Below are positions 1 through 64,000 of a DNA stretch of 64,000 bases, one piece after another (positions within the stretch are counted from its first letter, which is position 1; each line of letters begins with the position of its first letter). The translations under genes and the position numbers were made by a program. Under the pieces are notes generated by a model. The model made no database searches and was not told where the DNA came from. It worked only from the letters and a program-made list of their open reading frames with translations. This DNA is from an uncultured Deferribacteres bacterium (GTDB lineage: Bacteria; Zhuqueibacterota; JdFR-76; DREG01). The stretch spans positions 14,484 to 78,483 of the forward strand of contig CAJVYQ010000008.1 in NCBI GenBank assembly GCA_913009825.1, in the 5' to 3' direction.

Positions 1-998
1 ACGACATTGTCCGTTTCAACGGCAAATCCCACAAGAAGACGATCTTTTTTCTCCTTGCCCAACTCCGCCAGGATATCGGTATTTCTCTTCAACGTGAGCA
101 AAATTGAGTCGCCCTCTTTTTTAAGTTTCGAAGGACTGTAATCCGCCGGCCTGTAATCGGAAACCGCTGCCGACATGATGACAACATGGGCGGAAGAATA
201 AGCCTGCAACACAGCCCGCTCCATCTCTGCTGCCGTACGGACAAAAATGGTTTCCGCGTCGTCCGGCGGCGTTAGTTCCGTATGCCCGGTGATCAGCATC
301 ACATTCGCACCCCGGCTTAAGGCGGCTTCAGTTAGTGCAAACCCCATTTTCCCGGACGACAAGTTGGTGATGTAACGCACCGGATCCAGAGGTTCTTCTG
401 TTGGACCGGCGGTAATCAAAAAATTCAACCCGGAAAAATCATTATTGCGCAAAAGTTCAATTCTTGCTGTGGAAAGAATTCGCTCAATAGATGCCAGACG
501 ACCGGCACCGATGGTATGACAGGCCAATTCACCGTGACCGGGATCTACAATTTTACTGCCATATTCACGCAACAGGGCTACATTTTTTTGCACCACCGGA
601 TTGTCCCACATTTCCGTGTTCATTGCTGGGCAAAGGATCGTTTTTTCCGGTCCGGCTACCATCACCATGGTTGTCAGGAGATCGTCCGCAATTCCATTGG
701 CCATCTTACCAATAAAATTCGCCGTGGCGGGACAAATCAACACCGCATCCGCATCTCCCGGGATACCGATATGACGGGTGGCAACCATTTCATCAGCCGG
801 AAACATCTCTGACATCACAGGATGATTGGACAATGTCTCAAAAGTAAGCGGAGTAACAAATTGTTGTGCATGTTTTGTCATTGCCACCTGCACATCGATA
901 CCCATTTTCACCAGTCCGCGAATAATTTCAGCAGCTTTATAAACTGCAATTCCACCGGTGATGCCGAACAGAAGTTTTTTATTTTGCAGGGTGTTCAT
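1..998 (-). CDS. coaBC: Bifunctional phosphopantothenoylcysteine decarboxylase / phosphopantothenate-cysteine ligase. It is partial: the C-terminus lies beyond the window start.
   Basis: Reverse-complement translation from the ATG at 998-996 reads MNTLQNKKLLFGITGGIAVYKAAEIIRGLVKMGIDVQVAMTKHAQQFVTPLTFETLS... The flavoprotein domain is followed by the ligase domain (LITAGPTEEPLDPVRYITNLSSGKMG). The ORF is not in the supplied track because it runs off the edge; only antisense plus-strand ORFs are listed there. Its position after gmk-rpoZ is canonical. Confidence 0.85.
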   Translation of the reverse strand, partial: MNTLQNKKLLFGITGGIAVYKAAEIIRGLVKMGIDVQVAMTKHAQQFVTPLTFETLSNHPVMSEMFPADEMVATRHIGIPGDADAVLICPATANFIGKMANGIADDLLTTMVMVAGPEKTILCPAMNTEMWDNPVVQKNVALLREYGSKIVDPGHGELACHTIGAGRLASIERILSTARIELLRNNDFSGLNFLITAGPTEEPLDPVRYITNLSSGKMGFALTEAALSRGANVMLITGHTELTPPDDAETIFVRTAAEMERAVLQAYSSAHVVIMSAAVSDYRPADYSPSKLKKEGDSILLTLKRNTDILAELGKEKKDRLLVGFAVETDNV

Positions 999-1293
999 TG
1001 TTCTTCTGCTTTTCTTTCTTTTCTTTTTCAGGATATTTTATCTCAAGCTTATCTTCCATTAATTCCCGGATACTCTGATGGACAGGTTTCTCCTTTTTTT
1101 CAAACACTTGTGTTCTGGTTTCAAAATTTATCTCTTCAAACAGGTCATCAGTATCATCTAAATTATCATAAAAAGGTATCTGCGCGTTTCGCATGCTGTT
1201 TATTTGTCTTGCGCGCTTTGAAATGGCTTCCACTGCTTCATAAATGGTTGATGTCTTTTTCTTCAATTCTTCCAAAGGTAAAGTTTTGATCAT
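979..1293 (-). CDS. rpoZ: DNA-directed RNA polymerase subunit omega
   Basis: The 104-aa product contains an omega-like core (EAVEAISKRARQINSMRN) and sits between gmk and coaBC, as in many bacteria. It overlaps coaBC by 20 nt. Confidence 0.7.
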   Translation of the reverse strand: MIKTLPLEELKKKTSTIYEAVEAISKRARQINSMRNAQIPFYDNLDDTDDLFEEINFETRTQVFEKKEKPVHQSIRELMEDKLEIKYPEKEKKEKQKNNEHPAK

Positions 1294-1298
1294 TTTTA

Positions 1299-1892
1299 TT
1301 AAGCCTCCAATTTTACTATTGCTTTTTGAATTTCTTCTGCAACACGTTTAACGGTTTTTTTTAAATACCGGTTGACAATTTGAACATCGTATTCTTCTGC
1401 ATACTTCATCTCGAATGGAATTCGCGCCAATCTTTCCTGAATTTGTGCAGGACCTTCTGATTTTCGTCCCTGTAAACGCCTTTGCAACTCTTCTAAAGAA
1501 GGAGGTGCAAGAAAAATGAGCAGTGATTGGTTCGGAAAGGTTTTCCGAACATTTATTCCGCCCACAACATCGAGATCTAGAAGAACCACTTTCCCTGCCG
1601 AAAGCAATTTTTCAACCGGCTTTTTCAAGGTACCGTAGCGAAAGGAATGAACGTTTGCCCATTCAATAAATTCTCCCTTTTCAATATACCGGTCAAATTC
1701 CCGGTCGGTTAAAAAGTAATAATCAACACCGTGGCTTTCTCTGTTCCGCCTTTCCCGTGTCGTTGCGGAAATGGAATATCCGTATTCAGGATGCTGCTGT
1801 CGCACAGCCCGGATCACCGTGGTTTTCCCCCCTCCTGATGGAGAGGAGATGACACACAGCAAGCCGGGTTTGTTTTTATTCCCCTTATTCAT
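1299..1892 (-). CDS. gmk: Guanylate kinase
   Basis: It has the P-loop SPSGGGKTT and the guanylate kinase signature ISATTRERRNRESHGVDYYFLTDREFDRYIEKGEFIEWANVHSFRYGT. Confidence 0.93.
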   Translation of the reverse strand: MNKGNKNKPGLLCVISSPSGGGKTTVIRAVRQQHPEYGYSISATTRERRNRESHGVDYYFLTDREFDRYIEKGEFIEWANVHSFRYGTLKKPVEKLLSAGKVVLLDLDVVGGINVRKTFPNQSLLIFLAPPSLEELQRRLQGRKSEGPAQIQERLARIPFEMKYAEEYDVQIVNRYLKKTVKRVAEEIQKAIVKLEA

Positions 1893-2166
1893 CGTCGAAA
1901 TTGGAATCCTGAATTCTTTGCGTTATGGTATCCACCGTATTTGAGGACAGCACAACGTGATCGCTATCCATTACCACAACGGATTTTGTTTTCTTACCCA
2001 GTGTAGCATCCACCAATTTATTGCCGTTTTTTGCTTCGTTTATCAATATACGAACCGGCCGGGAATGAGGCGAGATAACGGCAACAATCCTGTTTCTGGC
2101 CACCATATTTTTAAACCCCACACTAATCATGGAATAGGATATATTTTGCCGATTCTGCTTATTCAA
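1885..2166 (-). CDS. remA: DUF370/RemA-family small regulatory protein
   Basis: The 93-aa product aligns along its length with B. subtilis RemA/YlzA (IVAVISPHSRPVRILINEAKNGNKLVDATLGKKTKSVVVMDSDHVVLS). It is immediately upstream of gmk, as in Firmicutes. Confidence 0.85.
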   Translation of the reverse strand: MNKQNRQNISYSMISVGFKNMVARNRIVAVISPHSRPVRILINEAKNGNKLVDATLGKKTKSVVVMDSDHVVLSSNTVDTITQRIQDSNFDDE

Positions 2167-3037
2167 TGTTCTGCACCTGCTCTCTTATTTTTTCGATCTC
2201 TTCTTTTACGAACACAACCCGGTGAGAAATCTCCGCATTGTTGGCTTTGGAACCGATAGTATTGGCCTCACGGTTCATCTCCTGAATCAAAAAATTCAGC
2301 CGTCGTCCCACCATTTCCGGGCTATCGACAAAATCCCGGAACAGTTGCACATGACTATGAAACCGGACACATTCCTCGGTAATGTCCAGCCGGTCCGCCA
2401 AAATAGCGATCTCCATCTCCAAACGGTCGGCGTTTACTTCCGGATCCTGCAAAATCTCTTTGATCCGCTCCTTCAGGGATTGAAATTCCACCGGCAGGCG
2501 ATTTTTGGAAATTTCTTTGATTTCCTGCACATATTTTTCGACCTGCACCAGCCGCTGCAACAGATCGACAGCCAGGTTTTCACCTTCCAGAGCGCGCATC
2601 CGGTTCATTTCATCCAGTGCACAATTAATCGCCTCTTCGGCAAAAGGCCAGAATTCATCATCCGGTTCGATCTCTTCGATAGGCGTAAAGATTTCGGAAA
2701 ATTTCAAAATATGTTCTAAGCTAATTTCATCTTGTAAATCCAATTGCTCCTTCATATCGTCGAGCATCTTTTTGTAACCGCGCGCGGCTTCATAATCAAC
2801 TTTGATATCCAGATCGGCCACATCTGCCGCCTGCAAAGATACAAACAGGCTGATTCTCCCCCTTTGCACTTTCCGGCGGATTAGCTCCCGCGTATTATTT
2901 TCATAAGCGGTTAAGAATTTTGGTAATTTAATGGCTACATCCAGATAGCGGTTATTCACCGAACGAACCTCCGCCGTTACATGAATCTTTTGATTGCCAC
3001 TTTCACCGTGGCCGAAACCTGTCATACTAACCAACAT
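2159..3037 (-). CDS. YicC/YloC family stress-induced protein (DUF1732)
   Basis: The N-terminus MLVSMTGFGHGE matches the YicC start motif. The tracked ORF extends to 3118, but the conserved start is the Met at 3037. It is translationally coupled to remA (8-nt overlap). Confidence 0.8.
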   Translation of the reverse strand: MLVSMTGFGHGESGNQKIHVTAEVRSVNNRYLDVAIKLPKFLTAYENNTRELIRRKVQRGRISLFVSLQAADVADLDIKVDYEAARGYKKMLDDMKEQLDLQDEISLEHILKFSEIFTPIEEIEPDDEFWPFAEEAINCALDEMNRMRALEGENLAVDLLQRLVQVEKYVQEIKEISKNRLPVEFQSLKERIKEILQDPEVNADRLEMEIAILADRLDITEECVRFHSHVQLFRDFVDSPEMVGRRLNFLIQEMNREANTIGSKANNAEISHRVVFVKEEIEKIREQVQNIE

Positions 3038-3355
3038 AAACACCCAAATATTTTTTCGATAAACATAAGATATTTTAAAATTTACGTAAGTTAAATTATA
3101 CGAAAAAAAACGCTGCAAAGCAATTCTTTTTTCGTGATTTTTTACTCTGTCGGGTCTGCAATTATAGAAACAGTTTTGGGGGGAACAGCTTAATTATGAA
3201 TATCCGGCCTACTCGGGCAAAACGATTATGGGCAAAAATATTTCAATATCCACCACAATTTAATACACTGAGATAACAAACAGGTCGTAACCAATCACAG
3301 GGATCCATTTGAAGGCTGCAAAAGATCATCTGTCAATCGTAAACATTCTTTCACA

Positions 3356-3422
3356 CACCCCTCTATATCCCCACCTCAAGAGGGGACTAAAATCCCTCCT
3401 TGAGGTGGGACATAGGGGGGTG
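3356..3422. repeat. Long near-perfect palindrome with about 31-nt arms and a 6-nt loop
   Basis: The left arm cacccctctatatccccacctcaagagggga pairs with the right arm tccctccttgaggtgggacataggggggtg. The reverse complement of the right arm matches the left arm with only a few mismatches. Confidence 0.8.
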
Positions 3423-3545
3423 TAAAGAGTCAATTCTACTTAATCCTGTGATCGGGGGTTACAATTTTAATTCTTTGAAAAATTCCACCCCGCAGCAGGG
3501 AGCTTCATCAATTGCTGCACACAGGCATTGTTCTTACGATCTATT

Positions 3546-3720
3546 TCGCCCCTTCAGGGCTAAGAATCTATTTTTAATTCAAATCCCGGCGCTTCGCACC
3601 GGGCTGGTATATTTTACTTTTTCAGAGTGTATTCCCACCCTGAAAGGGTGAGATAACCCAGCCCCGGGAAGAGCCCGGGGTTGATTTATATCCTATTTTT
3701 CCATAGCCCTGAAGGGGCGT
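3546..3720. repeat. TIR-bounded element of about 175 bp carrying three internal hairpins
   Basis: The terminal inverted repeat cgccccttcagggcta (3546-3561) pairs with tagccctgaaggggcg (3705-3720). Internal hairpins are cccggcgcttcgcaccgggc, cccaccctgaaagggtgag and cagccccgggaagagcccggggttg. Confidence 0.7.
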
Positions 3721-4029
3721 AATTATTATTTCCTTTCTCCATTCTTTAGCAAAACCTTTCCTGAGCTTACCGAAGGGGGAGGTTAGGAGTGGTTGAATTC
3801 AATTTTTTCAAAGAATTAAAATGTTACGAAATACCCAATCCTGAATAAGATTTCGTTTGTCTCGTGTAATTAGTGGGCTGAGTAGTTAAAAGGATTTTAT
3901 AAAACTGATCATCGGGTTGAATAGTAAAACTGTAAAGCGAAGAATGGCTAAAAGGTTCTTTAATAATTTTGTTCGTTCAAGTGTAACCATTCAGGTTTCT
4001 ACAGAGGTATACAATACTTCTTTTCGCCG

Positions 4030-5064
4030 TTATGGAACTTGAGCCGGTTTTCTTTTGTATTTATCTTCTTCCAAAGATAGAGTCAGAGAAATTCTGTAGG
4101 TATTGCCCAAATCCTGATGGCTTAAGAAAGCGGCGTCAAAACGGAGACGGGGTAGTTGTATGCCGGCGCCGGCGGCAAAATGGCCGATATCGTAGCCGGC
4201 GCGAAGGAAAATCACATTGCGGTACCCTGCCTCCAGTCCCGCATGCAAATCCATGCTGACAGGGCCGATATTTTGCTGTGCGGCAAATTTCCTGCCCTCA
4301 AACCGGGTATCCACATCAAAGGCAGGCAAAAACTGAAAATCAGATATATGTACCGGCCAGGCAAACCCCCATTTCAAATTAGGGCTGATCAACTCTTTGT
4401 TCCCCGTATCCCAGGCGATGAGCGTGGTCGTTGCATCCTGCAGATTAACGCCCAATCTCAGATCCCGGTAAACCGGCATTAACAGGCCAATATCGAAGCC
4501 AACTCCCCAGGCGCTGTTTACATCCACCGATTTCCGGATCATTTTAATATTACCGCCCAACCAGATATTTGCGCGCCATTTCTTCGCATACGAAAAATAC
4601 CCCACATATTCAATATCGTTGGCATTATGGTCGATGACGGGCACATTGCGTATTTTCTGACCTGTGTTATCTTCAAAAACAGCATTCAGCGGTAAATCCG
4701 GATTTTTCAAAACAGTGAAAGGAATATCATCAATCCCCATGCGCATCAACCCAAAAGAGAGGCTGGATTCCGCTTTAAAAGGGAGCGCAACAACGGCAAA
4801 ATTGTTTTTCACTACACCGGCAAATCTTTCGGCGTACATCAGGTGAATTTCCGGATACTGCAGCCGCGCCAGTCCGGCAGGGTTCCAATAAGAAGCAATA
4901 CTGCCATCCGCTACCGCCACAAATGCACCACCCATACCAAGCGCTCTGGGCCCGGTACCCACACTCATCAACTCACCTGCATATTTAGCAATATGCTGAG
5001 CCTGAACAAAACCGGTGAAAAAAAACAAAGCAGTACAACCAAAAAGGAAGTTTCGTATTTTCAT
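4030..5064 (-). CDS. Outer-membrane beta-barrel protein with signal peptide. Its family is uncertain; it may be PorV/UPF0164-like.
   Basis: The N-terminus MKIRNFLFGCTALFFFTGFVQAQ is a cleavable signal peptide. The body is beta-rich with alternating hydrophobic residues. The motif LGMGGAFVAVADGSIASYWNPAGLA near the N-terminus is typical of a group of diderm OMPs. Confidence 0.6.
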   Translation of the reverse strand: MKIRNFLFGCTALFFFTGFVQAQHIAKYAGELMSVGTGPRALGMGGAFVAVADGSIASYWNPAGLARLQYPEIHLMYAERFAGVVKNNFAVVALPFKAESSLSFGLMRMGIDDIPFTVLKNPDLPLNAVFEDNTGQKIRNVPVIDHNANDIEYVGYFSYAKKWRANIWLGGNIKMIRKSVDVNSAWGVGFDIGLLMPVYRDLRLGVNLQDATTTLIAWDTGNKELISPNLKWGFAWPVHISDFQFLPAFDVDTRFEGRKFAAQQNIGPVSMDLHAGLEAGYRNVIFLRAGYDIGHFAAGAGIQLPRLRFDAAFLSHQDLGNTYRISLTLSLEEDKYKRKPAQVP

Positions 5065-5144
5065 CGTCTATTCCAAAGTTTCAGTCTTTCCAATGTTAAA
5101 CCGGAAATCAGTGAAAAAGATTCCAACTTTCTTCGCTCCGGAAT

Positions 5145-5462
5145 TTATGATTTGATCATGGTCAGTACCATTTTCATTTTCTCCATCGCCTTCAATCCAT
5201 GAGGTTCATCGGCGGGCATAATGATCATATCCTCTTTTTCTAAAATATACGATTCGCCGGAAATGGAGATATCCACTTTGCCATCAAGAACATACACCAT
5301 GGCATCGAAGGGCGACGTATGTTCGCTGAGCGCCTGCCCTTTATCAAAGGCAAACAGAGTAACAATGCCGGTTTTTCTTTCAATCAGTGCTTTACTGACA
5401 ATGGAATCGGTTTGGTAATCAATCATTCCGGATAATTTTTGCGCCGTCATTTTTTCGCTCAT
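5145..5462 (-). CDS. Cupin-domain protein
   Basis: The 105-aa product has the cupin-2 barrel pattern (GQALSEHTSPFDAMVYVLDGKVDISISGESYILEKEDMIIMPADEPHGLKA). Confidence 0.7.
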   Translation of the reverse strand: MSEKMTAQKLSGMIDYQTDSIVSKALIERKTGIVTLFAFDKGQALSEHTSPFDAMVYVLDGKVDISISGESYILEKEDMIIMPADEPHGLKAMEKMKMVLTMIKS

Positions 5463-8116
5463 TATTTTCCTCCGTTTGCCATCTTTTTTAATTCGGCTAA
5501 TTTGGTTAAGGCCTGAAGCGGCGTTAAGTTATTGATATCGATTTCATGCAACTGCTGTTTAAACCGGTTCTCTTCTTTGCGAATGAAAAGATCCAATTGA
5601 GAAGAGCCGTTTTTCTGATTTGTTTTCGAACTGCGCGCCAATCTGGGTTGATGAGAAGGTGTCAGTTCATCATTTTCCAGGTTTGCCAGCACTTCACGGG
5701 CGCGGGCAATGACATGCTCCGGCAACCCCGCCAACCGGGCAACCTGAATTCCATAGCTGTGATCACAGCCGCCCGCCACAATTTTACGCAGGAATACTAT
5801 CTGATCTCCCCATTCCTTGACATCCACATTGTAATTTTTTACCCGGGGCAGAATCAGCGCCAACTCGGTCAATTCGTGATAATGGGTGGCGAACAGTGTT
5901 TTCGCGGCAACTTTTGGGTGATTGTGCAGATATTCCGCAACAGACCAGGCGATGGATAACCCATCAAATGTGGAGGTGCCGCGGCCGATCTCATCCAATA
6001 AAATCAAACTTTCGTGGGTAGCGTTGTTCAAGATATTCGCCATTTCGTTCATCTCCACCAAAAATGTGGATTCGCCGCCGGCCAGGTTGTCCGACGCTCC
6101 CACTCTGGTAAAAATCCGGTCTACTATGCCGATAACGGCGGATTTTGCCGGCACAAAGCTGCCCATCTGCGCCAAAAGTGTGATTAAACCAACCTGACGA
6201 ATATAGGTTGATTTCCCGGCCATATTCGGTCCGGTGATGATCAGCACCTGTTCCTCACCGGTGGATAAAAAGGTGTCGTTGGGAATAAATTGCTCGCCCA
6301 CGGGAAGCAAATTCTCCACTACGGGATGTCGTCCTTCTTTAATCTCGATAGTTTCGCCGTCATTGATAACCGGTTTTACATAATTTTCCGACCCGGCAAC
6401 TTCGGACAGGGAACGAACCACATCAAGTTGCGCAATCAAACGGGCGTTGTTCTGAATTACCGCCGATTGATCGGATATTTTTTGCCGGATATCTTCGAAA
6501 AGTTCATACTCAAGCGCCGCCATTTTTTCTTCTGCAGTCAGAACTTTTTCCTCGTACTCCTTCAGATCGGGCGTAATATACCGCTCCGCATTGACCAGCG
6601 TCTGTTTGCGAATGTAACTCTCCGGAACTTTGGTCAGGTGAGTTTTTGTTACTTCGATATAATAACCGAAAACTTTATTGTAGCCCACTTTAAGCGACGG
6701 AATTCCGGTTTTTTCCCGCTCCATTTCCTGCAGCGTGGCGATCCATTTCTTGCCGGAAAAAGCAATTTTACGATATTCATCCAGATCCCCATTGTAGCCT
6801 TCCCTGATCAATCTGCCTTCAGTAATGGTAATGGGCGGATCGTCCGTCACGGCGCGTTCAATTAAATCGGCCGTGTCTTGCAGGGGTTGTAGATTGCTGC
6901 AGATCCGTTTCACAAAATGCGATTCCATTTTCTGTAAAAGCTGTTTGATTTCCGGCAATTTCAACAAGGAATCCTTCAGCGCATTAAAATCCCGGCCGTT
7001 GCCGCGCCGGGCGGAAATTTTTGAAATCAGCCGCTCCGGATCACCGATGGATTTCAGCATTTTTTGCAGATCAGAGCGAAGATCGACCGAGTGGAATAAT
7101 TCTTCAACGGCATCCAGGCGGGCATTGATCTCCCGGACACTGCGTAATGGGAATTGAATCCAGTTTCGCAGCAAGCGCCCGCCCATTGGTGTGATAGTGC
7201 GGTCGATGATAGAAATCAGACTGCCTTCTTTACGTTCGCCCATCAGGGTAGTCAGAATCTCCAGATTGCGCAAAGTGGCCGGATCCAAAATCATGTATTG
7301 ACCGGGATAAGTTCGGTTCAACTGCCGGATGTGGCTCAATTCCGATTTTTTGTTCTCCTGCAGATAGTGAAACAGTACGCCCGCCGCACTGATTCCCGCA
7401 TCCAAATCTTCACAGCCAAATCCTTTCAACGAGGAAGTTTTAAAATGACGAGTGAGAGTTTCGTAAGCGAAGGTGTAAGAGAATAACCATTCTTCGAGCC
7501 TGGTGATGGTAAAATTGAGAATGTTGCGGACGTTTTTCTTCAAAAAGTCGGATTGTTCCCCGGAAACCAGAACTTCGGAAGGCTGGGAATTGAGCACATA
7601 ATCCTGCACATCTTTCAGCGAAAATTCGGTTACGGAAAATTCACCGGTGGTAAGATCGGCTTTGGCCAGGCCACAAATTTCACCCTTAAAATAAACAGAA
7701 ACCAGAAAATTATTCCGCTTGCTCTCCAGCATATCATCGGAGAAAACCGTGCCCGGCGTAACAACTTCGATCACTTCCCGCTTGACGATGGTTTTGGCTT
7801 TTTTCGGGTCTTCCACCTGCTCACAAATGGCCACCTTGTAGCCGGCTTTCACCATTTTGGCCAGGTAGCCCTGGACGGAGTGATGGGGAAATCCTGCCAG
7901 GGGAACAGCGCCCGAAGTGCCGTGGCCTCGTGAAGTTAGCGTCAAGCCTAAAACTTTCGAGGCGATCTTTGCGTCCTCAAAAAATAACTCGAAAAAATCG
8001 CCCATCCGAAAAAAGAGAATCTGCTCTTTATGTTTATTTTTGATAGACCAATATTGCTCCATCAAAGGGGTGATGTCAGCCATCGAATTCTTTCGTTCGT
8101 TTGTGTTAAAAATCAC
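5462..8116 (-). CDS. mutS: DNA mismatch repair protein MutS
   Basis: The 884-aa product has the mismatch-binding N-terminus (ITPLMEQYWSIKNKHKEQILFFRMGDFFELFFEDA), the Walker A motif GPNMAGKSTYIRQV, and STFLVEMNE followed by DEIGRGTSTFDGLSIA. The true start is probably the MADITPL Met at about 8086. Confidence 0.93.
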   Translation of the reverse strand: MIFNTNERKNSMADITPLMEQYWSIKNKHKEQILFFRMGDFFELFFEDAKIASKVLGLTLTSRGHGTSGAVPLAGFPHHSVQGYLAKMVKAGYKVAICEQVEDPKKAKTIVKREVIEVVTPGTVFSDDMLESKRNNFLVSVYFKGEICGLAKADLTTGEFSVTEFSLKDVQDYVLNSQPSEVLVSGEQSDFLKKNVRNILNFTITRLEEWLFSYTFAYETLTRHFKTSSLKGFGCEDLDAGISAAGVLFHYLQENKKSELSHIRQLNRTYPGQYMILDPATLRNLEILTTLMGERKEGSLISIIDRTITPMGGRLLRNWIQFPLRSVREINARLDAVEELFHSVDLRSDLQKMLKSIGDPERLISKISARRGNGRDFNALKDSLLKLPEIKQLLQKMESHFVKRICSNLQPLQDTADLIERAVTDDPPITITEGRLIREGYNGDLDEYRKIAFSGKKWIATLQEMEREKTGIPSLKVGYNKVFGYYIEVTKTHLTKVPESYIRKQTLVNAERYITPDLKEYEEKVLTAEEKMAALEYELFEDIRQKISDQSAVIQNNARLIAQLDVVRSLSEVAGSENYVKPVINDGETIEIKEGRHPVVENLLPVGEQFIPNDTFLSTGEEQVLIITGPNMAGKSTYIRQVGLITLLAQMGSFVPAKSAVIGIVDRIFTRVGASDNLAGGESTFLVEMNEMANILNNATHESLILLDEIGRGTSTFDGLSIAWSVAEYLHNHPKVAAKTLFATHYHELTELALILPRVKNYNVDVKEWGDQIVFLRKIVAGGCDHSYGIQVARLAGLPEHVIARAREVLANLENDELTPSHQPRLARSSKTNQKNGSSQLDLFIRKEENRFKQQLHEIDINNLTPLQALTKLAELKKMANGGK

Positions 8117-8397
8117 AACTATTCAGGCATGCTCTATATATTACCTAAATTGAGCGATTGTAGGGCGATTCGCTGAATCGCCAACCGGATTTACATTAAA
8201 AATGAAAATCCGTTTAGCCATTTAAAACAAACTCAAAAACAAGAGAATCGCCAATTCAGGTATTAACTATAATAACACTTCGACTAAGTTTATCCTGAAC
8301 TTATCGAAAAAGAAGGCTCGGCATGGTTTTTCTGCCCGGTCTGAGCGAAGCCGAAAGCCTACTGTGCGTTAAATAACCGGCATACCTGAATAGGTAC
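8117..8397. repeat. Family-4 MITE-like element (TIR GTAACTAYTCAGG) interrupted by a nested family-1 MITE
   Basis: The left terminus caactattcaggcatgc (8117-8133) pairs with the right terminus gcatacctgaataggtac (8380-8397). The internal segment cttcgactaagtttatcctgaac matches the copy at 15420-15604. Confidence 0.7.
8143..8261 (-). repeat. Family-1 MITE copy A (119 bp) with 3-bp target-site duplication ATT
   Basis: Its termini are acctaaattgagcgattg and gaatcgccaattcaggt, and it contains the internal perfect hairpin ggcgattcgctgaatcgcc. The flanking trinucleotide att occurs at 8140-8142 and again at 8262-8264. Confidence 0.8.
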
Positions 8398-8731
8398 AAA
8401 AAGTTAGGAAAATGGATGGTTTAAATCAAGAATAATTTGGAGAAGCGAAATAGATTGATGGGTCACCGGAGCAGCGGAATACTGAATTGAACGAATGTAA
8501 CCTTTACATAATTGGAGCGATTTTTTCATTTACAAGGATGCAAATCATTAAGATTCCTGCTTTCGCAGGAATGACACTCATTATTCGCCCCGGCAGGGGT
8601 TGAACTCCTGCCCAAGCATAAGAATTTGTGGAAAAGCCGCATGTTAGCTGCTGTTTCTTAATTCCCTAAAAAATGGATAACCGTAACTTTAAAAACCATC
8701 CGGCCAGATCTCTTTTTCGAGCTAAAGCTCG

Positions 8732-8854
8732 ACCAACTGAATTACTGTTTTTGAGTTTGTTTTAAAGGTCTAACGTGTTTTCATTTTTTCAGGTAAATCC
8801 ATAGAAATCAGGTTGGCGATTCAGCGAATCGCCCTACAATCGCTCAATTTAGGT
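8732..8854 (+). repeat. Family-1 MITE copy B with a decayed left TIR
   Basis: The right half ggttggcgattcagcgaatcgccctacaatcgctcaatttaggt is intact, while the left TIR is reduced to accaactgaatt. It is inverted relative to copy A, so the pair forms roughly 100-bp inverted repeats around a 470-bp repeat-rich core. Confidence 0.7.
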
Positions 8855-8919
8855 ATAATTAAAATTCTACAGATGTTTACAGCAGGCATCTGAATAGCCA
8901 CTCATTTTCAATTATTCAA

Positions 8920-9867
8920 CTAACTTTCCAGAACCAATCTCCCGGATTTGTAGGGTGTTTTTTCACCTTCCAGATACAATTCCAGATTTTCTCCGATCGA
9001 TTTCACTTTGCCCGCCGCTATTTTCTCAGCGGGTTTCTGAATCTCGTCGCGCCACAAGCTGATATTCCTACCGATGACCAGCGATCGGGTCCGATAAATT
9101 TCCAGTAGTCGACGGTAATCTCCCGCCAATAATATTTGATAATTGCGGTACAGAAAAGTAAGTAGCTGCGGAAAAACCATCCCCTGGGTTATCGCGGATT
9201 TTTCGGGAACAAAATCGGCAAGCGCTGCAGCTTCAGGCACAAACGGAGTCGGCTCGATGCCGGGCGAAGCTGCAACATTTACACCTATTCCCAGAACAGC
9301 GCCGGTAACCGAATTTCCCCGGGTGAAAGTATGAGCCAAAACACCGCTCACTTTAGCATCATCGATAAAAATGTCATTCATCCATTTTATCGCCGGTTTG
9401 CCTTGCAGCCAGGGGATTGCATCCAATGTCTGCAGTACCGATACAGCCGCAACAATCATAAAACCGGAAGCGAAATTTTTAATCATTTTATTTGGCGCCA
9501 CATAAGCGGACAGATGAATGTTGCCGGATAAACTGCACCAATTTCTGTTTTGAAAACCATGAAAATTTTTCCCTGCTCCGGCAAGACAGAGAACAGCAGC
9601 GGGAATTTTTCTGTTTTGTCGCACCAAATCGATCAACACATCGTACTGAGAAGCCGGTGCATTTTCAACTAAAAACAGATATCGCCAAAATTCTGATTTT
9701 TGTTCGTTTCGAAAAACAGCTTTCCCATTAAACAGCCGGATTAAGAGGTGTAACAGGTTTTTTTCCATGCCGGAAAAATCGACAGATTTCCACGGTTTTT
9801 CTTCCGGGAAATAATTTGCGGCAAAATCGGTCTGATCGGTAAATACTTTCAATGCAGCAAAAATCAC
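8920..9867 (-). CDS. Biotin--protein ligase family protein (BPL/LplA/LipB fold) without an N-terminal HTH
   Basis: The catalytic-core motifs KWMNDIFIDDAKVSGVLAHT and GAVLGIGVNV match the BirA catalytic domain. An N-terminal extension of about 120 aa has no similarity I recognise. Confidence 0.7.
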   Translation of the reverse strand: MIFAALKVFTDQTDFAANYFPEEKPWKSVDFSGMEKNLLHLLIRLFNGKAVFRNEQKSEFWRYLFLVENAPASQYDVLIDLVRQNRKIPAAVLCLAGAGKNFHGFQNRNWCSLSGNIHLSAYVAPNKMIKNFASGFMIVAAVSVLQTLDAIPWLQGKPAIKWMNDIFIDDAKVSGVLAHTFTRGNSVTGAVLGIGVNVAASPGIEPTPFVPEAAALADFVPEKSAITQGMVFPQLLTFLYRNYQILLAGDYRRLLEIYRTRSLVIGRNISLWRDEIQKPAEKIAAGKVKSIGENLELYLEGEKTPYKSGRLVLES

Positions 9868-10018
9868 CTTTGCTAAAATAGAGTAGGTCGACAGAACCTG
9901 TGCCGACCTACATTTGTTAACAACAACGTATAAACGTTTTTTCTCTCCGGAACCGTTTTTTTTGATTTCCGTTTTAAACCGGTTGTTTTTTATTTAAGAT
10001 GAAGAATGAACAATTGCC

Positions 10019-12271
10019 CTAACCATTGCCCTGTGCATCCATAACAGTGATGGCAGCCATATTCACAATATCATTCACTTCATCACCGCGCTGCAGAACA
10101 TGCACCGGTTTTTGCAATCCCATCAAAATAGGACCGATCGCTTCCGCTTTGCCCAGATGTTCCACCAATTTGTAGGCTGTATTTCCGGATTCCAGATTCG
10201 GGAAAATCAAAACGTTTGCGCCTCCTTTCAGGGTGCTGAACGGATAAGTTTCTTCAATAATACCCGGATCGACAGCGGTGTTGGCCTGCATCTCACCATC
10301 AACCATGAGGTTGGGTCTTTGCTCATGCAATATCTCCACGGCACGCTGCACTTTTCGGCTGGATTGCTGAAGTGTGCTGCCAAAATTGGAAAAAGAAAGC
10401 ATGGCAATTCTGGGTTCCACGCCAAATCGTTCCGCTACTTCTGCGGTACAGATTGCAATTTCTGCCAATTCCTCCGCGGTGGGATCAATAATTACCGTAG
10501 TATCTGCGAAGAAGTAAACTTCATTCTCTGTCAACATGATATATAACCCGGAAACTTTTGAGATACCCGGTTTCATGCTGATAATTTGCAGCGCGGGGCG
10601 AATGGTATCCGGGTAATGACCGGTAAGTCCGGCAACCATTCCGTCCACATCACCAAACTGGACCATCATGGCGCCAAAATAATTAAGATTTTGGATCATT
10701 TTTCTGGCTTCTACTTTGGTTACGCCGTGGCGTTTGCGCAAATCATACAATTCATCGATATAAACTTCCAATTTGGTCGAATTCACCGGGTCGACAATTT
10801 CGACACCTTTCAGCTCGAGATGGAGTCTTTTTTGATTTTCACGAATTAGTTTCGGATTGCCGAGCAAGATCGGTTTGGCAATATTTTCGCTTAAAATAAT
10901 TTGTGCGGCGCGCAAAATTTTATCTTCTTCACCTTCCGGAAAAACAATTTTTTTAGGATCAGATTTAGCCCGGTTGATGATAACCCGCATAATTTCCCTG
11001 GACCGTCCCAGCTTCGCTTCCAACTCTTCTTTGTATTTATCCAGATCAATTGTTTTTCGGGCCACGCCGCTATCCATTGCCGCTTTAGCCACTGCCGGAG
11101 CTTCCCACAAAAGGACGCGCGGGTCTAACGGTTTTGGAATAATATAGTCCGGACCAAATGAGAACTGCACATTTCCATACGCCTTGATCACCGAGTCAGG
11201 GACGTCTTCCTTGGCAAGGTCTGCCAGCGCCCGAGTCGCCGCCAATTTCATCTCTTCGTTGATAAATTTTGCGCCAACATCCAGTGCGCCGCGAAAGATG
11301 AATGGAAAACCCAAAACATTATTAACCTGGTTTGGATAATCCGACCGTCCGGTTGCCATAATTACATCATCACGGGCATCTTTTGCATCCTCGTAGGAAA
11401 TCTCCGGATACGGATTGGCCATAGCCAAAATGATCGGTTTATCTGCCATCGACTTAACCATCTCTTTGGTCACTGCATCTTTTACTGAAAAACCGGCAAA
11501 CACATCGGAGTCTTTCATAGCGTCGGCGAGAGTTCTGGCATTCGTTTCCCGGACGAACTTTTCTTTATACGGATTCATTCCCGCTTCACGGCCTTTGTAG
11601 ATCACTCCTTTGGAATCACAAAGGATTAAATTTTCTTTTTTTACACCAAGTTTAATATAATAGTTTGCACAGGCAATCCCGGCCGCACCGGCGCCATTGC
11701 ATACAACCTTCACATCGCCAATGGATTTGCCGACAATTTCCAGCGCATTTAACAGACCGGCGCCGGAAATGATCGCCGTACCGTGTTGATCATCGTGAAA
11801 AACCGGAATGGACATCTCTTTCTTTAAAGTTTCCTCGATATAAAAACATTCGGGCGCTTTGATATCTTCCAGATTGATGCCGCCAAAAGTGGGTTCCAAC
11901 AGTTTACACAGTTTGATCACATCTTCCGGGTCCTCTGAATTGACTTCGATATCAAATACATCCACATCCGCAAACCGTTTGAAGAGAACCCCTTTGCCCT
12001 CCATAACCGGTTTGCCGGCAAGCGGGCCGATATTGCCAAGCCCGAGAACCGCCGTGCCATTGGAAATGACCGCCACCAAATTTCCTTTGGCAGTGTACTC
12101 AAAAGCGGCATCCGGATCGTCATGAATGACATTACAGGGAATTGCCACACCCGGCGTGTAAGCCAGGGCCAGGTCTCGCTGGGTAATACAGGGTTTTGTC
12201 GCCACTACCTCAATTTTCCCGCGCTTTTTTCCGCTGTGATAGTTCAGCGCATCTTCCTTTGTGATCAGCAT
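10019..12271 (-). CDS. maeB: NADP-dependent malic enzyme with a C-terminal phosphotransacetylase-like domain (MaeB type)
   Basis: The 750-aa product has a malic enzyme N-terminus ([60 protein letters not shown]) and a PTA-like C-terminal half. Confidence 0.9.
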
Positions 12272-12552
12272 GTTTCAATCTCCTTAAAATAAATAAAACA
12301 GATAAATTCCTTTGTTGTAACTCAACAATAAACAATTTTTCCGGTTTCATTTTATCCCCTGCGCTCCGCTCATTCCGAAACATTTTCGCCCCGGCCTTCA
12401 TTGCGGTACCTGTTTGATTATAACAGGTTCGATCTCCAAAATTGCCAGACAAACTTACGATATAACGCAAAAAAAGTCAATACGAAAACGTTGAATAATA
12501 AATCGTGTAAAAAAATATTCAGACAAACAGAAAACACGGTTACAGGCAATAA

Positions 12553-12580
12553 AAACAAAAAGTTGCCGGGTTCTCGGCTG
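12553..12580 (-). terminator. Candidate intrinsic terminator downstream of the CoA-transferase gene
   Basis: A gccgggttctcggc palindrome is followed on the minus strand by a T-rich run (aactttttgtttttatt). Confidence 0.4.
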
Positions 12581-12585
12581 GAAAT

Positions 12586-13881
12586 TCAGAGGATATTTTT
12601 CTCTGCTGCAAAACGCTCCAACTCCCCGCGAAAATTGGGATGGGCAATATTAATCAAAGCTTTCGCCCTTTCGCGCAGGCTTTTACCGTGCAGATAAGCC
12701 ACACCATATTCCGTCACCACATAATGCACATCACCACGACTGGTTACCACTCCCGCGCCTTCTTTGAGATGGGACACAATCCTGGAAAAAACGCCGTTTT
12801 TGGTCACGGAAGGAACGGCAATAATTGGTTTACCGTGTTTAGAACGGGTGGCGCCTCGAATAAAATCAACCTGTCCGCCAAAACCGGAATAGATGCGATA
12901 GCCGATGGAATCCGAACAAACTTGCCCGGACAAGTCCACTTCGATGGCGGAATTGACGGCTACCATTTTATCGTTTTGAGCCACCACGAAGGGGTCGTTG
13001 GTGTAATCGCAGGGTCTGCATTCGATCACCGGATTGTTATCGACAAAATCATACAATTCTTTGCTGCCCAAAATGAAAGTGGCAATCACCTTTCCTTTGT
13101 GCAGGGTTTTTTCAGAACCGGTAATGATTCCGGATTCGATAGCGTCCATAATGCCGTCCGACGCCATCTCCGAATGAATGCCGAGATTCTTTTTATCTTT
13201 CAGGAAAAACAGGGTAGCGTTGGGAATTCCGCCAATCCCCAACTGCAATGTGGCACCGTCTTCGATCAGGTCTGCAATATATTTTCCGATTTTCTTTTCC
13301 ACATCGGTGAATTCACCTAATTTCAACTCCGGTAATTCTTCCGAGACCTCTACAATCCGGTCGACGCGGGAAACATGGACAAAAGAATCGCCGAGGACGC
13401 GGGGCATATTTTCATTTACCTGGGCGATGACAAATTTAGCATTTTCCACCGCGGCTTTGGTGCACAACGTTTCCACACCATAAGAGAGGAAACCGTGTTC
13501 ATCCGGCGGCGACGTATGGATGACAGCCACATCGATTGGCTGTTCGCCGCTGTGAAACAGGTTTGGGATTTCATACAGGAAGATAGGCACATAATCCGCG
13601 CGCCCTTCATTTACCGCCCGGCGATCCGCCGGGCCGACAAAAAGAGAACGATGGCGAAAATGTCCTTCCATCCCGGGGGCAGAGAGCGGATCGCTGCCAA
13701 GGAGCAGTACATGAATCATCTCCACCTCTTCCAATTCATCTTTTCGGGCCGCCAGCGCATTCAGCACCACATAAGCAGTGGCGGCATTGCCGGAAATATA
13801 GACACGATCATGACTTTTGATCTCCAAAGCCGCTTTTCCCGGGGTTACAACTTTGCTCCGATATTGCTCAATCCAGCGCAT
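12586..13881 (-). CDS. Acetyl-CoA hydrolase/transferase family protein (succinyl-CoA:acetate or 4-hydroxybutyrate CoA-transferase-like)
   Basis: The 431-aa product carries family motifs across its length (HDRVYISGNAATAY ... GIGGIPNA ... SGFGGQVDFIRGA). Confidence 0.8.
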   Translation of the reverse strand: MRWIEQYRSKVVTPGKAALEIKSHDRVYISGNAATAYVVLNALAARKDELEEVEMIHVLLLGSDPLSAPGMEGHFRHRSLFVGPADRRAVNEGRADYVPIFLYEIPNLFHSGEQPIDVAVIHTSPPDEHGFLSYGVETLCTKAAVENAKFVIAQVNENMPRVLGDSFVHVSRVDRIVEVSEELPELKLGEFTDVEKKIGKYIADLIEDGATLQLGIGGIPNATLFFLKDKKNLGIHSEMASDGIMDAIESGIITGSEKTLHKGKVIATFILGSKELYDFVDNNPVIECRPCDYTNDPFVVAQNDKMVAVNSAIEVDLSGQVCSDSIGYRIYSGFGGQVDFIRGATRSKHGKPIIAVPSVTKNGVFSRIVSHLKEGAGVVTSRGDVHYVVTEYGVAYLHGKSLRERAKALINIAHPNFRGELERFAAEKNIL

Positions 13882-13896
13882 AGTATAATTTTCCTG

Positions 13897-15018
13897 TTAC
13901 ACTTCCAGAGACGATTCTAACTGCACAAAAGGCAGCCCGAAACCTTCGGCTAAATGAATTTTGGTGCATCCGCCATTATGTGTATAAACTCCCCGGGCAA
14001 GCGTTTTATTCATTTGCAGCGCTTTTTGAATACTCAAATTGGCAATATCACGCAAAAATGGCAGCATCGCGTTGCTCATCGCATAAGTTGCGGTGCGGGC
14101 GACGGCAGAAGGCATATTGGGCAGGCAGTAATGGATCACATTTTCTTCGATGAAAACCGGATCCATGATGGTGGTAGGCCGTGATGTTTCCACACATCCT
14201 CCCTGGTCGATGGCCAGATCGATGATCAAAGACTTGGGACGCATGGATTTGACCATCTGTCGTGTCACCAACGTGGGTGTCCGTTCACCGGGAACCAGCA
14301 CCGCACCAATCAGGACATCGGCAAATTTTACAGCTTTTTCGATATAATATTCATTAGAAACTGCGGTAAAAACCCGTCGCTGCAGATTCTGCCTGATCCG
14401 GCGTAATTTATTGATATTGTGGTCTAAAATGATCACCTGCGCACCGAGACTTGTGGCGGCATAAGCGGCAGATGTGCCGGCCACACCGGCGCCCAAAATA
14501 ACAACAATGCCGGGAGGAACTCCGGGAACACCGCCCAACAGAATACCGCGGCCGCCGCGGTTGGTCTGCAGATACTGGGAAGCAACCTGAATAGCCAATT
14601 GACCGGCAATTTCACTCATGGGAACCACAACAGGCAAACTGCCATTATCTTCCTCGATGATCTCTACACCAATCGCGGTGATCTTTTTTTTCAGTAATAT
14701 TTCCACCCATTTTTTGCGCGCTACCGCCAAATGCAAAGGACTGAAAATGATCTGTTCCGGCTGCATCAACTCATAATCCTGCGCTTTTGGCGGCGCCACT
14801 TTTACAACAAGATTGGCCCGCCCATAAATCTCTTCGTTAGTATAAACGATCCGGGCGCCAACCCTTTGGTAATCTTCATCGCTGAAACGGCTTACATCTC
14901 CGGCACCGGCCTCAATAAAGACGGCATGCCCCGCTTTTAACAAAACTTTGGCATTGGCCGGAGTTATGGCAACCCTGCCCTCAAAAACGTGATTTTCTTT
15001 TACAATTCCAATATTCAT
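13897..15018 (-). CDS. ald: Alanine dehydrogenase
   Basis: The 373-aa product aligns end to end with bacterial Ald (VKENHVFEGRVAITP, GGRGILLGGVPGVPPG, GAGVAGTSAA, PGERTPTLVTRQMVKSMRPKSLIIDLAIDQGGCVETS). A PntA-alpha paralogue is less likely at this length. Confidence 0.85.
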   Translation of the reverse strand: MNIGIVKENHVFEGRVAITPANAKVLLKAGHAVFIEAGAGDVSRFSDEDYQRVGARIVYTNEEIYGRANLVVKVAPPKAQDYELMQPEQIIFSPLHLAVARKKWVEILLKKKITAIGVEIIEEDNGSLPVVVPMSEIAGQLAIQVASQYLQTNRGGRGILLGGVPGVPPGIVVILGAGVAGTSAAYAATSLGAQVIILDHNINKLRRIRQNLQRRVFTAVSNEYYIEKAVKFADVLIGAVLVPGERTPTLVTRQMVKSMRPKSLIIDLAIDQGGCVETSRPTTIMDPVFIEENVIHYCLPNMPSAVARTATYAMSNAMLPFLRDIANLSIQKALQMNKTLARGVYTHNGGCTKIHLAEGFGLPFVQLESSLEV

Positions 15019-15029
15019 AAACAGATACT

Positions 15030-15401
15030 TTATGCAAGCAATTCGTTTATTTTTGATTTTAATTCGCTTACATCGGACGATTTTACAATGTACGCGTCGG
15101 CCAGCCAGGAGCTAAAATCATCTTTGTAATTGGCAAATGCAGTATTGATGATCACTTTCAAATCGCGATTTTTTAATAACATCTCTTCCAATGTTTCCAG
15201 GCCATTCATACCTGTCAGACGGATATCCAGCACAACCAGATCTATTTTTTCATCGTTTAAAACGGTCAAGGCCTCCTCACCGGACTCCACAGTAATCACA
15301 TCGTAATTGGGTTCACTTATTTCCTGTTTGTACAAAATGCGGAGATTTTCTTCGTCCTCAACAATTAATATTTTTTTCATTGTTCTCTCCTTATCAAACA
15401 A
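15030..15401 (-). CDS. Single-domain response regulator (CheY-like receiver)
   Basis: The 123-aa product has the receiver motifs ILIVEDEENL, DLVVLDIRLTGMNGLE and INTAFANYKD. Confidence 0.85.
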   Translation of the reverse strand: MFDKERTMKKILIVEDEENLRILYKQEISEPNYDVITVESGEEALTVLNDEKIDLVVLDIRLTGMNGLETLEEMLLKNRDLKVIINTAFANYKDDFSSWLADAYIVKSSDVSELKSKINELLA

Positions 15402-15419
15402 TCAAATATTTTTTCAAAC

Positions 15420-15604
15420 GTTACTACTCAGGCATGCTTGTTGTTGGATGTACGGGAAGCCTTCGACTGAGTTTATCCTGAGCTTGACGAAGGGCTCAGG
15501 CCGGATTTAATAGCCATGCTAAGCGCCTGCCTGCTGCGGGCAGGGAGTCGAAGCGTGATTGCAGTTAATTTTTTATGCATACCTGAGTAGTTACTTTCAG
15601 ATTT
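15420..15604. repeat. Family-4 MITE-like element (185 bp) lying 19 bp upstream of the response-regulator start codon
   Basis: The TIR gttactactcaggcatgc (15420-15437) pairs with gcatacctgagtagttac (15587-15604). The internal sequence is related to the 8117-8397 copy and contains the hairpin gcctgcctgctgcgggcaggg. Confidence 0.8.
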
Positions 15605-15708
15605 TATTTTTGTTCAATCGGTCAAATTCTGCCGGCCGGGGTTAAAAGACATTTTCACAGCATTTATCTATGCCATTTGTTAGTTTTTAACCAAGCGTTT
15701 TGGGGGGT

Positions 15709-15957
15709 TCAGGCGACAAAAAAGCAGAAAGCCAAACTTGTAGAACAGAAGAAACCTGAACATAAAACCGTATTAAAAAGAATGATCATGGCCATAAAAA
15801 TGAAAATGCCACAGTGATTTATTAACCTTCTGCAGGCTTTCACGATAAAAATATTGCTTAAAAACAGACTCAATCCGCCACATCCCGAACAGATCATCAG
15901 AAATCGCGTCGGCAACGAATCATGGATAAAATTACGATTTGCCCGAGAAAATGTCAA
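15709..15957 (-). CDS. Hypothetical small hydrophobic protein (2-3 predicted TM helices)
   Basis: The 82-aa ORF is very hydrophobic and Cys/Phe-rich. It has no homolog I recognise and could be non-coding. Confidence 0.3.
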   Translation of the reverse strand: MTFSRANRNFIHDSLPTRFLMICSGCGGLSLFLSNIFIVKACRRLINHCGIFIFMAMIILFNTVLCSGFFCSTSLAFCFFVA

Positions 15958-15992
15958 GTTAAATTCAAAATATTGCAGTAACTTAAAAATTT

Positions 15993-16028
15993 AAAAAAAA
16001 ACTCCCCGGCCCGGTAAACGGAGGGGAG
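15993..16028 (-). terminator. Intrinsic terminator downstream of the acyl-CoA dehydrogenase gene
   Basis: The stem ctcccc...ggggag (16002-16028) is followed on the minus strand by eight T residues (aaaaaaaa on the plus strand at 15993-16000). Confidence 0.6.
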
Positions 16029-16052
16029 TTTAAAAAAGGAAAGCGTGCAGTT

Positions 16053-17207
16053 CTAAATATATGCACCTTTTTTGATCAGATGACGGCCGATTACCAATCG
16101 TTGAATCTGATTGGTACCTTCGTAAATCTGTGTAATCTTTGCATCCCGGAAATATTTTTCGATGGGATAATCTCGCATATAACCGTAGCCGCCGAAAAGC
16201 TGCAAGGCATCGGTAGTCACCCTCATAGCCGTATCGGCCGCGAACAGCTTACACATGGCCGATTCCCGTGCCACATCTTTGACGCCGGAATCGATCATTC
16301 TGGCAGCCTGATAAACCAATGCGCGGGCAGCTTCCACCTGGGTGGCCATGTCGGCCAACATGAATTGTATCGCTTCCATGGAGGCGATGGTCTGTCCGAA
16401 CTGTTCGCGCTCTTTGGTGTAATCCAATGCCAGCTCCAACGCACCCTGGGCAATACCCAGCGCCTGCGCAGCAACACCGGGACGTGATTTATCCAAAGTT
16501 TGCATGGCAACTTTAAATCCCAGCCCTTCCCGGCTAAGTATCTGATCTTTATGAACACGGCAATCTTCAAAAATTACTTCGCTGGTTGCAGAAGCCCGAA
16601 TGCCTAATTTATCCTCTTTTTTTCCGTATTTTAAGCCGGGCATTCCATCCTCTACGATGAAGCCGGTTTGACCGCGCACACTTCTTGCCGGATCTGTCGT
16701 TGCAAAAACGGTGTACAATTTTGCCACACCACCATTGGTAATAAAATGCTTCACACCGTTCAAGACATAATAATCACCGTCACGAATGGCTTTGGTTTTC
16801 AAACTTGCCGCATCGGATCCGGCGGCAGGTTCAGTCAAACAAAAACCGGCTAAGTATTTTCCGTCCGCCAAATCGGGCAGATATTTCTGTTTCTGCGCTT
16901 CATTGCCACTCAACAAAATAGGAAATGTGGCCAGAGCGGTTGCAGCCAGAGAGAGAGAAATACCGCCGCATGCCCGGGACAGTTCCTCAACGGCAACGAC
17001 CAGGTCCATCACATCACCGCCCAAACCGCCGTATTTTTCGGGGATGTAAATCCTGAAAAAATCCAGATCGGCAAACATTTTTACGATATCCCAGGGAAAT
17101 TTGTCGCCTTTGTCATATTCGGCGGCAACAGGTCTAATTTTTTCTTCAGCAATTTTGTGCGCTAACTCTTTTAACATCTGTTGTTGTTCAGTCAGAAAAT
17201 ACTCCAT
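16053..17207 (-). CDS. Acyl-CoA dehydrogenase (short/medium-chain, butyryl-CoA dehydrogenase-like)
   Basis: The 384-aa product has the ACAD signatures (GFCLTEPAAGSDAASLKTKA ... YEGTNQIQRLVIGRHLIK). Confidence 0.9.
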   Translation of the reverse strand: MEYFLTEQQQMLKELAHKIAEEKIRPVAAEYDKGDKFPWDIVKMFADLDFFRIYIPEKYGGLGGDVMDLVVAVEELSRACGGISLSLAATALATFPILLSGNEAQKQKYLPDLADGKYLAGFCLTEPAAGSDAASLKTKAIRDGDYYVLNGVKHFITNGGVAKLYTVFATTDPARSVRGQTGFIVEDGMPGLKYGKKEDKLGIRASATSEVIFEDCRVHKDQILSREGLGFKVAMQTLDKSRPGVAAQALGIAQGALELALDYTKEREQFGQTIASMEAIQFMLADMATQVEAARALVYQAARMIDSGVKDVARESAMCKLFAADTAMRVTTDALQLFGGYGYMRDYPIEKYFRDAKITQIYEGTNQIQRLVIGRHLIKKGAYI

Positions 17208-17307
17208 AATTCCTCCACCTTAACTTATCATTTTTTTTCTTGAACCGTTTCCTTAATTATTGTTTCGTATTTATTATCTGATCTTGATCAGAAACAGAAT
17301 CCTGAAT

Positions 17308-18069
17308 CTAATGATCTTTTTGCTCTCCGTTCATGTTTTCCAACGCGTCATGAGCGGCATTTTGTTCTGCCATTTTTTTATTCTTTCCCCTGCCAATGCC
17401 CACTATTTTGCCGTGGACGCGGACAGCTACTTCAAATACTTTTCTGTGTTCAGGCCCGGTTTCGGTTTTCACCTCGTAAGACGGAAGTCCCAGACCATGC
17501 GCCTGCGTTGATTCCAACAATTGACTTTTATAATTTTTATCCAGCTCCCGCAGCAAGATTCCTTTAAACTGACCGAGAAGAAGTTTATGGATCACCGCTT
17601 TCGCAGCGATATATCCACCGTCCAGATAAACAGCGCCCAACACTGCCTCGAAAGCGTTGGATATAATGGAATGGCGCCTGCGTCCGCCGGAACGATCTTC
17701 ACCCGGTCCTAAAAACAGATATTTACCAAGATCGATCTTTCTGCCAATCTTTCCCAACGTTTTCCGGCTGACCAAAATGGATTTATACTCGGTTAGCACA
17801 CCTTCCGATTTTTCCGGAAACAGTTTGAACAAATATTCCGTTACCACCAAACCCAGGGCCGCATCACCAAGGAATTCCAATCTTTCATTTGTCCGGATGC
17901 GATCTTCCCCGGTAACGGAAAGATAAGAGCAATGCACCAGAGAAAGTTCCAGATAGCCGGGATCTTTGAACCGGTATCCCAGCTTCTTTTCCAATTCCGG
18001 TAATCTTTTGTCGTCTTGTCCCCGGTGAACAGAAAAGATTTTCCTGATCGATTGCCAGCTTATTCTCAT
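17308..18069 (-). CDS. rnc: Ribonuclease III
   Basis: It has the RNase III signature ERLEFLGDAALGLVVTEYLF and a C-terminal dsRBD (GPEHRKVFEVAVRVHGKIVGIGRGKNKKMAEQNAAHDALE). Confidence 0.93.
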   Translation of the reverse strand: MRISWQSIRKIFSVHRGQDDKRLPELEKKLGYRFKDPGYLELSLVHCSYLSVTGEDRIRTNERLEFLGDAALGLVVTEYLFKLFPEKSEGVLTEYKSILVSRKTLGKIGRKIDLGKYLFLGPGEDRSGGRRRHSIISNAFEAVLGAVYLDGGYIAAKAVIHKLLLGQFKGILLRELDKNYKSQLLESTQAHGLGLPSYEVKTETGPEHRKVFEVAVRVHGKIVGIGRGKNKKMAEQNAAHDALENMNGEQKDH

Positions 18070-18089
18070 TTAAAATGCAATCATTTTCC

Positions 18090-19331
18090 CTATTCTCTGA
18101 ACCGCTCGATAATCAAACTTGCATTATGACCGCCAAACCCGAAAGAATTGGAGATCGTTGCATTAATCTCTTTCTCCACGGCAACATTGGGGGTTACGTT
18201 CAAATCACATTCGGGATCTGGAGTTTCATAATTAATTGTAGGCGGAATAACATTATGTTGAATTGCCAGGGTGCAAACAATGCTCTCCACGGCGCCTGCT
18301 GCACCCAACAGGTGGCCTGTCATGGATTTGGTGGAACTGATAGCTATATTGTTCAGTTCATCGCCAAATACGCGTTTGATCGCCATGCTCTCAATTTTAT
18401 CATTGAAATGAGTTGAAGTGCCGTGTGCGTTAATATAATCGATATCAGCCGGTTGCAATCCGGCATCCCGCAAGGCAAGCTTCATCACGTTGGTAGCGCC
18501 ATCGCCTTTTTCATCCGGTGATGTAATATGATAAGCATCTGCAGTATACCCAAGGCCGGTGGCTTCCGCATAAATTTTTGCGCCGCGTTTTCTGGCGTGC
18601 TCCAACTCTTCCAGAACCAAAATACCGCCGCCTTCACCCATTACAAATCCGTCTCTATCGGCATCAAAGGGACGACTGGCTTTTTCAGGTTCGCTGTTTC
18701 GTTCCGAAAGGGCTTTCATGTTGTTAAAACCGGCCAGTCCCATGGGCGTAACCGGGGCTTCACTACCTCCGGCGATCATAATATCGGCGTCGCCATATTG
18801 GATGGAACGAACCGAATTACCAATGGAATGTGCACTGGTGGCACACGCAGAAGTAGTCGCATAGTTAGGACCTTTCAGACCGTAGATGATTGAAATGTAG
18901 CCCGGGGCAATATCGGAAATCATCATGGGAATGAAAAACGGGCTTACCCGCGATGGCCCTTTGCGGAAATACTTGCCAAACTCACGCTCGAACGTCACCA
19001 TCCCGCCAATTCCGGAGCCGACAATTACACCGATTCTGGTGCGGTCTTCCCGGTCAAAATCCAACCCGGAATCCTCGATGGCTAATTGGGCAGCCGCAAC
19101 GGCATATTGTGTAAAATCACACATCCGCCGCACCTGTTTTTTTTCGATATAATTCACCGGATCAAAATTTTTCAATTCACCGGCCATTTTGGATACATGG
19201 TCTCTGGTATCGAACCGGGTAATCGGAAAAATTCCGTTTTTTCCGTTTTTAAGAGAATCCCAAATATCATCTATGGTCAGGCCGATCGGGGTTACTGCTC
19301 CCATGCCAGTAATCACAACTCGACGTTTCAT
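18090..19331 (-). CDS. fabF: 3-oxoacyl-ACP synthase II
   Basis: The KAS II active-site regions are present (ATTSACATSAHSIG, HGTSTHFND, GHLLGAAGAVE). The probable start is MKRRVVITGMG at 19331; the track extends to 19361. Confidence 0.93.
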   Translation of the reverse strand: MKRRVVITGMGAVTPIGLTIDDIWDSLKNGKNGIFPITRFDTRDHVSKMAGELKNFDPVNYIEKKQVRRMCDFTQYAVAAAQLAIEDSGLDFDREDRTRIGVIVGSGIGGMVTFEREFGKYFRKGPSRVSPFFIPMMISDIAPGYISIIYGLKGPNYATTSACATSAHSIGNSVRSIQYGDADIMIAGGSEAPVTPMGLAGFNNMKALSERNSEPEKASRPFDADRDGFVMGEGGGILVLEELEHARKRGAKIYAEATGLGYTADAYHITSPDEKGDGATNVMKLALRDAGLQPADIDYINAHGTSTHFNDKIESMAIKRVFGDELNNIAISSTKSMTGHLLGAAGAVESIVCTLAIQHNVIPPTINYETPDPECDLNVTPNVAVEKEINATISNSFGFGGHNASLIIERFRE

Positions 19332-20046
19332 CATAAAACTCCTATCTTGTCCATAATACACAATAAAATAAAGTTAAAATCTCCCATCGATAAACCGGTG
19401 GGTGACTGTAACAATTTTATTACCTCCTGAAGTAAGCGATTGCAGTCTCATTCGCCGAATCGACATACCGGCTAAGAAGCAGCGACTTACAAAACCTTCG
19501 GCTCATAAACCGAAGACAGGACTTGCGAAATACATTTGCCGGTTCTAATATCGCTGCCTTAAAACCAAACGAATCAACACAGAGATATGAATAACGCTAA
19601 ATTCAACGGTGTGATGAATCCCAAAGGAAAAATCAAACTATTTGACCCGAGATTTCTCCATTCTCTCTCCTCAATCCGGAATGACATCGATGAAAATTTT
19701 TGAAGGGAGAATAGTTACGGTTTTAGTCTTTTCGCAACATCCGCTATGTTGATGTAGCCCTGAAATAAATTTGGCAATTTCGGGTAAATTTCCCGGTGAG
19801 TAACAAATAGAATCATGCCTATAATTGACACCAAATGATTAGAATAAGTAATCAAAAACCTCTGGGAATATTTGCATTTCCTATGCGGTTTTGTTTTAGC
19901 TTTGCAGCCACGTGTGCATTTCTTCACCGGCCATTAACGGGATTGAACAAAAGTTAAGCACAAAACGAAACCCGGGAAAACCGGTATATTCCCTGCTAAT
20001 TTTTACAACCACATTTATATACAACAATTTCCAAGAAGTACCCGAT

Positions 20047-20154
20047 AATTAGCGTCTGACCGAAAACTCTGAAAAACAGTAAAAAACGTCATTCCTGCTG
20101 TGCCCGAGGCAGGCGGGAATGACGGAAAAGTGGGGTTTTCGTTCAGGCACTATT
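20047..20154. repeat. Family-3 MITE-like element (AATTAGYGTCTGA termini with an internal GTCATTCC...GGAATGAC hairpin)
   Basis: The left terminus aattagcgtctgaccgaaaactc and the hairpin gtcattcctgctgtgcccgaggcaggcgggaatgac are present, with a degenerate right terminus gttcaggcactatt. A paralogous copy lies at 54993-55100. Confidence 0.65.
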
Positions 20155-20162
20155 TACAGCAA

Positions 20163-20232
20163 ACCCCAACCACCTCAAAAAAAAGGAGAAATCACATTTT
20201 TATTTTGAGATGTTTGGGGTTCAGTACCGAAG
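20163..20232 (-). terminator. Long imperfect hairpin downstream of acpP, a candidate terminator or structured 3' UTR
   Basis: On the minus strand, aaccccaaacatctcaaaa pairs with ttttgaggtggttggggtt immediately after the acpP stop codon. Confidence 0.4.
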
Positions 20233-20237
20233 CAAAG

Positions 20238-20477
20238 TTATTTTTCGGCAAGTTTCGCTTCTAAATATTCGATAGCGCTTTTAACAGTGGCAATTTTTTC
20301 GGCATCGTCATCCGGAATTTCAACATCAAATTCTTCTTCGAATGCCATTACCAATTCAACCGTGTCGAGTGAATCTGCACCAAGATCATCAATGAAATGA
20401 GCTTCGGGCGTTACCTGATTCGGGTCAACACCCAACTGCTCAACAATAATCTCTTTCACTTTGTCTGCTGTTGCCAT
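20238..20477 (-). CDS. acpP: Acyl carrier protein
   Basis: The 79-aa product carries the phosphopantetheine attachment motif [20 protein letters not shown]. Confidence 0.95.
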
Positions 20478-20553
20478 TCGATGTAACCTCCTTTTTAGTT
20501 ATTTATCTATGCAACTGAATAATCTGCCATGAAGACAGAACAAATTAAATTGT

Positions 20554-21297
20554 TTACATGCGCATACCACCGTCGACGCGGATCACTTCTCCGGTGATAT
20601 ATTTTGCATTTTCTGAAGCAAGAAACAGAACCGTATTGGCAACATCCTGCGGAGCGCCGAAGCAATTGAGGGGAATTACCTTTTTATAGGTTTCTTTCAC
20701 CTGTTCCGAAAGTTTTTGTGTCATTTCCGTTTCGATGAAACCGGGAGCCACCGCGTTTACCGTAATACCGCGAGGCGCCAATTCTTTGGCGGCTGACTTT
20801 GTCAGTCCGATTAAGCCCGCTTTGGAGGCGGAATAGTTGGCCTGTCCCAGGTTACCCATCAAACCGACGACCGAAGAAATATTAACGATGCTGCCGGTGC
20901 GTTTTTTCATCATCTCTTTTGCCGCGGCGCGGGTGCAGTAAAAGGCGCCTTTCAGATTGATGTTCAATACTTTTTCCCAATCTTCGTCTTTCATGCGGAT
21001 CATCAAAGTATCCCGCGTTATGCCGGCATTATTCACCAAAACATCGATCTTGCCAAATTTGTCCACTGTTTTTGCAATCATCCCATTCACATCTTGCGAG
21101 TCGGACACATCGCACTGAACGAAAATGCTTTGATTACCAAGTTCTCTGATCTCCCGCGCTGTTTTTTCACCTTCTTCCGCCAGCACATCCGAAACAACCA
21201 CCGCCGCCCCCGCATCGGCAAAACTCATCGCAATCACTTTGCCTATTCCCCGTGACGATCCGGTAACGAGAACAACTTTTTCCTTAAACCGAGACAT
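20554..21297 (-). CDS. fabG: 3-oxoacyl-ACP reductase
   Basis: The SDR motifs are present (TGSSRGIGK, NNAG, the catalytic YSASKAG) and it sits in the fab cluster. Confidence 0.92.
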   Translation of the reverse strand: MSRFKEKVVLVTGSSRGIGKVIAMSFADAGAAVVVSDVLAEEGEKTAREIRELGNQSIFVQCDVSDSQDVNGMIAKTVDKFGKIDVLVNNAGITRDTLMIRMKDEDWEKVLNINLKGAFYCTRAAAKEMMKKRTGSIVNISSVVGLMGNLGQANYSASKAGLIGLTKSAAKELAPRGITVNAVAPGFIETEMTQKLSEQVKETYKKVIPLNCFGAPQDVANTVLFLASENAKYITGEVIRVDGGMRM

Positions 21298-21321
21298 TTA
21301 TCTTCCTCCGGAATAAACCAT

Positions 21322-22236
21322 TCAAAAAGAATCTATCTCCTCTTTTTTTCCGATGGGAACACACGGTACACTGCGATCGATCCTCTTCAGTAAGCCGGTT
21401 AAAACTTTTCCCGGGCCAAGCTCATAAAATTGTGTCACACCGTTTTTGATGATGGTTTCCATCGTTTCTACCCAACGGACAGGATGGATCAATTGGCTGA
21501 TTAAATTCTGACGAATCTCTTCGGGATTTTGTGTCGCTGCCGCAGTTACATTTGCCACAATGGGACAAACAGGTTCATGAATCTCCGTTTCATTCAATGC
21601 CTTTTCCATCTTTTCCATAGCGCTTGCCATAAGAGGAGAATGAAAAGCGCCGCTTACCATCAATTCAATCGTTTTTCCGGCGCCGGCTTCCCTGGCTAAT
21701 TGCATCGCTTTTTTTACTCCATCGATGGAACCGGAAATAACAAGCTGGCCGGGCGAATTAAAATTAGCGGGTACTACTACATTATCCGTATTGGCTACTT
21801 CGCAGATTTCCGTGATTTTTTCTCCGGATAATCCGACGATGGCTGCCATGGTTCCCGGATTTTCCCTTCCGGCATTCTGCATCGATCCGCCCCGCAGTTT
21901 AATTAGTTCCAATCCCTTCTCAAATGAAAAAGCGCCGCAGGAAACCAGAGCAGAATATTCGCCCAGACTATGACCGGCGACAAAATCGGGAACAAATCCC
22001 TTTTCACGCAGCAAAGAATATACGGCATAACTATGGGTAAAAATAGCAGGTTGGGTAATGTAGGTTTGTTTCAACTCCTCTTCCGGACCGGAAAAAGAAA
22101 GTTTTTTCAAATTAAAATCTACTATTTCATTGGCAGTTTCATAAATTTTTTGCACGGCGGGAAACGCATCATACAAATCTTGTCCCATACCAATATATTG
22201 CGAGGCTTGTCCCGGAAATATAAAAGCTAGTCCCAT
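21322..22236 (-). CDS. fabD: Malonyl CoA-ACP transacylase
   Basis: It has the active-site motif GHSLGEYSALV and the N-terminus FIFPGQASQYIGMG. Confidence 0.93.
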   Translation of the reverse strand: MGLAFIFPGQASQYIGMGQDLYDAFPAVQKIYETANEIVDFNLKKLSFSGPEEELKQTYITQPAIFTHSYAVYSLLREKGFVPDFVAGHSLGEYSALVSCGAFSFEKGLELIKLRGGSMQNAGRENPGTMAAIVGLSGEKITEICEVANTDNVVVPANFNSPGQLVISGSIDGVKKAMQLAREAGAGKTIELMVSGAFHSPLMASAMEKMEKALNETEIHEPVCPIVANVTAAATQNPEEIRQNLISQLIHPVRWVETMETIIKNGVTQFYELGPGKVLTGLLKRIDRSVPCVPIGKKEEIDSF

Positions 22237-22256
22237 TTATAGCAACTCCCCAATTC

Positions 22257-23249
22257 TTAAAACCTAACTAAGGCTGATCCCCAGGTGAAACCACCGCCAA
22301 ATGCAACCAACAGGACCAGATCATTTTCTTTGAATTTGCCCAAATGGTAAGCCTCATGCAATGCAATCGGAATGGAGGCAGAGGAGGTATTGCCAAATCT
22401 ATCCAAATTTACATAGACACGGTCATCCGGCATGTGTAAGCGTTTGGCAATTGCCTCGATGATCCGAATATTGGCTTGATGCGGAATAAACAGATTTACA
22501 TCATCCCCGTTAAAGCCGTTCCCTTGAAGCACTCTTGTTGCCGCATCCCCCATTAAAGTAACCGCATGACGAAAAACTTCTCTGCCTTCCATTTTCAGAA
22601 AATATTTTTCCGGGTTTTCTTTTGCTTCCGACGGAGGATATATTGAACCGCCGCCCGGCATATTTAACAGGTGATTCAACCGGCCGTCACTTTTAACAAA
22701 GGTGCCGACGATGCCTCTTTTGCCATCGGAGGGCTGCATCACGGCACAGCCGGCCCCATCGCCAAAAAGGACACACGTCCCGCGGTCATTCCAGTTTATA
22801 ATCCTGCTTAGTATCTCCGCGCCGACCACCAAAATATTTTTATATTTTCCTGAGGAAATCATACCGTCGGCCAGGTTGAGACCGTAAATAAAACCGGTAC
22901 ATGCGGCACTGATATCGTAAGCAGCTGCGTTGACTGCACCGATTTTTTCTTGTAGAAAACAAGCCGCCGATGGAAAATACATATCCGGCGTTACAGTAGC
23001 AAAAATGATTATATCCAATTCTTCGGCCGGAAGGTTTGCCTGTTTCAGGGCAATTTCCGCCGCTTTGGCCGCATAGAAAGAAGTTCCTTTTCCGGATTCG
23101 GCAATACGCCTTTCACGGATTCCGGTTCTGGTGCGAATCCATTCATCGGAAGTATCCACCATTTCAGCCAGATCGTGATTGGTTAAAATTTTGTCGGGAA
23201 CAAATGCCCCCAAACCTGTGATCATCGAGAATATTTTTCTATTTTCCAA
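22257..23249 (-). CDS. fabH: 3-oxoacyl-ACP synthase III
   Basis: The KAS III signatures are present (AACTGFIYGL, HQANIRII, GNTSSASIPIAL). Confidence 0.93.
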   Translation of the reverse strand: MENRKIFSMITGLGAFVPDKILTNHDLAEMVDTSDEWIRTRTGIRERRIAESGKGTSFYAAKAAEIALKQANLPAEELDIIIFATVTPDMYFPSAACFLQEKIGAVNAAAYDISAACTGFIYGLNLADGMISSGKYKNILVVGAEILSRIINWNDRGTCVLFGDGAGCAVMQPSDGKRGIVGTFVKSDGRLNHLLNMPGGGSIYPPSEAKENPEKYFLKMEGREVFRHAVTLMGDAATRVLQGNGFNGDDVNLFIPHQANIRIIEAIAKRLHMPDDRVYVNLDRFGNTSSASIPIALHEAYHLGKFKENDLVLLVAFGGGFTWGSALVRF

Positions 23250-23251
23250 AC

Positions 23252-24265
23252 TTATGCTCCCTGATTACGCGCAATCTCTAACATTAACTTATGGTTCAAA
23301 TCCTGCTCCATCATCTTTCGGGCCTCGCGAATCGCATTTCGAATTGCTTTTGGCGAGGAACGGCCGTGGCTGACCACACAAACTTTATTCAACCCTAACA
23401 GAGGAACGCCGCCATATTCCTGATAATCCATTATTTTCTTCAATTTTCTGAAAGCGGGTTTCATCAAAAGAGCGCCAACATTTGCCGGAATATTGTGTCC
23501 AACATTCTTTTTCAACGTCCGCGTAAACATCCCCACCACACTTTCGGCAAATTTCAAAACGATATTTCCGACAAACCCGTCGCAAACAACCACTTCCGCC
23601 AAGCCGCCAAAAATATCCCGTCCCTCCACATTACCGATAAAATTCAGGGTACTCTCTTTGAGCAGCTTGTGGGACTCACGCACCAACTCATTGCCTTTGG
23701 ATTCCTCCTCACCAATATTCAGCAAACCAACCTTAGGCCGGCTGATATCGAAAATATGCTCTACATAGACCGATCCCATCACGGCAAATTGCAGCAGATT
23801 GAGCGGCTTGCAATCCGAATTTGCCCCAACGTCGATCAGCACACAGAGCCCTTTTTCAGTCGGAATGAATGAACCGAGACCAGGCCGGTTCACTTTTGGC
23901 AAACGTCCCAGAGTCAGCAGAGATGAAGCCATAAACGCACCGGTATTTCCGGCGCTAACCACAGCATCAGCCAGGTCTTTTTTTAAAAGCTGAGAACTAA
24001 CAACAATGGAAGAATCTTTCTTGCTGCGCAACGCATGGGTTGGCGATTCCTCCATCCCAATCACTTCCGAGGCGTGATAAATTTGAATCGGCAAGTTTTT
24101 AATAGAATATTTTGCAATCTCCCGCCGAATTAAATTTTCATCACCGACTAAAATAATTTCATATCTCCCCCTGGCCACCCTGGCTGCCTGAATAGCACCA
24201 TCAACGGGAGACTCGGGGGCAAAATCGCCTCCCATCGCATCAACGGCAATTCTCATTGGTTTCAT
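23252..24265 (-). CDS. plsX: Phosphate acyltransferase PlsX
   Basis: The N-terminus MRIAVDAMGGDFAPE matches the PlsX motif, and the gene is at the canonical rpmF-plsX-fabH position. Confidence 0.92.
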   Translation of the reverse strand: MKPMRIAVDAMGGDFAPESPVDGAIQAARVARGRYEIILVGDENLIRREIAKYSIKNLPIQIYHASEVIGMEESPTHALRSKKDSSIVVSSQLLKKDLADAVVSAGNTGAFMASSLLTLGRLPKVNRPGLGSFIPTEKGLCVLIDVGANSDCKPLNLLQFAVMGSVYVEHIFDISRPKVGLLNIGEEESKGNELVRESHKLLKESTLNFIGNVEGRDIFGGLAEVVVCDGFVGNIVLKFAESVVGMFTRTLKKNVGHNIPANVGALLMKPAFRKLKKIMDYQEYGGVPLLGLNKVCVVSHGRSSPKAIRNAIREARKMMEQDLNHKLMLEIARNQGA

Positions 24266-24364
24266 TGTTGTTTAGTCACACTGATTGTTTTTGAACTAAA
24301 AAAGAAAAACGGCGTCATCAAAGATAAGCACCTGTTCCCGGAAATTTAATGGCCGATTAAACTA

Positions 24365-24544
24365 TTTATTCCTTTGGCTGGTAGACCATCTGACCATTAT
24401 AATAGCCGCAATGAGGACAAATCCGGTGTGGCAGTTTGGGTTGATGACATTGCGGGCACTCGGATAAATTAGCAGCCGATAATTTCCAATGAGTACGGCG
24501 TTTATCTCGACGAGATTTTGAAGTTTTCCTTTTGGGATTAGCCA
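24365..24544 (-). CDS. rpmF: 50S ribosomal protein L32
   Basis: This gene is not in the ORF track. The 59-aa product is below the track cutoff, and the listed 24362..24568 ORF is in the wrong frame. Manual translation gives [59 protein letters not shown], a classic L32 with CxxC...CxxC. Confidence 0.9.
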
Positions 24545-24582
24545 TAACGTCTTTAATTTCCTTCTCAATTTATTACGCTTGT

Positions 24583-25122
24583 TTATTTCTCTTCCATTTC
24601 ATGCAGTAAATCCAGCAATCCTTCCCAGCGCGAATCATTCGTTTTCTGCGAACATGTGCATTTTTCAACATTTAAATCCCTGCCGCACCCCGGGCAGATT
24701 CCCTTGCAGTCCGGTGAACAGACCGTTTTCATCGGCACCATTAACAGCAGTGTATCCAGAACATCCCGGGAAAGATCGATCTCCTTTTCATGGGAGTAGT
24801 AGATCCGAATGGAATCATCCTGAGTCTGCCGGTCTTCATCGATCAAATGGCTCCGGCCACCGGTCCCCAAAATTTCAAAATATAACCGGTATTTTCCGGT
24901 TAGAGATTGATCAAACTCTTTCAGGCAACGGTCACAAGTAAAATGAGCTTCCGTTTGGAGCGCCGCCTTAATATAAATATGCGTTTCAGTCTTATCTATT
25001 TCCAAATGGCTGACAATCGGATTAGGAAACATCACCGAATCTTCCACTTGCAACTGCCCGGCTGATTCCTCAAAATCCAGTTTCTGAAAACCGTCCGCCA
25101 AACTGTTTACGACAATTTTCAA
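24583..25122 (-). CDS. yceD: YceD/DUF177 family protein (large-ribosomal-subunit biogenesis-associated)
   Basis: The 179-aa product has two Cys pairs (CDRC, CPGCGRDLN) and the conserved position upstream of rpmF. Confidence 0.85.
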   Translation of the reverse strand: MKIVVNSLADGFQKLDFEESAGQLQVEDSVMFPNPIVSHLEIDKTETHIYIKAALQTEAHFTCDRCLKEFDQSLTGKYRLYFEILGTGGRSHLIDEDRQTQDDSIRIYYSHEKEIDLSRDVLDTLLLMVPMKTVCSPDCKGICPGCGRDLNVEKCTCSQKTNDSRWEGLLDLLHEMEEK

Positions 25123-25290
25123 AGCTAATACCGCCTAAAATGTTACAAAAAAGGCATATTCCCCGCTTCAAAATGGTTTAAAATATAGATAAAAAAAATT
25201 TATTAGTCAAGTTTTTATTTTACCGGATTCTACCAATCAGGAGCGCAAATAGCGCGAAATAAGTATAAAATTCCAGTCGTTTACCATGGG

Positions 25291-25318
25291 TTGCAAAAGC
25301 AGGCAGTTTGCATAATAT
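25291..25318 (+). promoter_or_regulatory. Sigma70-like promoter (-35 TTGCAA, 16-nt spacer, -10 TAATAT)
   Basis: TTGCAA is at 25291-25296 and TAATAT at 25313-25318. It is oriented toward the small ORF at 25394. Confidence 0.45.
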
Positions 25319-25393
25319 TAAAGGTGAATCACCGGTCGAATATCCGTTAACGTGATTTACCGGAAAATTACCGGCAAGAAGAGGAGATAATTT

Positions 25394-25474
25394 AATGCGT
25401 CTCTTGCGAGTTTTCTGCTGTTTTTTGTTGCCGTGTTTTCTGTTTAAAATCGATGCTTCCGCAACGCGAATCTG
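25394..25474 (+). CDS. Candidate small ORF (26 aa, hydrophobic, Cys-rich) with a strong Shine-Dalgarno
   Basis: AGAGGAG lies 8 nt upstream of the ATG. The peptide is MRLLRVFCCFLLPCFLFKIDASATRI. It is the only plus-strand coding candidate in this region. Confidence 0.3.
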
Positions 25475-25565
25475 ACCTTTTTCACCGGTTATTATTATCA
25501 AAAAAAATTCTTCTCAGGGTGAACTGATTGAATGATTAACAGATATAAGACCATTCTTCCTTTTA

Positions 25566-25630
25566 GCCACAGAAATGAAATGCCGCAGATTTTATTAATT
25601 TTTTATTTCTGCGGCATTTCATTTCTGTGG
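25566..25630. repeat. Family-6 palindromic element (23-bp perfect arms GCCACAGAAATGAAATGCCGCAG) that may act as a bidirectional terminator
   Basis: The arm gccacagaaatgaaatgccgcag is followed by a 19-nt AT-rich loop and then ctgcggcatttcatttctgtggc. A related copy lies at 61927-61984. Confidence 0.8.
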
Positions 25631-25705
25631 CTAAAATTTGTTTTATAATTTGATGAGGCGGTTCAATGTTCCGCCAGTCTTTTTAAATGGATACACGCAC
25701 ACCTT

Positions 25706-26770
25706 TCACTCGCCGAACTTCTCCCGCAATTTCGCTCTTCTGTCGGCAAAAAATGGTTCCGCATCTTTGCGGGTGTACGTTCTACCGGCAAAATCACGTG
25801 TGAACAGGTTGGCCAGGAACCGGTTTTCAAAATCGGCAATGCGTTTGCCGTAAATGTGGAAAGAATCCGATTCATCTAGGTAGCGTCCGATTTTCACCTC
25901 CCGACCAATCCGTTTACTAACTTCGGCGGCAACATATTCCATGATATGGATGAAGGCAAAACAGTTCATAAAAGAGGCATCGTAAGCGTCACGGCTGCGA
26001 AAACGGATATTCATATTTAAGGTTGGGTTACCTTTTTCATCGTTCAGGATTCGGAACCACATACTCTGCAGACAAGCAGGATCGTAGATATCCGTATCCA
26101 TGTACGGCTGCCAGGTGATCGCCTGAGCCTGGCGGGTGAAGGGCTGCGCAGCAAGTTTTTCGATGATATATTCAATCTGATCGATCCGGACAAAAGTTTG
26201 TTTTTTCCCGTTAACTTCTGTTTCAACCGTTTTTACATAATTGTGGTCGAAGAGAAAATGGGCCGTTTCCCGTTCATGGAATCTTTTCTTTTCCAGATCC
26301 GGTAAGCTGCATAAGAATCGATCGAATTCACTTAAAGGAACCTGGTAGGCAAAAAGTCTTTCATGGTAAGTGTATTGCCACCGGGTGTCTTCGGGATCCA
26401 ACGGATTCCGAACCCAATGATCTTTGATTCCGTCCCGGACTTCCTGCACATACTCCTCCAGGTCTTCAAAACCGCCGGGGATCCCGCCCATGTGGATCAT
26501 CGGTTCCGCTGCCGCATTTTCAATGGAAATCAAAATTGAACAATCTTTACTGGGGGGATCAAGGTAGTTTCCATTTTTATCTTTGGCATCGTACTGGGTT
26601 CGAATCCCGCAGCCGTAGGCATAAAGTCCCAGCATGGCATTCTCCCAGGCCTCAGCCAGGGAAACTCCCGAAACGGCAACCACAGGAATGTTTCCGTTTT
26701 CAGCCGGACTGATAAGATGAATTTTGGCCTTTTTCTGCCGGAGTATTTCATGCAAAAATTTGGTTTCCAT
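25706..26770 (-). CDS. Divergent thymidylate-synthase-fold protein (ThyA / pyrimidine hydroxymethylase family), 354 aa
   Basis: The C-terminal half aligns with the ThyA catalytic core. QAITWQP corresponds to ThyA RIIVSAWN, and PAC provides the nucleophile Cys as in the ThyA PCH motif. NIRFRSRDAYDASFMNCFAF corresponds to [20 protein letters not shown], and DSFHIYG corresponds to DTHLYSNH. The N-terminal region of about 150 aa has no counterpart I recognise, and only one Arg of the RR phosphate-binding pair is retained. Confidence 0.6.
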   Translation of the reverse strand: METKFLHEILRQKKAKIHLISPAENGNIPVVAVSGVSLAEAWENAMLGLYAYGCGIRTQYDAKDKNGNYLDPPSKDCSILISIENAAAEPMIHMGGIPGGFEDLEEYVQEVRDGIKDHWVRNPLDPEDTRWQYTYHERLFAYQVPLSEFDRFLCSLPDLEKKRFHERETAHFLFDHNYVKTVETEVNGKKQTFVRIDQIEYIIEKLAAQPFTRQAQAITWQPYMDTDIYDPACLQSMWFRILNDEKGNPTLNMNIRFRSRDAYDASFMNCFAFIHIMEYVAAEVSKRIGREVKIGRYLDESDSFHIYGKRIADFENRFLANLFTRDFAGRTYTRKDAEPFFADRRAKLREKFGE

Positions 26771-26847
26771 CGATCCTCCCTTTGCGTCTATTTCATCTGT
26801 TTGGCGAGCGGAATTTTACCAATTCAATCTAAATTCCGAACGAGATG

Positions 26848-28236
26848 TCAGCTTAAATATTCATGAATTGCGCCGGCGGCTTGCCGGCCATTGCCCATGG
26901 CCAAAATGACGGTAGCTCCGCCTGAAACAATATCTCCGCCGGCAAACACACCTTCTTTTGAAGTAGCCCCGGTCACCGGATCCGCCCGGATGAACCCGCG
27001 GCGATTTAATTCCAACCCGGGAGTAGTATTCAGAAGAATAGGATTGGGACCCTGGCCGACGGCCATGATTACCGTATCGATGGGGAAACTGTATTCGGAA
27101 CCCTCGATAGCAACAGGCCGCCTTCTGCCGGAAGCATCAGGCTCACCCAATTGCATTTTTTGTAATTCAATTTCCCTTACCCAACCATCTTTATCACCTT
27201 TTATTTCAACGGGAGATTCAAGCAATCTAAAGATAATTCCTTCTTGTTTAGCGTGATGTATTTCTTCGTTCCTTGCCGGCATTTCAACTTCGGAACGGCG
27301 GTAAATTAAGTAAGCTTTCTCCGCGCCTAACCGTTTGGCCGTTCGCACGGAATCCATGGCCGTATTACCGCCACCAATAACAGCAACATTTTTACCGACG
27401 TGAATGGGAGTATCCACTTGCGGGAAGAGATAGGATTTCATCAGGTTTGCCCGGGTCAGGAACTCATTTGCCGAGTACACACCATTCAGGTTCTCTCCCG
27501 GAATATTCATAAAATAGGGCAATCCGGCGCCGGTACCTACAAAAACGGCATCGTATTCCGCCCGTAATTCGTCAATCATTTCCGTAATGCCGATCACATA
27601 GTTGGTGCGAACATCAACGCCCAATTGGGTCAGCACATTCACTTCTTTTGCCAGGATCGCTTTAGGTAAGCGAAATTCCGGAATACCGTAACCGAGCACA
27701 CCGCCGGTCATGTGCAGAGCTTCAAACATCGTCACATTGTATCCCCTCTGAGCCAGATCTCCTGCCACAGTGATTCCGGCCGGCCCGGAGCCGACCACAG
27801 CCACTTTTTTTGCAATGCGGCGTTCCCGTTCCGGAATTAGCATTTTATCCATTTCACGGGCGTAATCCGCCACAAACCGTTCTAATCTGCCGATCGCGAT
27901 CGGTTCGTGTTTGATCCCCATTATACAAGGCGCCTGGCACTGTTCTTCCTGGGGACAAACCCGGCCACAAATAGACGGGAGCACATTTTTTTCCATCACT
28001 TTATAGTAAGCTTCAATAAATTTCCCTTCGGCAGTCAATTTAATAAATTCCGGTATATCGATTCCCACCGGGCACCCCGAAATGCAAACCGGTTTTTTAC
28101 ATTGCACACAACGGGATGCTTCCCCGATTGCCATTTCCGGCGTATAACCTAAAGGAACCTCTTTAAAATTATATATTCTTTCTTGCGGATCCTGTTCGGG
28201 CATCGCCATCGCTTCATGTACTATTTTCTTGGCCAT
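26848..28236 (-). CDS. nfnB: NADH-dependent reduced-ferredoxin:NADP oxidoreductase large subunit (GltD-like)
   Basis: The 462-aa product has two [4Fe-4S] Cys motifs at the N-terminus (CVQCKKPVCISGCP, CGRVCPQEEQCQAPC) followed by FAD/NAD(P) Rossmann folds (VAVVGSGPAG ... VAVIGGGNTAMD). Confidence 0.85.
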   Translation of the reverse strand: MAKKIVHEAMAMPEQDPQERIYNFKEVPLGYTPEMAIGEASRCVQCKKPVCISGCPVGIDIPEFIKLTAEGKFIEAYYKVMEKNVLPSICGRVCPQEEQCQAPCIMGIKHEPIAIGRLERFVADYAREMDKMLIPERERRIAKKVAVVGSGPAGITVAGDLAQRGYNVTMFEALHMTGGVLGYGIPEFRLPKAILAKEVNVLTQLGVDVRTNYVIGITEMIDELRAEYDAVFVGTGAGLPYFMNIPGENLNGVYSANEFLTRANLMKSYLFPQVDTPIHVGKNVAVIGGGNTAMDSVRTAKRLGAEKAYLIYRRSEVEMPARNEEIHHAKQEGIIFRLLESPVEIKGDKDGWVREIELQKMQLGEPDASGRRRPVAIEGSEYSFPIDTVIMAVGQGPNPILLNTTPGLELNRRGFIRADPVTGATSKEGVFAGGDIVSGGATVILAMGNGRQAAGAIHEYLS

Positions 28237-28261
28237 TACTTCCTCATCTTAATAATTTTCT

Positions 28262-29107
28262 TCATGAGATACGATTTTCATGGATTCCTTTCCATTTTTC
28301 CCATGAAAGTTTTTCCTGTTTGTGGTACATCCGCTGGCGCTGCACCAGCAGATCGAAATCAACCAGGTGTGCATCAAAATCCGGACCGTCCACACAGGCA
28401 AATTTGGTTTCACCGCCAACCTTCACACGACAGGCGCCGCACATGCCGGTCCCGTCAACCATGATCGGGTTAAGACTCACGATCGTGGGAATTCCGGCGG
28501 TTTTGGTTGTATTGGCCACGGCGCGCATCATGGGCACGGGTCCGATACAGAAAACACGATCTACCTTTTTATTGACATCGGCAATCAGGTCATTAAGCGG
28601 ACCGGTTACCAACCCCTGAAAACCGTAACTGCCGTCGTCGGTAGTTACATAGAGTTTGTGACTGGCCTGCTTCATGTGTGATTCCAAAATAACCAGAGAA
28701 TGGGTTCTTGCTCCGATAATGGAGATCACTTCATTGCCGGCCTGTTTCATGGCCAAGGCCACAGGGTAGATTTCCGCGACACCTACACCACCGCCCATGC
28801 AAACAACACGGCCGTAATTTTCCACTTCCGTCGCCTTACCTAACGGGCCAACCACATCTAAAATAGCGTCGCCTTCTGCCAATGTACCGAGTTGAAAAGT
28901 GGATTTGCCAACTTCCTGAAAAATGATGGTGATGGTCCCAGCTCCCACATCTGTATCAGCAATAGTTAAAGGGAATCTTTCTCCGTTTAGATCTATTCTC
29001 AAAATTACAAATTGGCCCGGTTTGCGTTTCCCGGCAATGGCCGAGGCCTGCAAAACAAATTGTTTAACATTTGGTCCTAATATTTTTTTACTTAAAATGG
29101 GAAACAT
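28262..29107 (-). CDS. nfnA: NfnA small subunit (PyrK-like, FAD plus [2Fe-2S])
   Basis: The 281-aa product has a ferredoxin-NADP reductase-like fold and the C-terminal Cys cluster CGACRVKVGGETKFACVDGPDF. It is paired with the GltD-like gene as in nfnAB and sudAB loci. Confidence 0.8.
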   Translation of the reverse strand: MFPILSKKILGPNVKQFVLQASAIAGKRKPGQFVILRIDLNGERFPLTIADTDVGAGTITIIFQEVGKSTFQLGTLAEGDAILDVVGPLGKATEVENYGRVVCMGGGVGVAEIYPVALAMKQAGNEVISIIGARTHSLVILESHMKQASHKLYVTTDDGSYGFQGLVTGPLNDLIADVNKKVDRVFCIGPVPMMRAVANTTKTAGIPTIVSLNPIMVDGTGMCGACRVKVGGETKFACVDGPDFDAHLVDFDLLVQRQRMYHKQEKLSWEKWKGIHENRIS

Positions 29108-29120
29108 TCTCAGTCCTCTC

Positions 29121-29549
29121 TTAGTTTTTATTCTGAATCAATTCGGCTTCCGAAAAGAAAAATGCTGCCTCTAGTTTAGCATTTTCCGGAGAATCCGAAC
29201 CGTGAACAATATTGTTTTGTTTACTGGAAGCAAATTCTTTGCGAATGGTCCCTTCGGCAGCTTCTGCCGGATCCGTAGCCCCGATAAGTTTGCGAAAATC
29301 TTCCACGGCATTCTCTTTTTCCAACACCATGGGAACACATCGACCGGATGACATAAATTCCACTAATTCACCATAAAAATGGCGTTCTTTGTGCACAGCA
29401 TAAAATGCACCGGCGGTTTTTACATCCATTTTGGTTAACTTCATAGCAACCAGCTCAAAGCCGGCCTGTAAAATTCTATCTAAAACTTTACCGGCGAAAC
29501 CTGCTTTTATACAATCAGGTTTAAGTATTGCTAATGTTCTTTCTTTCAA
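29121..29549 (-). CDS. ndk: Nucleoside diphosphate kinase
   Basis: The NDK motifs are present ([10 protein letters not shown] ... NIVHGSD). Confidence 0.93.
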
Positions 29550-29568
29550 TTCAGCCTCCGTCAGTTTA

Positions 29569-29885
29569 CTCAGCCCGCCTGATAGTGAACCATCAGGCTA
29601 AGAAAAGGCAGCGCTATAAATAGCGCTGCCGGGCAGGATGCTTTAGCATCCTTTTTACTCTCAGCCCCGTGGTTCTCCACGGGGCGCCATGGCATAGATT
29701 GAGTGCTTTCTTTTTAACCCGACTGAATCAGCTCAGCCCGCCTGATAGTGAACCATCAGGCTAAGAAAAGGAAGCGCTATAAATAGCGCTGCCGGGCAGG
29801 ATGCTTTAGCATCCTTTTTACTCTCAGCCCCGTGGTTCACCACGGGGCGCCATGGCTTAGCCAGGCAGCCCGCTCGAAAGTCGGG
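29569..29885. repeat. Tandem duplication of two roughly 163-bp units of a multi-hairpin element (family 5)
   Basis: Unit 1 is about 29569-29731 and unit 2 about 29732-29885, and they are about 97% identical. Each unit carries four hairpins: cctgatagtgaaccatcagg, cagcgctataaatagcgctg, ggatgctttagcatcc and ccccgtggttctccacgggg. A related single unit sits inside 39205-39363. Confidence 0.85.
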
Positions 29886-29889
29886 AATG

Positions 29890-30495
29890 CTACTGAATTT
29901 CTATCTTTTCTTTTTGAGCAAATTCATCGGCAAAATTAAATCCGATATCCAGCGCTCTCAGATTCATCTCCTGGGTTCCCTTGGGGGCGCGGCGTTTAAC
30001 CGAAGCAGTGAGCGCCTCTTTGGAAACCACATCAATTAATCCTACCACAATCCCCAGCGCGATTACATTGGAATAGATGGTTCGTCCCATTTCCCGAAGC
30101 GCCAGATCGATAATAGGCAATTGAATTAATTTATGAGGAGGATTATTCAAATTGGGCACCAAGTTGGAATCGACCAGCACCAGCGCATCATCGGCTAAAT
30201 CCCGGAAAAACCGGTTATCTGGATTGTTCCCGCCGTAAAACCGGTCGTATGATCTTTGTGCCAACGACATAAAAAAATTGATCTCTCTGGTTTGCGGATA
30301 AGTAATCACATCGGAACTTATCACCACATCTACCTTGGTTGCTCCGCCGCGAACCTGCGCTGTGTAAGTGGGACTTTGCAGTGCGTATTTTTGATCGAAT
30401 AAAACAGCAGCCTCAGCAAAAATGGCACCGGCAAGAATAACGCCCTGACCTCCCACACCGCTAAAGCGTAAATCTATTCTTTTCTTTTCCATCAT
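29890..30495 (-). CDS. 2-oxoacid:ferredoxin oxidoreductase gamma subunit
   Basis: The 201-aa product belongs to the POR/KOR gamma family (GVGGQGVILAG). Confidence 0.85.
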   Translation of the reverse strand: MMEKKRIDLRFSGVGGQGVILAGAIFAEAAVLFDQKYALQSPTYTAQVRGGATKVDVVISSDVITYPQTREINFFMSLAQRSYDRFYGGNNPDNRFFRDLADDALVLVDSNLVPNLNNPPHKLIQLPIIDLALREMGRTIYSNVIALGIVVGLIDVVSKEALTASVKRRAPKGTQEMNLRALDIGFNFADEFAQKEKIEIQ

Positions 30496-31319
30496 TTATT
30501 CTCCTTCTGCTGAACTTTTTCAATTAACATACGGGTACGTTCAGTGTATTCCAGTTTAGAGTCATCCTTAATAAATTCGCCCATGACATATTTCCCTGCC
30601 AATTTTTCTTCACTCATCTTTTCGGCTTTTCTCATCGCAACCCCGCGTTCCTTTATCCAATGCAGCATATCAACGGGATCGCCTAACCTGTTACGACGGC
30701 CAAACTGCACCGGACAAGTAGATTCGGCAACGACCAAACTGGCGCCTTTATGCGCAAATGAAGCTTTGATATACTTTTCCAGAATCAAACCCTGGGCAAC
30801 GGTACCACGGGCTACATAAGTAGCGCCGGCGCCGATAGCCAATTTAGCAATATCAAAATTAGGCTCGACATGTCCGTAAGGAGAAGTGCTGGCATAACTT
30901 CCCGGCGGCGTGGTGGGTGAATATTGTCCGCCGGTCATGCCGTAAATGTTGTTATCATTGATGATCATATTGATATCGATGTTACGGCGGCAAAAATGGA
31001 TGAAATGATTGCCGCCGATAGCGGTGGAATCACCATCCCCGGCAACAACGATGACATGCTTATCCGGCCGGGCCATTTTCAGGCCGGTTGCAAATGCCAG
31101 GGCGCGGCCATGTGTTGTGTGAACCGTATTGAAATCAACATAACCCGGCATTCTGCTGGTACAGCCAATTCCCGAAACAAGAACAATATCATCATTTTTC
31201 CATCCCATGGCATCAACCGAACGTAAGATGGCCTTCAATAAGATGCCGATACCGCAACCGGGACACCACATGTGTGGAATATATTGATTGCGAAGATACT
31301 TGCTATAGTCAAAAGTCAT
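30492..31319 (-). CDS. 2-oxoacid:ferredoxin oxidoreductase beta subunit (TPP-binding)
   Basis: It has the TPP-binding motifs (WCPGCGIG ... GDGDSTAIGGNHFIH) and a 4-nt overlap with the gamma subunit. Confidence 0.88.
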   Translation of the reverse strand: MTFDYSKYLRNQYIPHMWCPGCGIGILLKAILRSVDAMGWKNDDIVLVSGIGCTSRMPGYVDFNTVHTTHGRALAFATGLKMARPDKHVIVVAGDGDSTAIGGNHFIHFCRRNIDINMIINDNNIYGMTGGQYSPTTPPGSYASTSPYGHVEPNFDIAKLAIGAGATYVARGTVAQGLILEKYIKASFAHKGASLVVAESTCPVQFGRRNRLGDPVDMLHWIKERGVAMRKAEKMSEEKLAGKYVMGEFIKDDSKLEYTERTRMLIEKVQQKENK

Positions 31320-31320
31320 T

Positions 31321-32454
31321 TTATATTACCTCCTGCAATTTGGCCAATATTTCTCGGGGACGAATCAATTGTCCGCCTACCTCCTGAACGCCGACAATGT
31401 CTGCATTTCCATTTGCCGCACGCTGAACCTCTAAAATCAATTGTCCCAAACTCATTTCCGGCACAATAATTTTTTTTACCTGTTTCGCTATTTCCAAAAC
31501 CCGTTTCTCCGGAAAAGGCCAGATTGTTAGAGGACGCAGCAAACCGACTTTTATACCCTGTTTGCGAGCTTCATCGATGGCATCGATGGCGGAACGGCCA
31601 ACCGACCCAAAGGCAACAACGGCGATCTCAGCATCATCCAGATGATATTCATGATTACTCAAAATTTGATCCGTATTGCCTATGATTTTCCGTTGTCTTC
31701 TCATTTGAATGGCATCGACTTCCTCCACATCAGTGGTGGGAAAACCGGACTTGCCATGACTCAATCCGGTGATATGAAACCGGTAACCTTCGAAAAAGTT
31801 TGCCATCGGCGGTACATCACCAAAGCGATCATCGAACGGGAGATATTCTTCGGGCGGCACCGTCGGTTTGGTTCTGTCGACGATTTCAAGCGAACCGGGA
31901 TCCGGAAGCTGTACACCTTCGTGCAAATGCCCCAGAATTTCATCTAACAAAATGATCACAGGAATACGAAATTTTTCCGATAGATTGAAGGCACGAATCG
32001 TTTCACTGTAGATCTCATCCATGAAAGCAGGAGTTACGGCAATAATTTCATGATCGCCATGAGTTCCCCAGCGCACCTGCATCAGATCAGATTGGGAAGG
32101 CGCCGTGGGAAGACCGGTGCTTGGCCCGCCGCGCATCACATCGACAATAACACAGGGAGTTTCAGAAATACACGCATAGCCCAGATTTTCCTGTTTCAGT
32201 GAAAAACCGGGACCGCTTGTTGCCGTCATTGCTTTTTCCCCGGCAAGCGAAGCACCGATGATTGCACCCATGCTGGCAATCTCATCTTCCATCTGCATAA
32301 AAATCCCCCCGACTTTTGGTAATTTTCTTGCCAGCTGCTCAGCAATTTCCGAAGACGGTGTGATCGGATAACCGGCAAAAAAACGACAACCGGCGTCAAT
32401 GGCTGCCTGGGCAATAAGATCGTTTCCGCCCCATAATTCAAGTTTATTACTCAC
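31321..32454 (-). CDS. 2-oxoacid:ferredoxin oxidoreductase alpha subunit
   Basis: The 377-aa product belongs to the POR/KOR alpha family. Its position upstream of sucCD suggests a 2-oxoglutarate specificity, but this cannot be decided from sequence. Confidence 0.85.
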   Translation of the reverse strand: MSNKLELWGGNDLIAQAAIDAGCRFFAGYPITPSSEIAEQLARKLPKVGGIFMQMEDEIASMGAIIGASLAGEKAMTATSGPGFSLKQENLGYACISETPCVIVDVMRGGPSTGLPTAPSQSDLMQVRWGTHGDHEIIAVTPAFMDEIYSETIRAFNLSEKFRIPVIILLDEILGHLHEGVQLPDPGSLEIVDRTKPTVPPEEYLPFDDRFGDVPPMANFFEGYRFHITGLSHGKSGFPTTDVEEVDAIQMRRQRKIIGNTDQILSNHEYHLDDAEIAVVAFGSVGRSAIDAIDEARKQGIKVGLLRPLTIWPFPEKRVLEIAKQVKKIIVPEMSLGQLILEVQRAANGNADIVGVQEVGGQLIRPREILAKLQEVI

Positions 32455-32537
32455 GATTACCTCCGCTTTCAGGTTTTTTGTGTGGATTTCAAAATATTAA
32501 GTTTAAACTGCTTAAAATTTGAAGTCACTAAAATTAG

Positions 32538-32693
32538 ACCTAAATTGAACGATTCTTAGCCTGAAACAACCACCCAAAGAGTTTTGTCATTCTGCCTGCC
32601 CGACGAACCGCAGGCGGGAAAGAATCTTGTTAGTTCTGTGCGCTAAACCAACAAGATTCCTACGGAATGACATTAGAATCGCTCAATTCAGGT
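32538..32693. repeat. Family-2 MITE (same 18-bp TIR as family 1, with a different core) flanked by TSD TAG
   Basis: The termini are acctaaattgaacgattc and gaatcgctcaattcaggt. The flanks read tag at 32535-32537 and tag at 32694-32696. The core contains gtcattctgcctgcccgacgaaccgcaggcgggaaagaatc and gtcattccgtaggaatc. Confidence 0.8.
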
Positions 32694-32737
32694 TAGAATA
32701 AAGTACCTCTCTGTTTCATTTTAGTTACTGTAAAATT

Positions 32738-32992
32738 TCATGATATTTCAATGGCAAAATCGGGACATTCTATCTCGCAAAGCATACATTTTGTACACTT
32801 TTCCAGATCGATGACTTCCACCACATAGCCCTCCCACTTGGCCGGGTCTTTGCGCATTGCCAATACATTTTGCGGACAAACATCCACACAAATGTCGCAT
32901 GCCTTACAATTCTCATTGATAATTTCAATTTTTGCAGGAGATTTATCTTTCTTTTTTGCCGCCTTTGGAGCAGCAACAGCTGCATCTGCCAT
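32738..32992 (-). CDS. 2-oxoacid:ferredoxin oxidoreductase delta subunit (2x[4Fe-4S] ferredoxin)
   Basis: The 84-aa product has two CxxCxxCxxxCP motifs (CKACDICVDVCP, CTKCMLCEIECP). Confidence 0.85.
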   Translation of the reverse strand: MADAAVAAPKAAKKKDKSPAKIEIINENCKACDICVDVCPQNVLAMRKDPAKWEGYVVEVIDLEKCTKCMLCEIECPDFAIEIS

Positions 32993-33037
32993 AATCTAAC
33001 TCCTTTTAATGATAAAATCATTTTAGTTCGACAACAG

Positions 33038-33313
33038 TTAATCCAACTTTTTTAAATGTTCGATTATATTTTTTTTTGTAATCTCATCAAAATCATTTCC
33101 GTACATTCTCAAAAACAACAATTCCCGAAATTCTTTCCCGGACAGCTTTGGCGGAAACGAGGAAATTGTTATTTCTCTGGCCATATCATACATTGAAATC
33201 CCCATCATAAACCGCTCTTCATTCGATCGGTTCATGATCATTTCTCTGAATCTCTTTTTTATATGCTCCGGTGTATCATTCATGACAACATTCCAAGTAC
33301 AAGTCATAAACAC
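33038..33313 (-). CDS. Hypothetical 91-aa protein, partner of the nucleotidyltransferase (possible TA or defence pair component)
   Basis: It overlaps the upstream NTase gene by 38 nt and is AT-rich. I recognise no conserved domain. Confidence 0.4.
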   Translation of the reverse strand: MFMTCTWNVVMNDTPEHIKKRFREMIMNRSNEERFMMGISMYDMAREITISSFPPKLSGKEFRELLFLRMYGNDFDEITKKNIIEHLKKLD

Positions 33314-33818
33314 TTAAATTCTTGGCCCATTTTTGCACATAGTTTAAATCATATTTCCCGGACAAAAGATTTTTAATATCATTCATTTGCATTTCAGAAT
33401 GAGAATCCATGGCCCATAGTAATTTAGATAAAATCAAATCTTCTAAACTGACATAAAACGTTTCAAAATCGCTAATTTTTTTCTTTTTCCTTCGTTTAAA
33501 CTCATTACGGTGAAACTCATCATCTTTTCGAATTATGCAATCAATTTTTATAACACTCTGATTGTTTATCATATTAAACATCGAATAATACTTAATTGAA
33601 TCTTTTAATGCATCTTCAGAAATATAATAGTCATCTTTAAACAGATCAAAAAATCTTGATGCTTCTGCTAAAGATAACTCAATTACAATATCAATATCAC
33701 GTGTCATCCTTGGTAAAACATAATAATTCATTGCAACTGATCCGGTGATCATAAAAGGGATGCCTGCATTTATTAACTTTTCAGACACATCCTGAATTAT
33801 TTTAAGTTCATAATTCAT
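33276..33818 (-). CDS. Minimal nucleotidyltransferase-fold protein (MNT/AbiEii-like)
   Basis: It has the GS...DxD motif [24 protein letters not shown]. The 180-aa product is markedly AT-rich relative to its neighbours and is inserted between korD and sucD. Confidence 0.55.
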
Positions 33819-34692
33819 AAACTTTCATCGCCTTTTGAACCGTAACCCCAATTTCCGCGGGACTTTCCACAACATGGATACCCGCCGCTTTCAACGCTTT
33901 CATTTTATCGGCTGCGCTTCCTTTACCGCCGGAAATGATGGCGCCGGCATGCCCCATTCTACGCCCCGGAGGTGCCGTACGGCCGGCAACAAAACCGACC
34001 ACCGGTTTGTCCACATTTTTTTTAACAAATTCCGCGGCTTCCTCTTCGGCGGTACCGCCGATTTCACCAATCAGCACAACCGCTTTTGTATCGTTATCTT
34101 TTTGATAATAGGCCAATGCATCGACAAAAGTGGTACCGATTACCGGATCGCCGCCAATACCGATACAAGTAGACTGGCCGATTCCCAATCCGGCAAGTTG
34201 ATGAACCGCTTCGTAGGTCAAAGTTCCGCTGCGGGAAATAACGCCAACCGGCCCGGGTATATGAATAAAACCCGGCATAATGCCGACTTTACATTTTCCC
34301 GGAGAAATGATTCCCGGGCAATTCGGACCAATTAAACGAGCAATGCGGGAAAGCAGGTAATTTTTTACATTCACCATGTCCACGGTGGGAATCCCTTCCG
34401 TGATGCACACAACCAATTTCACGCCAGCGTCGGCAGCTTCCATAATGGCATCGGCAGCAAAAGGCGGCGGCACAAAAATAACCGATGTGTTCGCACCTTC
34501 TTCCTCCACCGCTTCCGCAACTGTGTTGAAAATAGGAACTTTATCATCAAATTTCCGGCCTCCCTTTCCGGGAGTAACACCGGCGACAACCTGAGTACCG
34601 TATTCTATCATCTGTTTAGTATGAAAAGAACCTTCTCCACCGGTAATTCCTTGTACCACCAATCGAATCGATTCGTCAATGAGAATGCTCAA
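33808..34692 (-). CDS. sucD: Succinyl-CoA synthetase alpha subunit
   Basis: It has the CoA-binding and phospho-His regions ([10 protein letters not shown] ... [14 protein letters not shown]). Confidence 0.93.
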
Positions 34693-34735
34693 TTTTTCCT
34701 CCTAAATTTATTATTTTTATTTTCGTCTTTTTTCA

Positions 34736-35896
34736 TCATTTATGAATTGTTGCAACTACTTTCTCCGCGCCGTCTTTAAGGGTGGTAGCTACAGTAAATT
34801 CCAGGTCGGAATTATTCAGAATTTCAGCCGCTTCTTCCGCGTTCGTTCCTTGCAATCTGATGACAACCGGAACATTGATATTCACTTTGGAAACGGCATC
34901 GATCACGCCTGTGGCAACGCGGTCACAGCGAACAATGCCGCCAAAAATATTTATAAGCACTGCTTTCACGTTTTTGTCCCCCAGCAAAATTTTAAAACCG
35001 TTCTCCACAGTTTCCGCGCTGGCGGATCCGCCCACATCCAGAAAGTTGGCCGGTTCCGATCCGGCTAATTTGATAATGTCCATTGTAGCCATTGCCAGGC
35101 CGGCGCCATTCACCATGCAGCCCACTTCGCCATCCAGTTTGATGTAGTTCAGATTGTATTTGGAGGCTTCCACCTCTAACGGTTCTTCTTCGTTCAGGTC
35201 ACGGTATTCAACCAGATCTTTGTGACGAAACATGGCATTGTCATCTAAATTGATTTTTGCGTCCAGGGCAAGAACACGGCCGTCTTTAGTAACCACAAGC
35301 GGATTAATTTCCGCCAGGGATGCGTCAACGGCCACAAAAGCTTTATACAGGGCCATCAGGAACTTAACCCCGTTTTTAAACTGATCTCCGCTTAATCCCA
35401 AACCGAATGCCAGTTTTCCGGCCTGGAAGGGCAGCAATCCGGCAGCCGGATCGATATACTCTTTCAAAATCTTTTCCGGAGTTTCCGCGGCAACTTTTTC
35501 GATTTCTACGCCGCCCTCTGTGCTTGCCATGAAGACCAATTGGGATTTTGCCCGGTCTAACACCACACCGACATACAGTTCCCGCGCAATATCCATGGTC
35601 TCTTCAATCAGCACCTTATGAACCTGTTTTCCTTCCGAACCGGTTTGATGTGTAACCAGCGTCATGCCGATCATTTCGGCGGCCAGTTTTTCCGCTTCTG
35701 CAACGCTGCCGGCTAATTTCACACCGCCGCCTTTGCCGCGGCCGCCGGCATGAATTTGCGCCTTTACCACTACCTTACCGTGCAACTCTTCGGCCACCTC
35801 CCGGGCTTCACCGGGTGTAAATGCAACTTTGCCCTGCGGTACGGCTACACCGAAGCGTTTCAAAATTTCTTTTGCCTGATATTCATGAATTTTCAA
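34736..35896 (-). CDS. sucC: Succinyl-CoA synthetase beta subunit
   Basis: It has an ATP-grasp domain ([12 protein letters not shown] ... [17 protein letters not shown]). Confidence 0.93.
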
Positions 35897-35989
35897 AAGA
35901 ACCTCCGCTTAAATTTGAATTTAAAGATTGATGAATTATCAACAAAAACAACATTGTTTCACATATAACCGGTATTCACTTATTTAGAT

Positions 35990-36094
35990 CCTGAATTGAG
36001 CGATTCTAATGTCATTCCGTAGGAATCTTGTTAATTTATTGCTAATATTTAAAAAGATTCCTCCTGAATGACATGAGAATTGCTCAATTTAGGT
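35990..36094. repeat. Family-2 MITE copy (about 105 bp) abutting and providing the 3' end of the hepT remnant
   Basis: Its first 43 nt (cctgaattgagcgattctaatgtcattccgtaggaatcttgtt) are identical to the right end of the 32538-32693 copy. The right terminus gaatgacatgagaattgctcaatttaggt overlaps the hepT stop codon at 36089-36091. Confidence 0.75.
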
Positions 36095-36409
36095 ATCACA
36101 TACTTCGAAAATCACCTCTGCATTAATTTCAAAATAGTGATGACTAATAATATCATGCATCACCCTGGCTCCTTTCCAATTGATATCAGCATACAGGGAA
36201 AGAAGTTTTCCGTTGGTAATTTTATCAAAATTTTTCAGACTCTCTCCGACAGCAATTAATTGCATACAAATTGAATCTAATTTTTCCATACCGGCAGGAG
36301 AATTTGTAAAATCGGCAACATTATTTAGCGGTATAAATCTATCTCATATAATGTCCAATGACTTGAGAATTTGAGAAAGAATTTCAGAGACAAGTTCTCT
36401 ATCATACAT
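36089..36409 (-). pseudogene. hepT: HepT (DUF86, HEPN RNase) toxin gene interrupted by an in-frame TGA and with its C-terminus running into a MITE terminus
   Basis: The ATG at 36409-36407 overlaps the mntA stop. It reads MYDRELVSEILSQILKSLDII, then TGA at 36346-36344, and the same frame continues DRFIPLNNVADFTNSPAGMEKLDSIC...INWKGARVMHDIISHHYFEINAEVIFEVCDT with the HEPN Rx4-6H motif. Other genes in the window terminate on TGA, so recoding is unlikely. Confidence 0.65.
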
Positions 36410-36704
36410 CAATAACATCCCGTTCGATTCTTTTTTTCAATTGAATATTCATTCCATCACGCAATCGGATAGTATCCACTTTAACACCAAAATAGTCTTC
36501 CAGATCAACTTTAATACTACCCAGAAGAAATAAGTCCGGCTTTTTCTGTTCAACAATAATATCGATATCACTTTGTTGATCAAATGTTCCTCTCGCCACC
36601 GATCCAAAAACACCAATTTTCACAAACTGATATTTTCCTTGATATTTGTTTTTATATGGCTTTATTTTTCTTAAAATTTCAGATTGATTCATTGACAAAC
36701 TCAT
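36402..36704 (-). CDS. mntA: MntA-type minimal nucleotidyltransferase antitoxin
   Basis: The 100-aa product has the motif GVFGSVARGTFDQQSDIDIIVE (GS...DxD) and is immediately upstream of, and overlapping, the DUF86 gene. Confidence 0.8.
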   Translation of the reverse strand: MSLSMNQSEILRKIKPYKNKYQGKYQFVKIGVFGSVARGTFDQQSDIDIIVEQKKPDLFLLGSIKVDLEDYFGVKVDTIRLRDGMNIQLKKRIERDVIDV

Positions 36705-36755
36705 TATGTTGTGAAAAACCCATTTTTTTTAACTATAAGTTTCACAAATAAAAAA

Positions 36756-37718
36756 TCACAGCATGTGCACAATTCTTGTCCCGGTTAATCCTTTCATTGC
36801 ATCCACATGTTTTTCTATAGATGTGATCATTACTATTTCGCCACCCGATTCCAAAAACCGAATAGCCGCTTCTATTTTCGGCCCCATACTTCCGGCCGGA
36901 AATTGACCTGCGGCCAGGTATTTCTTTGCTTCGGCAACGGTAATTCGATCCAAAGCTTTCTGATTTGGTTTTGCATAATTGAGATAAACTTTCTCAACGG
37001 CGGTTAAAATGTAAAGTTCCCTGGCGCCGATCTCCGTGGCCAGAACAGCCGAAGCCAGGTCTTTATCGATAACACCGTCGACACCTTCATACGTGCTGTC
37101 CTTTTCGATGTAGATCGGGATACCACCGCCGCCGACGGTAATGACAATCACTCCTTCATCAAATAAACGCCGGATGGTATTTTTTTCCACAATCCGGATC
37201 GGTTTCGGGGATGGAACCACACGCCGCCAACCCCGGCCCGGGTCTTCCCTGATAGTCCATCCTCTTTCCTTTTTGAATTTTTCCACATCCTCTTTGCGGA
37301 AAAAAGGACCGACAAATTTTGTGGGATTCCGGATTGAAGGATCATCACGGTCAACGATGACCTGGGCGAGGAGGGTAACGATTTCCCGGTCTATATTTTC
37401 CCTGATCAGTTTATTTTGCAGCGATTGTCCGATCATGTAGCCCATACCGCCACATAAATCGGCTACCAATACGCCAAGAGGTACCGGCGGCACCTGGTCG
37501 CGGGCAATCTCTACACGGATGAGAGCATTGCCTATTTGAGGGCCATTGCCATGACTAACTGCCAGCAAATAACCCCGATCAATCATTTCCCGCACACCAA
37601 GCAAACTACGCCTTGTATTGGCAAATTGCTGGTAAATGTTTCCTTCCTCGAATTCACGAGTTATAGCATTTCCCCCTAAGGCGACAACAGCTCGCTTATT
37701 CGCATCTATATTTCTCAT
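36756..37718 (-). CDS. arcC: Carbamate kinase
   Basis: The 320-aa product aligns end to end with enterococcal carbamate kinase (VVALGGNAI, VSHGNGPQIGN, NPTKFVGPFF, GRGWRRVVPSPKPIRIVE, GGGGIPI, GVDGVIDKDLAS, PGSMGPKIEAAIRFLESGG). Confidence 0.9.
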   Translation of the reverse strand: MRNIDANKRAVVALGGNAITREFEEGNIYQQFANTRRSLLGVREMIDRGYLLAVSHGNGPQIGNALIRVEIARDQVPPVPLGVLVADLCGGMGYMIGQSLQNKLIRENIDREIVTLLAQVIVDRDDPSIRNPTKFVGPFFRKEDVEKFKKERGWTIREDPGRGWRRVVPSPKPIRIVEKNTIRRLFDEGVIVITVGGGGIPIYIEKDSTYEGVDGVIDKDLASAVLATEIGARELYILTAVEKVYLNYAKPNQKALDRITVAEAKKYLAAGQFPAGSMGPKIEAAIRFLESGGEIVMITSIEKHVDAMKGLTGTRIVHML

Positions 37719-39037
37719 TGTTTTGCTAAAAAGTCATTGACAATTTTTCTTAAATCAGGTTCACCGATCACCTGCAGATCATAGCGCACACGGGTTGCCG
37801 GCTTGTCAATTTTAACCACTTTCCGCAAATCGATAGGCGTAGCTACCACAACGGTGTCACACTCCACCCGGTTGATGGTTTTTTCCAGATCAGCAACCTG
37901 TTTATCGCCGTACCCCATGGCCGGCAGTAAAGTCCCGATGTAAGGATATTTTTTAAAGGTCGCGGCAATAGATTCAACCAGATAGGGCCGCGGATCGACA
38001 ATTTCTGCAGCGCCCAGTTTTTTTGCCGCCACAATGCCGGCGCCATATTTCATTTCACCGTGAGTAAGCGTTGGGCCGTCTTCGACAACCAAAACTTTTT
38101 TACCGCGGATCAGAGAAGGATCATCTACCGAAATAGGAGAAGCTGCATCTACAACCAAAGCTCCGGGATTCACCTTTTGAATCGATTCCCGCACTTTCTG
38201 GATATTTTCCCAGTCAGCAGATTCTTCTTTATTGATGATAACAACATCCGCCATCCTCAGGTTGGTTTCTCCGGGAAAATAGGTTAGTTCGTGCCCCGGA
38301 CGATGGGGATCGACAATTGTTATGAACAGATCCGGTTTGTAAAAGGGCAAATCATTGTTGCCGCCGTCCCAGAGAATAACATCCGCTTCTTTTTCTGCTT
38401 CCGCCAAAATATCACCGAAATCCACACCGGCGTAAACCACATTACCGGCAGCGATATGAGGTTCATATTCTTCCATCTCTTCGATGGTACATTTATTCTT
38501 AATCATATCATCATAATCGGCAAAACGCTGCACCCTTTGCGCATTCAGATCTCCGTAGGGCATGGGATGACGAATGGCCACTACTTTCTTACCGGCATCT
38601 TTCAATATTTTGCTGACATACCTGGTAGTTTGACTTTTCCCGCATCCGGTGCGCACAGCGCAAATGGCAATCACCGGCTTTTTGCTCTTAAGCATTGTTT
38701 GTTCACCGCCCATCACCATAAAATTGGCGCCGGCTGCCATCACTTCCGAAGCTTTGTGCATCACATATTCATGACGGACATCACTGTAAGAAAATACGAC
38801 CAGTTCCACCTCTGATTTTTTGATTAAATCCGTTAACTCCGCTTCCGGATAAATAGGAATTCCATTGGGATACTCATTTCCGGCTAATTCCGTCGGATAT
38901 TTTCTCCCTTCTATATTGGGAATTTGTGTTGCCGTAAACGCGACAACATCATATTCATCGTTCCCGCGAAAATAGGTGTTGAAATTATGAAAATCCCGGC
39001 CTGCCGCACCCATGATGATCACTTTTTTCTTAGCCAT
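37715..39037 (-). CDS. P-loop NTPase of the COG2403 / cyclic-2,3-diphosphoglycerate-synthetase-like family (tentative)
   Basis: The 440-aa product has an N-terminal Rossmann-like segment (KVIIMGAAGRDFHNF), a Walker A motif AVRTGCGKSQTT, a Walker B / G3-like motif ILWDGGNND and a G4-like motif INKEES. Its stop overlaps the arcC start by 4 nt (ATGA coupling). Confidence 0.5.
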   Translation of the reverse strand: MAKKKVIIMGAAGRDFHNFNTYFRGNDEYDVVAFTATQIPNIEGRKYPTELAGNEYPNGIPIYPEAELTDLIKKSEVELVVFSYSDVRHEYVMHKASEVMAAGANFMVMGGEQTMLKSKKPVIAICAVRTGCGKSQTTRYVSKILKDAGKKVVAIRHPMPYGDLNAQRVQRFADYDDMIKNKCTIEEMEEYEPHIAAGNVVYAGVDFGDILAEAEKEADVILWDGGNNDLPFYKPDLFITIVDPHRPGHELTYFPGETNLRMADVVIINKEESADWENIQKVRESIQKVNPGALVVDAASPISVDDPSLIRGKKVLVVEDGPTLTHGEMKYGAGIVAAKKLGAAEIVDPRPYLVESIAATFKKYPYIGTLLPAMGYGDKQVADLEKTINRVECDTVVVATPIDLRKVVKIDKPATRVRYDLQVIGEPDLRKIVNDFLAKQ

Positions 39038-39204
39038 TTTTTACTCCATTTCTTTATAGGGTTTAAGAAATTTTTACCCACACTACTTCAAAAAAAATAG
39101 CACCCATTTCCGGAATGGATGCCAAAATACAAACGACCGACAAACCCTGTCATAACGTGCCAAACTTTTTAATGTCGTTACACTTGCGTTAACATACAAA
39201 TAAT

Positions 39205-39363
39205 GTAACTATTCAGGTGTTTTCTTTCAATCTTTTCACCTTGCCGTGAACGACAAGGCTAAGAAATGAAATGGCGCTAAAGCGTCCTATTTACGATAGC
39301 ATCCTTCAGGATGCTTTCATGTCTTAGCCTGAGGGTTCACTCTCAGGCGACCTGAATAGTTAC
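39205..39363. repeat. Family-4 TIR element (159 bp) carrying a family-5-type hairpin core
   Basis: The TIR gtaactattcaggtg (39205-39219) pairs with cgacctgaatagttac (39348-39363). The core (ggctaagaaatgaaatggcgctaaagcg...ggatgctttcat...cctgagggttcactctcagg) parallels the unit of the 29569-29885 tandem. Confidence 0.75.
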
Positions 39364-39543
39364 CAAATAATAAACACTTATTTACAAAATAACGATGAAA
39401 TTTAACATATTTTTATTTATATATCAACCCTTTTGTCACAAAATCGTGGATATAACAAAATATTTACATCAATATCTGAGATGACAAAATTCAATCCGAA
39501 TTGCCGGCTTTTAGACCGGAAAGGTTGATTAGTTACAGGCGGG

Positions 39544-40560
39544 TCAAACCGTACTGCTTCTATCAGCAAGAACAGGAAAGGTTTCCCCTTTATCTTGATC
39601 AATCGAGTAATATTGCACCAACAGATTGTCGATTTCTTCCCCCGTTTCCAACAGATGAACGGAGCTGCGGATTCTGCTTGCCCCCGGTTTTCCTTTAAGA
39701 TAAAACGCTAAAAATTTCCGTATCTCTTTTAGGGCGCGTTTTTCTCCCCGGTATTGAATCGCTAAATACAAATGTTCCCGGATTAATTGTAAAAATTCAA
39801 AATTTGTCGGAGAAAAAGGTTCCCGGCCGCTTAACAACTCCTGAATCTGACGGAAAATCCAGGGATTACGAAGAGCTCCCCGGGCAACCATAACAAAGTC
39901 ACAACCTGTTTCCTTCATCATCCGGATTGCATCCTCAGCCTGCCAAATATCGCCGTTGCCAATGATGGGAATTGTCAGATTTTGCTTCACTTCCTTAATC
40001 AAATTCCAGTCTGCCGCACCGGAATATCCCATAGATCTGGTACGCGGGTGAACCGTGACCGCCTGAATCCCGGCAGCTTCCAGTCTCCTCGCTGCTTCTG
40101 TAACTACAATCGTGTTTCTGTCCCAGCCGGAGCGAATTTTAGCCGTGACGGGGAGTGATACGGCACCGGCCACCGCAGCAGCAATTTTTTCCAAACGCGG
40201 TAAATCTTTCAACAGGGCTGCACCGGCCCCTTTTTTAACGACTTTTGGTACCGGACAGCCGAAATTGAGATCAATCAGATCGGGGCTGTAATTTTCCACA
40301 ATTTGGGCTGCGTTGGCCATAATTTCCGGCTCGCTGCCAAACAACTGAATACCGAAAGGCCTTTCATTCTTTTCAAATTCCAACAATTCCAGTGACTTTT
40401 CATTTTCCCGGACCAGGCCATCTGCGCTGACAAATTCACCAAAAAGAAGCGAGGCGCCGGTTTTTTTTAAAATTCGCCGAAATGCTTTGTCCGTATAGCC
40501 TGCCATTGGCGCCATCAATGCCGGAGAAGAAAATTTTATTTGCGAAAATTTTAGTACCAT
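39544..40560 (-). CDS. dusB: tRNA-dihydrouridine synthase
   Basis: The 338-aa product has the Dus signature (LMAPMAGYTDKAFRRI ... DLNFGCP ... the catalytic region around GNGDI). Confidence 0.88.
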   Translation of the reverse strand: MVLKFSQIKFSSPALMAPMAGYTDKAFRRILKKTGASLLFGEFVSADGLVRENEKSLELLEFEKNERPFGIQLFGSEPEIMANAAQIVENYSPDLIDLNFGCPVPKVVKKGAGAALLKDLPRLEKIAAAVAGAVSLPVTAKIRSGWDRNTIVVTEAARRLEAAGIQAVTVHPRTRSMGYSGAADWNLIKEVKQNLTIPIIGNGDIWQAEDAIRMMKETGCDFVMVARGALRNPWIFRQIQELLSGREPFSPTNFEFLQLIREHLYLAIQYRGEKRALKEIRKFLAFYLKGKPGASRIRSSVHLLETGEEIDNLLVQYYSIDQDKGETFPVLADRSSTV

Positions 40561-40995
40561 TTCTTTCGCACCATTCCGTTTTAGCTCTTTCGTCCCTGCT
40601 ATTCGATCCGGGCACTCTCTAATATAGAAGAATTTATCTCATTCCGCAAGAAATGAGGTGAAGGTTGCAGAATAATTAGGAGACTTACTGGATGTAAGTC
40701 GAATCGGTGATTCGACCTGCAAACACTCCCTGATATTTCAGCTCTTTGAAAAAATGACCGGTTTGTTAATAGGGCAAAATTTAAGCGGAATGACGACTTG
40801 GTGTGTCATGTCGGTTTATTGAAATGAGTGAAATTGGGCTAAAGTCGTCGCCATAAGTATTGTAACCAAATATCAACACGATCTAAAGATCGTGGTGATG
40901 AATGAATTTTTCAGGCTAACGAGACTGTGGAGCAATTATAAAAATAATTATGCCGCCCGGGGAGAGGATACATTCCATATTTTAATAATCTTTAC

Positions 40996-41024
40996 TTGAC
41001 ATTTCTTCATGTATTTCTTATCTT
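40996..41024 (+). promoter_or_regulatory. Candidate sigma70-type promoter for rpmB (-35 TTGACA, 17-nt spacer, -10 TATCTT)
   Basis: TTGACA is at 40996-41001 and TATCTT at 41019-41024. A GAGGG Shine-Dalgarno lies 9 nt before the rpmB ATG. Confidence 0.4.
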
Positions 41025-41062
41025 TAAAACCGTTTAAAAATAATGAAAGCGAGGGAATAAAG

Positions 41063-41254
41063 ATGGCTAAGCGTTGTGATATTTGCGGTAAAGGCCCCAT
41101 GGTTGGGAATAATGTCAGTCATGCACACAATTTGAGTAAACGCCGTTGGCTGCCAAACCTGCAGAAAGTGCGGGTAACCATCGATGGCAAAACAAAACGC
41201 ATGACGGTTTGTACAGAATGTATACGCTCCGGTAAGGTGCAAAAGGCAGCCTGA
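41063..41254 (+). CDS. rpmB: 50S ribosomal protein L28
   Basis: The product is [63 protein letters not shown]. The tracked ORF starts 18 codons upstream, but the true start is the Met of MAKRC. Confidence 0.92.
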
Positions 41255-41287
41255 GTATTTTTTAACATGGTTGCAAACGAAAATAAA

Positions 41288-41314
41288 AGAGCGGTTCCAA
41301 CCGCTTTTTTTATT
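41288..41314. terminator. Bidirectional intrinsic terminator between rpmB and the convergent 156-aa gene
   Basis: The stem gagcgg/ccgctt with loop ttccaa is followed by tttttttat on the plus strand and by an A/T-run on the opposite strand. Confidence 0.7.
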
Positions 41315-41785
41315 TCAATTCAACTCTGTGGCCAAAGCATAGCTTGATCCGGCATTAATCCAGCCAACAACCCTTTTTCTGATGCGATCAACTCTCCCCC
41401 CTACTAATTTCCACCGGTTCTCATTTTGATCGAATTTATAGATTCTGATTCGACTTTCATCGATGCCGTTTAAATTGGCATCCTTATAGGAGAGCCTTAC
41501 TTTAACCGGATCCGTTACTTCGGTCGAAAACTCAATTTTCCCCATCAGCAGGCCATGGGTTTTCCAGCAAAATCTTACATCCGTATTCTCGGCAACTGTG
41601 TCGGGAAGAATCACCACATCACTAATTCCACGGAACGGGTCTCCGACCCAAACATTTCCGCCCATTTGGGGCTTAATCTGCTTCACCCGGACAAACCGGG
41701 CGAAAGGTATATTATCATCGGTTTTCAGAATGTGGGGATTTTTCCTCTGTTTGCTGTACAAAACAAAACTTTTCATCATCATCAC
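41315..41785 (-). CDS. Hypothetical protein (156 aa)
   Basis: The ORF is complete, with an MMMMKSF start and no family I recognise. It is preceded by a long repeat-containing leader. Confidence 0.45.
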   Translation of the reverse strand: MMMMKSFVLYSKQRKNPHILKTDDNIPFARFVRVKQIKPQMGGNVWVGDPFRGISDVVILPDTVAENTDVRFCWKTHGLLMGKIEFSTEVTDPVKVRLSYKDANLNGIDESRIRIYKFDQNENRWKLVGGRVDRIRKRVVGWINAGSSYALATELN

Positions 41786-42184
41786 CTGTCCTCATCATTG
41801 TATAATCATCATTTCATTCACTGGTTATTCACTCACATAAAGTTCAAATTTTGTACCAAAGCCACTAACACATTAATTGATAATATGTTACAACATGTTT
41901 TATGTTGTTTAGGAAATGAAAAGGAAAAATAAATGGCTGAAATCAGCCAATTTTCGGCTCATTTCAGCCAATTGGTTCATCTCAGCCGTTTTTTAGAATA
42001 CGGGAGGAATGGGAATTTAACGAATAAAAACTTTTGCAACATTTTAGTCTTTTGATAAAATGTGCCTTTTTAATAGTTGATGAATTTTTACGATGTCATT
42101 CCGAATCCCCGCTCTTTTGGGTGAGGAATCTCATACCTTTCTATTTATGAGTCCACTCTAAAAAGACCCGGCAGGTTTAATCTC

Positions 42185-42303
42185 ACCTGAATTGAGCGAT
42201 TCTCTTGTTTTTGACCTTGTTTTTTTTACTAAACGGATTTTCATTTTTAATACAAATACGGCTGGCGATTCAGCGAATCGCCCTACAATCGCTCAATTCA
42301 GGT
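42185..42303 (+). repeat. Family-1 MITE copy C (119 bp) with TSD CTC, nested inside a second palindromic element
   Basis: The termini are acctgaattgagcgattc and gaatcgccctacaatcgctcaattcaggt (the last 18 nt are the TIR), with the internal hairpin ggcgattcagcgaatcgcc. The flanks read ctc at 42182-42184 and ctc at 42304-42306. The outer inverted repeats are ctctaaaaagacccggcaggttt (42158-42180) and aaacctgccgggtctaaaac...tttttagagt (42353-42396). Confidence 0.85.
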
Positions 42304-42498
42304 CTCAATTATATTTGGGGAAATTTAATATTTATCATCAACAACTTAGCTAAAACCTGCCGGGTCTAAAACGGGATAATTATGGTTTTTAGAGTCGTTT
42401 CATGGATATTTCAAAAAATTAAATTGACAAAAACAGATCGATAATTTACGGCGCACCGTAATGATGCGCCGCAAAGTATCTTTGGGAGCATGAGCAAT

Positions 42499-43731
42499 CT
42501 ATGATTCATTAACCTGCCTGTTTCTGATAAAGGCAGGAATATCATACACATCTTCCCCATCGCCTTTACTGCCTGAAGAATCGCTGAACTCTTTCTGTTC
42601 CTTGCGTTTGAAAGTGGGAATGTCCAATACACGCCGCCTGGAACCGATGATATCAAAGAAAGGATTCCGGGTTTCCAGAACATTACTGTTCGATTCGCCA
42701 TCCAAACCTGTGGCGATTACCGTAACCCGGATCTCTTCTTTGATGTTTTCGTCCAAAATAGCGCCGAAAATAATGTTGGCGTCACTGCCCACAGAATCGT
42801 ACACAACGGATGTGGCATTTTTCACATCATCCAGCGTAAGATCGTATCCGCCGGAAATGTTAATCAAAATACCTTTGGCGCCTTCGATGGAGATTTCTTC
42901 CAATAAAGGACTGGAGATCGCCATTTTGGCCGCCTCCATCGCCCGGTCCTGACCATCGGCAATGCCGGTGCCCATCAGCGCATTGCCCATTTCAGCCATA
43001 ATTGCTTTTATATCGGCAAAATCCAGATTGATCAAACCGGGAACGGTAATCAAATCCGAAATGCCCTGTGTGGCATGGAGCAGGATATCGTCGGCAATGC
43101 CAAATGCTTTCAGCAGCGGCGTCCCTTTGGGCACAATGGAAAACAGTCTTTGATTGGGAATGGTAATCAGCGTGTCCACTTTTTCACGAAGCAACTGAAT
43201 TCCTTCCAAAGCACGTTTGGTGCGCTTCATTCCTTCAAACTGAAACGGTTTGGTAACAATGGCCACGGTCAAAGCGCCCTCGCTTTTAGCAATTTCCGCT
43301 ATGATGGGAGCCGCACCTGTGCCGGTACCTCCTCCCATGCCTGCCGTGATGAACACCATATCCGTGTCCGACAGGGCTCTTTTCACTACTTCGCGGTCTT
43401 CTTCAATCGCTTCTTTGCCGATTTCAGGATCAGCGCCGGCGCCGAGTCCTTTGGTTAATTTTTTGCCGATTTGAATTTTTTGTTTCGCCTTGTTTACATT
43501 AAGCGCCTGTTGATCCGTGTTGATCACAATGAAATCAACACCCTGGAGACCGGCTTCAATCATCCGGTTAAGTGCATTGCCTCCGGCGCCGCCAATGCCT
43601 ACTACTTTCATTCTGGCATTGGATTCGCCCTCTTTGTCAAGTTCAATTGTCAGGGACATAGCCCCCTCCTTCCTGTTTGGTTCAAAGATAAGATTATTTT
43701 CTTCTTCCCAGTCAAATTGTAATTGATCCAT
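42499..43731 (-). CDS. ftsZ: Cell division protein FtsZ
   Basis: It has the tubulin signature GGGTGTG and the N-terminal region [15 protein letters not shown]. Confidence 0.95.
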
Positions 43732-43740
43732 GATTCACCT

Positions 43741-45126
43741 CTAAAAATTTTTACTCCAGGAATAAAATTTAGTCCCGATCGATTTCATCCAGTTCATAAT
43801 GGAATCGAACATGTGTGCTTCGTCCGTTTCTTCTTCACTGAAATCATTTTCTTTTTCATTAATTCCATACTGAATCAGCCCAATCCCGGTAGCATGAATG
43901 GGTGATCCGGCCAATCCGACCAGTCCACCGAAACCATGGGGCACACCCATTTTAACCGGCATATCAAAAATCTGTTCGCCTAACTCAATAATTCCTTCCA
44001 ACATGGAGCCGCCGCCGGTTAGAACAAACCCGGCGCTGAGGAAATCAGCATAATCGGAACGGTACACTTCCCGTTTTGCCAGCGTCAAAATTTCTTCGAT
44101 TCTCGGCCGGATTATTTCGGTGAGAAAAGATTTTGGCACCAGCGAAGAAGGCCTGCCGCCCACACCGGGTACTTCAATCATTTCAGTTTGATCCTCTCTC
44201 CGCCCCAGTGTGCAACCGTATTTCAGTTTTATTTTTTCCGCCTGGTCCAGGGGCGTCCGTAATCCCTGGGCAATGTCATTGGTAACATTCCTGCCGCCCA
44301 AACCGATCACCGCCGTGTGCCGGATACTGCCTTCGTAAAAAAGTGCAATATCGGTGGTGCCGCCGCCAAGATCGATCAGCCCAACGCCAATCTCCTTTTC
44401 GTCATCCCCTAAAACGGAATAACTGGAAGCCAACGGTTCCAGCACCAGATTTTTTACTTTCAAACCGGCGCGTTGAACACAACGGTAAATATTTTGTGCG
44501 GAAGTAACGGCGCCGGTAACAATGTGCACTTCGGCTTCCAGGCGTACTCCCGAAAATCCGATAGGCGTCTTAATGCTGCCCTGATCATCCACGATGTATT
44601 CCTGGGGAATAACATGAATAATTTCCCGGTCAATGGGCAGCGAAACAGCTTTTGCCGCTTCGGTCACCCGCCGGATATCGTCCGCTTTAATTTCATGATC
44701 CGGCCCGGAAACAGCCACCACACCGCGGCTGTTGATGCTGCGGATGTGATCGCCGGCGATACCCACATAAACCGAATCAACCTCGACACCGGCCATCAAT
44801 TCCACCTCTTTCACTGCCCGGGTAATGGATTGCACGGTTTTTTCAAGATTGACGACAACACCGCGGCGCAAACCGTCGGACGGCGCCATACCGACACCGA
44901 TCACATTCAGCATTTCGTGCTCATCTACCTCGGCAATGATAACGGCAATTTTATTCGTACCGATATCCAAACCGCTGTAAATCCGGTTTACAGCATACTG
45001 TTTTCTTCCCGTTTTCTCCGGCGCCGGCACCGGTTTTGGTTCCACAAGCGGTTTCCGTTTATGGTTGTTCCTCTCCAAAACGGTAAACAGGTCCGGCGTA
45101 TCACCAAAATATGCTCTTTTGCTCAT
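43741..45126 (-). CDS. ftsA: Cell division protein FtsA
   Basis: The 461-aa product has an actin-like ATPase fold (LDIGTNKIAVIIAEV ... DLGGGTTDIALF). Confidence 0.92.
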   Translation of the reverse strand: MSKRAYFGDTPDLFTVLERNNHKRKPLVEPKPVPAPEKTGRKQYAVNRIYSGLDIGTNKIAVIIAEVDEHEMLNVIGVGMAPSDGLRRGVVVNLEKTVQSITRAVKEVELMAGVEVDSVYVGIAGDHIRSINSRGVVAVSGPDHEIKADDIRRVTEAAKAVSLPIDREIIHVIPQEYIVDDQGSIKTPIGFSGVRLEAEVHIVTGAVTSAQNIYRCVQRAGLKVKNLVLEPLASSYSVLGDDEKEIGVGLIDLGGGTTDIALFYEGSIRHTAVIGLGGRNVTNDIAQGLRTPLDQAEKIKLKYGCTLGRREDQTEMIEVPGVGGRPSSLVPKSFLTEIIRPRIEEILTLAKREVYRSDYADFLSAGFVLTGGGSMLEGIIELGEQIFDMPVKMGVPHGFGGLVGLAGSPIHATGIGLIQYGINEKENDFSEEETDEAHMFDSIMNWMKSIGTKFYSWSKNF

Positions 45127-45201
45127 AAGCTCCCTCTCTCTAAAACTTTCTGGAGTTTTGTCTATCTTGGATTCGAAATAACGATGACAATTTTTTTTCG
45201 T

Positions 45202-45942
45202 TTAAAACTTTGCCACCACTTGTTCGCGAAATCGTAAATCAACATATTTTAAAGAACCGTATCTTTTTTCTTCTTTCACGCGCGCAAAAAATGCCTGCAA
45301 TTTCCGGGCTTTTTCATAAAAACCGCCAAAACCGAAATAGGCCGGAAAACGGGCATCATTAAAATTAACCAAAAATCCCTTCCGGTTATCGTAATGAACT
45401 TCAGACAAATTTTGGTACAGGCCGGAATCGACACTTCGGATCAGATTAAACAGGTTAATCGCCTGGATAACCCGATCCGATTCCACCATTGCCCCGGGAT
45501 TTTCCCGAAAATTATCGATGCCGGTGATGATAGGCAAACCATGCAACGCAACCGATTTCAACCTGGGCAGCAGGAAACCGGTTTCATCCACAGCAAACAG
45601 ATGTGTACCGTTCAAAAAAGCGACCGGTACCCTTTCCACAATGTCGATGCGCAAAGTCGATGGAAAACGCCGGGAAATCAATGCCGTTTCAATGTAAGGA
45701 TGAACCTCGATTGCCTTTTGAATATCCAACAGATCAATGCCGGTGATATTTTGTCCCTTCCTGACCGGAGCGAGTTTCAAAATTTCATCCGTGGTCACCA
45801 GACGATTTCCTTCCACATCCACATCGCTTAATCGCAGCGTGGTGCTGTGGTTCATCCATTCCACCAGCTTATTGCCGAGAAGAAACAACCCCGCGGCGAT
45901 TGTTAGAATAACTATACTTTTTGTGATTTTCTTCACAAGCAT
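45202..45942 (-). CDS. ftsQ: Cell division protein FtsQ/DivIB (POTRA)
   Basis: It has an N-terminal TM helix followed by the POTRA segment (LRLSDVDVEGNRLVTTDEI). Confidence 0.8.
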   Translation of the reverse strand: MLVKKITKSIVILTIAAGLFLLGNKLVEWMNHSTTLRLSDVDVEGNRLVTTDEILKLAPVRKGQNITGIDLLDIQKAIEVHPYIETALISRRFPSTLRIDIVERVPVAFLNGTHLFAVDETGFLLPRLKSVALHGLPIITGIDNFRENPGAMVESDRVIQAINLFNLIRSVDSGLYQNLSEVHYDNRKGFLVNFNDARFPAYFGFGGFYEKARKLQAFFARVKEEKRYGSLKYVDLRFREQVVAKF

Positions 45943-45962
45943 TTTGATCTTTCTTTGCCTTG

Positions 45963-46082
45963 ACCTAAATTGAGCGATTTTCTTGTTTTTAAGCTTAATG
46001 CTGAAACCAAAAAGGTTTTCATTTCTAATAGTAATCTCTGCTGGCGATTCAGCGAATCGCCTTACAATCGCTCAATTTAGGT
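45963..46082 (+). repeat. Family-1 MITE copy D (120 bp) with TSD TTG
   Basis: The termini are acctaaattgagcgatt and aatcgctcaatttaggt, with the internal hairpin ggcgattcagcgaatcgcc. The flanks read ttg at 45960-45962 and ttg at 46083-46085. Confidence 0.85.
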
Positions 46083-46255
46083 TTGAATAAACTTTTTATA
46101 AATACCACTACCAAAAGTAGTGGTTTTTTGAATTAATAAACTGCCGCGACATCTACTGCACTATACAGCAAAAATGTCCGGTTTATAATTTTCTCTGCCT
46201 GCCAATCAACTTTACAAGCCCGGCATCACTACTTTTGATCCGTTACTAAACTTCT

Positions 46256-47362
46256 TCAATCAACCAGGATAAGCTTACATAAATCAGAAACAATATCATG
46301 AGCTGCATTTGGTTTCGCCATGCCTTTCATTTTTTTCTTCATTTGTGCTAATCGGCTATCATCATCTATCAGAGCCTTAATTGTTGTCAGTAAAATATCA
46401 CCGGTGGTTTCGCTTTCCGGCAAATATTTGGCTGCTCCCGTTTTTTCCAATTCCATTGCGTTGTACTTTTGGTGATCGCCCGTCGCAAACGGAAAGGGGA
46501 TCAATATAGCGGGAATCCCCAAATAGGTTAATTCCGCAATGGTAGTCGCCCCGGCACGACACAAAGTCAGATCACAAGCAGTATAAGCAGTGTACATGTC
46601 TTCGATGAAAGCAAAAAGATGCAACCCTTCCAAATCACCCGATTCCCGGGCGATTTTATCAAAATGATTCGGCCCGGTCGCCCAGACAATTTGAATACGG
46701 TCATCTGCAAGTAATTGGCGTGTAATGCCAAGAAGAAGCTTGTTAAGACCCAAACCACCCTGACTGCCGCCGAAGACAAGCAAGGTTTTTTTATCTGCTG
46801 CCAACCCAAATTTTTTTGCTGCCGATTCCCGGTCCAAATCAACTTTCATCTGACGTACCGGATTGCCGAAAACTTCTATTTTCCCCTGATTTTTGAAATA
46901 TTGCCGGGACGAATCATAAGTTAAATACACCCGTTTTGCCACACGGGACAACAACCGGGTTGTCACACCGGGGTAGCTGTTCTGTTCCTGAACCGCGGTG
47001 CTGATTCCGGCCACCCGGGCGGCAAAAACCACCGGGGCGCTCACATAGCCGCCGGTGCCGATGACCAGATTGGAACGATTAAACAGAAAATGGAAAATGA
47101 GAAAGAGCAGGCTGCCCGGCAGTTCAACGGGAATCAAAAAATTTGACAGAGCAAAAGATCGACGAAAACCCCGGATTTTAATGGTGCTCAACTGAAATCC
47201 CAACTGGTGCCGCAGACGGTATTCAACGCCTCTCTTTGTGCCCCAGAAACGGATTTCGCAGGACGGGAATCTTCGTTTAAACTCCTGCGCTAAAGACAGC
47301 GCCGGGAAAAGGTGTCCGGCTGTGCCGCCGCCGGCAAAATCAATCCGTTTCAATTCCTGCAA
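46256..47362 (-). CDS. murG: UDP-N-acetylglucosamine--N-acetylmuramyl-(pentapeptide) pyrophosphoryl-undecaprenol N-acetylglucosamine transferase
   Basis: It has the GGTAGHLFPAL N-terminal motif and a C-terminal donor-binding domain. Confidence 0.92.
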   Translation of the reverse strand: MQELKRIDFAGGGTAGHLFPALSLAQEFKRRFPSCEIRFWGTKRGVEYRLRHQLGFQLSTIKIRGFRRSFALSNFLIPVELPGSLLFLIFHFLFNRSNLVIGTGGYVSAPVVFAARVAGISTAVQEQNSYPGVTTRLLSRVAKRVYLTYDSSRQYFKNQGKIEVFGNPVRQMKVDLDRESAAKKFGLAADKKTLLVFGGSQGGLGLNKLLLGITRQLLADDRIQIVWATGPNHFDKIARESGDLEGLHLFAFIEDMYTAYTACDLTLCRAGATTIAELTYLGIPAILIPFPFATGDHQKYNAMELEKTGAAKYLPESETTGDILLTTIKALIDDDSRLAQMKKKMKGMAKPNAAHDIVSDLCKLILVD

Positions 47363-47401
47363 AACTCTTACTCCCTCAAATGGGCCACTGATGCACCCTG
47401 T

Positions 47402-48538
47402 CTATCGCCGTTCCGATCTTCTTCTTTTTTTTCCTGCCAACCGGAATTCGTTGTGTTGGGAAATATTCAGCAAGATACCGATTCCGGCCAGAGAAGAGAT
47501 CATGAATGATCCGCCGTAACTGATCAACGGCATGGGCAGCCCTTTTGTCGGAAACAGGTTGCAAACCACGCCGGCATTTAAAAAAGCATACAGCGCCAGG
47601 CTTGTTGTAATTCCGGTAGCTAAAATGGCACCGCCCTCATCCCGGCATTTGTAGGCGATCCGGTATCCTTCCATCACAATAAGAAGAAAAAGGGTTAACA
47701 AAATCAGGGCGCCCAAAAAGCCAAATTCCTCGCCTACGATAGCAAAGATAAAATCCGTGAACGGTTCAGGTAAAAATTCCAGTTTCTGTGTGCTGTTGTC
47801 CAATCCCTGCCCTATTAAACCGCCGTTGCCCAAACTGATCAACGATTGCTGCACCTGGTAGCTCAACGGCAGATCATGAAAAATGGAATCGAAATAGTTT
47901 TTTATACGGATCCACTGATATTGCTTCAAAAAAAATGGCGCCGCAACCACTCCAAGCGTAAGGATGGTGCCGATGTGAAGAAACGGCACTCCAGCCGTCA
48001 AAAAAATCACCGTACCGATGGTGAACAAGATAACCACCGAACCCATGTCCGGTTGTTTCAACAGCAGCACAGAAACGAGGCCAAGAACAATAAATTGCGG
48101 CAGGATTCCCACTTTCCAGTCATCCAGATACTCTTGTTTGCGCACCATGGCGTCGGTGAGGTAAAAAATGATCGCCAGGCGGACAAAATCCACCGGCTGA
48201 AATTGAAAACCGTAAATTTTGATCCACCGTGTGGCCGTACCGTGCGATTCACCAAAAATCAGCACCGCTGCCAAAAGCCCAATGCCAAGCAGGAGCCAAA
48301 ATTTAGCCGTGCTGAGCCACATTTTGTAGGGGATCAAAGCGGTAATTGCCATAACAATCAATCCGGCAAGGACACGGTAAAAGTGTTTGCGAAAGAACAA
48401 AGAACCGTCTTCGTATTTTTTCAGCGCCACATGATGGCTGGCGCTGTAAACCATAACCAGCCCGATGCAAAGCAGCAAGATGACAATGCCGAACAGGAAA
48501 TAGTTGTAGCGATTTTCTTCAAAATTCCGTTTTATCAT
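47402..48538 (-). CDS. ftsW: SEDS-family peptidoglycan glycosyltransferase FtsW
   Basis: The 378-aa polytopic membrane protein belongs to the FtsW/RodA/SpoVE family and sits in the dcw cluster between mraY and murG. Confidence 0.88.
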   Translation of the reverse strand: MIKRNFEENRYNYFLFGIVILLLCIGLVMVYSASHHVALKKYEDGSLFFRKHFYRVLAGLIVMAITALIPYKMWLSTAKFWLLLGIGLLAAVLIFGESHGTATRWIKIYGFQFQPVDFVRLAIIFYLTDAMVRKQEYLDDWKVGILPQFIVLGLVSVLLLKQPDMGSVVILFTIGTVIFLTAGVPFLHIGTILTLGVVAAPFFLKQYQWIRIKNYFDSIFHDLPLSYQVQQSLISLGNGGLIGQGLDNSTQKLEFLPEPFTDFIFAIVGEEFGFLGALILLTLFLLIVMEGYRIAYKCRDEGGAILATGITTSLALYAFLNAGVVCNLFPTKGLPMPLISYGGSFMISSLAGIGILLNISQHNEFRLAGKKRRRSERR

Positions 48539-49623
48539 CGTATTTTAAACAGACTCAGGCTAAATAATAACAACAGGATTCCGACAATCCAGAAGCGGAC
48601 AACAATTTTTTGCTCCGGAATTCCCTTCAATTCGTAATGGTGGTGCAACGGAGCCATGAGGAAAATTCTTTTCCCTCCCCGGTAGCGGAACGAAAGCACC
48701 TGCAAAATCACCGAAAGAGATTCCACAACAAAAACACCGCCGATGACCAACAGCATCAACTCTTTCTTGGTTAAAATTGCCAGGGTTCCTAAAGCACCGC
48801 CCAAGGTTAAACTGCCCACATCACCCATAAAAATTTCCGCCGGCGAAGAGTTGAACCAAAGGAAACCGATAGCAGCACCCAACATAGCTGCACAATAAAC
48901 GGTTAATTCCCCTGCATCTTTGAGATACATCACATTGAGATACTCACTAAAGTCCACACGTCCGCTGATATAACTGATAAAGGCCCAGGCCAGCGCGGAG
49001 ATGCCAACCAGTCCAACCGCCAGGCCATCCAAACCATCGGTCAAATTTACCGAGTTGGATGTAGCCGTGACCACCAAAATAGCCACCGGAATGATAAAAA
49101 TGCCCAAATCGATGACATAATTCTTAAAGAAGGGGATGAACGTTTGCGAATGGATCCCCTCGTAAACAGGAGAAAACCAGACCACCAAACCGATGAAAAG
49201 TCCCAGCGAAATCTGGCCGGCCAATTTATATCTGCCAATCAACCCTTTCGGATATTTTTTTATCACCTTCAGGTAGTCATCCACAAAACCGATGAAAGCC
49301 ATAAAAACGGTTGCTGCTAAAATGACCCAGGTGAATATGGTATCCAGTCTGGCAAAGAGAACCGTGGGCACAACAATGGCAGTAAGAATGATGATGCCGC
49401 CGAATGTTGGTGTGCCGGATTTTTTCTTGTGGCTCTCCGGTCCGTCGGCATCAATCTCTTCACCGATCTGTTTGTGGCGCATGTAACGGATCACAATCGG
49501 CCCGATGTAAAAACTGATGAACAGCGCTAAAATCGCTGCCGCTGCGGACCGGAATGTAATATAGCGAAATACATTAAAACCAAAAAAGTGATCCCGCAGC
49601 GGATATAGCAGATGATATAACAT
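48535..49623 (-). CDS. mraY: Phospho-N-acetylmuramoyl-pentapeptide transferase
   Basis: MraY motifs are present and the protein is polytopic, with a 4-nt overlap with ftsW. Confidence 0.93.
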   Translation of the reverse strand: MLYHLLYPLRDHFFGFNVFRYITFRSAAAAILALFISFYIGPIVIRYMRHKQIGEEIDADGPESHKKKSGTPTFGGIIILTAIVVPTVLFARLDTIFTWVILAATVFMAFIGFVDDYLKVIKKYPKGLIGRYKLAGQISLGLFIGLVVWFSPVYEGIHSQTFIPFFKNYVIDLGIFIIPVAILVVTATSNSVNLTDGLDGLAVGLVGISALAWAFISYISGRVDFSEYLNVMYLKDAGELTVYCAAMLGAAIGFLWFNSSPAEIFMGDVGSLTLGGALGTLAILTKKELMLLVIGGVFVVESLSVILQVLSFRYRGGKRIFLMAPLHHHYELKGIPEQKIVVRFWIVGILLLLFSLSLFKIR

Positions 49624-49646
49624 GCTTTTTCCTCAGATCAGCAAAA

Positions 49647-51038
49647 TTATTGACGAGTCACGGTTTGCAGTTCCTGCCAAATGGTCTCCATTGCCATTCC
49701 TCTCGAACCTTTAATCAACACTACATCTCCGTTTTGCAGCAATGTTTGCAGATCCCCGGCCAACGTGGATTTATCGGAATAGACGCGAACCTGTTTTCCG
49801 CCGGCCCGGGTAAACCCTCGTTCGAACGCTGCGGCAAAATCCCCGTACAACAGCAGCAGGGTCACACCCGCTTCCGCCGCCTCTTGGCCGGCTTTTTCAT
49901 GGGCCGCTTCACTGACTTCCCCCAATTCCAGCATATCTCCCAAAACAGCAACAGCCCGGCCTTGCCGGGTGCGAATCAGATGAGAGAGCGTTGCCAGCGC
50001 CGCCCGCAAAGAATCCGGGTTGGAATTATAGGCATCTAATAGAATAGCAGCGCCATGCCATTCATGTTTTTCCATTCGTTTGGAAAAACTGCGGTGATTT
50101 TCCAATGCCGTTGCAATATCGTTTAGCGGAATGTGCCAATAAATACCAACTGCTGCCGCTGCCAACGCATTGCTGATTTGATGTTCCCCCGGCACCTGCA
50201 ATTGGACTTCCACCTGATTTTGCAGGCGAAAACCGGCGCAGCCTTCCGGATTCAAACTTAAAAATTCGCCGCGCACTTCCGCATCATGATGCAGGCTGTA
50301 GCGAATCTGTTGCCGCACTATCTTTGCCGCAGCCATAATCCGGGAATCATCCGCATTAACAAAAGCCAGCCCATCTTCAGGCAGGCTTTTAAATAACTCG
50401 GCCTTTGCTCCGGCCACATCATCAACCGAACCGAAAAACTCCAGATGGCCGGCGCCGATATTGGTGATTAGCCCATGATCCGGACGGGCAATTTCGCATA
50501 AACGCTCGATCTCTCCGAAATGATTTGTCCCCATCTCAATCACTGCAATTTCAGTGTCGTCCTCTATCTGCAGCAATGATAACGGCAAGCCGATATGATT
50601 GTTCAAATTCCCCGGCGTTTTGACGATTTTGTATTTTTGTGCCAAAACTGAGGCAATCATCTCTTTTGTGGTGGTTTTACCGTTCGTGCCGGTTATTGCC
50701 AGTACGGGAACGGCAAACATGGCACGGTAATTTCCGGCAAGCTGCTGCAATGAGAACAGCGGATCATCAACGCCAATGATCGAACCCTGTCGACCGGATA
50801 AAAATTCGCCCTGCCTGTCTTTCCGCACCACACAAGCTAATGCGCCCTTTGCCATTGCCTGCGGGATAAATGTATGTCCGTCGAACAGTTCGCCGCGCAA
50901 AGCAAAATAAACCGCTCCGGCTTTCAGAGTCCGGGTATCGATGGAAATCGAACCGACAATTTTATCCCGAAACGGAGCGCCGGGGTTTATTTTTTCGCCA
51001 GTCAGGCGGATAAATTTTTTTAATGGCAACGATTTCAC
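49647..51038 (-). CDS. murF: UDP-N-acetylmuramoyl-tripeptide--D-alanyl-D-alanine ligase
   Basis: It has the MurF-specific motif block LAITGTNGKTTTKEM ... GNLNNHIGLPLSLL ... IEMGTNHFGEIE ... GAGHLEFFGS, which is colinear with E. coli MurF. This distinguishes it from MurE. Confidence 0.9.
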   Translation of the reverse strand: MKSLPLKKFIRLTGEKINPGAPFRDKIVGSISIDTRTLKAGAVYFALRGELFDGHTFIPQAMAKGALACVVRKDRQGEFLSGRQGSIIGVDDPLFSLQQLAGNYRAMFAVPVLAITGTNGKTTTKEMIASVLAQKYKIVKTPGNLNNHIGLPLSLLQIEDDTEIAVIEMGTNHFGEIERLCEIARPDHGLITNIGAGHLEFFGSVDDVAGAKAELFKSLPEDGLAFVNADDSRIMAAAKIVRQQIRYSLHHDAEVRGEFLSLNPEGCAGFRLQNQVEVQLQVPGEHQISNALAAAAVGIYWHIPLNDIATALENHRSFSKRMEKHEWHGAAILLDAYNSNPDSLRAALATLSHLIRTRQGRAVAVLGDMLELGEVSEAAHEKAGQEAAEAGVTLLLLYGDFAAAFERGFTRAGGKQVRVYSDKSTLAGDLQTLLQNGDVVLIKGSRGMAMETIWQELQTVTRQ

Positions 51039-51044
51039 AATTTT

Positions 51045-53123
51045 TTATCCCGACATGGGCTGACAAACTATTTTACATTTAAAATCCTTCGCCCGGCTGT
51101 TGGCTTTCGGCTGCTGCTTTATCACATACCCGCTGCCGGACAAAACCGGATCGTACCCGGCCTGGGTTAAAATTTGAATCGCATCGCGAATACTTTTTCC
51201 CACCACGTTGGGTACTTTTTCCCGTCTGGTGTTTTTGGCAATTTCCCCGCTCAGGTTGAGCATGATCACTTCATCCGAATCCAGCAAATTTCCCGGCTTC
51301 GGATTTTGAGAAACCACATACCCGCCGCTACCTTCCGAGCGAACCTGAAAAGCAAGATTGGTCAATATTTCCTTTGCCTGATAGTAATTTAACTCCGTTA
51401 CGTCCGGCACCCGTATTTTCCGGTGATTTTTTACATAAGATGGCCGAGTCTGTCGCGGTTCGACCCCTGTATCTAAAACCCGGCGGATAATATTACGGAA
51501 AATGGGAGCCGCCGATTGAGAGCCGTATTTATAGCGGCTCTGCGGTTCATCTACCATTACCAGACACACCAATTTGGGTTTGTTCACCGGAGTAAACCCA
51601 ACAAAAGAAGCAATGTATTTTCGCTTTGAATACCGTTTTAAAACAGAATCGTATTTCTTGGTTGTGCCGGTTTTTCCCGCGATGGCAACTCCTTCAATCC
51701 CGGCAGGTTTTCCGGTTCCCGATTCTACAACAGCTTGCAGAATATTTTTCAATTGGTGCACCGTCTTCGGATAAAGTACACGCCGGATAGTGTCTGGCCT
51801 GGTTTTAGAAAGGGTATTTTTGTAAACATCCGAAAAGACGTCATGCAAAATCCGGGGTTTTAACAGATAACCGCCATTGGCCACAACAGCATACGCATTG
51901 GCTAACTGTAAACCTGTCACCAAAACACCGTAACCGATAGGAAAACGCGCCAGATCACTTTTGCTCCATTTCATATAATTGGTAAATTTTCCTCTGTCCT
52001 CTCCTAACAGATCAATACCACTGGGCATACCGAAACCAAAAGCACGGCCATAATTGTAGATTCTTTGCTTCCCGATTTTAATGGCCATTTTTGCTACACC
52101 GATATTGCTGGAATGAACAAAGACCCCTTTTACCGTCAATGTTCCGTACGGTTTATGATCCGTGATATAACCACCGGAAAACATTTTTTTTCCGTTCTCG
52201 CAAAATATTTTGTCCGTCGGTTTAAAAATCCCTTCCTGCAAAGCCGCCGCAGCCGTTACCAGTTTGAAAGTGGAACCGGGTTCGTACGGATCAACCAGCG
52301 CCCGGTTGCGTCTCTCCGCTCTACTATAGCTACTGTAATTATTGGGATTGAAAGACGGGTAAGAAACCATAGCCAACACTTCCGCAGTGGAGGGGTCTAA
52401 CATCACTACCATACCGCTTTTGGCGCCATATTTTTCAATCCCCTTGCGCAATTCTTCTTCTGCGATCAACTGATAGTCGATATTCAGGGTTAAAACAAGA
52501 CTTTTGCCACTAACAGGCGCTTTTTCCGGTTCACCGATGGTTGGCACTAATTTTCGTCGCGCATCGATAAAAACCTTTTTGAACCCTTGCTTTCCTTCCA
52601 GCAGATGGTTGTATTTTTTTTCGATCCCTGCCAGACCGGCATTGTCGATATTTGTGAAACCGAGAATATGTGCGGCCGCCCTGTCGTAGGGATAAAATCG
52701 TCCCGTTTCTTTTATTTTCGCTACCGGATTTCCTTTAGCGAACTGAATTTTTTTGCTGGTTTGCAGATCCACACCGCGGGCCAGCCAGACAAACCGTTTC
52801 TTTTTCAGCAGGTTCAAATAGTAAGAAATATTGTTACCGGTAACACGGGCAAACTGCCGGGCGATTTTCCGCTTTTCCACCAACTGTGTAGGATTGACGC
52901 CGAAGGAAAACCGGGCGATATCAAAAGCGAGTTGGTTAAAATTGCGATCGTAAATCCCTCCCCGTTCCGAATACAACTTCACAATGGTTTGTGATTGGTG
53001 ATGGGCGATCACTCCATTCGCTTCACCGTTAATAATCTGAATAAAAAACAGACGTACGAGCAAACCCAAATAGAAAATGATGGCGATTGCCGCCCAGAGA
53101 TTTTGCGTCCAGCGACGATACAT
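51045..53123 (-). CDS. ftsI: Division-specific class B penicillin-binding protein (FtsI-like) with two C-terminal PASTA domains
   Basis: It has an N-terminal TM helix, a dimerisation domain, the transpeptidase motif SxxK (YEPGSTFKLV), and two PASTA repeats in the last roughly 130 aa (VPDVTELNYYQAKEIL... and VPNVVGKSIRDAIQIL...). Confidence 0.9.
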   Translation of the reverse strand: MYRRWTQNLWAAIAIIFYLGLLVRLFFIQIINGEANGVIAHHQSQTIVKLYSERGGIYDRNFNQLAFDIARFSFGVNPTQLVEKRKIARQFARVTGNNISYYLNLLKKKRFVWLARGVDLQTSKKIQFAKGNPVAKIKETGRFYPYDRAAAHILGFTNIDNAGLAGIEKKYNHLLEGKQGFKKVFIDARRKLVPTIGEPEKAPVSGKSLVLTLNIDYQLIAEEELRKGIEKYGAKSGMVVMLDPSTAEVLAMVSYPSFNPNNYSSYSRAERRNRALVDPYEPGSTFKLVTAAAALQEGIFKPTDKIFCENGKKMFSGGYITDHKPYGTLTVKGVFVHSSNIGVAKMAIKIGKQRIYNYGRAFGFGMPSGIDLLGEDRGKFTNYMKWSKSDLARFPIGYGVLVTGLQLANAYAVVANGGYLLKPRILHDVFSDVYKNTLSKTRPDTIRRVLYPKTVHQLKNILQAVVESGTGKPAGIEGVAIAGKTGTTKKYDSVLKRYSKRKYIASFVGFTPVNKPKLVCLVMVDEPQSRYKYGSQSAAPIFRNIIRRVLDTGVEPRQTRPSYVKNHRKIRVPDVTELNYYQAKEILTNLAFQVRSEGSGGYVVSQNPKPGNLLDSDEVIMLNLSGEIAKNTRREKVPNVVGKSIRDAIQILTQAGYDPVLSGSGYVIKQQPKANSRAKDFKCKIVCQPMSG

Positions 53124-53127
53124 CGAA

Positions 53128-53544
53128 CTATTCTCCCAGAGAATGAATCAACGTATTCGGATTCTGATAAGCTAAATTGTCCAACTGAAGCAAGTCGGTC
53201 AGCATCTCAACAGACGAAACGGTGGAATCATCGTCGTAATAAACTACATTCGCCTTCCGGTTACGATCGATCATGTGCAAACGTGTTTCGGCAATTTTTC
53301 GGATTCGGTCGTTGGCCGATAATTCAAACATTTTTGCCTGTAGCAATTTGTTTTCTTCCACAAGTTCATCCACCCGGGTTTGCATGTTGGCAATACCGAA
53401 CAACATTTCCTTGATGTAGTTACGTTGAATCAAATGCGCCAGAGCAAACAGAGTTATAAAAACAACGATCAAAATAAAATTGCGGGAGAAAAACGGTTGA
53501 TTAACTACTGCAACCGGCCTTTTTGGTCTCACATATCTACTCAT
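53128..53544 (-). CDS. ftsL: Cell division protein FtsL-like
   Basis: The 138-aa product has a single TM helix (FILIVVFITLFALAHLI) followed by a coiled-coil segment, and sits between rsmH and ftsI. Confidence 0.7.
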   Translation of the reverse strand: MSRYVRPKRPVAVVNQPFFSRNFILIVVFITLFALAHLIQRNYIKEMLFGIANMQTRVDELVEENKLLQAKMFELSANDRIRKIAETRLHMIDRNRKANVVYYDDDSTVSSVEMLTDLLQLDNLAYQNPNTLIHSLGE

Positions 53545-53719
53545 ACAAATACCTGATATTTTAGTGGTTCGATTTAAATATTCAGGTAAAATACAACAAA
53601 GTTGAAAGTTTTTTACACCCCTTGCAACCCTCTTGAGGGGGTACGGGGAGTGTTCCTCTATCTACCTGAACGGTTTCAGTTTATTCAAACATGAACTCAA
53701 CATAAACCGGCATACAAAG

Positions 53720-54670
53720 TTATAAACGTTCGGCAACCCGCAGTTTAGCGCTGCGGGCACGGGGATTTTTCCGCACTTCTGCCTCCCCTGCGGTAACAGG
53801 GTGCCTGGTCAGAATTTTTAATATACCCTTCTGTCCGCAGATGCACTGGGGAAATTCCGGCGGACAAGTGCATCGTTTCTCATTCTCACGGAAGAACCGT
53901 TTTACCAGACGATCCTCCAAAGAGTGGTAGCTGAATACCGCCATCCGGCCACCCGGATCGAGATGATCTATCCCCGCCTGCAAAGCAAGTCGCAGATTCT
54001 CCAATTCCCAATTCACTTCGATACGCAGACTTTGGAACACCCGCGCCAGCGATTTATTGAGATGTCCGCGATGAACCACTTTTGCCACAACTGCCGCCAG
54101 TGCCGCGGTTGAATCTATTTTCCTCCGCCCCCTTGTCCGGACAATAGCTTTAGCGATGGCTCCCGCCCGGCGTTCTTCGCCGTACTCCCAAATCACGTGA
54201 CGCAATTCCGATTCCGAATAGGTGTTCACCACGTGATAGGCGCCCTGTTTTTGCCGGCGATCCATCCGCATATCCAGAGGGCCTTCATTTATAAAACTAA
54301 AACCGCGGTACCCCACGTTTAGTTGATGGGAAGACACACCTAGATCCAATAAAATTCCGTTTACTTTCTCAACCTTTTCCTCGGCTAAAAAATCGGCCAG
54401 ATATTTGAAATTTGCATGTTTCAGCACAACCTGATTTTTCCAGGGCCGTAAATTTTCCGCACAGGCAGTCAACGCCTCGTCATCCTGATCCATGCCCAGC
54501 AATTTCCCATACCGAGAAAACCGCTGCAACAGGGCGCGGGCATGGCCGCCGCCGCCAACGGTCAGGTCCAGATACACGCCGTTCCGATTGGTCGACAACC
54601 AGCTTAAAACTTCATCCACCATCACAGGTTGATGAAAAGATAGTTCCTGTTGCTTTTTTTGTTGACTCAA
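53720..54670 (-). CDS. rsmH: 16S rRNA (cytosine1402-N4)-methyltransferase
   Basis: The conserved block begins HQPVMVDEVLSWL and includes DLTVGGGGHARALL. The tracked ORF runs to 54907, but the 79 upstream codons have no RsmH counterpart. The probable start is TTG at 54670, giving about 317 aa. Confidence 0.85.
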   Translation of the reverse strand: MSQQKKQQELSFHQPVMVDEVLSWLSTNRNGVYLDLTVGGGGHARALLQRFSRYGKLLGMDQDDEALTACAENLRPWKNQVVLKHANFKYLADFLAEEKVEKVNGILLDLGVSSHQLNVGYRGFSFINEGPLDMRMDRRQKQGAYHVVNTYSESELRHVIWEYGEERRAGAIAKAIVRTRGRRKIDSTAALAAVVAKVVHRGHLNKSLARVFQSLRIEVNWELENLRLALQAGIDHLDPGGRMAVFSYHSLEDRLVKRFFRENEKRCTCPPEFPQCICGQKGILKILTRHPVTAGEAEVRKNPRARSAKLRVAERL

Positions 54671-54992
54671 TTGATAATACCCTATTCCAAATACAGCTCC
54701 TCCGGTAGATACGGGAAATAACATGCCAACGCCAATTTCCTGCGCATCTCCAAACGTAATCTGCTGATCGGTCAAAAATAGTTCTGAAGATGAAAGCAAA
54801 AGTAAACTTTCATCCTGAACCGTTTGATACCAATCTCTACCATGAGAAACTGCCATAGGATTCTTCAAGTAAATGGAACGATTCAACCCACGAAATACAC
54901 GAAGCACACAAAAGGTTCTGCAAAATGAAAAAGCTCTGAATTCTGATGTCTTTCATTTATTTTGCGGGCATTCCGACTAGTTACCATTAAAT

Positions 54993-55100
54993 AATTAGTG
55001 TCTGACCGAAAACTCCTTTTTTCTGTCATTCCCGCCGTGCCTGAAGCAGACAGGCGAAAGCGGGAATCCATAACATCTTGTTTTCATTCAGACACTAATT
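54993..55100. repeat. Family-3 MITE (108 bp, 21-bp TIR AATTAGTGTCTGAMYGAAAAC) between mraZ and rsmH
   Basis: The left terminus aattagtgtctgaccgaaaac pairs with the right terminus gttttcattcagacactaatt. The internal hairpin is gtcattcccgccgtgcctgaagcagacaggcgaaagcgggaatc. Confidence 0.8.
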
Positions 55101-55118
55101 AAAAAGGAATTGATAAAA

Positions 55119-55607
55119 CTATTTGGCTGCGTATTTCTGAATTTGCTCTTCCAACACATCTGTTGGCCAGATTTCAATTCGGGTACGCATCCCAAGTAAA
55201 GTTACTTCTTTGTCTATTCCGGCTTTTTCTTTGAGGTTATTGGGGAGGTAAAACCGGCCAAGCCTGTCGACTTTAACAGGCAGCATTTTTTGCTGCAATC
55301 CACGTATTTTCCACAGCTTCCCGGAATTTTCTTCAAAATTCTCGTCCGCCAATCTATCCAGTCTCTCATCCCACCGGGAACGCGGATAAACCAAAATGCA
55401 GGAACCTGTCTCCATAGTTAGCAAAAGTTCATTGCGCTCATCTTCATCGATGGCTTTAAAAAAGTGTTTGGGCAGGCTCAACCGGTTGTTCGCTTCCAGC
55501 TTCGCTTTTTTATTTCCGTTAAAAGTCGCCACGCCTTTTCCTGTCTGCTCCCTTTTAGCTCCTTTTTTTCCCTTTGTAATTATAACACATTGAGTTTCAA
55601 TTGTCAA
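55119..55607 (-). CDS. mraZ: Transcriptional regulator MraZ
   Basis: Two MraZ half-domains are present (NRLSLPKHF and DRLGRFYLPNNL). The true start may be internal at about 55532, since the first roughly 25 codons are not MraZ-like. Confidence 0.8.
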   Translation of the reverse strand: MTIETQCVIITKGKKGAKREQTGKGVATFNGNKKAKLEANNRLSLPKHFFKAIDEDERNELLLTMETGSCILVYPRSRWDERLDRLADENFEENSGKLWKIRGLQQKMLPVKVDRLGRFYLPNNLKEKAGIDKEVTLLGMRTRIEIWPTDVLEEQIQKYAAK

Positions 55608-55893
55608 GAGAAATATTATTTTTTTAAAAATAAATATTTTCCGATCTGATCCTGTATTCCGGATAGTCGGAAATATTGCACATTATTATTTATTATTTAA
55701 TAAGTTACAAGCATATAAAAATAAATTAGAGTTATGATATTTATTGGAAATATAAAAAACAGGGGGAAATAGGAATTTTTTCTACAAGACAAGGGGAATT
55801 CGTAACACCTTGGTTTTTCGAAAAATAGTAAGTAATATTCAGACTGTCGTTCCCGCATGCTTTTAGCGGGAATCCATTGCTGCCCTCAAGTAG

Positions 55894-56133
55894 ATTCCCC
55901 GTCTGCAACAGGCAGGCAGCTTAAAGATTGTATGTCTGAACCATTACAATTGGAAAATTAAAGAAACAGCAGAGACGTTGGAAATCGATCGCTCCAATCT
56001 GTATAAAAAATATAACAACCTGGAATTGAAAAACCGCAGATTAAACAAACCAGACAGTAGTTTCTGGTTAGTTAGATTGTTACATCTCTGCAACTTGCGA
56101 GATCGTACCGTGACAAACTACGGGGCAACCTGA
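55894..56133 (+). pseudogene. C-terminal remnant of a sigma-54-dependent transcriptional activator (Fis-type HTH only)
   Basis: The stop-to-stop frame reads ...LKIVCLNHYNWKIKETAETLEIDRSNLYKKYNNLELKNRR..., which matches the NtrC-family C-terminal HTH_8 (compare ALEYTNWNKTKAAELLGISRTTLYRKLKKYGI). It has no start codon, no AAA+ domain upstream, and ends inside a family-4 TIR (cctgaatagtaac at 56129-56141). Confidence 0.55.
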
Positions 56134-56188
56134 ATAGTAACTTTAACTCGAATGATTCAGACTACCGGAGAAGGAAAGAAAAAAAGAA

Positions 56189-56467
56189 TCAGGGCTGAAT
56201 CAGAAAAGGTTTTATCTGATCGAAACGGGTAATATTGTGCTTTGTTAGAATGGAAATGAGATGGGGAAACATTCGTGCCGGCGTGCGGGCATCTTCCTTT
56301 GCGATATGATGTGTATTCAATGGAATGTTAAAATAGTAAGCCAAATCGGGCAATTTTTGCGTATCCGTTCCCCTGATAAATTCCCGTCTGATCTTCAGCG
56401 TATCGATGGTGCGGTTCACTAACTTTTTGGCTCTCAACTGTTTCAATTCTTTATTGATCACGCGCAA
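56189..56467 (-). pseudogene. C-terminal fragment of a DEDDh (DnaQ/epsilon-like) 3'-5' exonuclease; the upstream part is degraded
   Basis: The 92-aa fragment has the Exo III motif HHIAKEDARTPARMF. The upstream segment 56468-56800 carries pieces (LVAHKPISF, possibly Exo II-like) in other frames, separated by stops. Confidence 0.5.
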
Positions 56468-56809
56468 AACGAAATGGGCTTATGAGCAACCAAAACTTTA
56501 TCACCCAAAAACTAAAACAGAGCCGGAAGGAATTGTTCGAAAGAAAGTGCGTTTTGCAACGGTTCCGAATCGATGTGAATACCGGTTTCGCCACCGGAAA
56601 CTTTTTTGAACCGTACATCCTGTCGTAGGATAATTTGTCTTATTTTTTCCGCAAGAGAGGCGGGAATATTTTTAATAGGGACGACCGCATCGGCAATCTC
56701 CGGCGCGAAGAGGGGCTTTCATTGTTCCGTCAAAAACCGGTGAATTGTGTTGGACAGAAAAGAATCGTTGATGATATTTGCGGTTCCGGTGGCCACAGTC
56801 TATCTGTGA

Positions 56810-59602
56810 TTACGCATCGACCGGCAAGGCCGGGAGGTGAACGCTCAAATAGTCCTCTTTACTTAAATTGTTTGTACACCAATCCAGAATAAACGGTTCC
56901 TTGGTAAACAGAAGCACCTGGTTTTGTTTACTTAAACTTACCAAAAAGTGCATCATGTTTGCCATGCGTGTATGATCAAAATGAACAAACGGATCATCCA
57001 AAATCAACGGCAGCGATTCCATGGTTTGGCTCAGTAAACGAGTCAGTGCGACGCGCAGCAACAAGTAGAGCTGTTCCTGTGTGCCAAAACTTAAAAAGTC
57101 GGAGGATCCGTACGATCCTTTTTCCGGCAGCACCAAATTCAGACTCAGTCCATCGGGGTTCACTTTCACATCGGAATAGCGTTTATCGGTAATCTTATCT
57201 ATCGCCTTGCTGAGGAAAGAGTTGAGAAACGGAACCACGCTGCGGTGATAATTAAGCGCTACTTCCGAAAGCACTTCTTTGGCAAGTTTCAGTTGGGTGC
57301 GCATCTCCAGCAGCCTGTCTGTTTCCGCCTGTGTCTGCGCTAATTCTTCCTCAACTTCAGCCCGGGGCCGGAACTGTCCCAACATGGTATCGATTCTTGC
57401 CTGCATCGCCTGCACTTGTTTTTCATGCTCCTGACGCGCCTGATCGATTTCTAAAAATGTATTCTCAAGTCGACCGATGGCTTTACTGCTACGTTTTCCC
57501 TGTACTTGCGGATATTTGACCAAGAGCTGTTCTCGCCGGCGCATGAGAGTTTCCAGATCTTTCAAAATTTCCTCCTCCGATTGCAAAGACAGGATGCCCC
57601 GAATCTCCGACTGTAACTTTTCCCGGTTTTGTCTGATATTATTCAGCGCTTCTCTTTTCTGTAAAAGTTCGCTAAATTCCGTTTCTGCTGCACTCAAATC
57701 AGCCGTGTCGATATTTATCCGTTCGAACTGCTCCCGCAGTATTTTTTCACTCTCCGCAATTTTTTCGTGGAGGGCGGTGATGCTCTTCTCCGACTGTTCC
57801 TTTTCTTGTTTCAACGAGACGATTTTACTATAAATCAGACTGAAATGGTGGTATTCTTCATCCACACGCTCCAGGGTTTCACCATCTATCTTTTTCACAT
57901 TCACCGATTGTAAATATTTCAGTAATTGAAAATCCACCCGGTCCCGTTCCTTAAAAGCGCTGTCCCGTTCATGAATAAGACGCAGATAATGTTCATTCTG
58001 CAAGCGGCGGGCTAACAATTTATTCAGGGAATCTATGCCGAACCGGCGAAAATTTTTCATCAAATCGAAATAGATCGCTTCATATTCCCGGCGGTTTTCC
58101 AGCAATTTTTTCTGCAATTCATTTGCCTGCAGGGAAATCCGTTCTCTTGCTTTGCGATAAAACAGAAAAACAATGAAACCGATGAGAAAAAAACCGGCGG
58201 AAACAGGATAACCAAAATCAAACCGAAAAAAATAGGAAAACAGCAGCATAAACAGGGTGATGAGCGCCGTACCGCCGATGATCCATTTTCTGTTCTTTGC
58301 CGTCGCCCAGGTTTGTGATTCCAGCAGATCCAGCCGTCCCTGAAACTCCTGACCGGTTCCTTCCACTCTTTTCAGCGCTTCTTCCTGCCGGTTGAATTTA
58401 TCGAAATCGGAAGGCTTCAGATCATTTAATTTCTGCAACGATTTTGGCTCAACACCATCCTGCAGCAAAGCCAGTTCCTGCTGATCGACTTCCTGCTGCG
58501 CCCGGACAAAAGTTTTGTTTCTGTGCCGCCATTCTTCACTTAAGTTGAGAAAATATGTATAAGGCATGAGGGAGTAAATCGATTCATACTTCCGCATCGA
58601 GCCGATCTCTTTGTCAATTTCTGCAATCCGGGCGTTTATTTCCTTAATATTTTTCTTTTTCTCATCAATCTGTTCCCGGTAATTCTTCCGGTACTGCTGC
58701 CGTCTGACAACCGTGCTCCAAACTTCGTCCGGAATGCTTTCCACCACAGAAAATTCTTCAGTATCGGTACCAAGCGCTGCTGTGCCTTGTTTCGCTGTTT
58801 TCAGGTGATTGAGTTGCTTCTCCCGCCGTTCTATCTCTTTTGTTGTAATGTGATAGTTCAACTCGATTCTGCGAATATTCTCCCTCTCAATCTGCTGCTC
58901 CAGCCTGTTTTTTTCGATGATGGTCTGCTTCAACTCCTCCCGCGCCAGGAGTTGCGCCTCGTACTCCTCTTTGATGCGATGCAATCGCAATCGTGCCTGC
59001 GGCAGCTTCCGCTTTTGTGCCCGATCCGTGCCGATCCGGGCGATCTCATTTTGCAGATGGGCGATGGTCTGTGCAGCGGATTTTTCCCTTGCACCGCTGT
59101 CCAGTACCCCAATAATCTCATTCACAAGCTGCACCGACCCGGCAATGGCTTTCACTTCCGCCTGCCGGACAAAAACAGTAGATTCGAAAACTTCTTCGGC
59201 CATGCCCAACTGTTCTTTCAAAAAGGGAATATTTCCGTGTCTTTTTATATTGAACCGGTTAGTCACATCCTCGCCGGTCAGTGAATCAAACAGATGGGTG
59301 GGGATATCCGAATCGGTAAAATTTCTGTCCACCTGATACCTGCGGCCATCCGCTAAAACGTACCACAACCGGCCGCCATATTTTTCACTCTGCCAGGGCT
59401 GAAATCGCTCCCACAACGCATTTTCCTGGGGCGTTGCCCGCCGGGAATGGTAAAATCCGTACAGCAGATGCAGAATAACCTGCTGCAAAGTCGACTTTCC
59501 GGCTTCATTGGGTCCGAATACCAGGTTGAATTGCGGATGCAAATCGAGCGAAAAATCCGTCAATTTGCCAAAACCATCGATGTGTATTTTTTCCAGTTTC
59601 AT
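56810..59602 (-). CDS. YhaN/SbcC-like AAA ATPase with coiled coils and two central TM helices
   Basis: It has the Walker A motif FGPNEAGKST, long heptad-rich segments, a TM pair WIIGGTALITLFMLLFSYFF...FFLIGFIVFLFY near the middle, and a C-terminal Walker B / D-loop LILDDPFVHFD. No CxxC zinc hook is seen, which fits YhaN better than canonical SbcC. Confidence 0.75.
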   Translation of the reverse strand: MKLEKIHIDGFGKLTDFSLDLHPQFNLVFGPNEAGKSTLQQVILHLLYGFYHSRRATPQENALWERFQPWQSEKYGGRLWYVLADGRRYQVDRNFTDSDIPTHLFDSLTGEDVTNRFNIKRHGNIPFLKEQLGMAEEVFESTVFVRQAEVKAIAGSVQLVNEIIGVLDSGAREKSAAQTIAHLQNEIARIGTDRAQKRKLPQARLRLHRIKEEYEAQLLAREELKQTIIEKNRLEQQIERENIRRIELNYHITTKEIERREKQLNHLKTAKQGTAALGTDTEEFSVVESIPDEVWSTVVRRQQYRKNYREQIDEKKKNIKEINARIAEIDKEIGSMRKYESIYSLMPYTYFLNLSEEWRHRNKTFVRAQQEVDQQELALLQDGVEPKSLQKLNDLKPSDFDKFNRQEEALKRVEGTGQEFQGRLDLLESQTWATAKNRKWIIGGTALITLFMLLFSYFFRFDFGYPVSAGFFLIGFIVFLFYRKARERISLQANELQKKLLENRREYEAIYFDLMKNFRRFGIDSLNKLLARRLQNEHYLRLIHERDSAFKERDRVDFQLLKYLQSVNVKKIDGETLERVDEEYHHFSLIYSKIVSLKQEKEQSEKSITALHEKIAESEKILREQFERINIDTADLSAAETEFSELLQKREALNNIRQNREKLQSEIRGILSLQSEEEILKDLETLMRRREQLLVKYPQVQGKRSSKAIGRLENTFLEIDQARQEHEKQVQAMQARIDTMLGQFRPRAEVEEELAQTQAETDRLLEMRTQLKLAKEVLSEVALNYHRSVVPFLNSFLSKAIDKITDKRYSDVKVNPDGLSLNLVLPEKGSYGSSDFLSFGTQEQLYLLLRVALTRLLSQTMESLPLILDDPFVHFDHTRMANMMHFLVSLSKQNQVLLFTKEPFILDWCTNNLSKEDYLSVHLPALPVDA

Positions 59603-59745
59603 GTATTCGGTGTCTCCGGCTTCAAATTTATTGACCGAAATCAGTTGAATGTCAATCGGTTTGCCAATTCAAAGAAAAAGGTTTTAACCCAAAATGTTTC
59701 TTTTGCTGTATTTTCGTGTTTCATACCCGTCGTTAAAAAGCGATA

Positions 59746-60354
59746 TTAAAAAATGATTTTCATGCCGAGACGTAAAGAATACGGAAGTGAATCTGACGAA
59801 TATGACTGGTTCCTAAAAAATATTCCGGGAACAATAAAGTAAGCACGATACAACCTTACAGATTTGGACAATCCCAATAAATAATAAAAATGTAATCTGG
59901 ACTCAGAATTGACCAATATGTATTGAAATTGATTGAATCGGTCCCGTTCAATTACTTGATCAGTTGATTGTACATACACACCTAAACCAAGAGAAAAGAG
60001 TTTAAAAACAGTTGAACTCAAATATATTGCATAATCCTTTCTGTCCCCGGATTTTAATGGAATGCGCGACATACTATCGCCAAAGTTATATTGATGATAA
60101 GTATACTCAAAAAATGCATGAACAGAGATTTTCAAGAAATCATATCCATAACCAAACCTGCAAACAAAATGTGGTTCAAAGTCACCACTATAAGAGACAC
60201 GAAAAGGATAAGCGCCCATATCCAGAATAATGCTTTTGTTGATATGGTTGGTACTATCCACATCAGTCAGAGAAAAGGAGATTTTTTTTGAATATAAATT
60301 GCTTGTTCCAGACAGGATAAATAACAGAATAAAACAGCTTTTTATTATTCTCAT
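59746..60354 (-). CDS. Small outer-membrane beta-barrel protein (about 180-aa mature, probably 8 strands), low-GC
   Basis: It has the signal peptide MRIIKSCFILLFILSGTSNLYS, alternating hydrophobic beta-strand periodicity, a C-terminal ...LRLGMKIIF ending in Phe, and a markedly AT-rich ORF and upstream region. Confidence 0.6.
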   Translation of the reverse strand: MRIIKSCFILLFILSGTSNLYSKKISFSLTDVDSTNHINKSIILDMGAYPFRVSYSGDFEPHFVCRFGYGYDFLKISVHAFFEYTYHQYNFGDSMSRIPLKSGDRKDYAIYLSSTVFKLFSLGLGVYVQSTDQVIERDRFNQFQYILVNSESRLHFYYLLGLSKSVRLYRAYFIVPGIFFRNQSYSSDSLPYSLRLGMKIIF

Positions 60355-60696
60355 CTTAATTTCACCATTTAAGATTTACTGATCAATAGTAATAAAAGGT
60401 TTCATATCAAAAATTTATTTTGTTTCATTCCATTTTTTTGCATCACACTAACTACCAAACAATTGCCAGGTTCGATGATCTTGCAATAATTTTTTTGTAA
60501 AAAAATATCATCTTTCAGTAATAGATCGCGAAGTGATGACTCTCCCGTTAAAAATCCTTATGTTTACAACAAATATAGCCCATTATTTATATCTGATTAC
60601 ACGATTACTTTGATCCCGGGGTAACCATACCGGTCAACCACCCAATCTAAATTCGGATTCCTATTCTCATTTTTAACAGCAAATACCGGTTATTCA

Positions 60697-61833
60697 TTAT
60701 TCTTCATCCTGCACAATTCCCTTCCCCGCAAACGCCATCAAGCCGTACGTAAGCGCCTTTGTTAAATGTTGTTTTTCCGATTCTTCAGCCGCTTCAATCC
60801 GGGCGAGAAAATTCTTTACAAATTCACCCCGAACCGTTTTCTCTGCGGCCAGACCGGCAAAATCGAAACCGGGAAGGGTTTCGTCCGTCAGCAGACAGAA
60901 TGCACAAAATGACTGTATCTGTTCCTGCAAAATTTCTAAGTCTGTTTCAATTTCCGGCGCCGGGCTGCCGGTTAGTTTTATTTTTGTGTAGGTGGTTTCG
61001 TCCACATTTTCCCGCAGCCATTTTTCAACAGATTCTTTAACATCTTCACGACTGTTTGCCGCAGACACATCCACATTCCCTATTTTGAAGTTCCAGCGAT
61101 TCACCGGAATGATTTCCGTTTCAATCTGATCATCGGTTGCGGTAATCAAACCGACACTATGTCCGTTCTCTTCTCCGAACCCAAGCGGTTCCGGACTGCC
61201 GGGATAGAAATACTCGCCGCTGTCCTGCCGGTGCAGTTTTCCCCGGTGGTAGTGGCCAAGCAACGCCAAATCCGCTCCGCTGTTTTGCAATTCCGCGGGC
61301 AGAAAAGGCGCGTGGGTCTTTTTCCCCTCCGGCACGCCGGACATATCCGAACCGTGAAACAGCAGAATATGTTTCCCCGCTCCGGCGACTTTGAAATTCT
61401 CCAGCGGCTTCTTCCGAACAGAAGGCGACTGATGCGCCAGCCCCCAGAGCATTACCCCCTGCGTCAATTGAACCGGCGTAAATTCCCCGGCTTGAAAAAT
61501 GGTTACATTGGCAGGCCAGTGGAGAAAGCGGTAGAGAGAATCCGCCACAAACGGATCGTGATTTCCCGGTGCGATGAAAATCTTCACCGGCGCGATGCGG
61601 CGAAACTGACTGATAAGAAATCCGCCGGTATCCCGCGTGAAACGTTCTTGCTCGAACAGATCGCCGGCGATGGTGACGGCGTTCACTTTCTTTGCCGCTG
61701 TCATATCTAAAATTCTTTTCAGCGCTTCCCGTAAATGCTCTCTGTGTTTTCTTGCTTCCAGACCGGTCAAACCGGTACCGGCAAATGAAGCGTCCAGATG
61801 CAAATCGGCAAAATGCAGGATTTTGTAATTCAT
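60697..61833 (-). CDS. YhaO/SbcD-like calcineurin-type metallophosphoesterase (Mre11 family nuclease)
   Basis: The phosphoesterase motifs are present (ILHFADLHLD, TIAGDLFE, APGNHD, LLGHYHRG). Confidence 0.8.
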   Translation of the reverse strand: MNYKILHFADLHLDASFAGTGLTGLEARKHREHLREALKRILDMTAAKKVNAVTIAGDLFEQERFTRDTGGFLISQFRRIAPVKIFIAPGNHDPFVADSLYRFLHWPANVTIFQAGEFTPVQLTQGVMLWGLAHQSPSVRKKPLENFKVAGAGKHILLFHGSDMSGVPEGKKTHAPFLPAELQNSGADLALLGHYHRGKLHRQDSGEYFYPGSPEPLGFGEENGHSVGLITATDDQIETEIIPVNRWNFKIGNVDVSAANSREDVKESVEKWLRENVDETTYTKIKLTGSPAPEIETDLEILQEQIQSFCAFCLLTDETLPGFDFAGLAAEKTVRGEFVKNFLARIEAAEESEKQHLTKALTYGLMAFAGKGIVQDEE

Positions 61834-61926
61834 CGGGATAAGCCTTTGTTAAGAAAGAAGATCGTACAATTATATCCGATTATTTATGTTAGTACACAGA
61901 AAACTGTTGAAGATACCTGTTTTTAA

Positions 61927-61984
61927 CTACAGAAATGAGACATCACAAAAAAAAATCATTTCTGCGGCATCTCATTTCTGCGGC
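61927..61984. repeat. Family-6 palindromic element, second copy
   Basis: cagaaatgagacatc ... an A9 loop ... tcatttctgcggcatctcatttctgcggc shares the GCCGCAGAAATGA core with 25566-25630. Confidence 0.7.
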
Positions 61985-62247
61985 TAAAAGTAATCGATTT
62001 TCATTCCCGGATCCATTACGATTAAACTTATTCAATCTTCAAAGGATGAAGCAGCTACCGAATTTCCAGTCTCTACTCTCTCCCTTTTCCCGGAATAGAT
62101 ATTGCCTTGCGGGCATATTCACCGGCAAGAATTTTTCGGATGCCCGGCAGCGAGAAATCGGCTAACTGCAATTTAAACCGGTGCAAAATCTTTTGCAAGA
62201 TATTTTTTATTCGCGGTTCGAAACATTGCCATTTGGCATGCGGCATC

Positions 62248-64000
62248 TCAACCTTTTGCGGCGGGACAAATATTGGCAAAAGCGCAGTAGTGACAGGACA
62301 TGTATCCCGGTGTGGCTTCATAATTTCGCCGCCGGATCCCCTGTGCGGCCTTCATAATTTTATCGTAAGCTTTGTCAATCATTTTGGGTTGAACCTCTAC
62401 GGAACCGGTCAAACCGGATTCAAGGAAGTGTAGTTTTACTCTGCTCGGATATTCATGATAGTTATCATGGTAAGCGATAGCATAGATACGTAACTGCAGG
62501 CTCTCTTTGGCGCGCTTATCCGCTTTCTCCTGCTCCCGCACATTGGAAGATTTGTAATCCAGTATTTCTACTCCGGCATCGGTTTTGTCAATTCGGTCCC
62601 AGCGGCCGACAATGCGGTTGTGTTCCCAGATAAAGCTGAACTCTTTTTCGATGAACGTGGGCAGCCGGGTTTCTTTCTGCTGATTATTGTAAAACTGAGT
62701 CAATGTTTCCTGTCCGGCCAAAAATCGCAGCCGTTCATGCTCCCGGGAGATGAACCCTTCCGAAATCCAACTGTCTTTGAAAACCCGGATCATCTCATCC
62801 GGCGACATGGGCAGCGAGCGAATTTTGCGGCGCAGATACTCCTCCACCGCTTCGTGCAGCGCTTTGCCGTAAATCACCGAATGATGCGGCAGAATGGGCA
62901 CACGCAGCACATGGACATATTTGTATTTCAGCGGGCAGGTCAGGTAGTCGTCAATCTGATAAAAACTGAGCGAGATCAGCTCATCATCGGGAATGGGAGC
63001 AAACAGATCCGTATGCTTGATATTTACCGGCGCGTTGCGGGCGATCTGCTCCATGGCTGAAGCGCGCACGTAATCTTCATCGGCAACAGGCCGGTCCAGC
63101 GCCTCCGTCACAAATTGACTCACTTTCCGGGGACGTACGCCGCCGTAATCCCTGCCGCTGGTTAAGTACAGTTCCTTTTGCGCCCGGGTCATGGCTACGT
63201 AAAACAACCGCCGTTCCTCCTGCAAATGGGAGTTGGCCTCCGGCGCCGCTTCCCTGACCAGTTCATCGGGGAGACTCAAGCGCTCCGCGCGGCGATTGTG
63301 GGGAAATTTTTGCTGCACCAGTCCCACCAGAAAAGTAACCGGGAATTCCAATCCTTTTGCTTTATGAACCGTGAGTACATGCACGGCATCCGTGTCGATA
63401 TCTGCATCGGCGGTGGCGGGATTATCGCCGGCTTCAATCAGCATATCCAGGTAATTGACAAAATTCTGCACCCGGTCAACCTGGGCAACGTAACCGAAGC
63501 CGCGGACAATATCAAAAAACTTAGCGATGTTTTGCACTTTCAGATCATTTTCCGGTTTCTGAAAATTGGCCAGTTTTTTCAGATAGGTGGTATTGTCCAG
63601 ATATTCGTACAACACAACGCCTGTGGATTTGTCGCGGCTCATCTGTAAAAAATAATCGATATCCCGCAAAATTTTGCGGATGGTAGCTATAGATTCGGTA
63701 GAAATTTTTCCCGCCGGTTCGGACTCGCCAAGATTTTCGAAAACGGCGTACAGAGTCAGGTTTTGTTTTTTGGCCAGGCGGCTGCATCGCTGCAAGTCAA
63801 CCATTTTCAGCATGTAAATTTCCGAGCTGGCCAGATGAAACAAGCTCACAGAATCTTCAATATCTCCGATCACACGCAGAAAAGAGAGCAGCAGTTGGAT
63901 CTCCGGCTGCTGATACAGACCTCTGTTCCCGGAAAACCGGTACGGAATGCTGCGCATATTCAGCGAGCGCAGGAACGGATCGGCATCGTTGTTGGTGCGT
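62248..64000 (-). CDS. UvrD-family helicase with a C-terminal RecB-type PD-(D/E)xK nuclease carrying a Cas4/AddB/AdnB-type Fe-S Cys cluster; the N-terminus lies beyond the window end
   Basis: It has helicase motif VI TVHKAKGLEFPVTFLVGL and MTRAQKELYLT. The nuclease motifs are GRWDRIDK...VEILDYKSS. The Cys pattern is Cys (CPLKYKY) ... CHYCAFANIC (Cx2Cx5C). The reading frame is open upstream of the Met at 63957 through to position 64000. Confidence 0.8.
   Translation of the reverse strand, partial: RTNNDADPFLRSLNMRSIPYRFSGNRGLYQQPEIQLLLSFLRVIGDIEDSVSLFHLASSEIYMLKMVDLQRCSRLAKKQNLTLYAVFENLGESEPAGKISTESIATIRKILRDIDYFLQMSRDKSTGVVLYEYLDNTTYLKKLANFQKPENDLKVQNIAKFFDIVRGFGYVAQVDRVQNFVNYLDMLIEAGDNPATADADIDTDAVHVLTVHKAKGLEFPVTFLVGLVQQKFPHNRRAERLSLPDELVREAAPEANSHLQEERRLFYVAMTRAQKELYLTSGRDYGGVRPRKVSQFVTEALDRPVADEDYVRASAMEQIARNAPVNIKHTDLFAPIPDDELISLSFYQIDDYLTCPLKYKYVHVLRVPILPHHSVIYGKALHEAVEEYLRRKIRSLPMSPDEMIRVFKDSWISEGFISREHERLRFLAGQETLTQFYNNQQKETRLPTFIEKEFSFIWEHNRIVGRWDRIDKTDAGVEILDYKSSNVREQEKADKRAKESLQLRIYAIAYHDNYHEYPSRVKLHFLESGLTGSVEVQPKMIDKAYDKIMKAAQGIRRRNYEATPGYMSCHYCAFANICPAAKG

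What the first reader, a model, noticed from the sequence alone, without database searches (positions are those of the whole stretch)
36756..39037. Carbamate kinase translationally coupled to a COG2403 / cPGS-like P-loop NTPase
The arcC-type carbamate kinase is unmistakable. Its start overlaps by 4 nt the stop of a 440-aa protein with a Rossmann-like N-terminus, Walker A GCGKSQTT, a DGG Walker B / G3 motif and an NKEE G4-like motif. I tentatively place this protein in the cyclic-2,3-diphosphoglycerate-synthetase / predicted-GTPase family. No arcA, arcB or arcD (arginine deiminase pathway) genes accompany the carbamate kinase. This is therefore not a classical ADI operon. The fused pair may instead represent an uncharacterised phosphoryl-transfer or carbamoyl-phosphate-handling module.
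Basis: partly seen in the sequence, partly recalled or inferred. Interest (0 to 1): 0.6.

Follow-up and report, generated by a model that had tools for sequence, protein, structure and literature searches.

The report
Arginine synthetase plus carbamate kinase operon
The mystery "GTPase-like" gene overlapping the carbamate kinase gene is most likely arginine synthetase (ArcE), an enzyme described in 2024 that makes ATP while converting arginine to citrulline, so this pair is a bacterial copy of a known energy-yielding arginine pathway, not a new system.

Summary
A 440-aa ORF (37715-39037, minus strand) ends in ATGA, which overlaps the start of a 320-aa carbamate kinase (36756-37718). The reported P-loop, DGG and NKEE motifs are all present.

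The "uncharacterised module" reading is out of date. The 440-aa protein belongs to the family characterised as ArcE arginine synthetase (T. kodakarensis TK2200; Arg + ADP + Pi <-> Cit + NH3 + ATP), which replaces arginine deiminase.

Evidence:
- It is 49-67% identical over its full length to homologs in genera the 2024 paper names as arcE carriers: Hyperthermus, Caldisericum, Coprothermobacter and Thermoflexus.
- Its structural neighbours are the ones reported for TK2200p (LpxK 4EHY), plus a distant match to cPGS (17% identity).
- In 80 species-level loci, 31 have a carbamoyl-phosphate enzyme gene nearby: carbamate kinase directly downstream in 20, OTC in 6, pyrB in 12.
- One metagenomic protein is a natural carbamate kinase-ArcE fusion.

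The pair sits in a conserved string, arcE-arcC-sucCD-(korABC)-ndk, which suggests an ATP-yielding catabolic role. OTC is not in the window.

I could not retrieve TK2200 itself, so the family assignment is indirect. Verdict: new member of a known kind, of modest interest. Public annotation ("cPGS", "GTPase") is probably wrong.

The parts
37715..39037 (-). arcE-like gene, 440 aa: putative arginine synthetase (ATP-forming arginine deiminase). Three domains: a Rossmann-like N-terminal domain, a P-loop core and a C-terminal domain.
   Evidence: Translation. It is 49% identical (E 1e-153, full length) to Hyperthermus butylicus WP_011822540.1 and 67% identical to Caldisericum exile WP_014453496.1. 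The AF2 model has pLDDT 91.3. Foldseek finds cPGS and then LpxK 4EHY.
38624..38647 (-). P-loop (Walker A-like) GCGKSQTT, aa 131-138. G131, G133, K134, S135, Q136 and T137 are invariant in 35 homologs.
   Evidence: In one metagenomic homolog (P0223) an intein is inserted exactly between K134 and S135.
38351..38371 (-). WDGGNND motif, aa 223-229 (Walker B-like), invariant in the family. The aligned cPGS segment reads LEGSGAT.
38057..38083 (-). EDGPTLTHG motif, aa 319-327. It is invariant in ArcE-like proteins, kept as EDSPTVTHG in Hyperthermus, and has no counterpart in the cPGS alignment.
36756..37718 (-). arcC, carbamate kinase, 320 aa.
   Evidence: NCBIfam PRK12352 354.5 bits (cut-off 266). 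TIGR00746 scores 350.5, just under its cut-off of 358.25. PDB 1E19 matches at E 6e-86.
37715..37718 (-). ATGA junction: the arcE stop codon TGA overlaps the arcC start codon ATG.
   Evidence: The same -4 overlap occurs in 5 other loci, and junctions of 0 to +13 nt in 6 more.
39038..39543 (-). 506-nt region upstream of arcE. It contains a ~160-nt multi-hairpin repeat element (39203-39364) and a terminator-like hairpin followed by T8 (39098-39124), about 60 nt before the arcE ATG.
   Evidence: There is no Rfam match. The element is not found upstream of arcE in other species.
36089..36704 (-). Lineage-specific insertion between arcC and sucC. It consists of a MntA-like nucleotidyltransferase antitoxin gene (36402-36704) and a frameshifted HepT-like toxin remnant (36089-36343).
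   Evidence: The insertion is absent from the syntenic loci L084 and L001, where arcC is followed directly by sucC.
29121..35896 (-). Conserved downstream neighbours: sucC (34736-35896), sucD (33808-34692), ferredoxin (32738-32992), korA/B/C (29890-32454) and ndk (29121-29549). An AbiEii-like insert lies at 33276-33818.
   Evidence: The string arcE-arcC-sucCD-(korABC)-ndk recurs in 11-12 loci from several phyla.

Best explanation
The two overlapping genes encode steps 1 and 3 of the 'arginine synthetase pathway'.

- Step 1: the 440-aa P-loop protein is an ortholog of ArcE. ArcE reversibly converts L-arginine + ADP + Pi (Mg2+) into L-citrulline + NH3 + ATP. It takes the place of the hydrolytic arginine deiminase ArcA.
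- Step 2: an ornithine carbamoyltransferase encoded elsewhere in the genome splits citrulline with phosphate into ornithine and carbamoyl phosphate.
- Step 3: the overlapping downstream gene encodes carbamate kinase (ArcC), which transfers the phosphate of carbamoyl phosphate to ADP.

The net yield is 2 ATP per arginine, against 1 for the classical pathway. The ATGA overlap should give co-transcription and coupled translation of the two ATP-forming enzymes.

Shown here: the gene structures, family relationships, fold, and recurrent linkage to carbamoyl-phosphate enzymes.

Taken from the literature: the reaction chemistry, measured for T. kodakarensis TK2200.

Inferred: that this bacterial protein has the same activity, that the pathway runs in the catabolic direction, and that an OTC exists elsewhere. 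My own mechanistic inference is that phosphate attacks the guanidinium carbon to give an O-phospho-isourea (phosphocitrulline) intermediate, which then donates its phosphate to ADP at the P-loop.
For: 1. Family. The protein is 49% identical (E 1e-153) over 437 aa to Hyperthermus butylicus WP_011822540.1 and 67% identical to Caldisericum exile WP_014453496.1. It is 67% identical to genes in Coprothermobacter platensis and Thermoflexus. Relatives also occur in Pyrodictium and in green algae. These are exactly the taxa PMC11032458 lists as carrying arcE homologs, 'a few eukaryotes' included.

2. Same descriptors as TK2200. It is annotated 'putative GTPase', has only low similarity to cPGS, and has A. 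aeolicus LpxK 4EHY as a structural neighbour (searches compared).

3. Gene context. In 80 species-level loci, CK is the next gene downstream on the same strand in 20 of 71 evaluable loci. OTC is present in 6, for example arcE-OTC-CK in Coprothermobacter. pyrB is in 12 loci, directly downstream in 10 Bacteroidales/Bacteroidota loci, and pyrI was confirmed in L027. In total 31 of 80 loci carry at least one carbamoyl-phosphate enzyme gene.

4. Rosetta stone. P0126 (766 aa) is an in-frame fusion of a CK (44% identical to the window CK) with a complete ArcE (48% identical).

5. Direction. The conserved string arcE-arcC-sucCD-(fdx-korABC)-ndk groups enzymes that phosphorylate ADP or NDP. The window also encodes amino-acid and organic-acid fermentation enzymes.

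6. The CK is closest to the P. furiosus CK 1E19.
Against: - TK2200 itself could not be retrieved, so homology to the characterised enzyme rests on taxa named in the paper, not on a direct alignment.
- No OTC, arginine transporter or ArgR is present in the 64-kb window.
- No bacterial ArcE has been assayed.
- 49 of the 80 loci show no carbamoyl-phosphate gene within 10 kb.
- The reaction is near equilibrium (dG0' -6.8 kJ/mol at 80 C), so the direction in this organism is open.
- TIGR00746 (arcC equivalog) scores 350.5, slightly under its trusted cut-off of 358.25.
- The fusion protein is known from a single 2.8-kb contig.
Confidence: 0.8

Rival explanations
1. Same enzymes, opposite direction. 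The pair forms a low-cost, ammonia-dependent arginine biosynthesis module. Carbamate kinase makes carbamoyl phosphate from carbamate + ATP, substituting for CPS. OTC makes citrulline. ArcE then makes arginine from citrulline + NH3 + ATP, substituting for ArgG/ArgH.
For: ArcE is reversible and supports arginine synthesis in vivo when citrulline is supplied. The authors propose a biosynthetic role in organisms that lack ArgG/ArgH. Pyrococcus CK can make carbamoyl phosphate at high ammonium and bicarbonate concentrations.
Against: In T. kodakarensis CK could not supply carbamoyl phosphate. The conserved linkage here is to sucCD, kor and ndk, not to arg biosynthesis genes. The genome content for argG, argH and carAB is unknown.
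Confidence: 0.12
2. The main role is anabolic supply of carbamoyl phosphate from arginine via ArcE + OTC, for pyrimidine synthesis and similar needs. Carbamate kinase only bleeds off the excess.
For: This was shown genetically for T. kodakarensis. arcE sits directly upstream of pyrB (pyrI confirmed in L027) in 10 Bacteroidales/Bacteroidota loci. A NodU/CmcH-type carbamoyltransferase lies between CK and OTC in L053.
Against: In this window arcE is paired with CK, not pyrB. arcC disruption had little effect on carbamoyl-phosphate supply in T. kodakarensis. Whether this genome has CPS is unknown.
Confidence: 0.1
3. The 440-aa protein belongs to the ArcE family but acts on a different guanidino or ureido substrate in bacteria. 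This would be a truly uncharacterised module.
For: No bacterial member has been assayed. 49 of 80 loci have no carbamoyl-phosphate gene nearby.
Against: Conservation is very high across bacteria and archaea (64-73% in the top 80 loci; about 150 invariant positions among 35 close homologs), including between CK-linked, OTC-linked and pyrB-linked copies. TK2200 is strictly specific for L-arginine.
Confidence: 0.04
4. It is a cyclic 2,3-diphosphoglycerate synthetase, as NCBI names many family members.
For: cPGS is the only PDB sequence match and the top Foldseek hit. The source names are listed.
Against: The match is only 31-42 bits over part of the protein, with 17% identity and TM about 0.44. 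Matches within the ArcE-like family score 430-990 bits. The family motifs WDGGNND and EDGPTLTHG are not kept in cPGS. The host is a mesophile-like Bacteroidota bacterium, and the gene context is carbamoyl-phosphate enzymes.
Confidence: 0.02
5. It is a G3E-type GTPase or metallochaperone (CobW/HypB/UreG-like).
For: Pfam cobW scores 20.7 bits, exactly at its cut-off. An NKxD-like motif is present (NKEE here). HypB, UreG and MeaB appear among weak Foldseek hits.
Against: The Pfam match covers only profile positions 113-179. There is no metal-binding CxCC-type motif and no hydrogenase, urease or cobalamin context. The characterised homolog prefers ADP, with GDP giving 8.4% of the ADP rate.
Confidence: 0.02

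Closest known systems
ArcE arginine synthetase / ATP-forming arginine deiminase (Thermococcus kodakarensis TK2200; Michimori, Yokooji & Atomi, PNAS 2024, PMC11032458) and the 'arginine synthetase pathway' ArcE-ArcB-ArcC
   Same: The protein family appears to be the same, judged from homologs in the taxa the paper lists. The fold neighbours are the same (LpxK 4EHY, distant cPGS). The 'putative GTPase' annotation is the same. The linkage to arcC and/or arcB is the same, as is the absence of arcA nearby.
   Different: The host is a bacterium (a Bacteroidota MAG), not a hyperthermophilic archaeon. arcE and arcC overlap here, whereas in T. kodakarensis they are dispersed (TK2200, TK2158, TK0871). 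OTC is not adjacent. The pair is embedded in an arcE-arcC-sucCD-kor-ndk string. The activity is untested.
Classical arginine deiminase operon arcABC(D)
   Same: It contains carbamate kinase as the terminal ATP-forming step, and the overall logic is the same: arginine to ornithine + CO2 + 2 NH3 with substrate-level phosphorylation.
   Different: There is no ArcA (the guanidino-group-modifying hydrolase fold). Deimination is done instead by a P-loop enzyme that conserves the energy as a second ATP. No arcB or arcD lies in the cluster.
Cyclic 2,3-diphosphoglycerate synthetase (Methanothermus fervidus cPGS, PDB 8ORU/8ORK; 9SXB)
   Same: It has the same overall P-loop architecture and a similar length (436-460 aa), and it is the only relative with a solved structure.
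   Different: Identity is 17% and HMMER scores are 31-42 bits over a partial region. The ArcE signature motifs are missing. The substrate and the biological role (a thermoprotective solute in methanogens) are different.
LpxK tetraacyldisaccharide 4'-kinase (Aquifex aeolicus, PDB 4EHY)
   Same: It shares the P-loop kinase core with a compact P-loop (Foldseek E about 1e-8, TM about 0.5-0.67 on the target).
   Different: Identity is 13-14%. LpxK is a membrane-associated lipid kinase, and it lacks the N- and C-terminal domains of ArcE.

Membership tests
ArcE arginine synthetase | Full-length sequence homology to the characterised enzyme TK2200 | not testable with these tools
   The TK2200 sequence could not be retrieved. 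Three homolog searches and three cluster look-ups never listed a Thermococcus entry. The afdb50 library was unavailable, and the paper's supplements are not held.
ArcE arginine synthetase | Close homology to the proteins of organisms that the defining paper lists as arcE carriers | tested here: met
   Caldisericum exile 67%, Hyperthermus butylicus 49% (E 1e-153, 437 aa), Coprothermobacter platensis 67% and Thermoflexus 67%. Pyrodictium and green-algal members were also found (against the list).
ArcE arginine synthetase | P-loop NTPase fold with LpxK (4EHY) as structural neighbour and only low similarity to cPGS | tested here: met
   AF2 model pLDDT 91.3. Foldseek: cPGS E 1e-17 at 17% identity; LpxK 4EHY E 4e-8. 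HMMER against cPGS gives 31-42 bits.
ArcE arginine synthetase | Genomic association with arcC and/or arcB | tested here: met
   arcC overlaps arcE in the window. CK lies downstream in 20 of 71 evaluable loci and OTC is present in 6 loci. One CK-ArcE fusion protein exists.
ArcE arginine synthetase | Complementary distribution with ArcA (no arcA in a genome that has arcC) | tested here: inconclusive
   There is no arcA in the 64-kb window or in the 10-kb flanks of the 80 loci. The rest of the genome cannot be read.
ArcE arginine synthetase | Catalysis of Arg + ADP + Pi <-> Cit + NH3 + ATP, specific for L-arginine and requiring Mg2+ | not testable with these tools
   This needs a biochemical assay.
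Carbamate kinase (ArcC) | Amino-acid-kinase fold with a CK-specific profile match and similarity to solved CKs | tested here: met
   PF00696 89.7 bits. PRK12352 354.5 bits, above its cut-off of 266. 1E19 E 6e-86 and 1B7B E 2e-70. The TIGR00746 equivalog model scores 350.5, marginally below its cut-off of 358.25.
Classical ADI operon (arcABCD) | Presence of arcA (arginine deiminase), arcB (OTC) and arcD (antiporter) next to arcC | tested here: not met
   None of the three is in the window. All ORFs of 300 aa or more were annotated.
Cyclic 2,3-diphosphoglycerate synthetase | Family-level sequence similarity to M. fervidus cPGS across the whole protein | tested here: not met
   The matches are partial (query residues about 208-398), score 31-42 bits and show 17% identity. 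The ArcE motifs are not shared.
G3E GTPases (CobW/HypB/UreG) | Full-domain match to PF02492 and an intact NKxD guanine-specificity motif | tested here: not met
   cobW scores 20.7 bits, exactly at its cut-off, and covers only profile positions 113-179 of 180. The motif reads NKEE here.

The most novel reading that the evidence does not exclude
In bacteria of the FCB group (Bacteroidota, Calditrichota, Marinimicrobia, Ignavibacteriota) and WOR-3, ArcE-ArcC is part of a conserved 'substrate-level phosphorylation island': arcE-arcC-sucCD-fdx-korABC-ndk. This island could co-ordinate a so far undescribed fermentation of arginine, through ornithine, glutamate, 2-oxoglutarate and succinyl-CoA to succinate, yielding three or more ATP per arginine. 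ArcE and CK may associate physically, as the natural CK-ArcE fusion suggests. Alternatively, the pair could run in reverse as a 2-ATP route to arginine that is independent of CPS and ArgGH in ammonia-rich anoxic habitats.
Probability: 0.2. Interest if true: 0.55.

Novelty: new member of a known kind. Interest (0 to 1): 0.33.

Why it matters
ArcE was described only in 2024 and only in one archaeon. This locus, and the 80-locus survey around it, show three things. First, the arcE-arcC unit is widespread and tightly organised in uncultured anaerobic bacteria. Second, it is linked to other ATP-forming enzymes, or to pyrBI in Bacteroidales/Bacteroidota. Third, Pfam and NCBIfam have no model for it, and NCBI names many family members 'cyclic 2,3-diphosphoglycerate synthase' or 'GTPase'. 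Correcting that annotation would change metabolic reconstructions of arginine use and ATP yield in many MAGs. As a discovery in its own right, the finding is largely anticipated by the 2024 and 2026 papers.

Tried and rejected

2. Riboswitch idea. The strongly structured ~160-nt element upstream of arcE (z = -6.6) has no Rfam match. It is absent upstream of arcE in other species. Related copies lie elsewhere in the same window. I therefore rejected it as an arcE-specific regulator. Two pattern scans of metagenome contigs found nothing.

3. The cPGS and G3E-GTPase assignments were tested and rejected.

4. A search for OTC, arcA and arcD across the whole window found none.

5. The 610-aa gene upstream of arcE in Ignavibacteria-type loci is GlmS, which is ordinary synteny and not a pathway component.
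Full report
**Observation**

The window carries two co-directional ORFs on the minus strand: 37715-39037 (440 aa) and 36756-37718 (320 aa). The stop of the first and the start of the second share ATGA.
- GCGKSQTT at aa 131-138
- WDGGNND at aa 223-229
- NKEE at aa 269-272

The downstream protein is a carbamate kinase:
- Pfam AA_kinase, 89.7 bits
- NCBIfam PRK12352, 354.5 bits against a cut-off of 266
- TIGR00746, 350.5 bits, just under its cut-off of 358.25
- best solved relative: the Pyrococcus furiosus CK 1E19, E 6e-86

The 440-aa protein has no NCBIfam model. Its only Pfam match is a borderline partial hit to cobW (20.7 bits). Every ORF of 300 aa or more in the 64-kb window was annotated, and none is an arginine deiminase, an ornithine carbamoyltransferase or an arginine/ornithine antiporter.

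**What the 440-aa protein is**

Sequence search of the PDB finds only cyclic 2,3-diphosphoglycerate synthetases. The matches score 31-42 bits over part of the protein, whether the query is the single sequence or a 35-sequence profile.

A literature search turned up Michimori, Yokooji and Atomi (PNAS 2024, PMC11032458). [quoted passage not shown] The authors named the enzyme arginine synthetase (ArcE). It replaces ArcA in organisms that have ArcC. Its homologs are sometimes next to arcB and/or arcC. It shows only low similarity to cPGS. Its structural neighbour in their analysis was LpxK of Aquifex aeolicus, 4EHY.

I tested each of those descriptors on the window protein.

1. *Homologs in the named taxa.* The window protein is:
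   - 67% identical to Caldisericum exile WP_014453496.1
   - 49% identical (E 1e-153, 437 aligned residues) to Hyperthermus butylicus WP_011822540.1
   - 67% identical to genes in Coprothermobacter platensis and a Thermoflexus MAG

   Family members were also found in Pyrodictium occultum and in the green algae Pycnococcus and Pseudoscourfieldia. All of these are genera or groups the paper names as arcE carriers; it mentions "a few eukaryotes".

2. *Fold.* An AlphaFold2 model (pLDDT 91.3) matches cPGS first (E 1e-17, 17% identity) and then a series of A. aeolicus LpxK entries, including 4EHY.

3. *Conservation.* The family is very strongly conserved. The 80 best species-level loci are 64-73% identical, across Bacteroidota, Calditrichota, Chloroflexota, Marinimicrobia, Ignavibacteriota, WOR-3, Coprothermobacter and even Thermoplasmatota and Bathyarchaeia. 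About 150 positions are invariant among 35 close homologs. Signature blocks such as GAAGRDFHNFN, RHPMPYG, WDGGNND and EDGPTLTHG are kept in Hyperthermus but not in cPGS.

I could not obtain the TK2200 sequence itself, so the final link is indirect (see the tried-and-rejected field).

**Gene neighbourhood**

I called ORFs in the 80 loci and clustered them without prior labels. The neighbour families found in the most loci were carbamate kinase (20 loci) and carbamoyltransferases (17 loci).

- *Carbamate kinase.* In 18 of the 20 loci it is the next gene downstream on the same strand, with junctions of -4 to +208 nt; in the other two an OTC lies between arcE and CK. Five loci share the ATGA-type overlap. 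That is 20 of the 71 loci with enough downstream sequence to evaluate.
- *Carbamoyltransferases.* By NCBIfam and BLAST these are true OTC in 6 loci. Examples are arcE-OTC-CK in Coprothermobacter platensis and arcE-OTC-CK-pyrB in a Bacteroidota MAG. Aspartate carbamoyltransferase is present in 12 loci and lies directly downstream of arcE in 10, all Bacteroidales or Bacteroidota MAGs; pyrI was confirmed after pyrB in L027.
- *Total.* 31 of 80 loci carry at least one carbamoyl-phosphate enzyme gene within 10 kb.
- *Fusion.* A metagenomic protein, P0126 (766 aa), is an in-frame fusion of a carbamate kinase (44% identical to the window CK) with a complete ArcE (48% identical). The domain order is CK then ArcE, the reverse of the operon order, so it is not a read-through artefact of adjacent genes. 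It is known from a single contig.

The pairing is therefore not unique to this genome, and the functional link to carbamoyl-phosphate metabolism is strong.

**Wider context and likely direction**

In the window the order is:
dcw cluster ... ftsA - ftsZ - (156-aa ORF) - rpmB - dusB - arcE - arcC - [mntA, frameshifted hepT] - sucC - sucD - [AbiEii-like insert] - fdx - korABC - ndk ... plsX - fabHDGF.

A relative with a 79%-identical ArcE has the same string without the toxin-antitoxin inserts: arcE-CK-sucC-sucD-fdx-korABC-ndk-yceD-plsX-fabH. Eleven of the 20 CK-linked loci have sucCD straight after arcC, often followed by kor genes and/or ndk. In a WOR-3 genome ndk follows arcC directly.

All of these enzymes phosphorylate ADP or NDPs, or feed such a step. 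The window also encodes other enzymes typical of an anaerobic amino-acid or organic-acid fermenter:
- alanine dehydrogenase
- an acyl-CoA dehydrogenase
- a butyryl-CoA:acetate CoA-transferase
- a malic enzyme/PTA fusion

I therefore favour the catabolic, ATP-yielding direction (2 ATP per arginine). This is inference. The ArcE reaction is near equilibrium, and OTC must be encoded elsewhere.

**Rivals**

- *Biosynthetic direction.* ArcE would replace ArgGH and CK would replace CPS. This is possible and cannot be excluded without the genome. Against it, CK could not supply carbamoyl phosphate in T. kodakarensis, and the linkage here is to energy genes.
- *Carbamoyl-phosphate supply for pyrimidines.* This was shown in T. 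kodakarensis in 2026 (PMC13260591). It fits the arcE-pyrB loci better than it fits this arcE-arcC locus.
- *cPGS and G3E GTPase.* Both assignments fail their membership tests.
- *A different substrate.* This is unlikely given the conservation between CK-, OTC- and pyrB-linked copies.

**Upstream region**

The 506-nt region between dusB and arcE contains a strongly structured ~160-nt element (z = -6.55), followed by a terminator-like hairpin about 60 nt before the ATG.

It is not in Rfam. It is not found upstream of arcE in other species. Two related copies lie at 29.57-29.86 kb, and 13 of 40 predicted pairs show compensatory changes. It is therefore a lineage-specific structured repeat, not an arcE riboswitch.

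A marine-metagenome contig carries a 100%-identical ArcE. Its identity to the window begins at the outer edge of this element, and its upstream genes are different.

**Verdict**

It is a bacterial instance of the published arginine synthetase pathway, so it is a new member of a known kind. Its residual interest lies in:
- the conserved arcE-arcC-sucCD-kor-ndk string
- the arcE-pyrBI linkage in Bacteroidales/Bacteroidota loci
- the CK-ArcE fusion
- the widespread misannotation of the family

Noticed in passing
window 39203-39364 (-); related copies at 29572-29686 (+) and 29735-29849 (+): A ~115-160-nt multi-hairpin element is present in three copies. Conserved single-stranded blocks (GGCUAAGA, GCUUUAGC) are combined with compensatory changes in 13 of 40 predicted pairs. 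The fold z-score is -6.55. There is no Rfam match. My covariance model finds it only in this genome's contigs, and two pattern scans of metagenome contigs found nothing. It may be a lineage-specific sRNA or structured repeat.
   Followed up: partly
window intergenic sites 8143-8254, 8384-8847, 32538-32693, 36023-36094, 39204-39364, 42185-42315, 45963-46094: Dispersed intergenic elements are bracketed by inverted termini ACCTRAAT(TGAGCGATT)...(AATCGCTCA)ATTYAGGT. Fifteen of the 19 occurrences of the 8-mers lie in the 15% of the window that is intergenic. They look like a MITE/REP-type repeat family, and copies flank the arcE-arcC-mntA-hepT block.
   Followed up: partly
L082 (marine metagenome contig, 8424 nt) compared with window 36000-39560: A 100%-identical ArcE, with the same upstream structured element, arcC, and a downstream mntA-like gene and HepT-like fragment, lies behind different upstream genes (MFS transporter, APH-like kinase, NTP-transferase). 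Identity with the window begins at the outer edge of the repeat element. This points to a rearrangement, or to mobility of the block at the repeat.
   Followed up: partly
P0126 (766 aa, single Logan contig of 2817 nt): A natural in-frame fusion of carbamate kinase (N-terminal) with a complete ArcE (C-terminal). The domain order is the opposite of the operon order.
   Followed up: partly
P0223 (806 aa, ENA contig); corresponds to window aa K134|S135, nt ~38633-38638: A LAGLIDADG intein is inserted in an ArcE homolog exactly inside the P-loop (GK|S). This marks the motif as functionally critical.
   Followed up: partly
L011, L012, L027, L029, L036, L039, L044, L055, L074 (and L059, more distant): In these Bacteroidales or Bacteroidota MAGs arcE is followed directly by pyrB instead of arcC (pyrI confirmed in L027). 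This echoes the 2026 finding that the ArcE pathway supplies carbamoyl phosphate for pyrimidines.
   Followed up: partly
L001, L004, L013, L015, L017, L020, L021, L026, L028, L040, L068, L084; window 29121-39037: The string arcE-arcC-sucC-sucD-(fdx-korABC)-ndk is conserved across several phyla. It clusters enzymes that phosphorylate ADP or NDP.
   Followed up: yes
window 36089-36704 and 33038-33818: Toxin-antitoxin-type insertions interrupt the conserved string relative to L084. One is mntA plus a frameshifted hepT (a 22-codon stub followed by an 84-codon HepT-like frame). The other is an AbiEii-like ORF with a 91-aa partner.
   Followed up: partly
public names of P0024, P0088, P0106, P0399, P0415, P0451 and others: NCBI names many ArcE-family proteins 'cyclic 2,3-diphosphoglycerate synthase' or 'GTPase'. 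Pfam (2025) and NCBIfam release 20 have no model for the family. The misannotation is probably systematic.
   Followed up: partly
L007, L046, L048, L063; P0139 cluster: ArcE homologs in Thermoplasmatota, Aciduliprofundum and Bathyarchaeia are 65-69% identical to this Bacteroidota protein, and homologs also exist in the green algae Pycnococcus and Pseudoscourfieldia. This implies strong constraint and probably inter-domain transfer.
   Followed up: no
L053 5750-7573: A NodU/CmcH-type carbamoyltransferase (Carbam_trans_N/C) lies between arcC and OTC in a Melioribacteraceae locus. It is a fourth kind of carbamoyl-phosphate-using enzyme linked to arcE.
   Followed up: no
window 25706-26770 (-): A 354-aa ORF has only a weak, partial thymidylate-synthase match (Pfam 31 bits; archaeal-type TIGR03283 100.7 bits, below its cut-off of 174.55). 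It lies in a segment (NfnAB-like genes plus this ORF) that is absent from the syntenic locus L084.
   Followed up: no

What the first reader, a model, noticed from the sequence alone, without database searches (positions are those of the whole stretch)
42185..42303. Previously unannotated MITE family with an 18-bp TIR, an internal perfect hairpin and 3-bp target-site duplications
Four copies lie in 64 kb: 8143-8261, 8732-8854, 42185-42303 and 45963-46082. They share the termini ACCTRAATTGAGCGATT / AATCGCTCAATTYAGGT and the internal palindrome GGCGATTCagcGAATCGCC. Three copies have unambiguous 3-bp direct duplications of flanking DNA (ATT, CTC, TTG). The family-2 elements carry the same TIR, and one has TSD TAG. 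That is direct sequence evidence of transposition rather than a conserved regulatory site. No cognate transposase is present in the window.
Basis: seen in the sequence. Interest (0 to 1): 0.7.

Follow-up and report, generated by a model that had tools for sequence, protein, structure and literature searches.

The report
IS1380-family miniature transposon (MITE) copies
The repeats are real miniature transposons that borrow the ends of an IS1380-family insertion sequence common in sediment bacteria; they are an ordinary kind of mobile DNA, and the claimed 3-bp duplication is the core of a 5-bp T-N-N-N-A duplication.

Summary
Four about 119-bp copies, one decayed relic and two family-2 copies share the terminus ACCTRAATTGAGCGATT: 12 hits against 0.49 expected. 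The MITE reading is right, but the anatomy was misparsed.

The same terminus bounds 1.73-kb insertion sequences in other genomes. These encode a 461-aa IS1380-family DDE transposase (NCBIfam NF033539, 194.6 bits, cutoff 180). Ten such copies in one metagenome are identical over the 1,736 bp between the outermost bases. They differ only at the outermost base, which tracks the flank.

So the true ends are CCT...AGG, the TIR is 16 bp, and the duplication is 5 bp with a strong TNNNA preference. Of 82 paired elements, 47 have a perfect 5-bp repeat, against 0-2 at control offsets. This matches IS1380/ISEcp1: CC ends, 5-bp TSD, and outer eight bases CCTAAATT identical to the ISEcp1 right end.

Unrelated interiors behind the same TIR form lineage-specific MITE families in Desulfobacterota, anammox Planctomycetota, Bacteroidota, Nitrospirota and Chlorobiota. 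The family-1 palindrome is two inverted copies of the inner TIR motif GCGATTC. It is as conserved as the TIR, so it is probably an extra transposase-binding site (inferred).

No transposase lies in the window. Verdict: a new member of a known kind, of modest interest.

The parts
42186..42302 (+). Family-1 MITE copy 3, the flagged copy. It has two intact 16-bp TIRs (CCTGAATTGAGCGATT). The 5-bp TSD TCTCA lies at 42181-42185 and 42303-42307. The copy sits about 195 bp downstream of the ftsZ stop.
   Evidence: ftsZ identified
42264..42282 (.). Subterminal perfect palindrome GGCGATTC-agc-GAATCGCC: two inverted copies of the inner TIR motif GCGATTC, 4 nt from the right TIR. The same feature lies at 8164-8182, 8815-8833 and 46043-46061.
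45964..46081 (+). Family-1 copy 4, with two intact TIRs. The flanks are CTTGA (45959-45963) and TTTGA (46082-46086), a 4/5 match. It lies in the murG-ftsQ spacer of the dcw cluster, 20 bp upstream of the ftsQ ATG.
8144..8260 (-). Family-1 copy 1, inverted. One TIR has a 1-nt deletion (CCTGAATTG-GCGATT). The 5-bp TSD TATTA lies at 8139-8143 and 8261-8265. The copy sits just upstream of mutS.
8732..8853 (+). Family-1 copy 2. The right 40 nt are intact, but the left TIR is destroyed by an indel (ACCAACTGAATTACTG), so no TSD can be read. It is presumably immobile.
19425..19470 (+). Decayed family-1 end: a TIR with 3 mismatches followed by a degraded palindrome (TCTCATTCGCCGAATCGAC, 13 of 19 by my count).
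32539..32692 (+). Family-2 MITE. It has the same TIR and an unrelated interior with its own inverted repeat. The 5-bp TSD TTAGA lies at 32534-32538 and 32693-32697.
35990..36093 (+). Shorter family-2 copy, with one mismatch in the right TIR. The flanks TAGAT / TATCA are not a TSD.
8497..8590 (+). Decayed MITE debris: a TIR-like stretch ACATAATTGGAGCGATT, and a family-2-like stretch aagattcctgctttcgcaggaatgaca.

Best explanation
[quoted passage not shown] They use the terminal inverted repeat of one clade of IS1380-family insertion sequences.

**Anatomy**
- The element proper runs CCT...AGG and has a 16-bp TIR, CCTRAATTGAGCGATT.
- It has no coding capacity.
- A 461-aa IS1380-family DDE transposase, supplied in trans by a full-length 1.73-kb IS with the identical TIR, binds the two ends.
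- The transposase inserts the element at AT-rich 5-bp TNNNA targets and duplicates those 5 bp.
- The target usually starts with T and ends with A. The duplication therefore looks like one extra TIR base plus a 3-bp repeat.

**The palindrome**
- Family 1 carries a subterminal palindrome made of two inverted copies of the inner TIR motif GCGATTC.
- It is conserved as strictly as the TIR while the interior drifts.
- It is therefore most likely a cis element selected during propagation, such as an extra transposase-binding site.

**Shown and inferred**
- Shown: the repeat structure, the TSDs, the shared TIR with a transposase-bearing IS, the 5-bp parse and the IS1380 membership of the partner.
- Inferred: trans-mobilisation in this genome, the role of the palindrome, and any effect on neighbouring genes such as ftsQ.
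For: **The repeat is real.** TIR and palindrome counts are far above chance.

**The same TIR bounds autonomous ISs.**
- L069:1163-2892 is 1,730 bp and encodes a 461-aa ORF. The ORF scores 194.6 bits on NF033539 'IS1380 family transposase' (cutoff 180) and hits Pfam DDE_Tnp_1_4.
- Ten 1,738-bp copies (L126-L135) and the L136-L140 copies carry the exact TIR at both ends.

**The outermost base is target-derived.**
- The ten copies are identical over the 1,736 bp between the outermost bases. They differ only at base 1 or base 1738, in 3 of 10 copies.
- All ten have perfect flanking repeats once the ends are set at CCT/AGG: eight of 5 bp, one of 6 bp and one of 7 bp.

**The 5-bp TSD holds across paired elements.**
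- 47 of 82 have a perfect 5-bp TSD, against 0-2 at nine control offsets.
- Position 1 is T in 44 of 47 and position 5 is A in 42 of 47.
- When the 'terminal' base deviates from A/T, the far flank matches it in 9 of 12 cases.

**It resembles ISEcp1.**
- ISEcp1 in pC15-1a ends CCTAGATTCTACGT / CCTAAATTCCACGT. Its outer 8 bases are identical to this TIR.
- ISEcp1 makes a 5-bp TSD, TATGA (PMC2887853). IS1247, also IS1380 family, has DR 5 (PMC3281130).

**It propagates as a small element.**
- MITEs with this TIR but unrelated interiors cluster by host lineage.
- They match the full ISs only over the terminal 30-44 bp.

**The palindrome is constrained.** By my sum of the pairwise counts, the right-end 40 nt match at 234 of 240 positions and the interior at 270 of 412. 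The relic at 19425 has a decayed palindrome.

**It is not a conserved site.** A related species (FtsQ 63% identical) has a 127-bp murG-ftsQ spacer with no TIR.
Against: - No transposase is in the 64-kb window. I could not scan the rest of the genome, so current mobility here is unproven.
- No precise empty site was recovered. All other assemblies of this organism are 99.96-100% identical and carry the same insertions.
- Copy 4 has a 4/5 TSD, which fits the 3-bp parse as well. Family-2 copy B has no TSD.
- Family 1 itself was not found outside this organism: 0 hits in JGI metagenomes and none among the 118 fetched genome loci.
- The palindrome never varies, so there is no covariation evidence for or against a folded form.
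- About 140 chance matches to the 17-mer are expected in the whole genome collection (my estimate). Only the 59 of 118 loci with an inverted partner count as evidence.
Confidence: 0.9

Rival explanations
1. One reading: a MITE whose ends are ACCT...AGGT (17-18-bp TIR) and which duplicates 3 bp of target. This would imply a partner from a 3-bp-TSD group (IS3, some IS5 subgroups, or PIF/Harbinger-like elements).
For: - With ACCT/AGGT ends, 43 of 63 short elements have a perfect 3-bp flank repeat.
- Window copy 4 (CTTGA/TTTGA) and L023 fit this parse slightly better than the 5-bp one.
Against: - Ten otherwise identical IS copies differ only at this outermost base.
- When that base deviates, it matches the distal flank base in 9 of 12 cases, although that position is T or A in about 87% of insertions.
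- The base before the left trinucleotide and the base after the right one are T and A in 46 of 53 cases, as a 5-bp duplication requires.
- The partner transposase is IS1380 family, whose known members have CC ends and 5-bp TSDs.
Confidence: 0.05
2. The copies are host-maintained structured repeats, REP/BIME-like or Correia-like. Their conserved hairpin and TIR stem would serve the cell (mRNA stabilisation or processing, protein binding), and transposition would be incidental or extinct.
For: - Each copy would fold into a 17-bp terminal stem plus an 8-bp hairpin if transcribed (-38 to -43.6 kcal/mol, z from -5.5 to -7.0).
- Copy 4 lies inside the dcw cluster, 20 bp from the ftsQ start.
- All copies are intergenic.
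- Copy 2 keeps a perfect right 40 nt despite a broken left TIR.
Against: - A stable fold is automatic for any TIR element.
- No promoter-like or terminator-like site falls inside the two copies scanned, copies 3 and 4.
- The relic at 19425 shows the palindrome decaying.
- The element is absent at the orthologous spacer in a relative.
- The conserved parts are exactly those shared with, or derived from, the transposase-recognised TIR.
Confidence: 0.1
3. The copies are remnants of full-length IS1380 elements, each reduced in place by internal deletion. They would not be a small element that transposes as such.
For: A decayed, shortened IS exists elsewhere: L065:1729-3174 is 1,446 bp with a truncated ORF.
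Against: - The four copies share the same about 60-nt interior (54-81% identical) and the same palindrome.
- That interior matches no part of the full ISs; similarity stops at the terminal 30-44 bp.
- Independent deletions would not give the same junction four times.
Confidence: 0.02

Closest known systems
IS1380 family insertion sequences (ISEcp1, IS1247, ISPme1)
   Same: - The partner IS encodes a single DDE transposase that passes the NCBIfam IS1380 model.
- It is about 1.7 kb, has 5'-CC ends and a TIR of about 16 bp, and makes a 5-bp AT-rich TSD.
- The outer 8 bases, CCTAAATT, are identical to the ISEcp1 right end.
- The ISEcp1 TSD TATGA also fits TNNNA.
   Different: - The window elements are 104-154 bp and non-coding.
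- The partner transposase is only 21% identical to ISEcp1 and belongs to an environmental clade. That clade had a single 40%-identical hit among 72,556 plasmids.
- No outward promoter or one-ended gene capture, both typical of ISEcp1/ISPme1, was seen.
Bacterial MITEs in general (e.g. MaeMITEs of Microcystis, Correia elements of Neisseria, ERIC)
   Same: Short, non-coding and multicopy, with TIRs and TSDs. They lie in intergenic DNA and can fold into a long hairpin if transcribed. Their TIR is shared with an autonomous IS.
   Different: - In the searchable literature I found no MITE attributed to IS1380.
- From my own knowledge: Correia elements have 26-bp TIRs, a TA duplication and no known transposase.
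- Here the partner is identified, and the same TIR heads many unrelated, lineage-specific MITE families.
piggyBac and its MITE derivatives (eukaryotic relatives of IS1380)
   Same: - IS1380 transposases are used as the prokaryotic outgroup of piggyBac (PMC10813416).
- The piggyBac side rests partly on my own knowledge and partly on an abstract: it has CC-starting ends (CCC...GGG) and a short target with T and A at its outer positions, and it integrates at TTAA (PMC7351741 abstract). Here the ends are CCT...AGG and the target is TNNNA.
- piggyBac ends also carry subterminal repeats bound by the transposase (PMC5861402, listed; content recalled, not read here).
   Different: - The TSD is 5 bp with a free middle rather than a fixed TTAA.
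- The host is bacterial.
- Hairpin intermediates and seamless excision are untested for this clade.

Membership tests
MITE (non-autonomous TIR element) | Short (below about 600 bp) and without coding capacity | tested here: met
   Copies are 104-154 bp and lie between the ORFs of at least 100 aa.
MITE (non-autonomous TIR element) | Terminal inverted repeats | tested here: met
   The 16-bp TIR CCTRAATTGAGCGATT is at both ends of copies 3 and 4 and of family-2 copy A. There are 12 hits against 0.49 expected.
MITE (non-autonomous TIR element) | Target-site duplication flanking the copies | tested here: met
   TATTA, TCTCA and TTAGA are perfect, and CTTGA/TTTGA matches 4/5. Across loci, 47 of 82 are perfect, against 0-2 at control offsets.
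MITE (non-autonomous TIR element) | Multiple dispersed copies sharing an interior | tested here: met
   The 64-kb window holds four family-1 copies plus one relic and two family-2 copies. Genome-wide copy number was not measurable.
MITE (non-autonomous TIR element) | An autonomous element with the same TIR that encodes the transposase | tested here: met
   L069, L126-L135 and L136-L140 are 1.73-kb ISs with the exact TIR and a 461-aa transposase. All are from other genomes. Presence in the source genome was not testable; there is none in the window.
MITE (non-autonomous TIR element) | Insertion polymorphism (occupied versus empty sites) | tested here: inconclusive
   Other assemblies of the same organism are 99.96-100% identical and carry the same copies. 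A relative with 63% FtsQ identity lacks any TIR in its murG-ftsQ spacer, but the spacers do not align, so there is no exact empty site.
IS1380 family (partner IS and, by its ends, the MITE) | DDE transposase matching the family model above its curated cutoff | tested here: met
   NF033539 scores 194.6 bits against a cutoff of 180, covering 417 of 419 profile positions. PF13701 DDE_Tnp_1_4 scores 86.4 bits. NCBI names cluster members 'IS1380 family transposase'.
IS1380 family (partner IS and, by its ends, the MITE) | Ends beginning 5'-CC with a TIR of about 14-16 bp (ISfinder family description, recalled from memory; ISEcp1 ends read here) | tested here: met
   After the target-derived outer base is removed, the ends are CCT...AGG. 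ISEcp1 in pC15-1a reads CCTAGATTCTACGT / CCTAAATTCCACGT.
IS1380 family (partner IS and, by its ends, the MITE) | 4-5-bp target duplication | tested here: met
   The TSD is 5 bp in 47 of 82 elements and in 8 of 10 identical IS copies, with one of 6 bp and one of 7 bp. Literature: IS1247 has DR 5 and ISEcp1 has a 5-bp TSD.
Transposons with 3-bp TSD (IS3, some IS5 subgroups, PIF/Harbinger-like) | 3-bp duplication with element-encoded terminal bases | tested here: not met
   The supposed terminal base varies between otherwise identical IS copies and co-varies with the distal flank. The partner transposase is not of these families.
Any curated RNA family (Rfam 15) | Covariance-model match at the gathering score | tested here: not met
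   There are no matches in the whole window.

The most novel reading that the evidence does not exclude
One IS1380 subclade keeps a nearly invariant 16-bp TIR even between transposases only 40% identical. It has repeatedly spawned unrelated, lineage-specific MITE families in at least five bacterial phyla of anoxic sediments.

Family 1 in this genome would have gone a step further by acquiring a palindrome of two extra transposase half-sites (GCGATTC). This would act as an additional transposase-binding module, analogous to the subterminal repeats of piggyBac ends, and would give the MITE an edge in competing for transposase.

The TNNNA / CC-end geometry would also then hint at a piggyBac-like hairpin mechanism and seamless excision in bacteria.
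Probability: 0.25. Interest if true: 0.5.

Novelty: new member of a known kind. Interest (0 to 1): 0.35.

Why it matters
- **Annotation.** The element has an identified family, an identified partner transposase and a corrected anatomy (16-bp TIR, 5-bp TNNNA duplication). This allows clean annotation here and in many MAGs. In about 30 of the 118 fetched loci the TIR lies within about 150 bp of a contig or locus end and points outward, which suggests these repeats break assemblies.
- **Method.** A palindromic target preference can masquerade as an extra TIR base plus a shorter TSD. Identical IS copies that differ only at the outermost base are the test that separates the two.
- **IS1380 biology.** I found no MITE attributed to this family in the searchable literature. 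The conserved TIR across deeply diverged transposases gives a system for studying end recognition in the prokaryotic relatives of piggyBac.
- **Host.** One copy lies 20 bp upstream of ftsQ inside the division-gene cluster. Its effect on expression is testable.

Tried and rejected
- **Rfam.** The gathering scan of the whole window gave no family.
- **Family-1 pattern in JGI metagenomes.** Palindrome + spacer + TIR gave 0 hits, so there is no outside census of family 1.
- **TIR in IMG/VR viral contigs.** There were 16 hits, none with an inverted partner. This is consistent with chance and gives no evidence of phage carriage.
- **Genome-collection hits.** I estimate about 140 chance 17-mer matches in 596 Gb. 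I therefore used only loci with an inverted partner or an adjacent transposase. The single archaeal hit (L039) is unpaired and was not counted.
- **Promoter and terminator scan.** The scan covered copies 3 and 4 and found no site inside either element.
- **Empty sites.** Exact-protein look-ups returned only the same strain, plus relatives too diverged to align.
- **Origin by deletion.** BLAST of MITE interiors against five full-length ISs gave similarity only in the terminal 30-44 bp, so these are not simple deletion derivatives.
- **GCGATT motif in other MITE families.** Extra subterminal copies are absent. The palindrome is specific to family 1, apart from one tandem duplication in L046.
- **Literature.** Searches for IS1380 + MITE and for the TIR string returned only IS/MITE inventories without linkage, or unrelated primers.
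- **First look-up.** The ftsZ ORF as listed was not on record, probably because of its start codon.
- **MAFFT alignment.** The four-way alignment understated interior identity, so I recomputed it pairwise.

Full report

Reading the four stated intervals with their flanks shows the claimed features. Each copy begins ACCTRAATTGAGCGATT and ends AATCGCTCAATTYAGGT. Each also carries the perfect palindrome GGCGATTC-agc-GAATCGCC four bases inside one end.
- The 17-mer has 12 matches at up to 3 mismatches, against 0.49 expected from shuffles.
- The palindrome is exact in all four copies, against 0.05 expected.
- Copy 1 (8143-8261) is inverted and has a 1-nt deletion in one TIR.
- Copy 2 (8732-8854) has a left TIR broken by an indel.
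- A fifth, decayed end lies at 19425-19470.
- Two 'family-2' elements (32538-32693 and 35989-36094) share the TIR but have an unrelated interior.
- The trinucleotides ATT, CTC, TTG and TAG are repeated on both sides, as stated.
- The shared terminus is 17 nt, not 18.

**2. Where is it?**

Exact-protein look-ups place the window in a Bacteroidota MAG: GCA_011040895.1, which NCBI names 'Bacteroidetes bacterium'. Two metagenome assemblies are 99.96-100% identical to it. The window is 45% G+C.

All copies are intergenic between housekeeping genes.
- Copies 1 and 2 lie in the 800-bp mutS-lipoate ligase spacer.
- Copy 3 lies about 195 bp downstream of ftsZ.
- Copy 4 lies in the murG-ftsQ spacer of the dcw cluster, 20 bp upstream of the ftsQ ATG.
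- The family-2 copies lie upstream of a 2-oxoacid:ferredoxin oxidoreductase subunit gene and of sucC.

**3. What carries the same ends elsewhere?**

I estimate that about 140 chance matches are expected in the full 596 Gb, so single hits mean little. However, 59 of the 118 loci have an inverted partner within 2 kb. About 30 more abut a contig or locus end with the element pointing outward.

The paired elements are mostly 84-311 bp. They come from Desulfobacterota, Nitrospirota, anammox Planctomycetota, Bacteroidota and Chlorobiota. Clustering their interiors gives families that follow host lineage:
- a 15-member, roughly 161-bp family in Desulfobacterota;
- a 5-member family in anammox bacteria;
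- a 5-member family in Bacteroidota.

The window's two families match none of them.

tblastn then showed a transposase next to the TIR in five loci. L069:1163-2892 is a complete 1,730-bp IS with a 461-aa ORF. That ORF scores 194.6 bits on NCBIfam NF033539 'IS1380 family transposase' (cutoff 180) and 86.4 bits on Pfam DDE_Tnp_1_4.

A protein search found 1,545 relatives, the top 120 at 69% identity or more. Most sit on about 1.7-2-kb contigs, as expected for a repeat that breaks assemblies. NCBI already names members 'IS1380 family transposase'.

Fetching the contigs of two of these proteins gave ten 1,738-bp copies from one metagenome and several of a second IS. All are bounded by the exact TIR.

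**4. The anatomy was misparsed.**

The ten copies from one assembly are identical over the 1,736 bp between the outermost bases. The only differences are at base 1 or base 1738, in three of the ten copies. In those copies the variant base equals the base on the far side of the flanking repeat: AAATA|CCT...AGG|AAATA and TATTT|CCT...AGG|TATTT.

Setting the ends at CCT...AGG gives these results:
- All ten copies have perfect flanking repeats: eight of 5 bp, one of 6 bp and one of 7 bp.
- 47 of 82 paired elements overall have a perfect 5-bp repeat, against 0-2 at nine control offsets.
- The pentamer is T at position 1 in 44 of 47 and A at position 5 in 42 of 47, with an AT-rich middle.
- Among 53 elements whose inner three bases match, the 'terminal' base deviates from A/T in 12. 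In 9 of those 12 the distal flank carries the same deviation. That position is otherwise T or A in 46 of 53.

The outer A and T are therefore target-derived. The TIR is 16 bp, and the duplication is 5 bp with a TNNNA preference.

In the window the duplications read TATTA (copy 1), TCTCA (copy 3), TTAGA (family-2 A) and CTTGA/TTTGA (copy 4, one mismatch).

**5. Comparison with the known family.**

CC ends, a 14-16-bp TIR and a 4-5-bp duplication form the ISfinder description of IS1380. I recalled that description from memory and then checked it in three ways.
- IS1247 (IS1380 family) is listed with IR 16/13 and DR 5 (PMC3281130).
- ISEcp1 makes a 5-bp duplication, TATGA, which also fits TNNNA (PMC2887853).
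- ISEcp1 in plasmid pC15-1a ends CCTAGATTCTACGT and, in reverse complement, CCTAAATTCCACGT.

The outer eight bases of the ISEcp1 right end are identical to this TIR, although the transposases are only 21% identical.

Within the clade the TIR is even more stable. Loci L001 and L099 have transposases about 40% identical to the L065 query, yet carry the exact 17-mer. A 40%-identical copy on a Solidesulfovibrio plasmid has 14 of 16.

IS1380 transposases are the prokaryotic outgroup of piggyBac (PMC10813416). From my own knowledge, piggyBac also has CC-starting ends. It integrates at a T...A target, TTAA (abstract listed).

**6. How it most likely works.**

*Shown.* The window copies are small, non-coding and TIR-bounded. 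They are flanked by target duplications and share their ends with an active-looking IS, of which ten identical copies exist in one genome.

*Inferred.* They are, or were, moved in trans by such a transposase.

They are not in-place deletion remnants. The four copies share one interior, and that interior matches no part of the full ISs. MITE-to-IS similarity stops 30-44 bp from the ends.

Conservation is very uneven. Summing the pairwise counts, the right-end 40 nt (palindrome, spacer and TIR) match at 234 of 240 positions and the interior at 270 of 412. Decay after insertion would be even along the element. The contrast therefore points to selection during propagation on the palindrome as well as on the TIR.

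The palindrome is two inverted copies of the inner TIR motif GCGATTC. It is specific to family 1, and it decays in the dead relic at 19425. My reading is that it is an extra transposase-binding site. This is inference only.

If transcribed, each copy would fold into a 17-bp stem plus the 8-bp hairpin, but that is automatic for a TIR element. No promoter-like or terminator-like site falls inside copies 3 and 4.

**7. Tests that failed or were inconclusive.**
- No transposase lies in the window, and the rest of the genome could not be scanned.
- No empty site was found. Other assemblies are the same strain.
- The closest relative (FtsQ 63% identical) has a 127-bp murG-ftsQ spacer with no TIR. 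It is too diverged to align. This still argues against a conserved orthologous regulatory site.
- Family 1 was not found in JGI metagenomes.
- Viral contigs gave only unpaired hits at chance level.
- Rfam has nothing.
- The searchable literature does not link any MITE to IS1380 or contain the TIR string.

**8. Verdict.**

This is a genuine MITE, correctly recognised as mobile DNA. Its partner is now identified (IS1380 family) and its geometry corrected (16-bp TIR, 5-bp TNNNA duplication). It is a new member of a known kind.

The modest points of interest are:
- the recurrent birth of unrelated MITE families behind one deeply conserved TIR in several phyla;
- the half-site palindrome;
- the copy lodged just upstream of ftsQ.

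Interest 0.35.

Noticed in passing
window 29569-29697 and 29732-29860 (tandem pair), and 39236-39352: A roughly 115-130-nt element built of four GC-rich hairpins. The tandem pair is 98% identical. The third copy keeps the same layout with 13-15 base pairs maintained by double changes.

The loops of hairpins 1 and 4 (GTGAAC / GTTCAC) are complementary. So are the GGCTAAGA / TCTTAGCC segments flanking the two inner hairpins.

There is no Rfam match. A metagenome scan with GTGAACNANNAGGCTAAGAAA found 16 loci. Three of them (L166, L169, L171) carry the whole layout with further compensatory changes. This is a candidate unnamed structured RNA or palindromic repeat.
   Followed up: partly
window 8117-8919: The 800-bp spacer between mutS and the lipoate-ligase-like gene is a graveyard of insertions. 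It holds two family-1 copies, a TIR-like fragment at 8497-8522 and a family-2-like fragment at 8545-8590.
   Followed up: partly
window 45943-46255 and 42499-54907: The division/cell-wall cluster reads mraW-ftsL-ftsI-murE-mraY-ftsW-murG-[MITE]-ftsQ-ftsA-ftsZ, with no murF, murD, murC or murB in it. A relative (L144) has murB between murG and ftsQ. A bidirectional terminator-like hairpin (46104-46124) sits between murG and the MITE.
   Followed up: no
window 25605-25636 and 61958-61989: A 32-nt direct repeat, 94% identical (ATTTCTGCGGCATYTCATTTCTGYGGCTAAAA), occurs at two sites 36 kb apart. It contains an internal ATTTCTGYGGC duplication.
   Followed up: no
L126-L135 (JGI 3300076001 contigs): The ten identical IS1380 copies sit among toxin-antitoxin genes (ParE, PemK, HEPN/NTase, PIN), group II intron reverse transcriptases and other ISs. 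One copy interrupts a type I restriction hsdR-like gene (L134). Two copies lie head-to-head about 600 bp apart (L129/L130).
   Followed up: no
L050, L068, L086: One 216-268-bp MITE family with this TIR occurs both in Scalindua (Planctomycetota) MAGs and in a Thermodesulfovibrionia (Nitrospirota) MAG. This is either cross-phylum transfer of a MITE or a binning error.
   Followed up: no
window 41315-41785: A 156-aa ORF with no Pfam match lies between ftsZ/copy 3 and rpmB. In the relative L143, ftsZ is followed directly by rpmB. The ORF and the MITE are therefore both extra DNA in this spacer.
   Followed up: no
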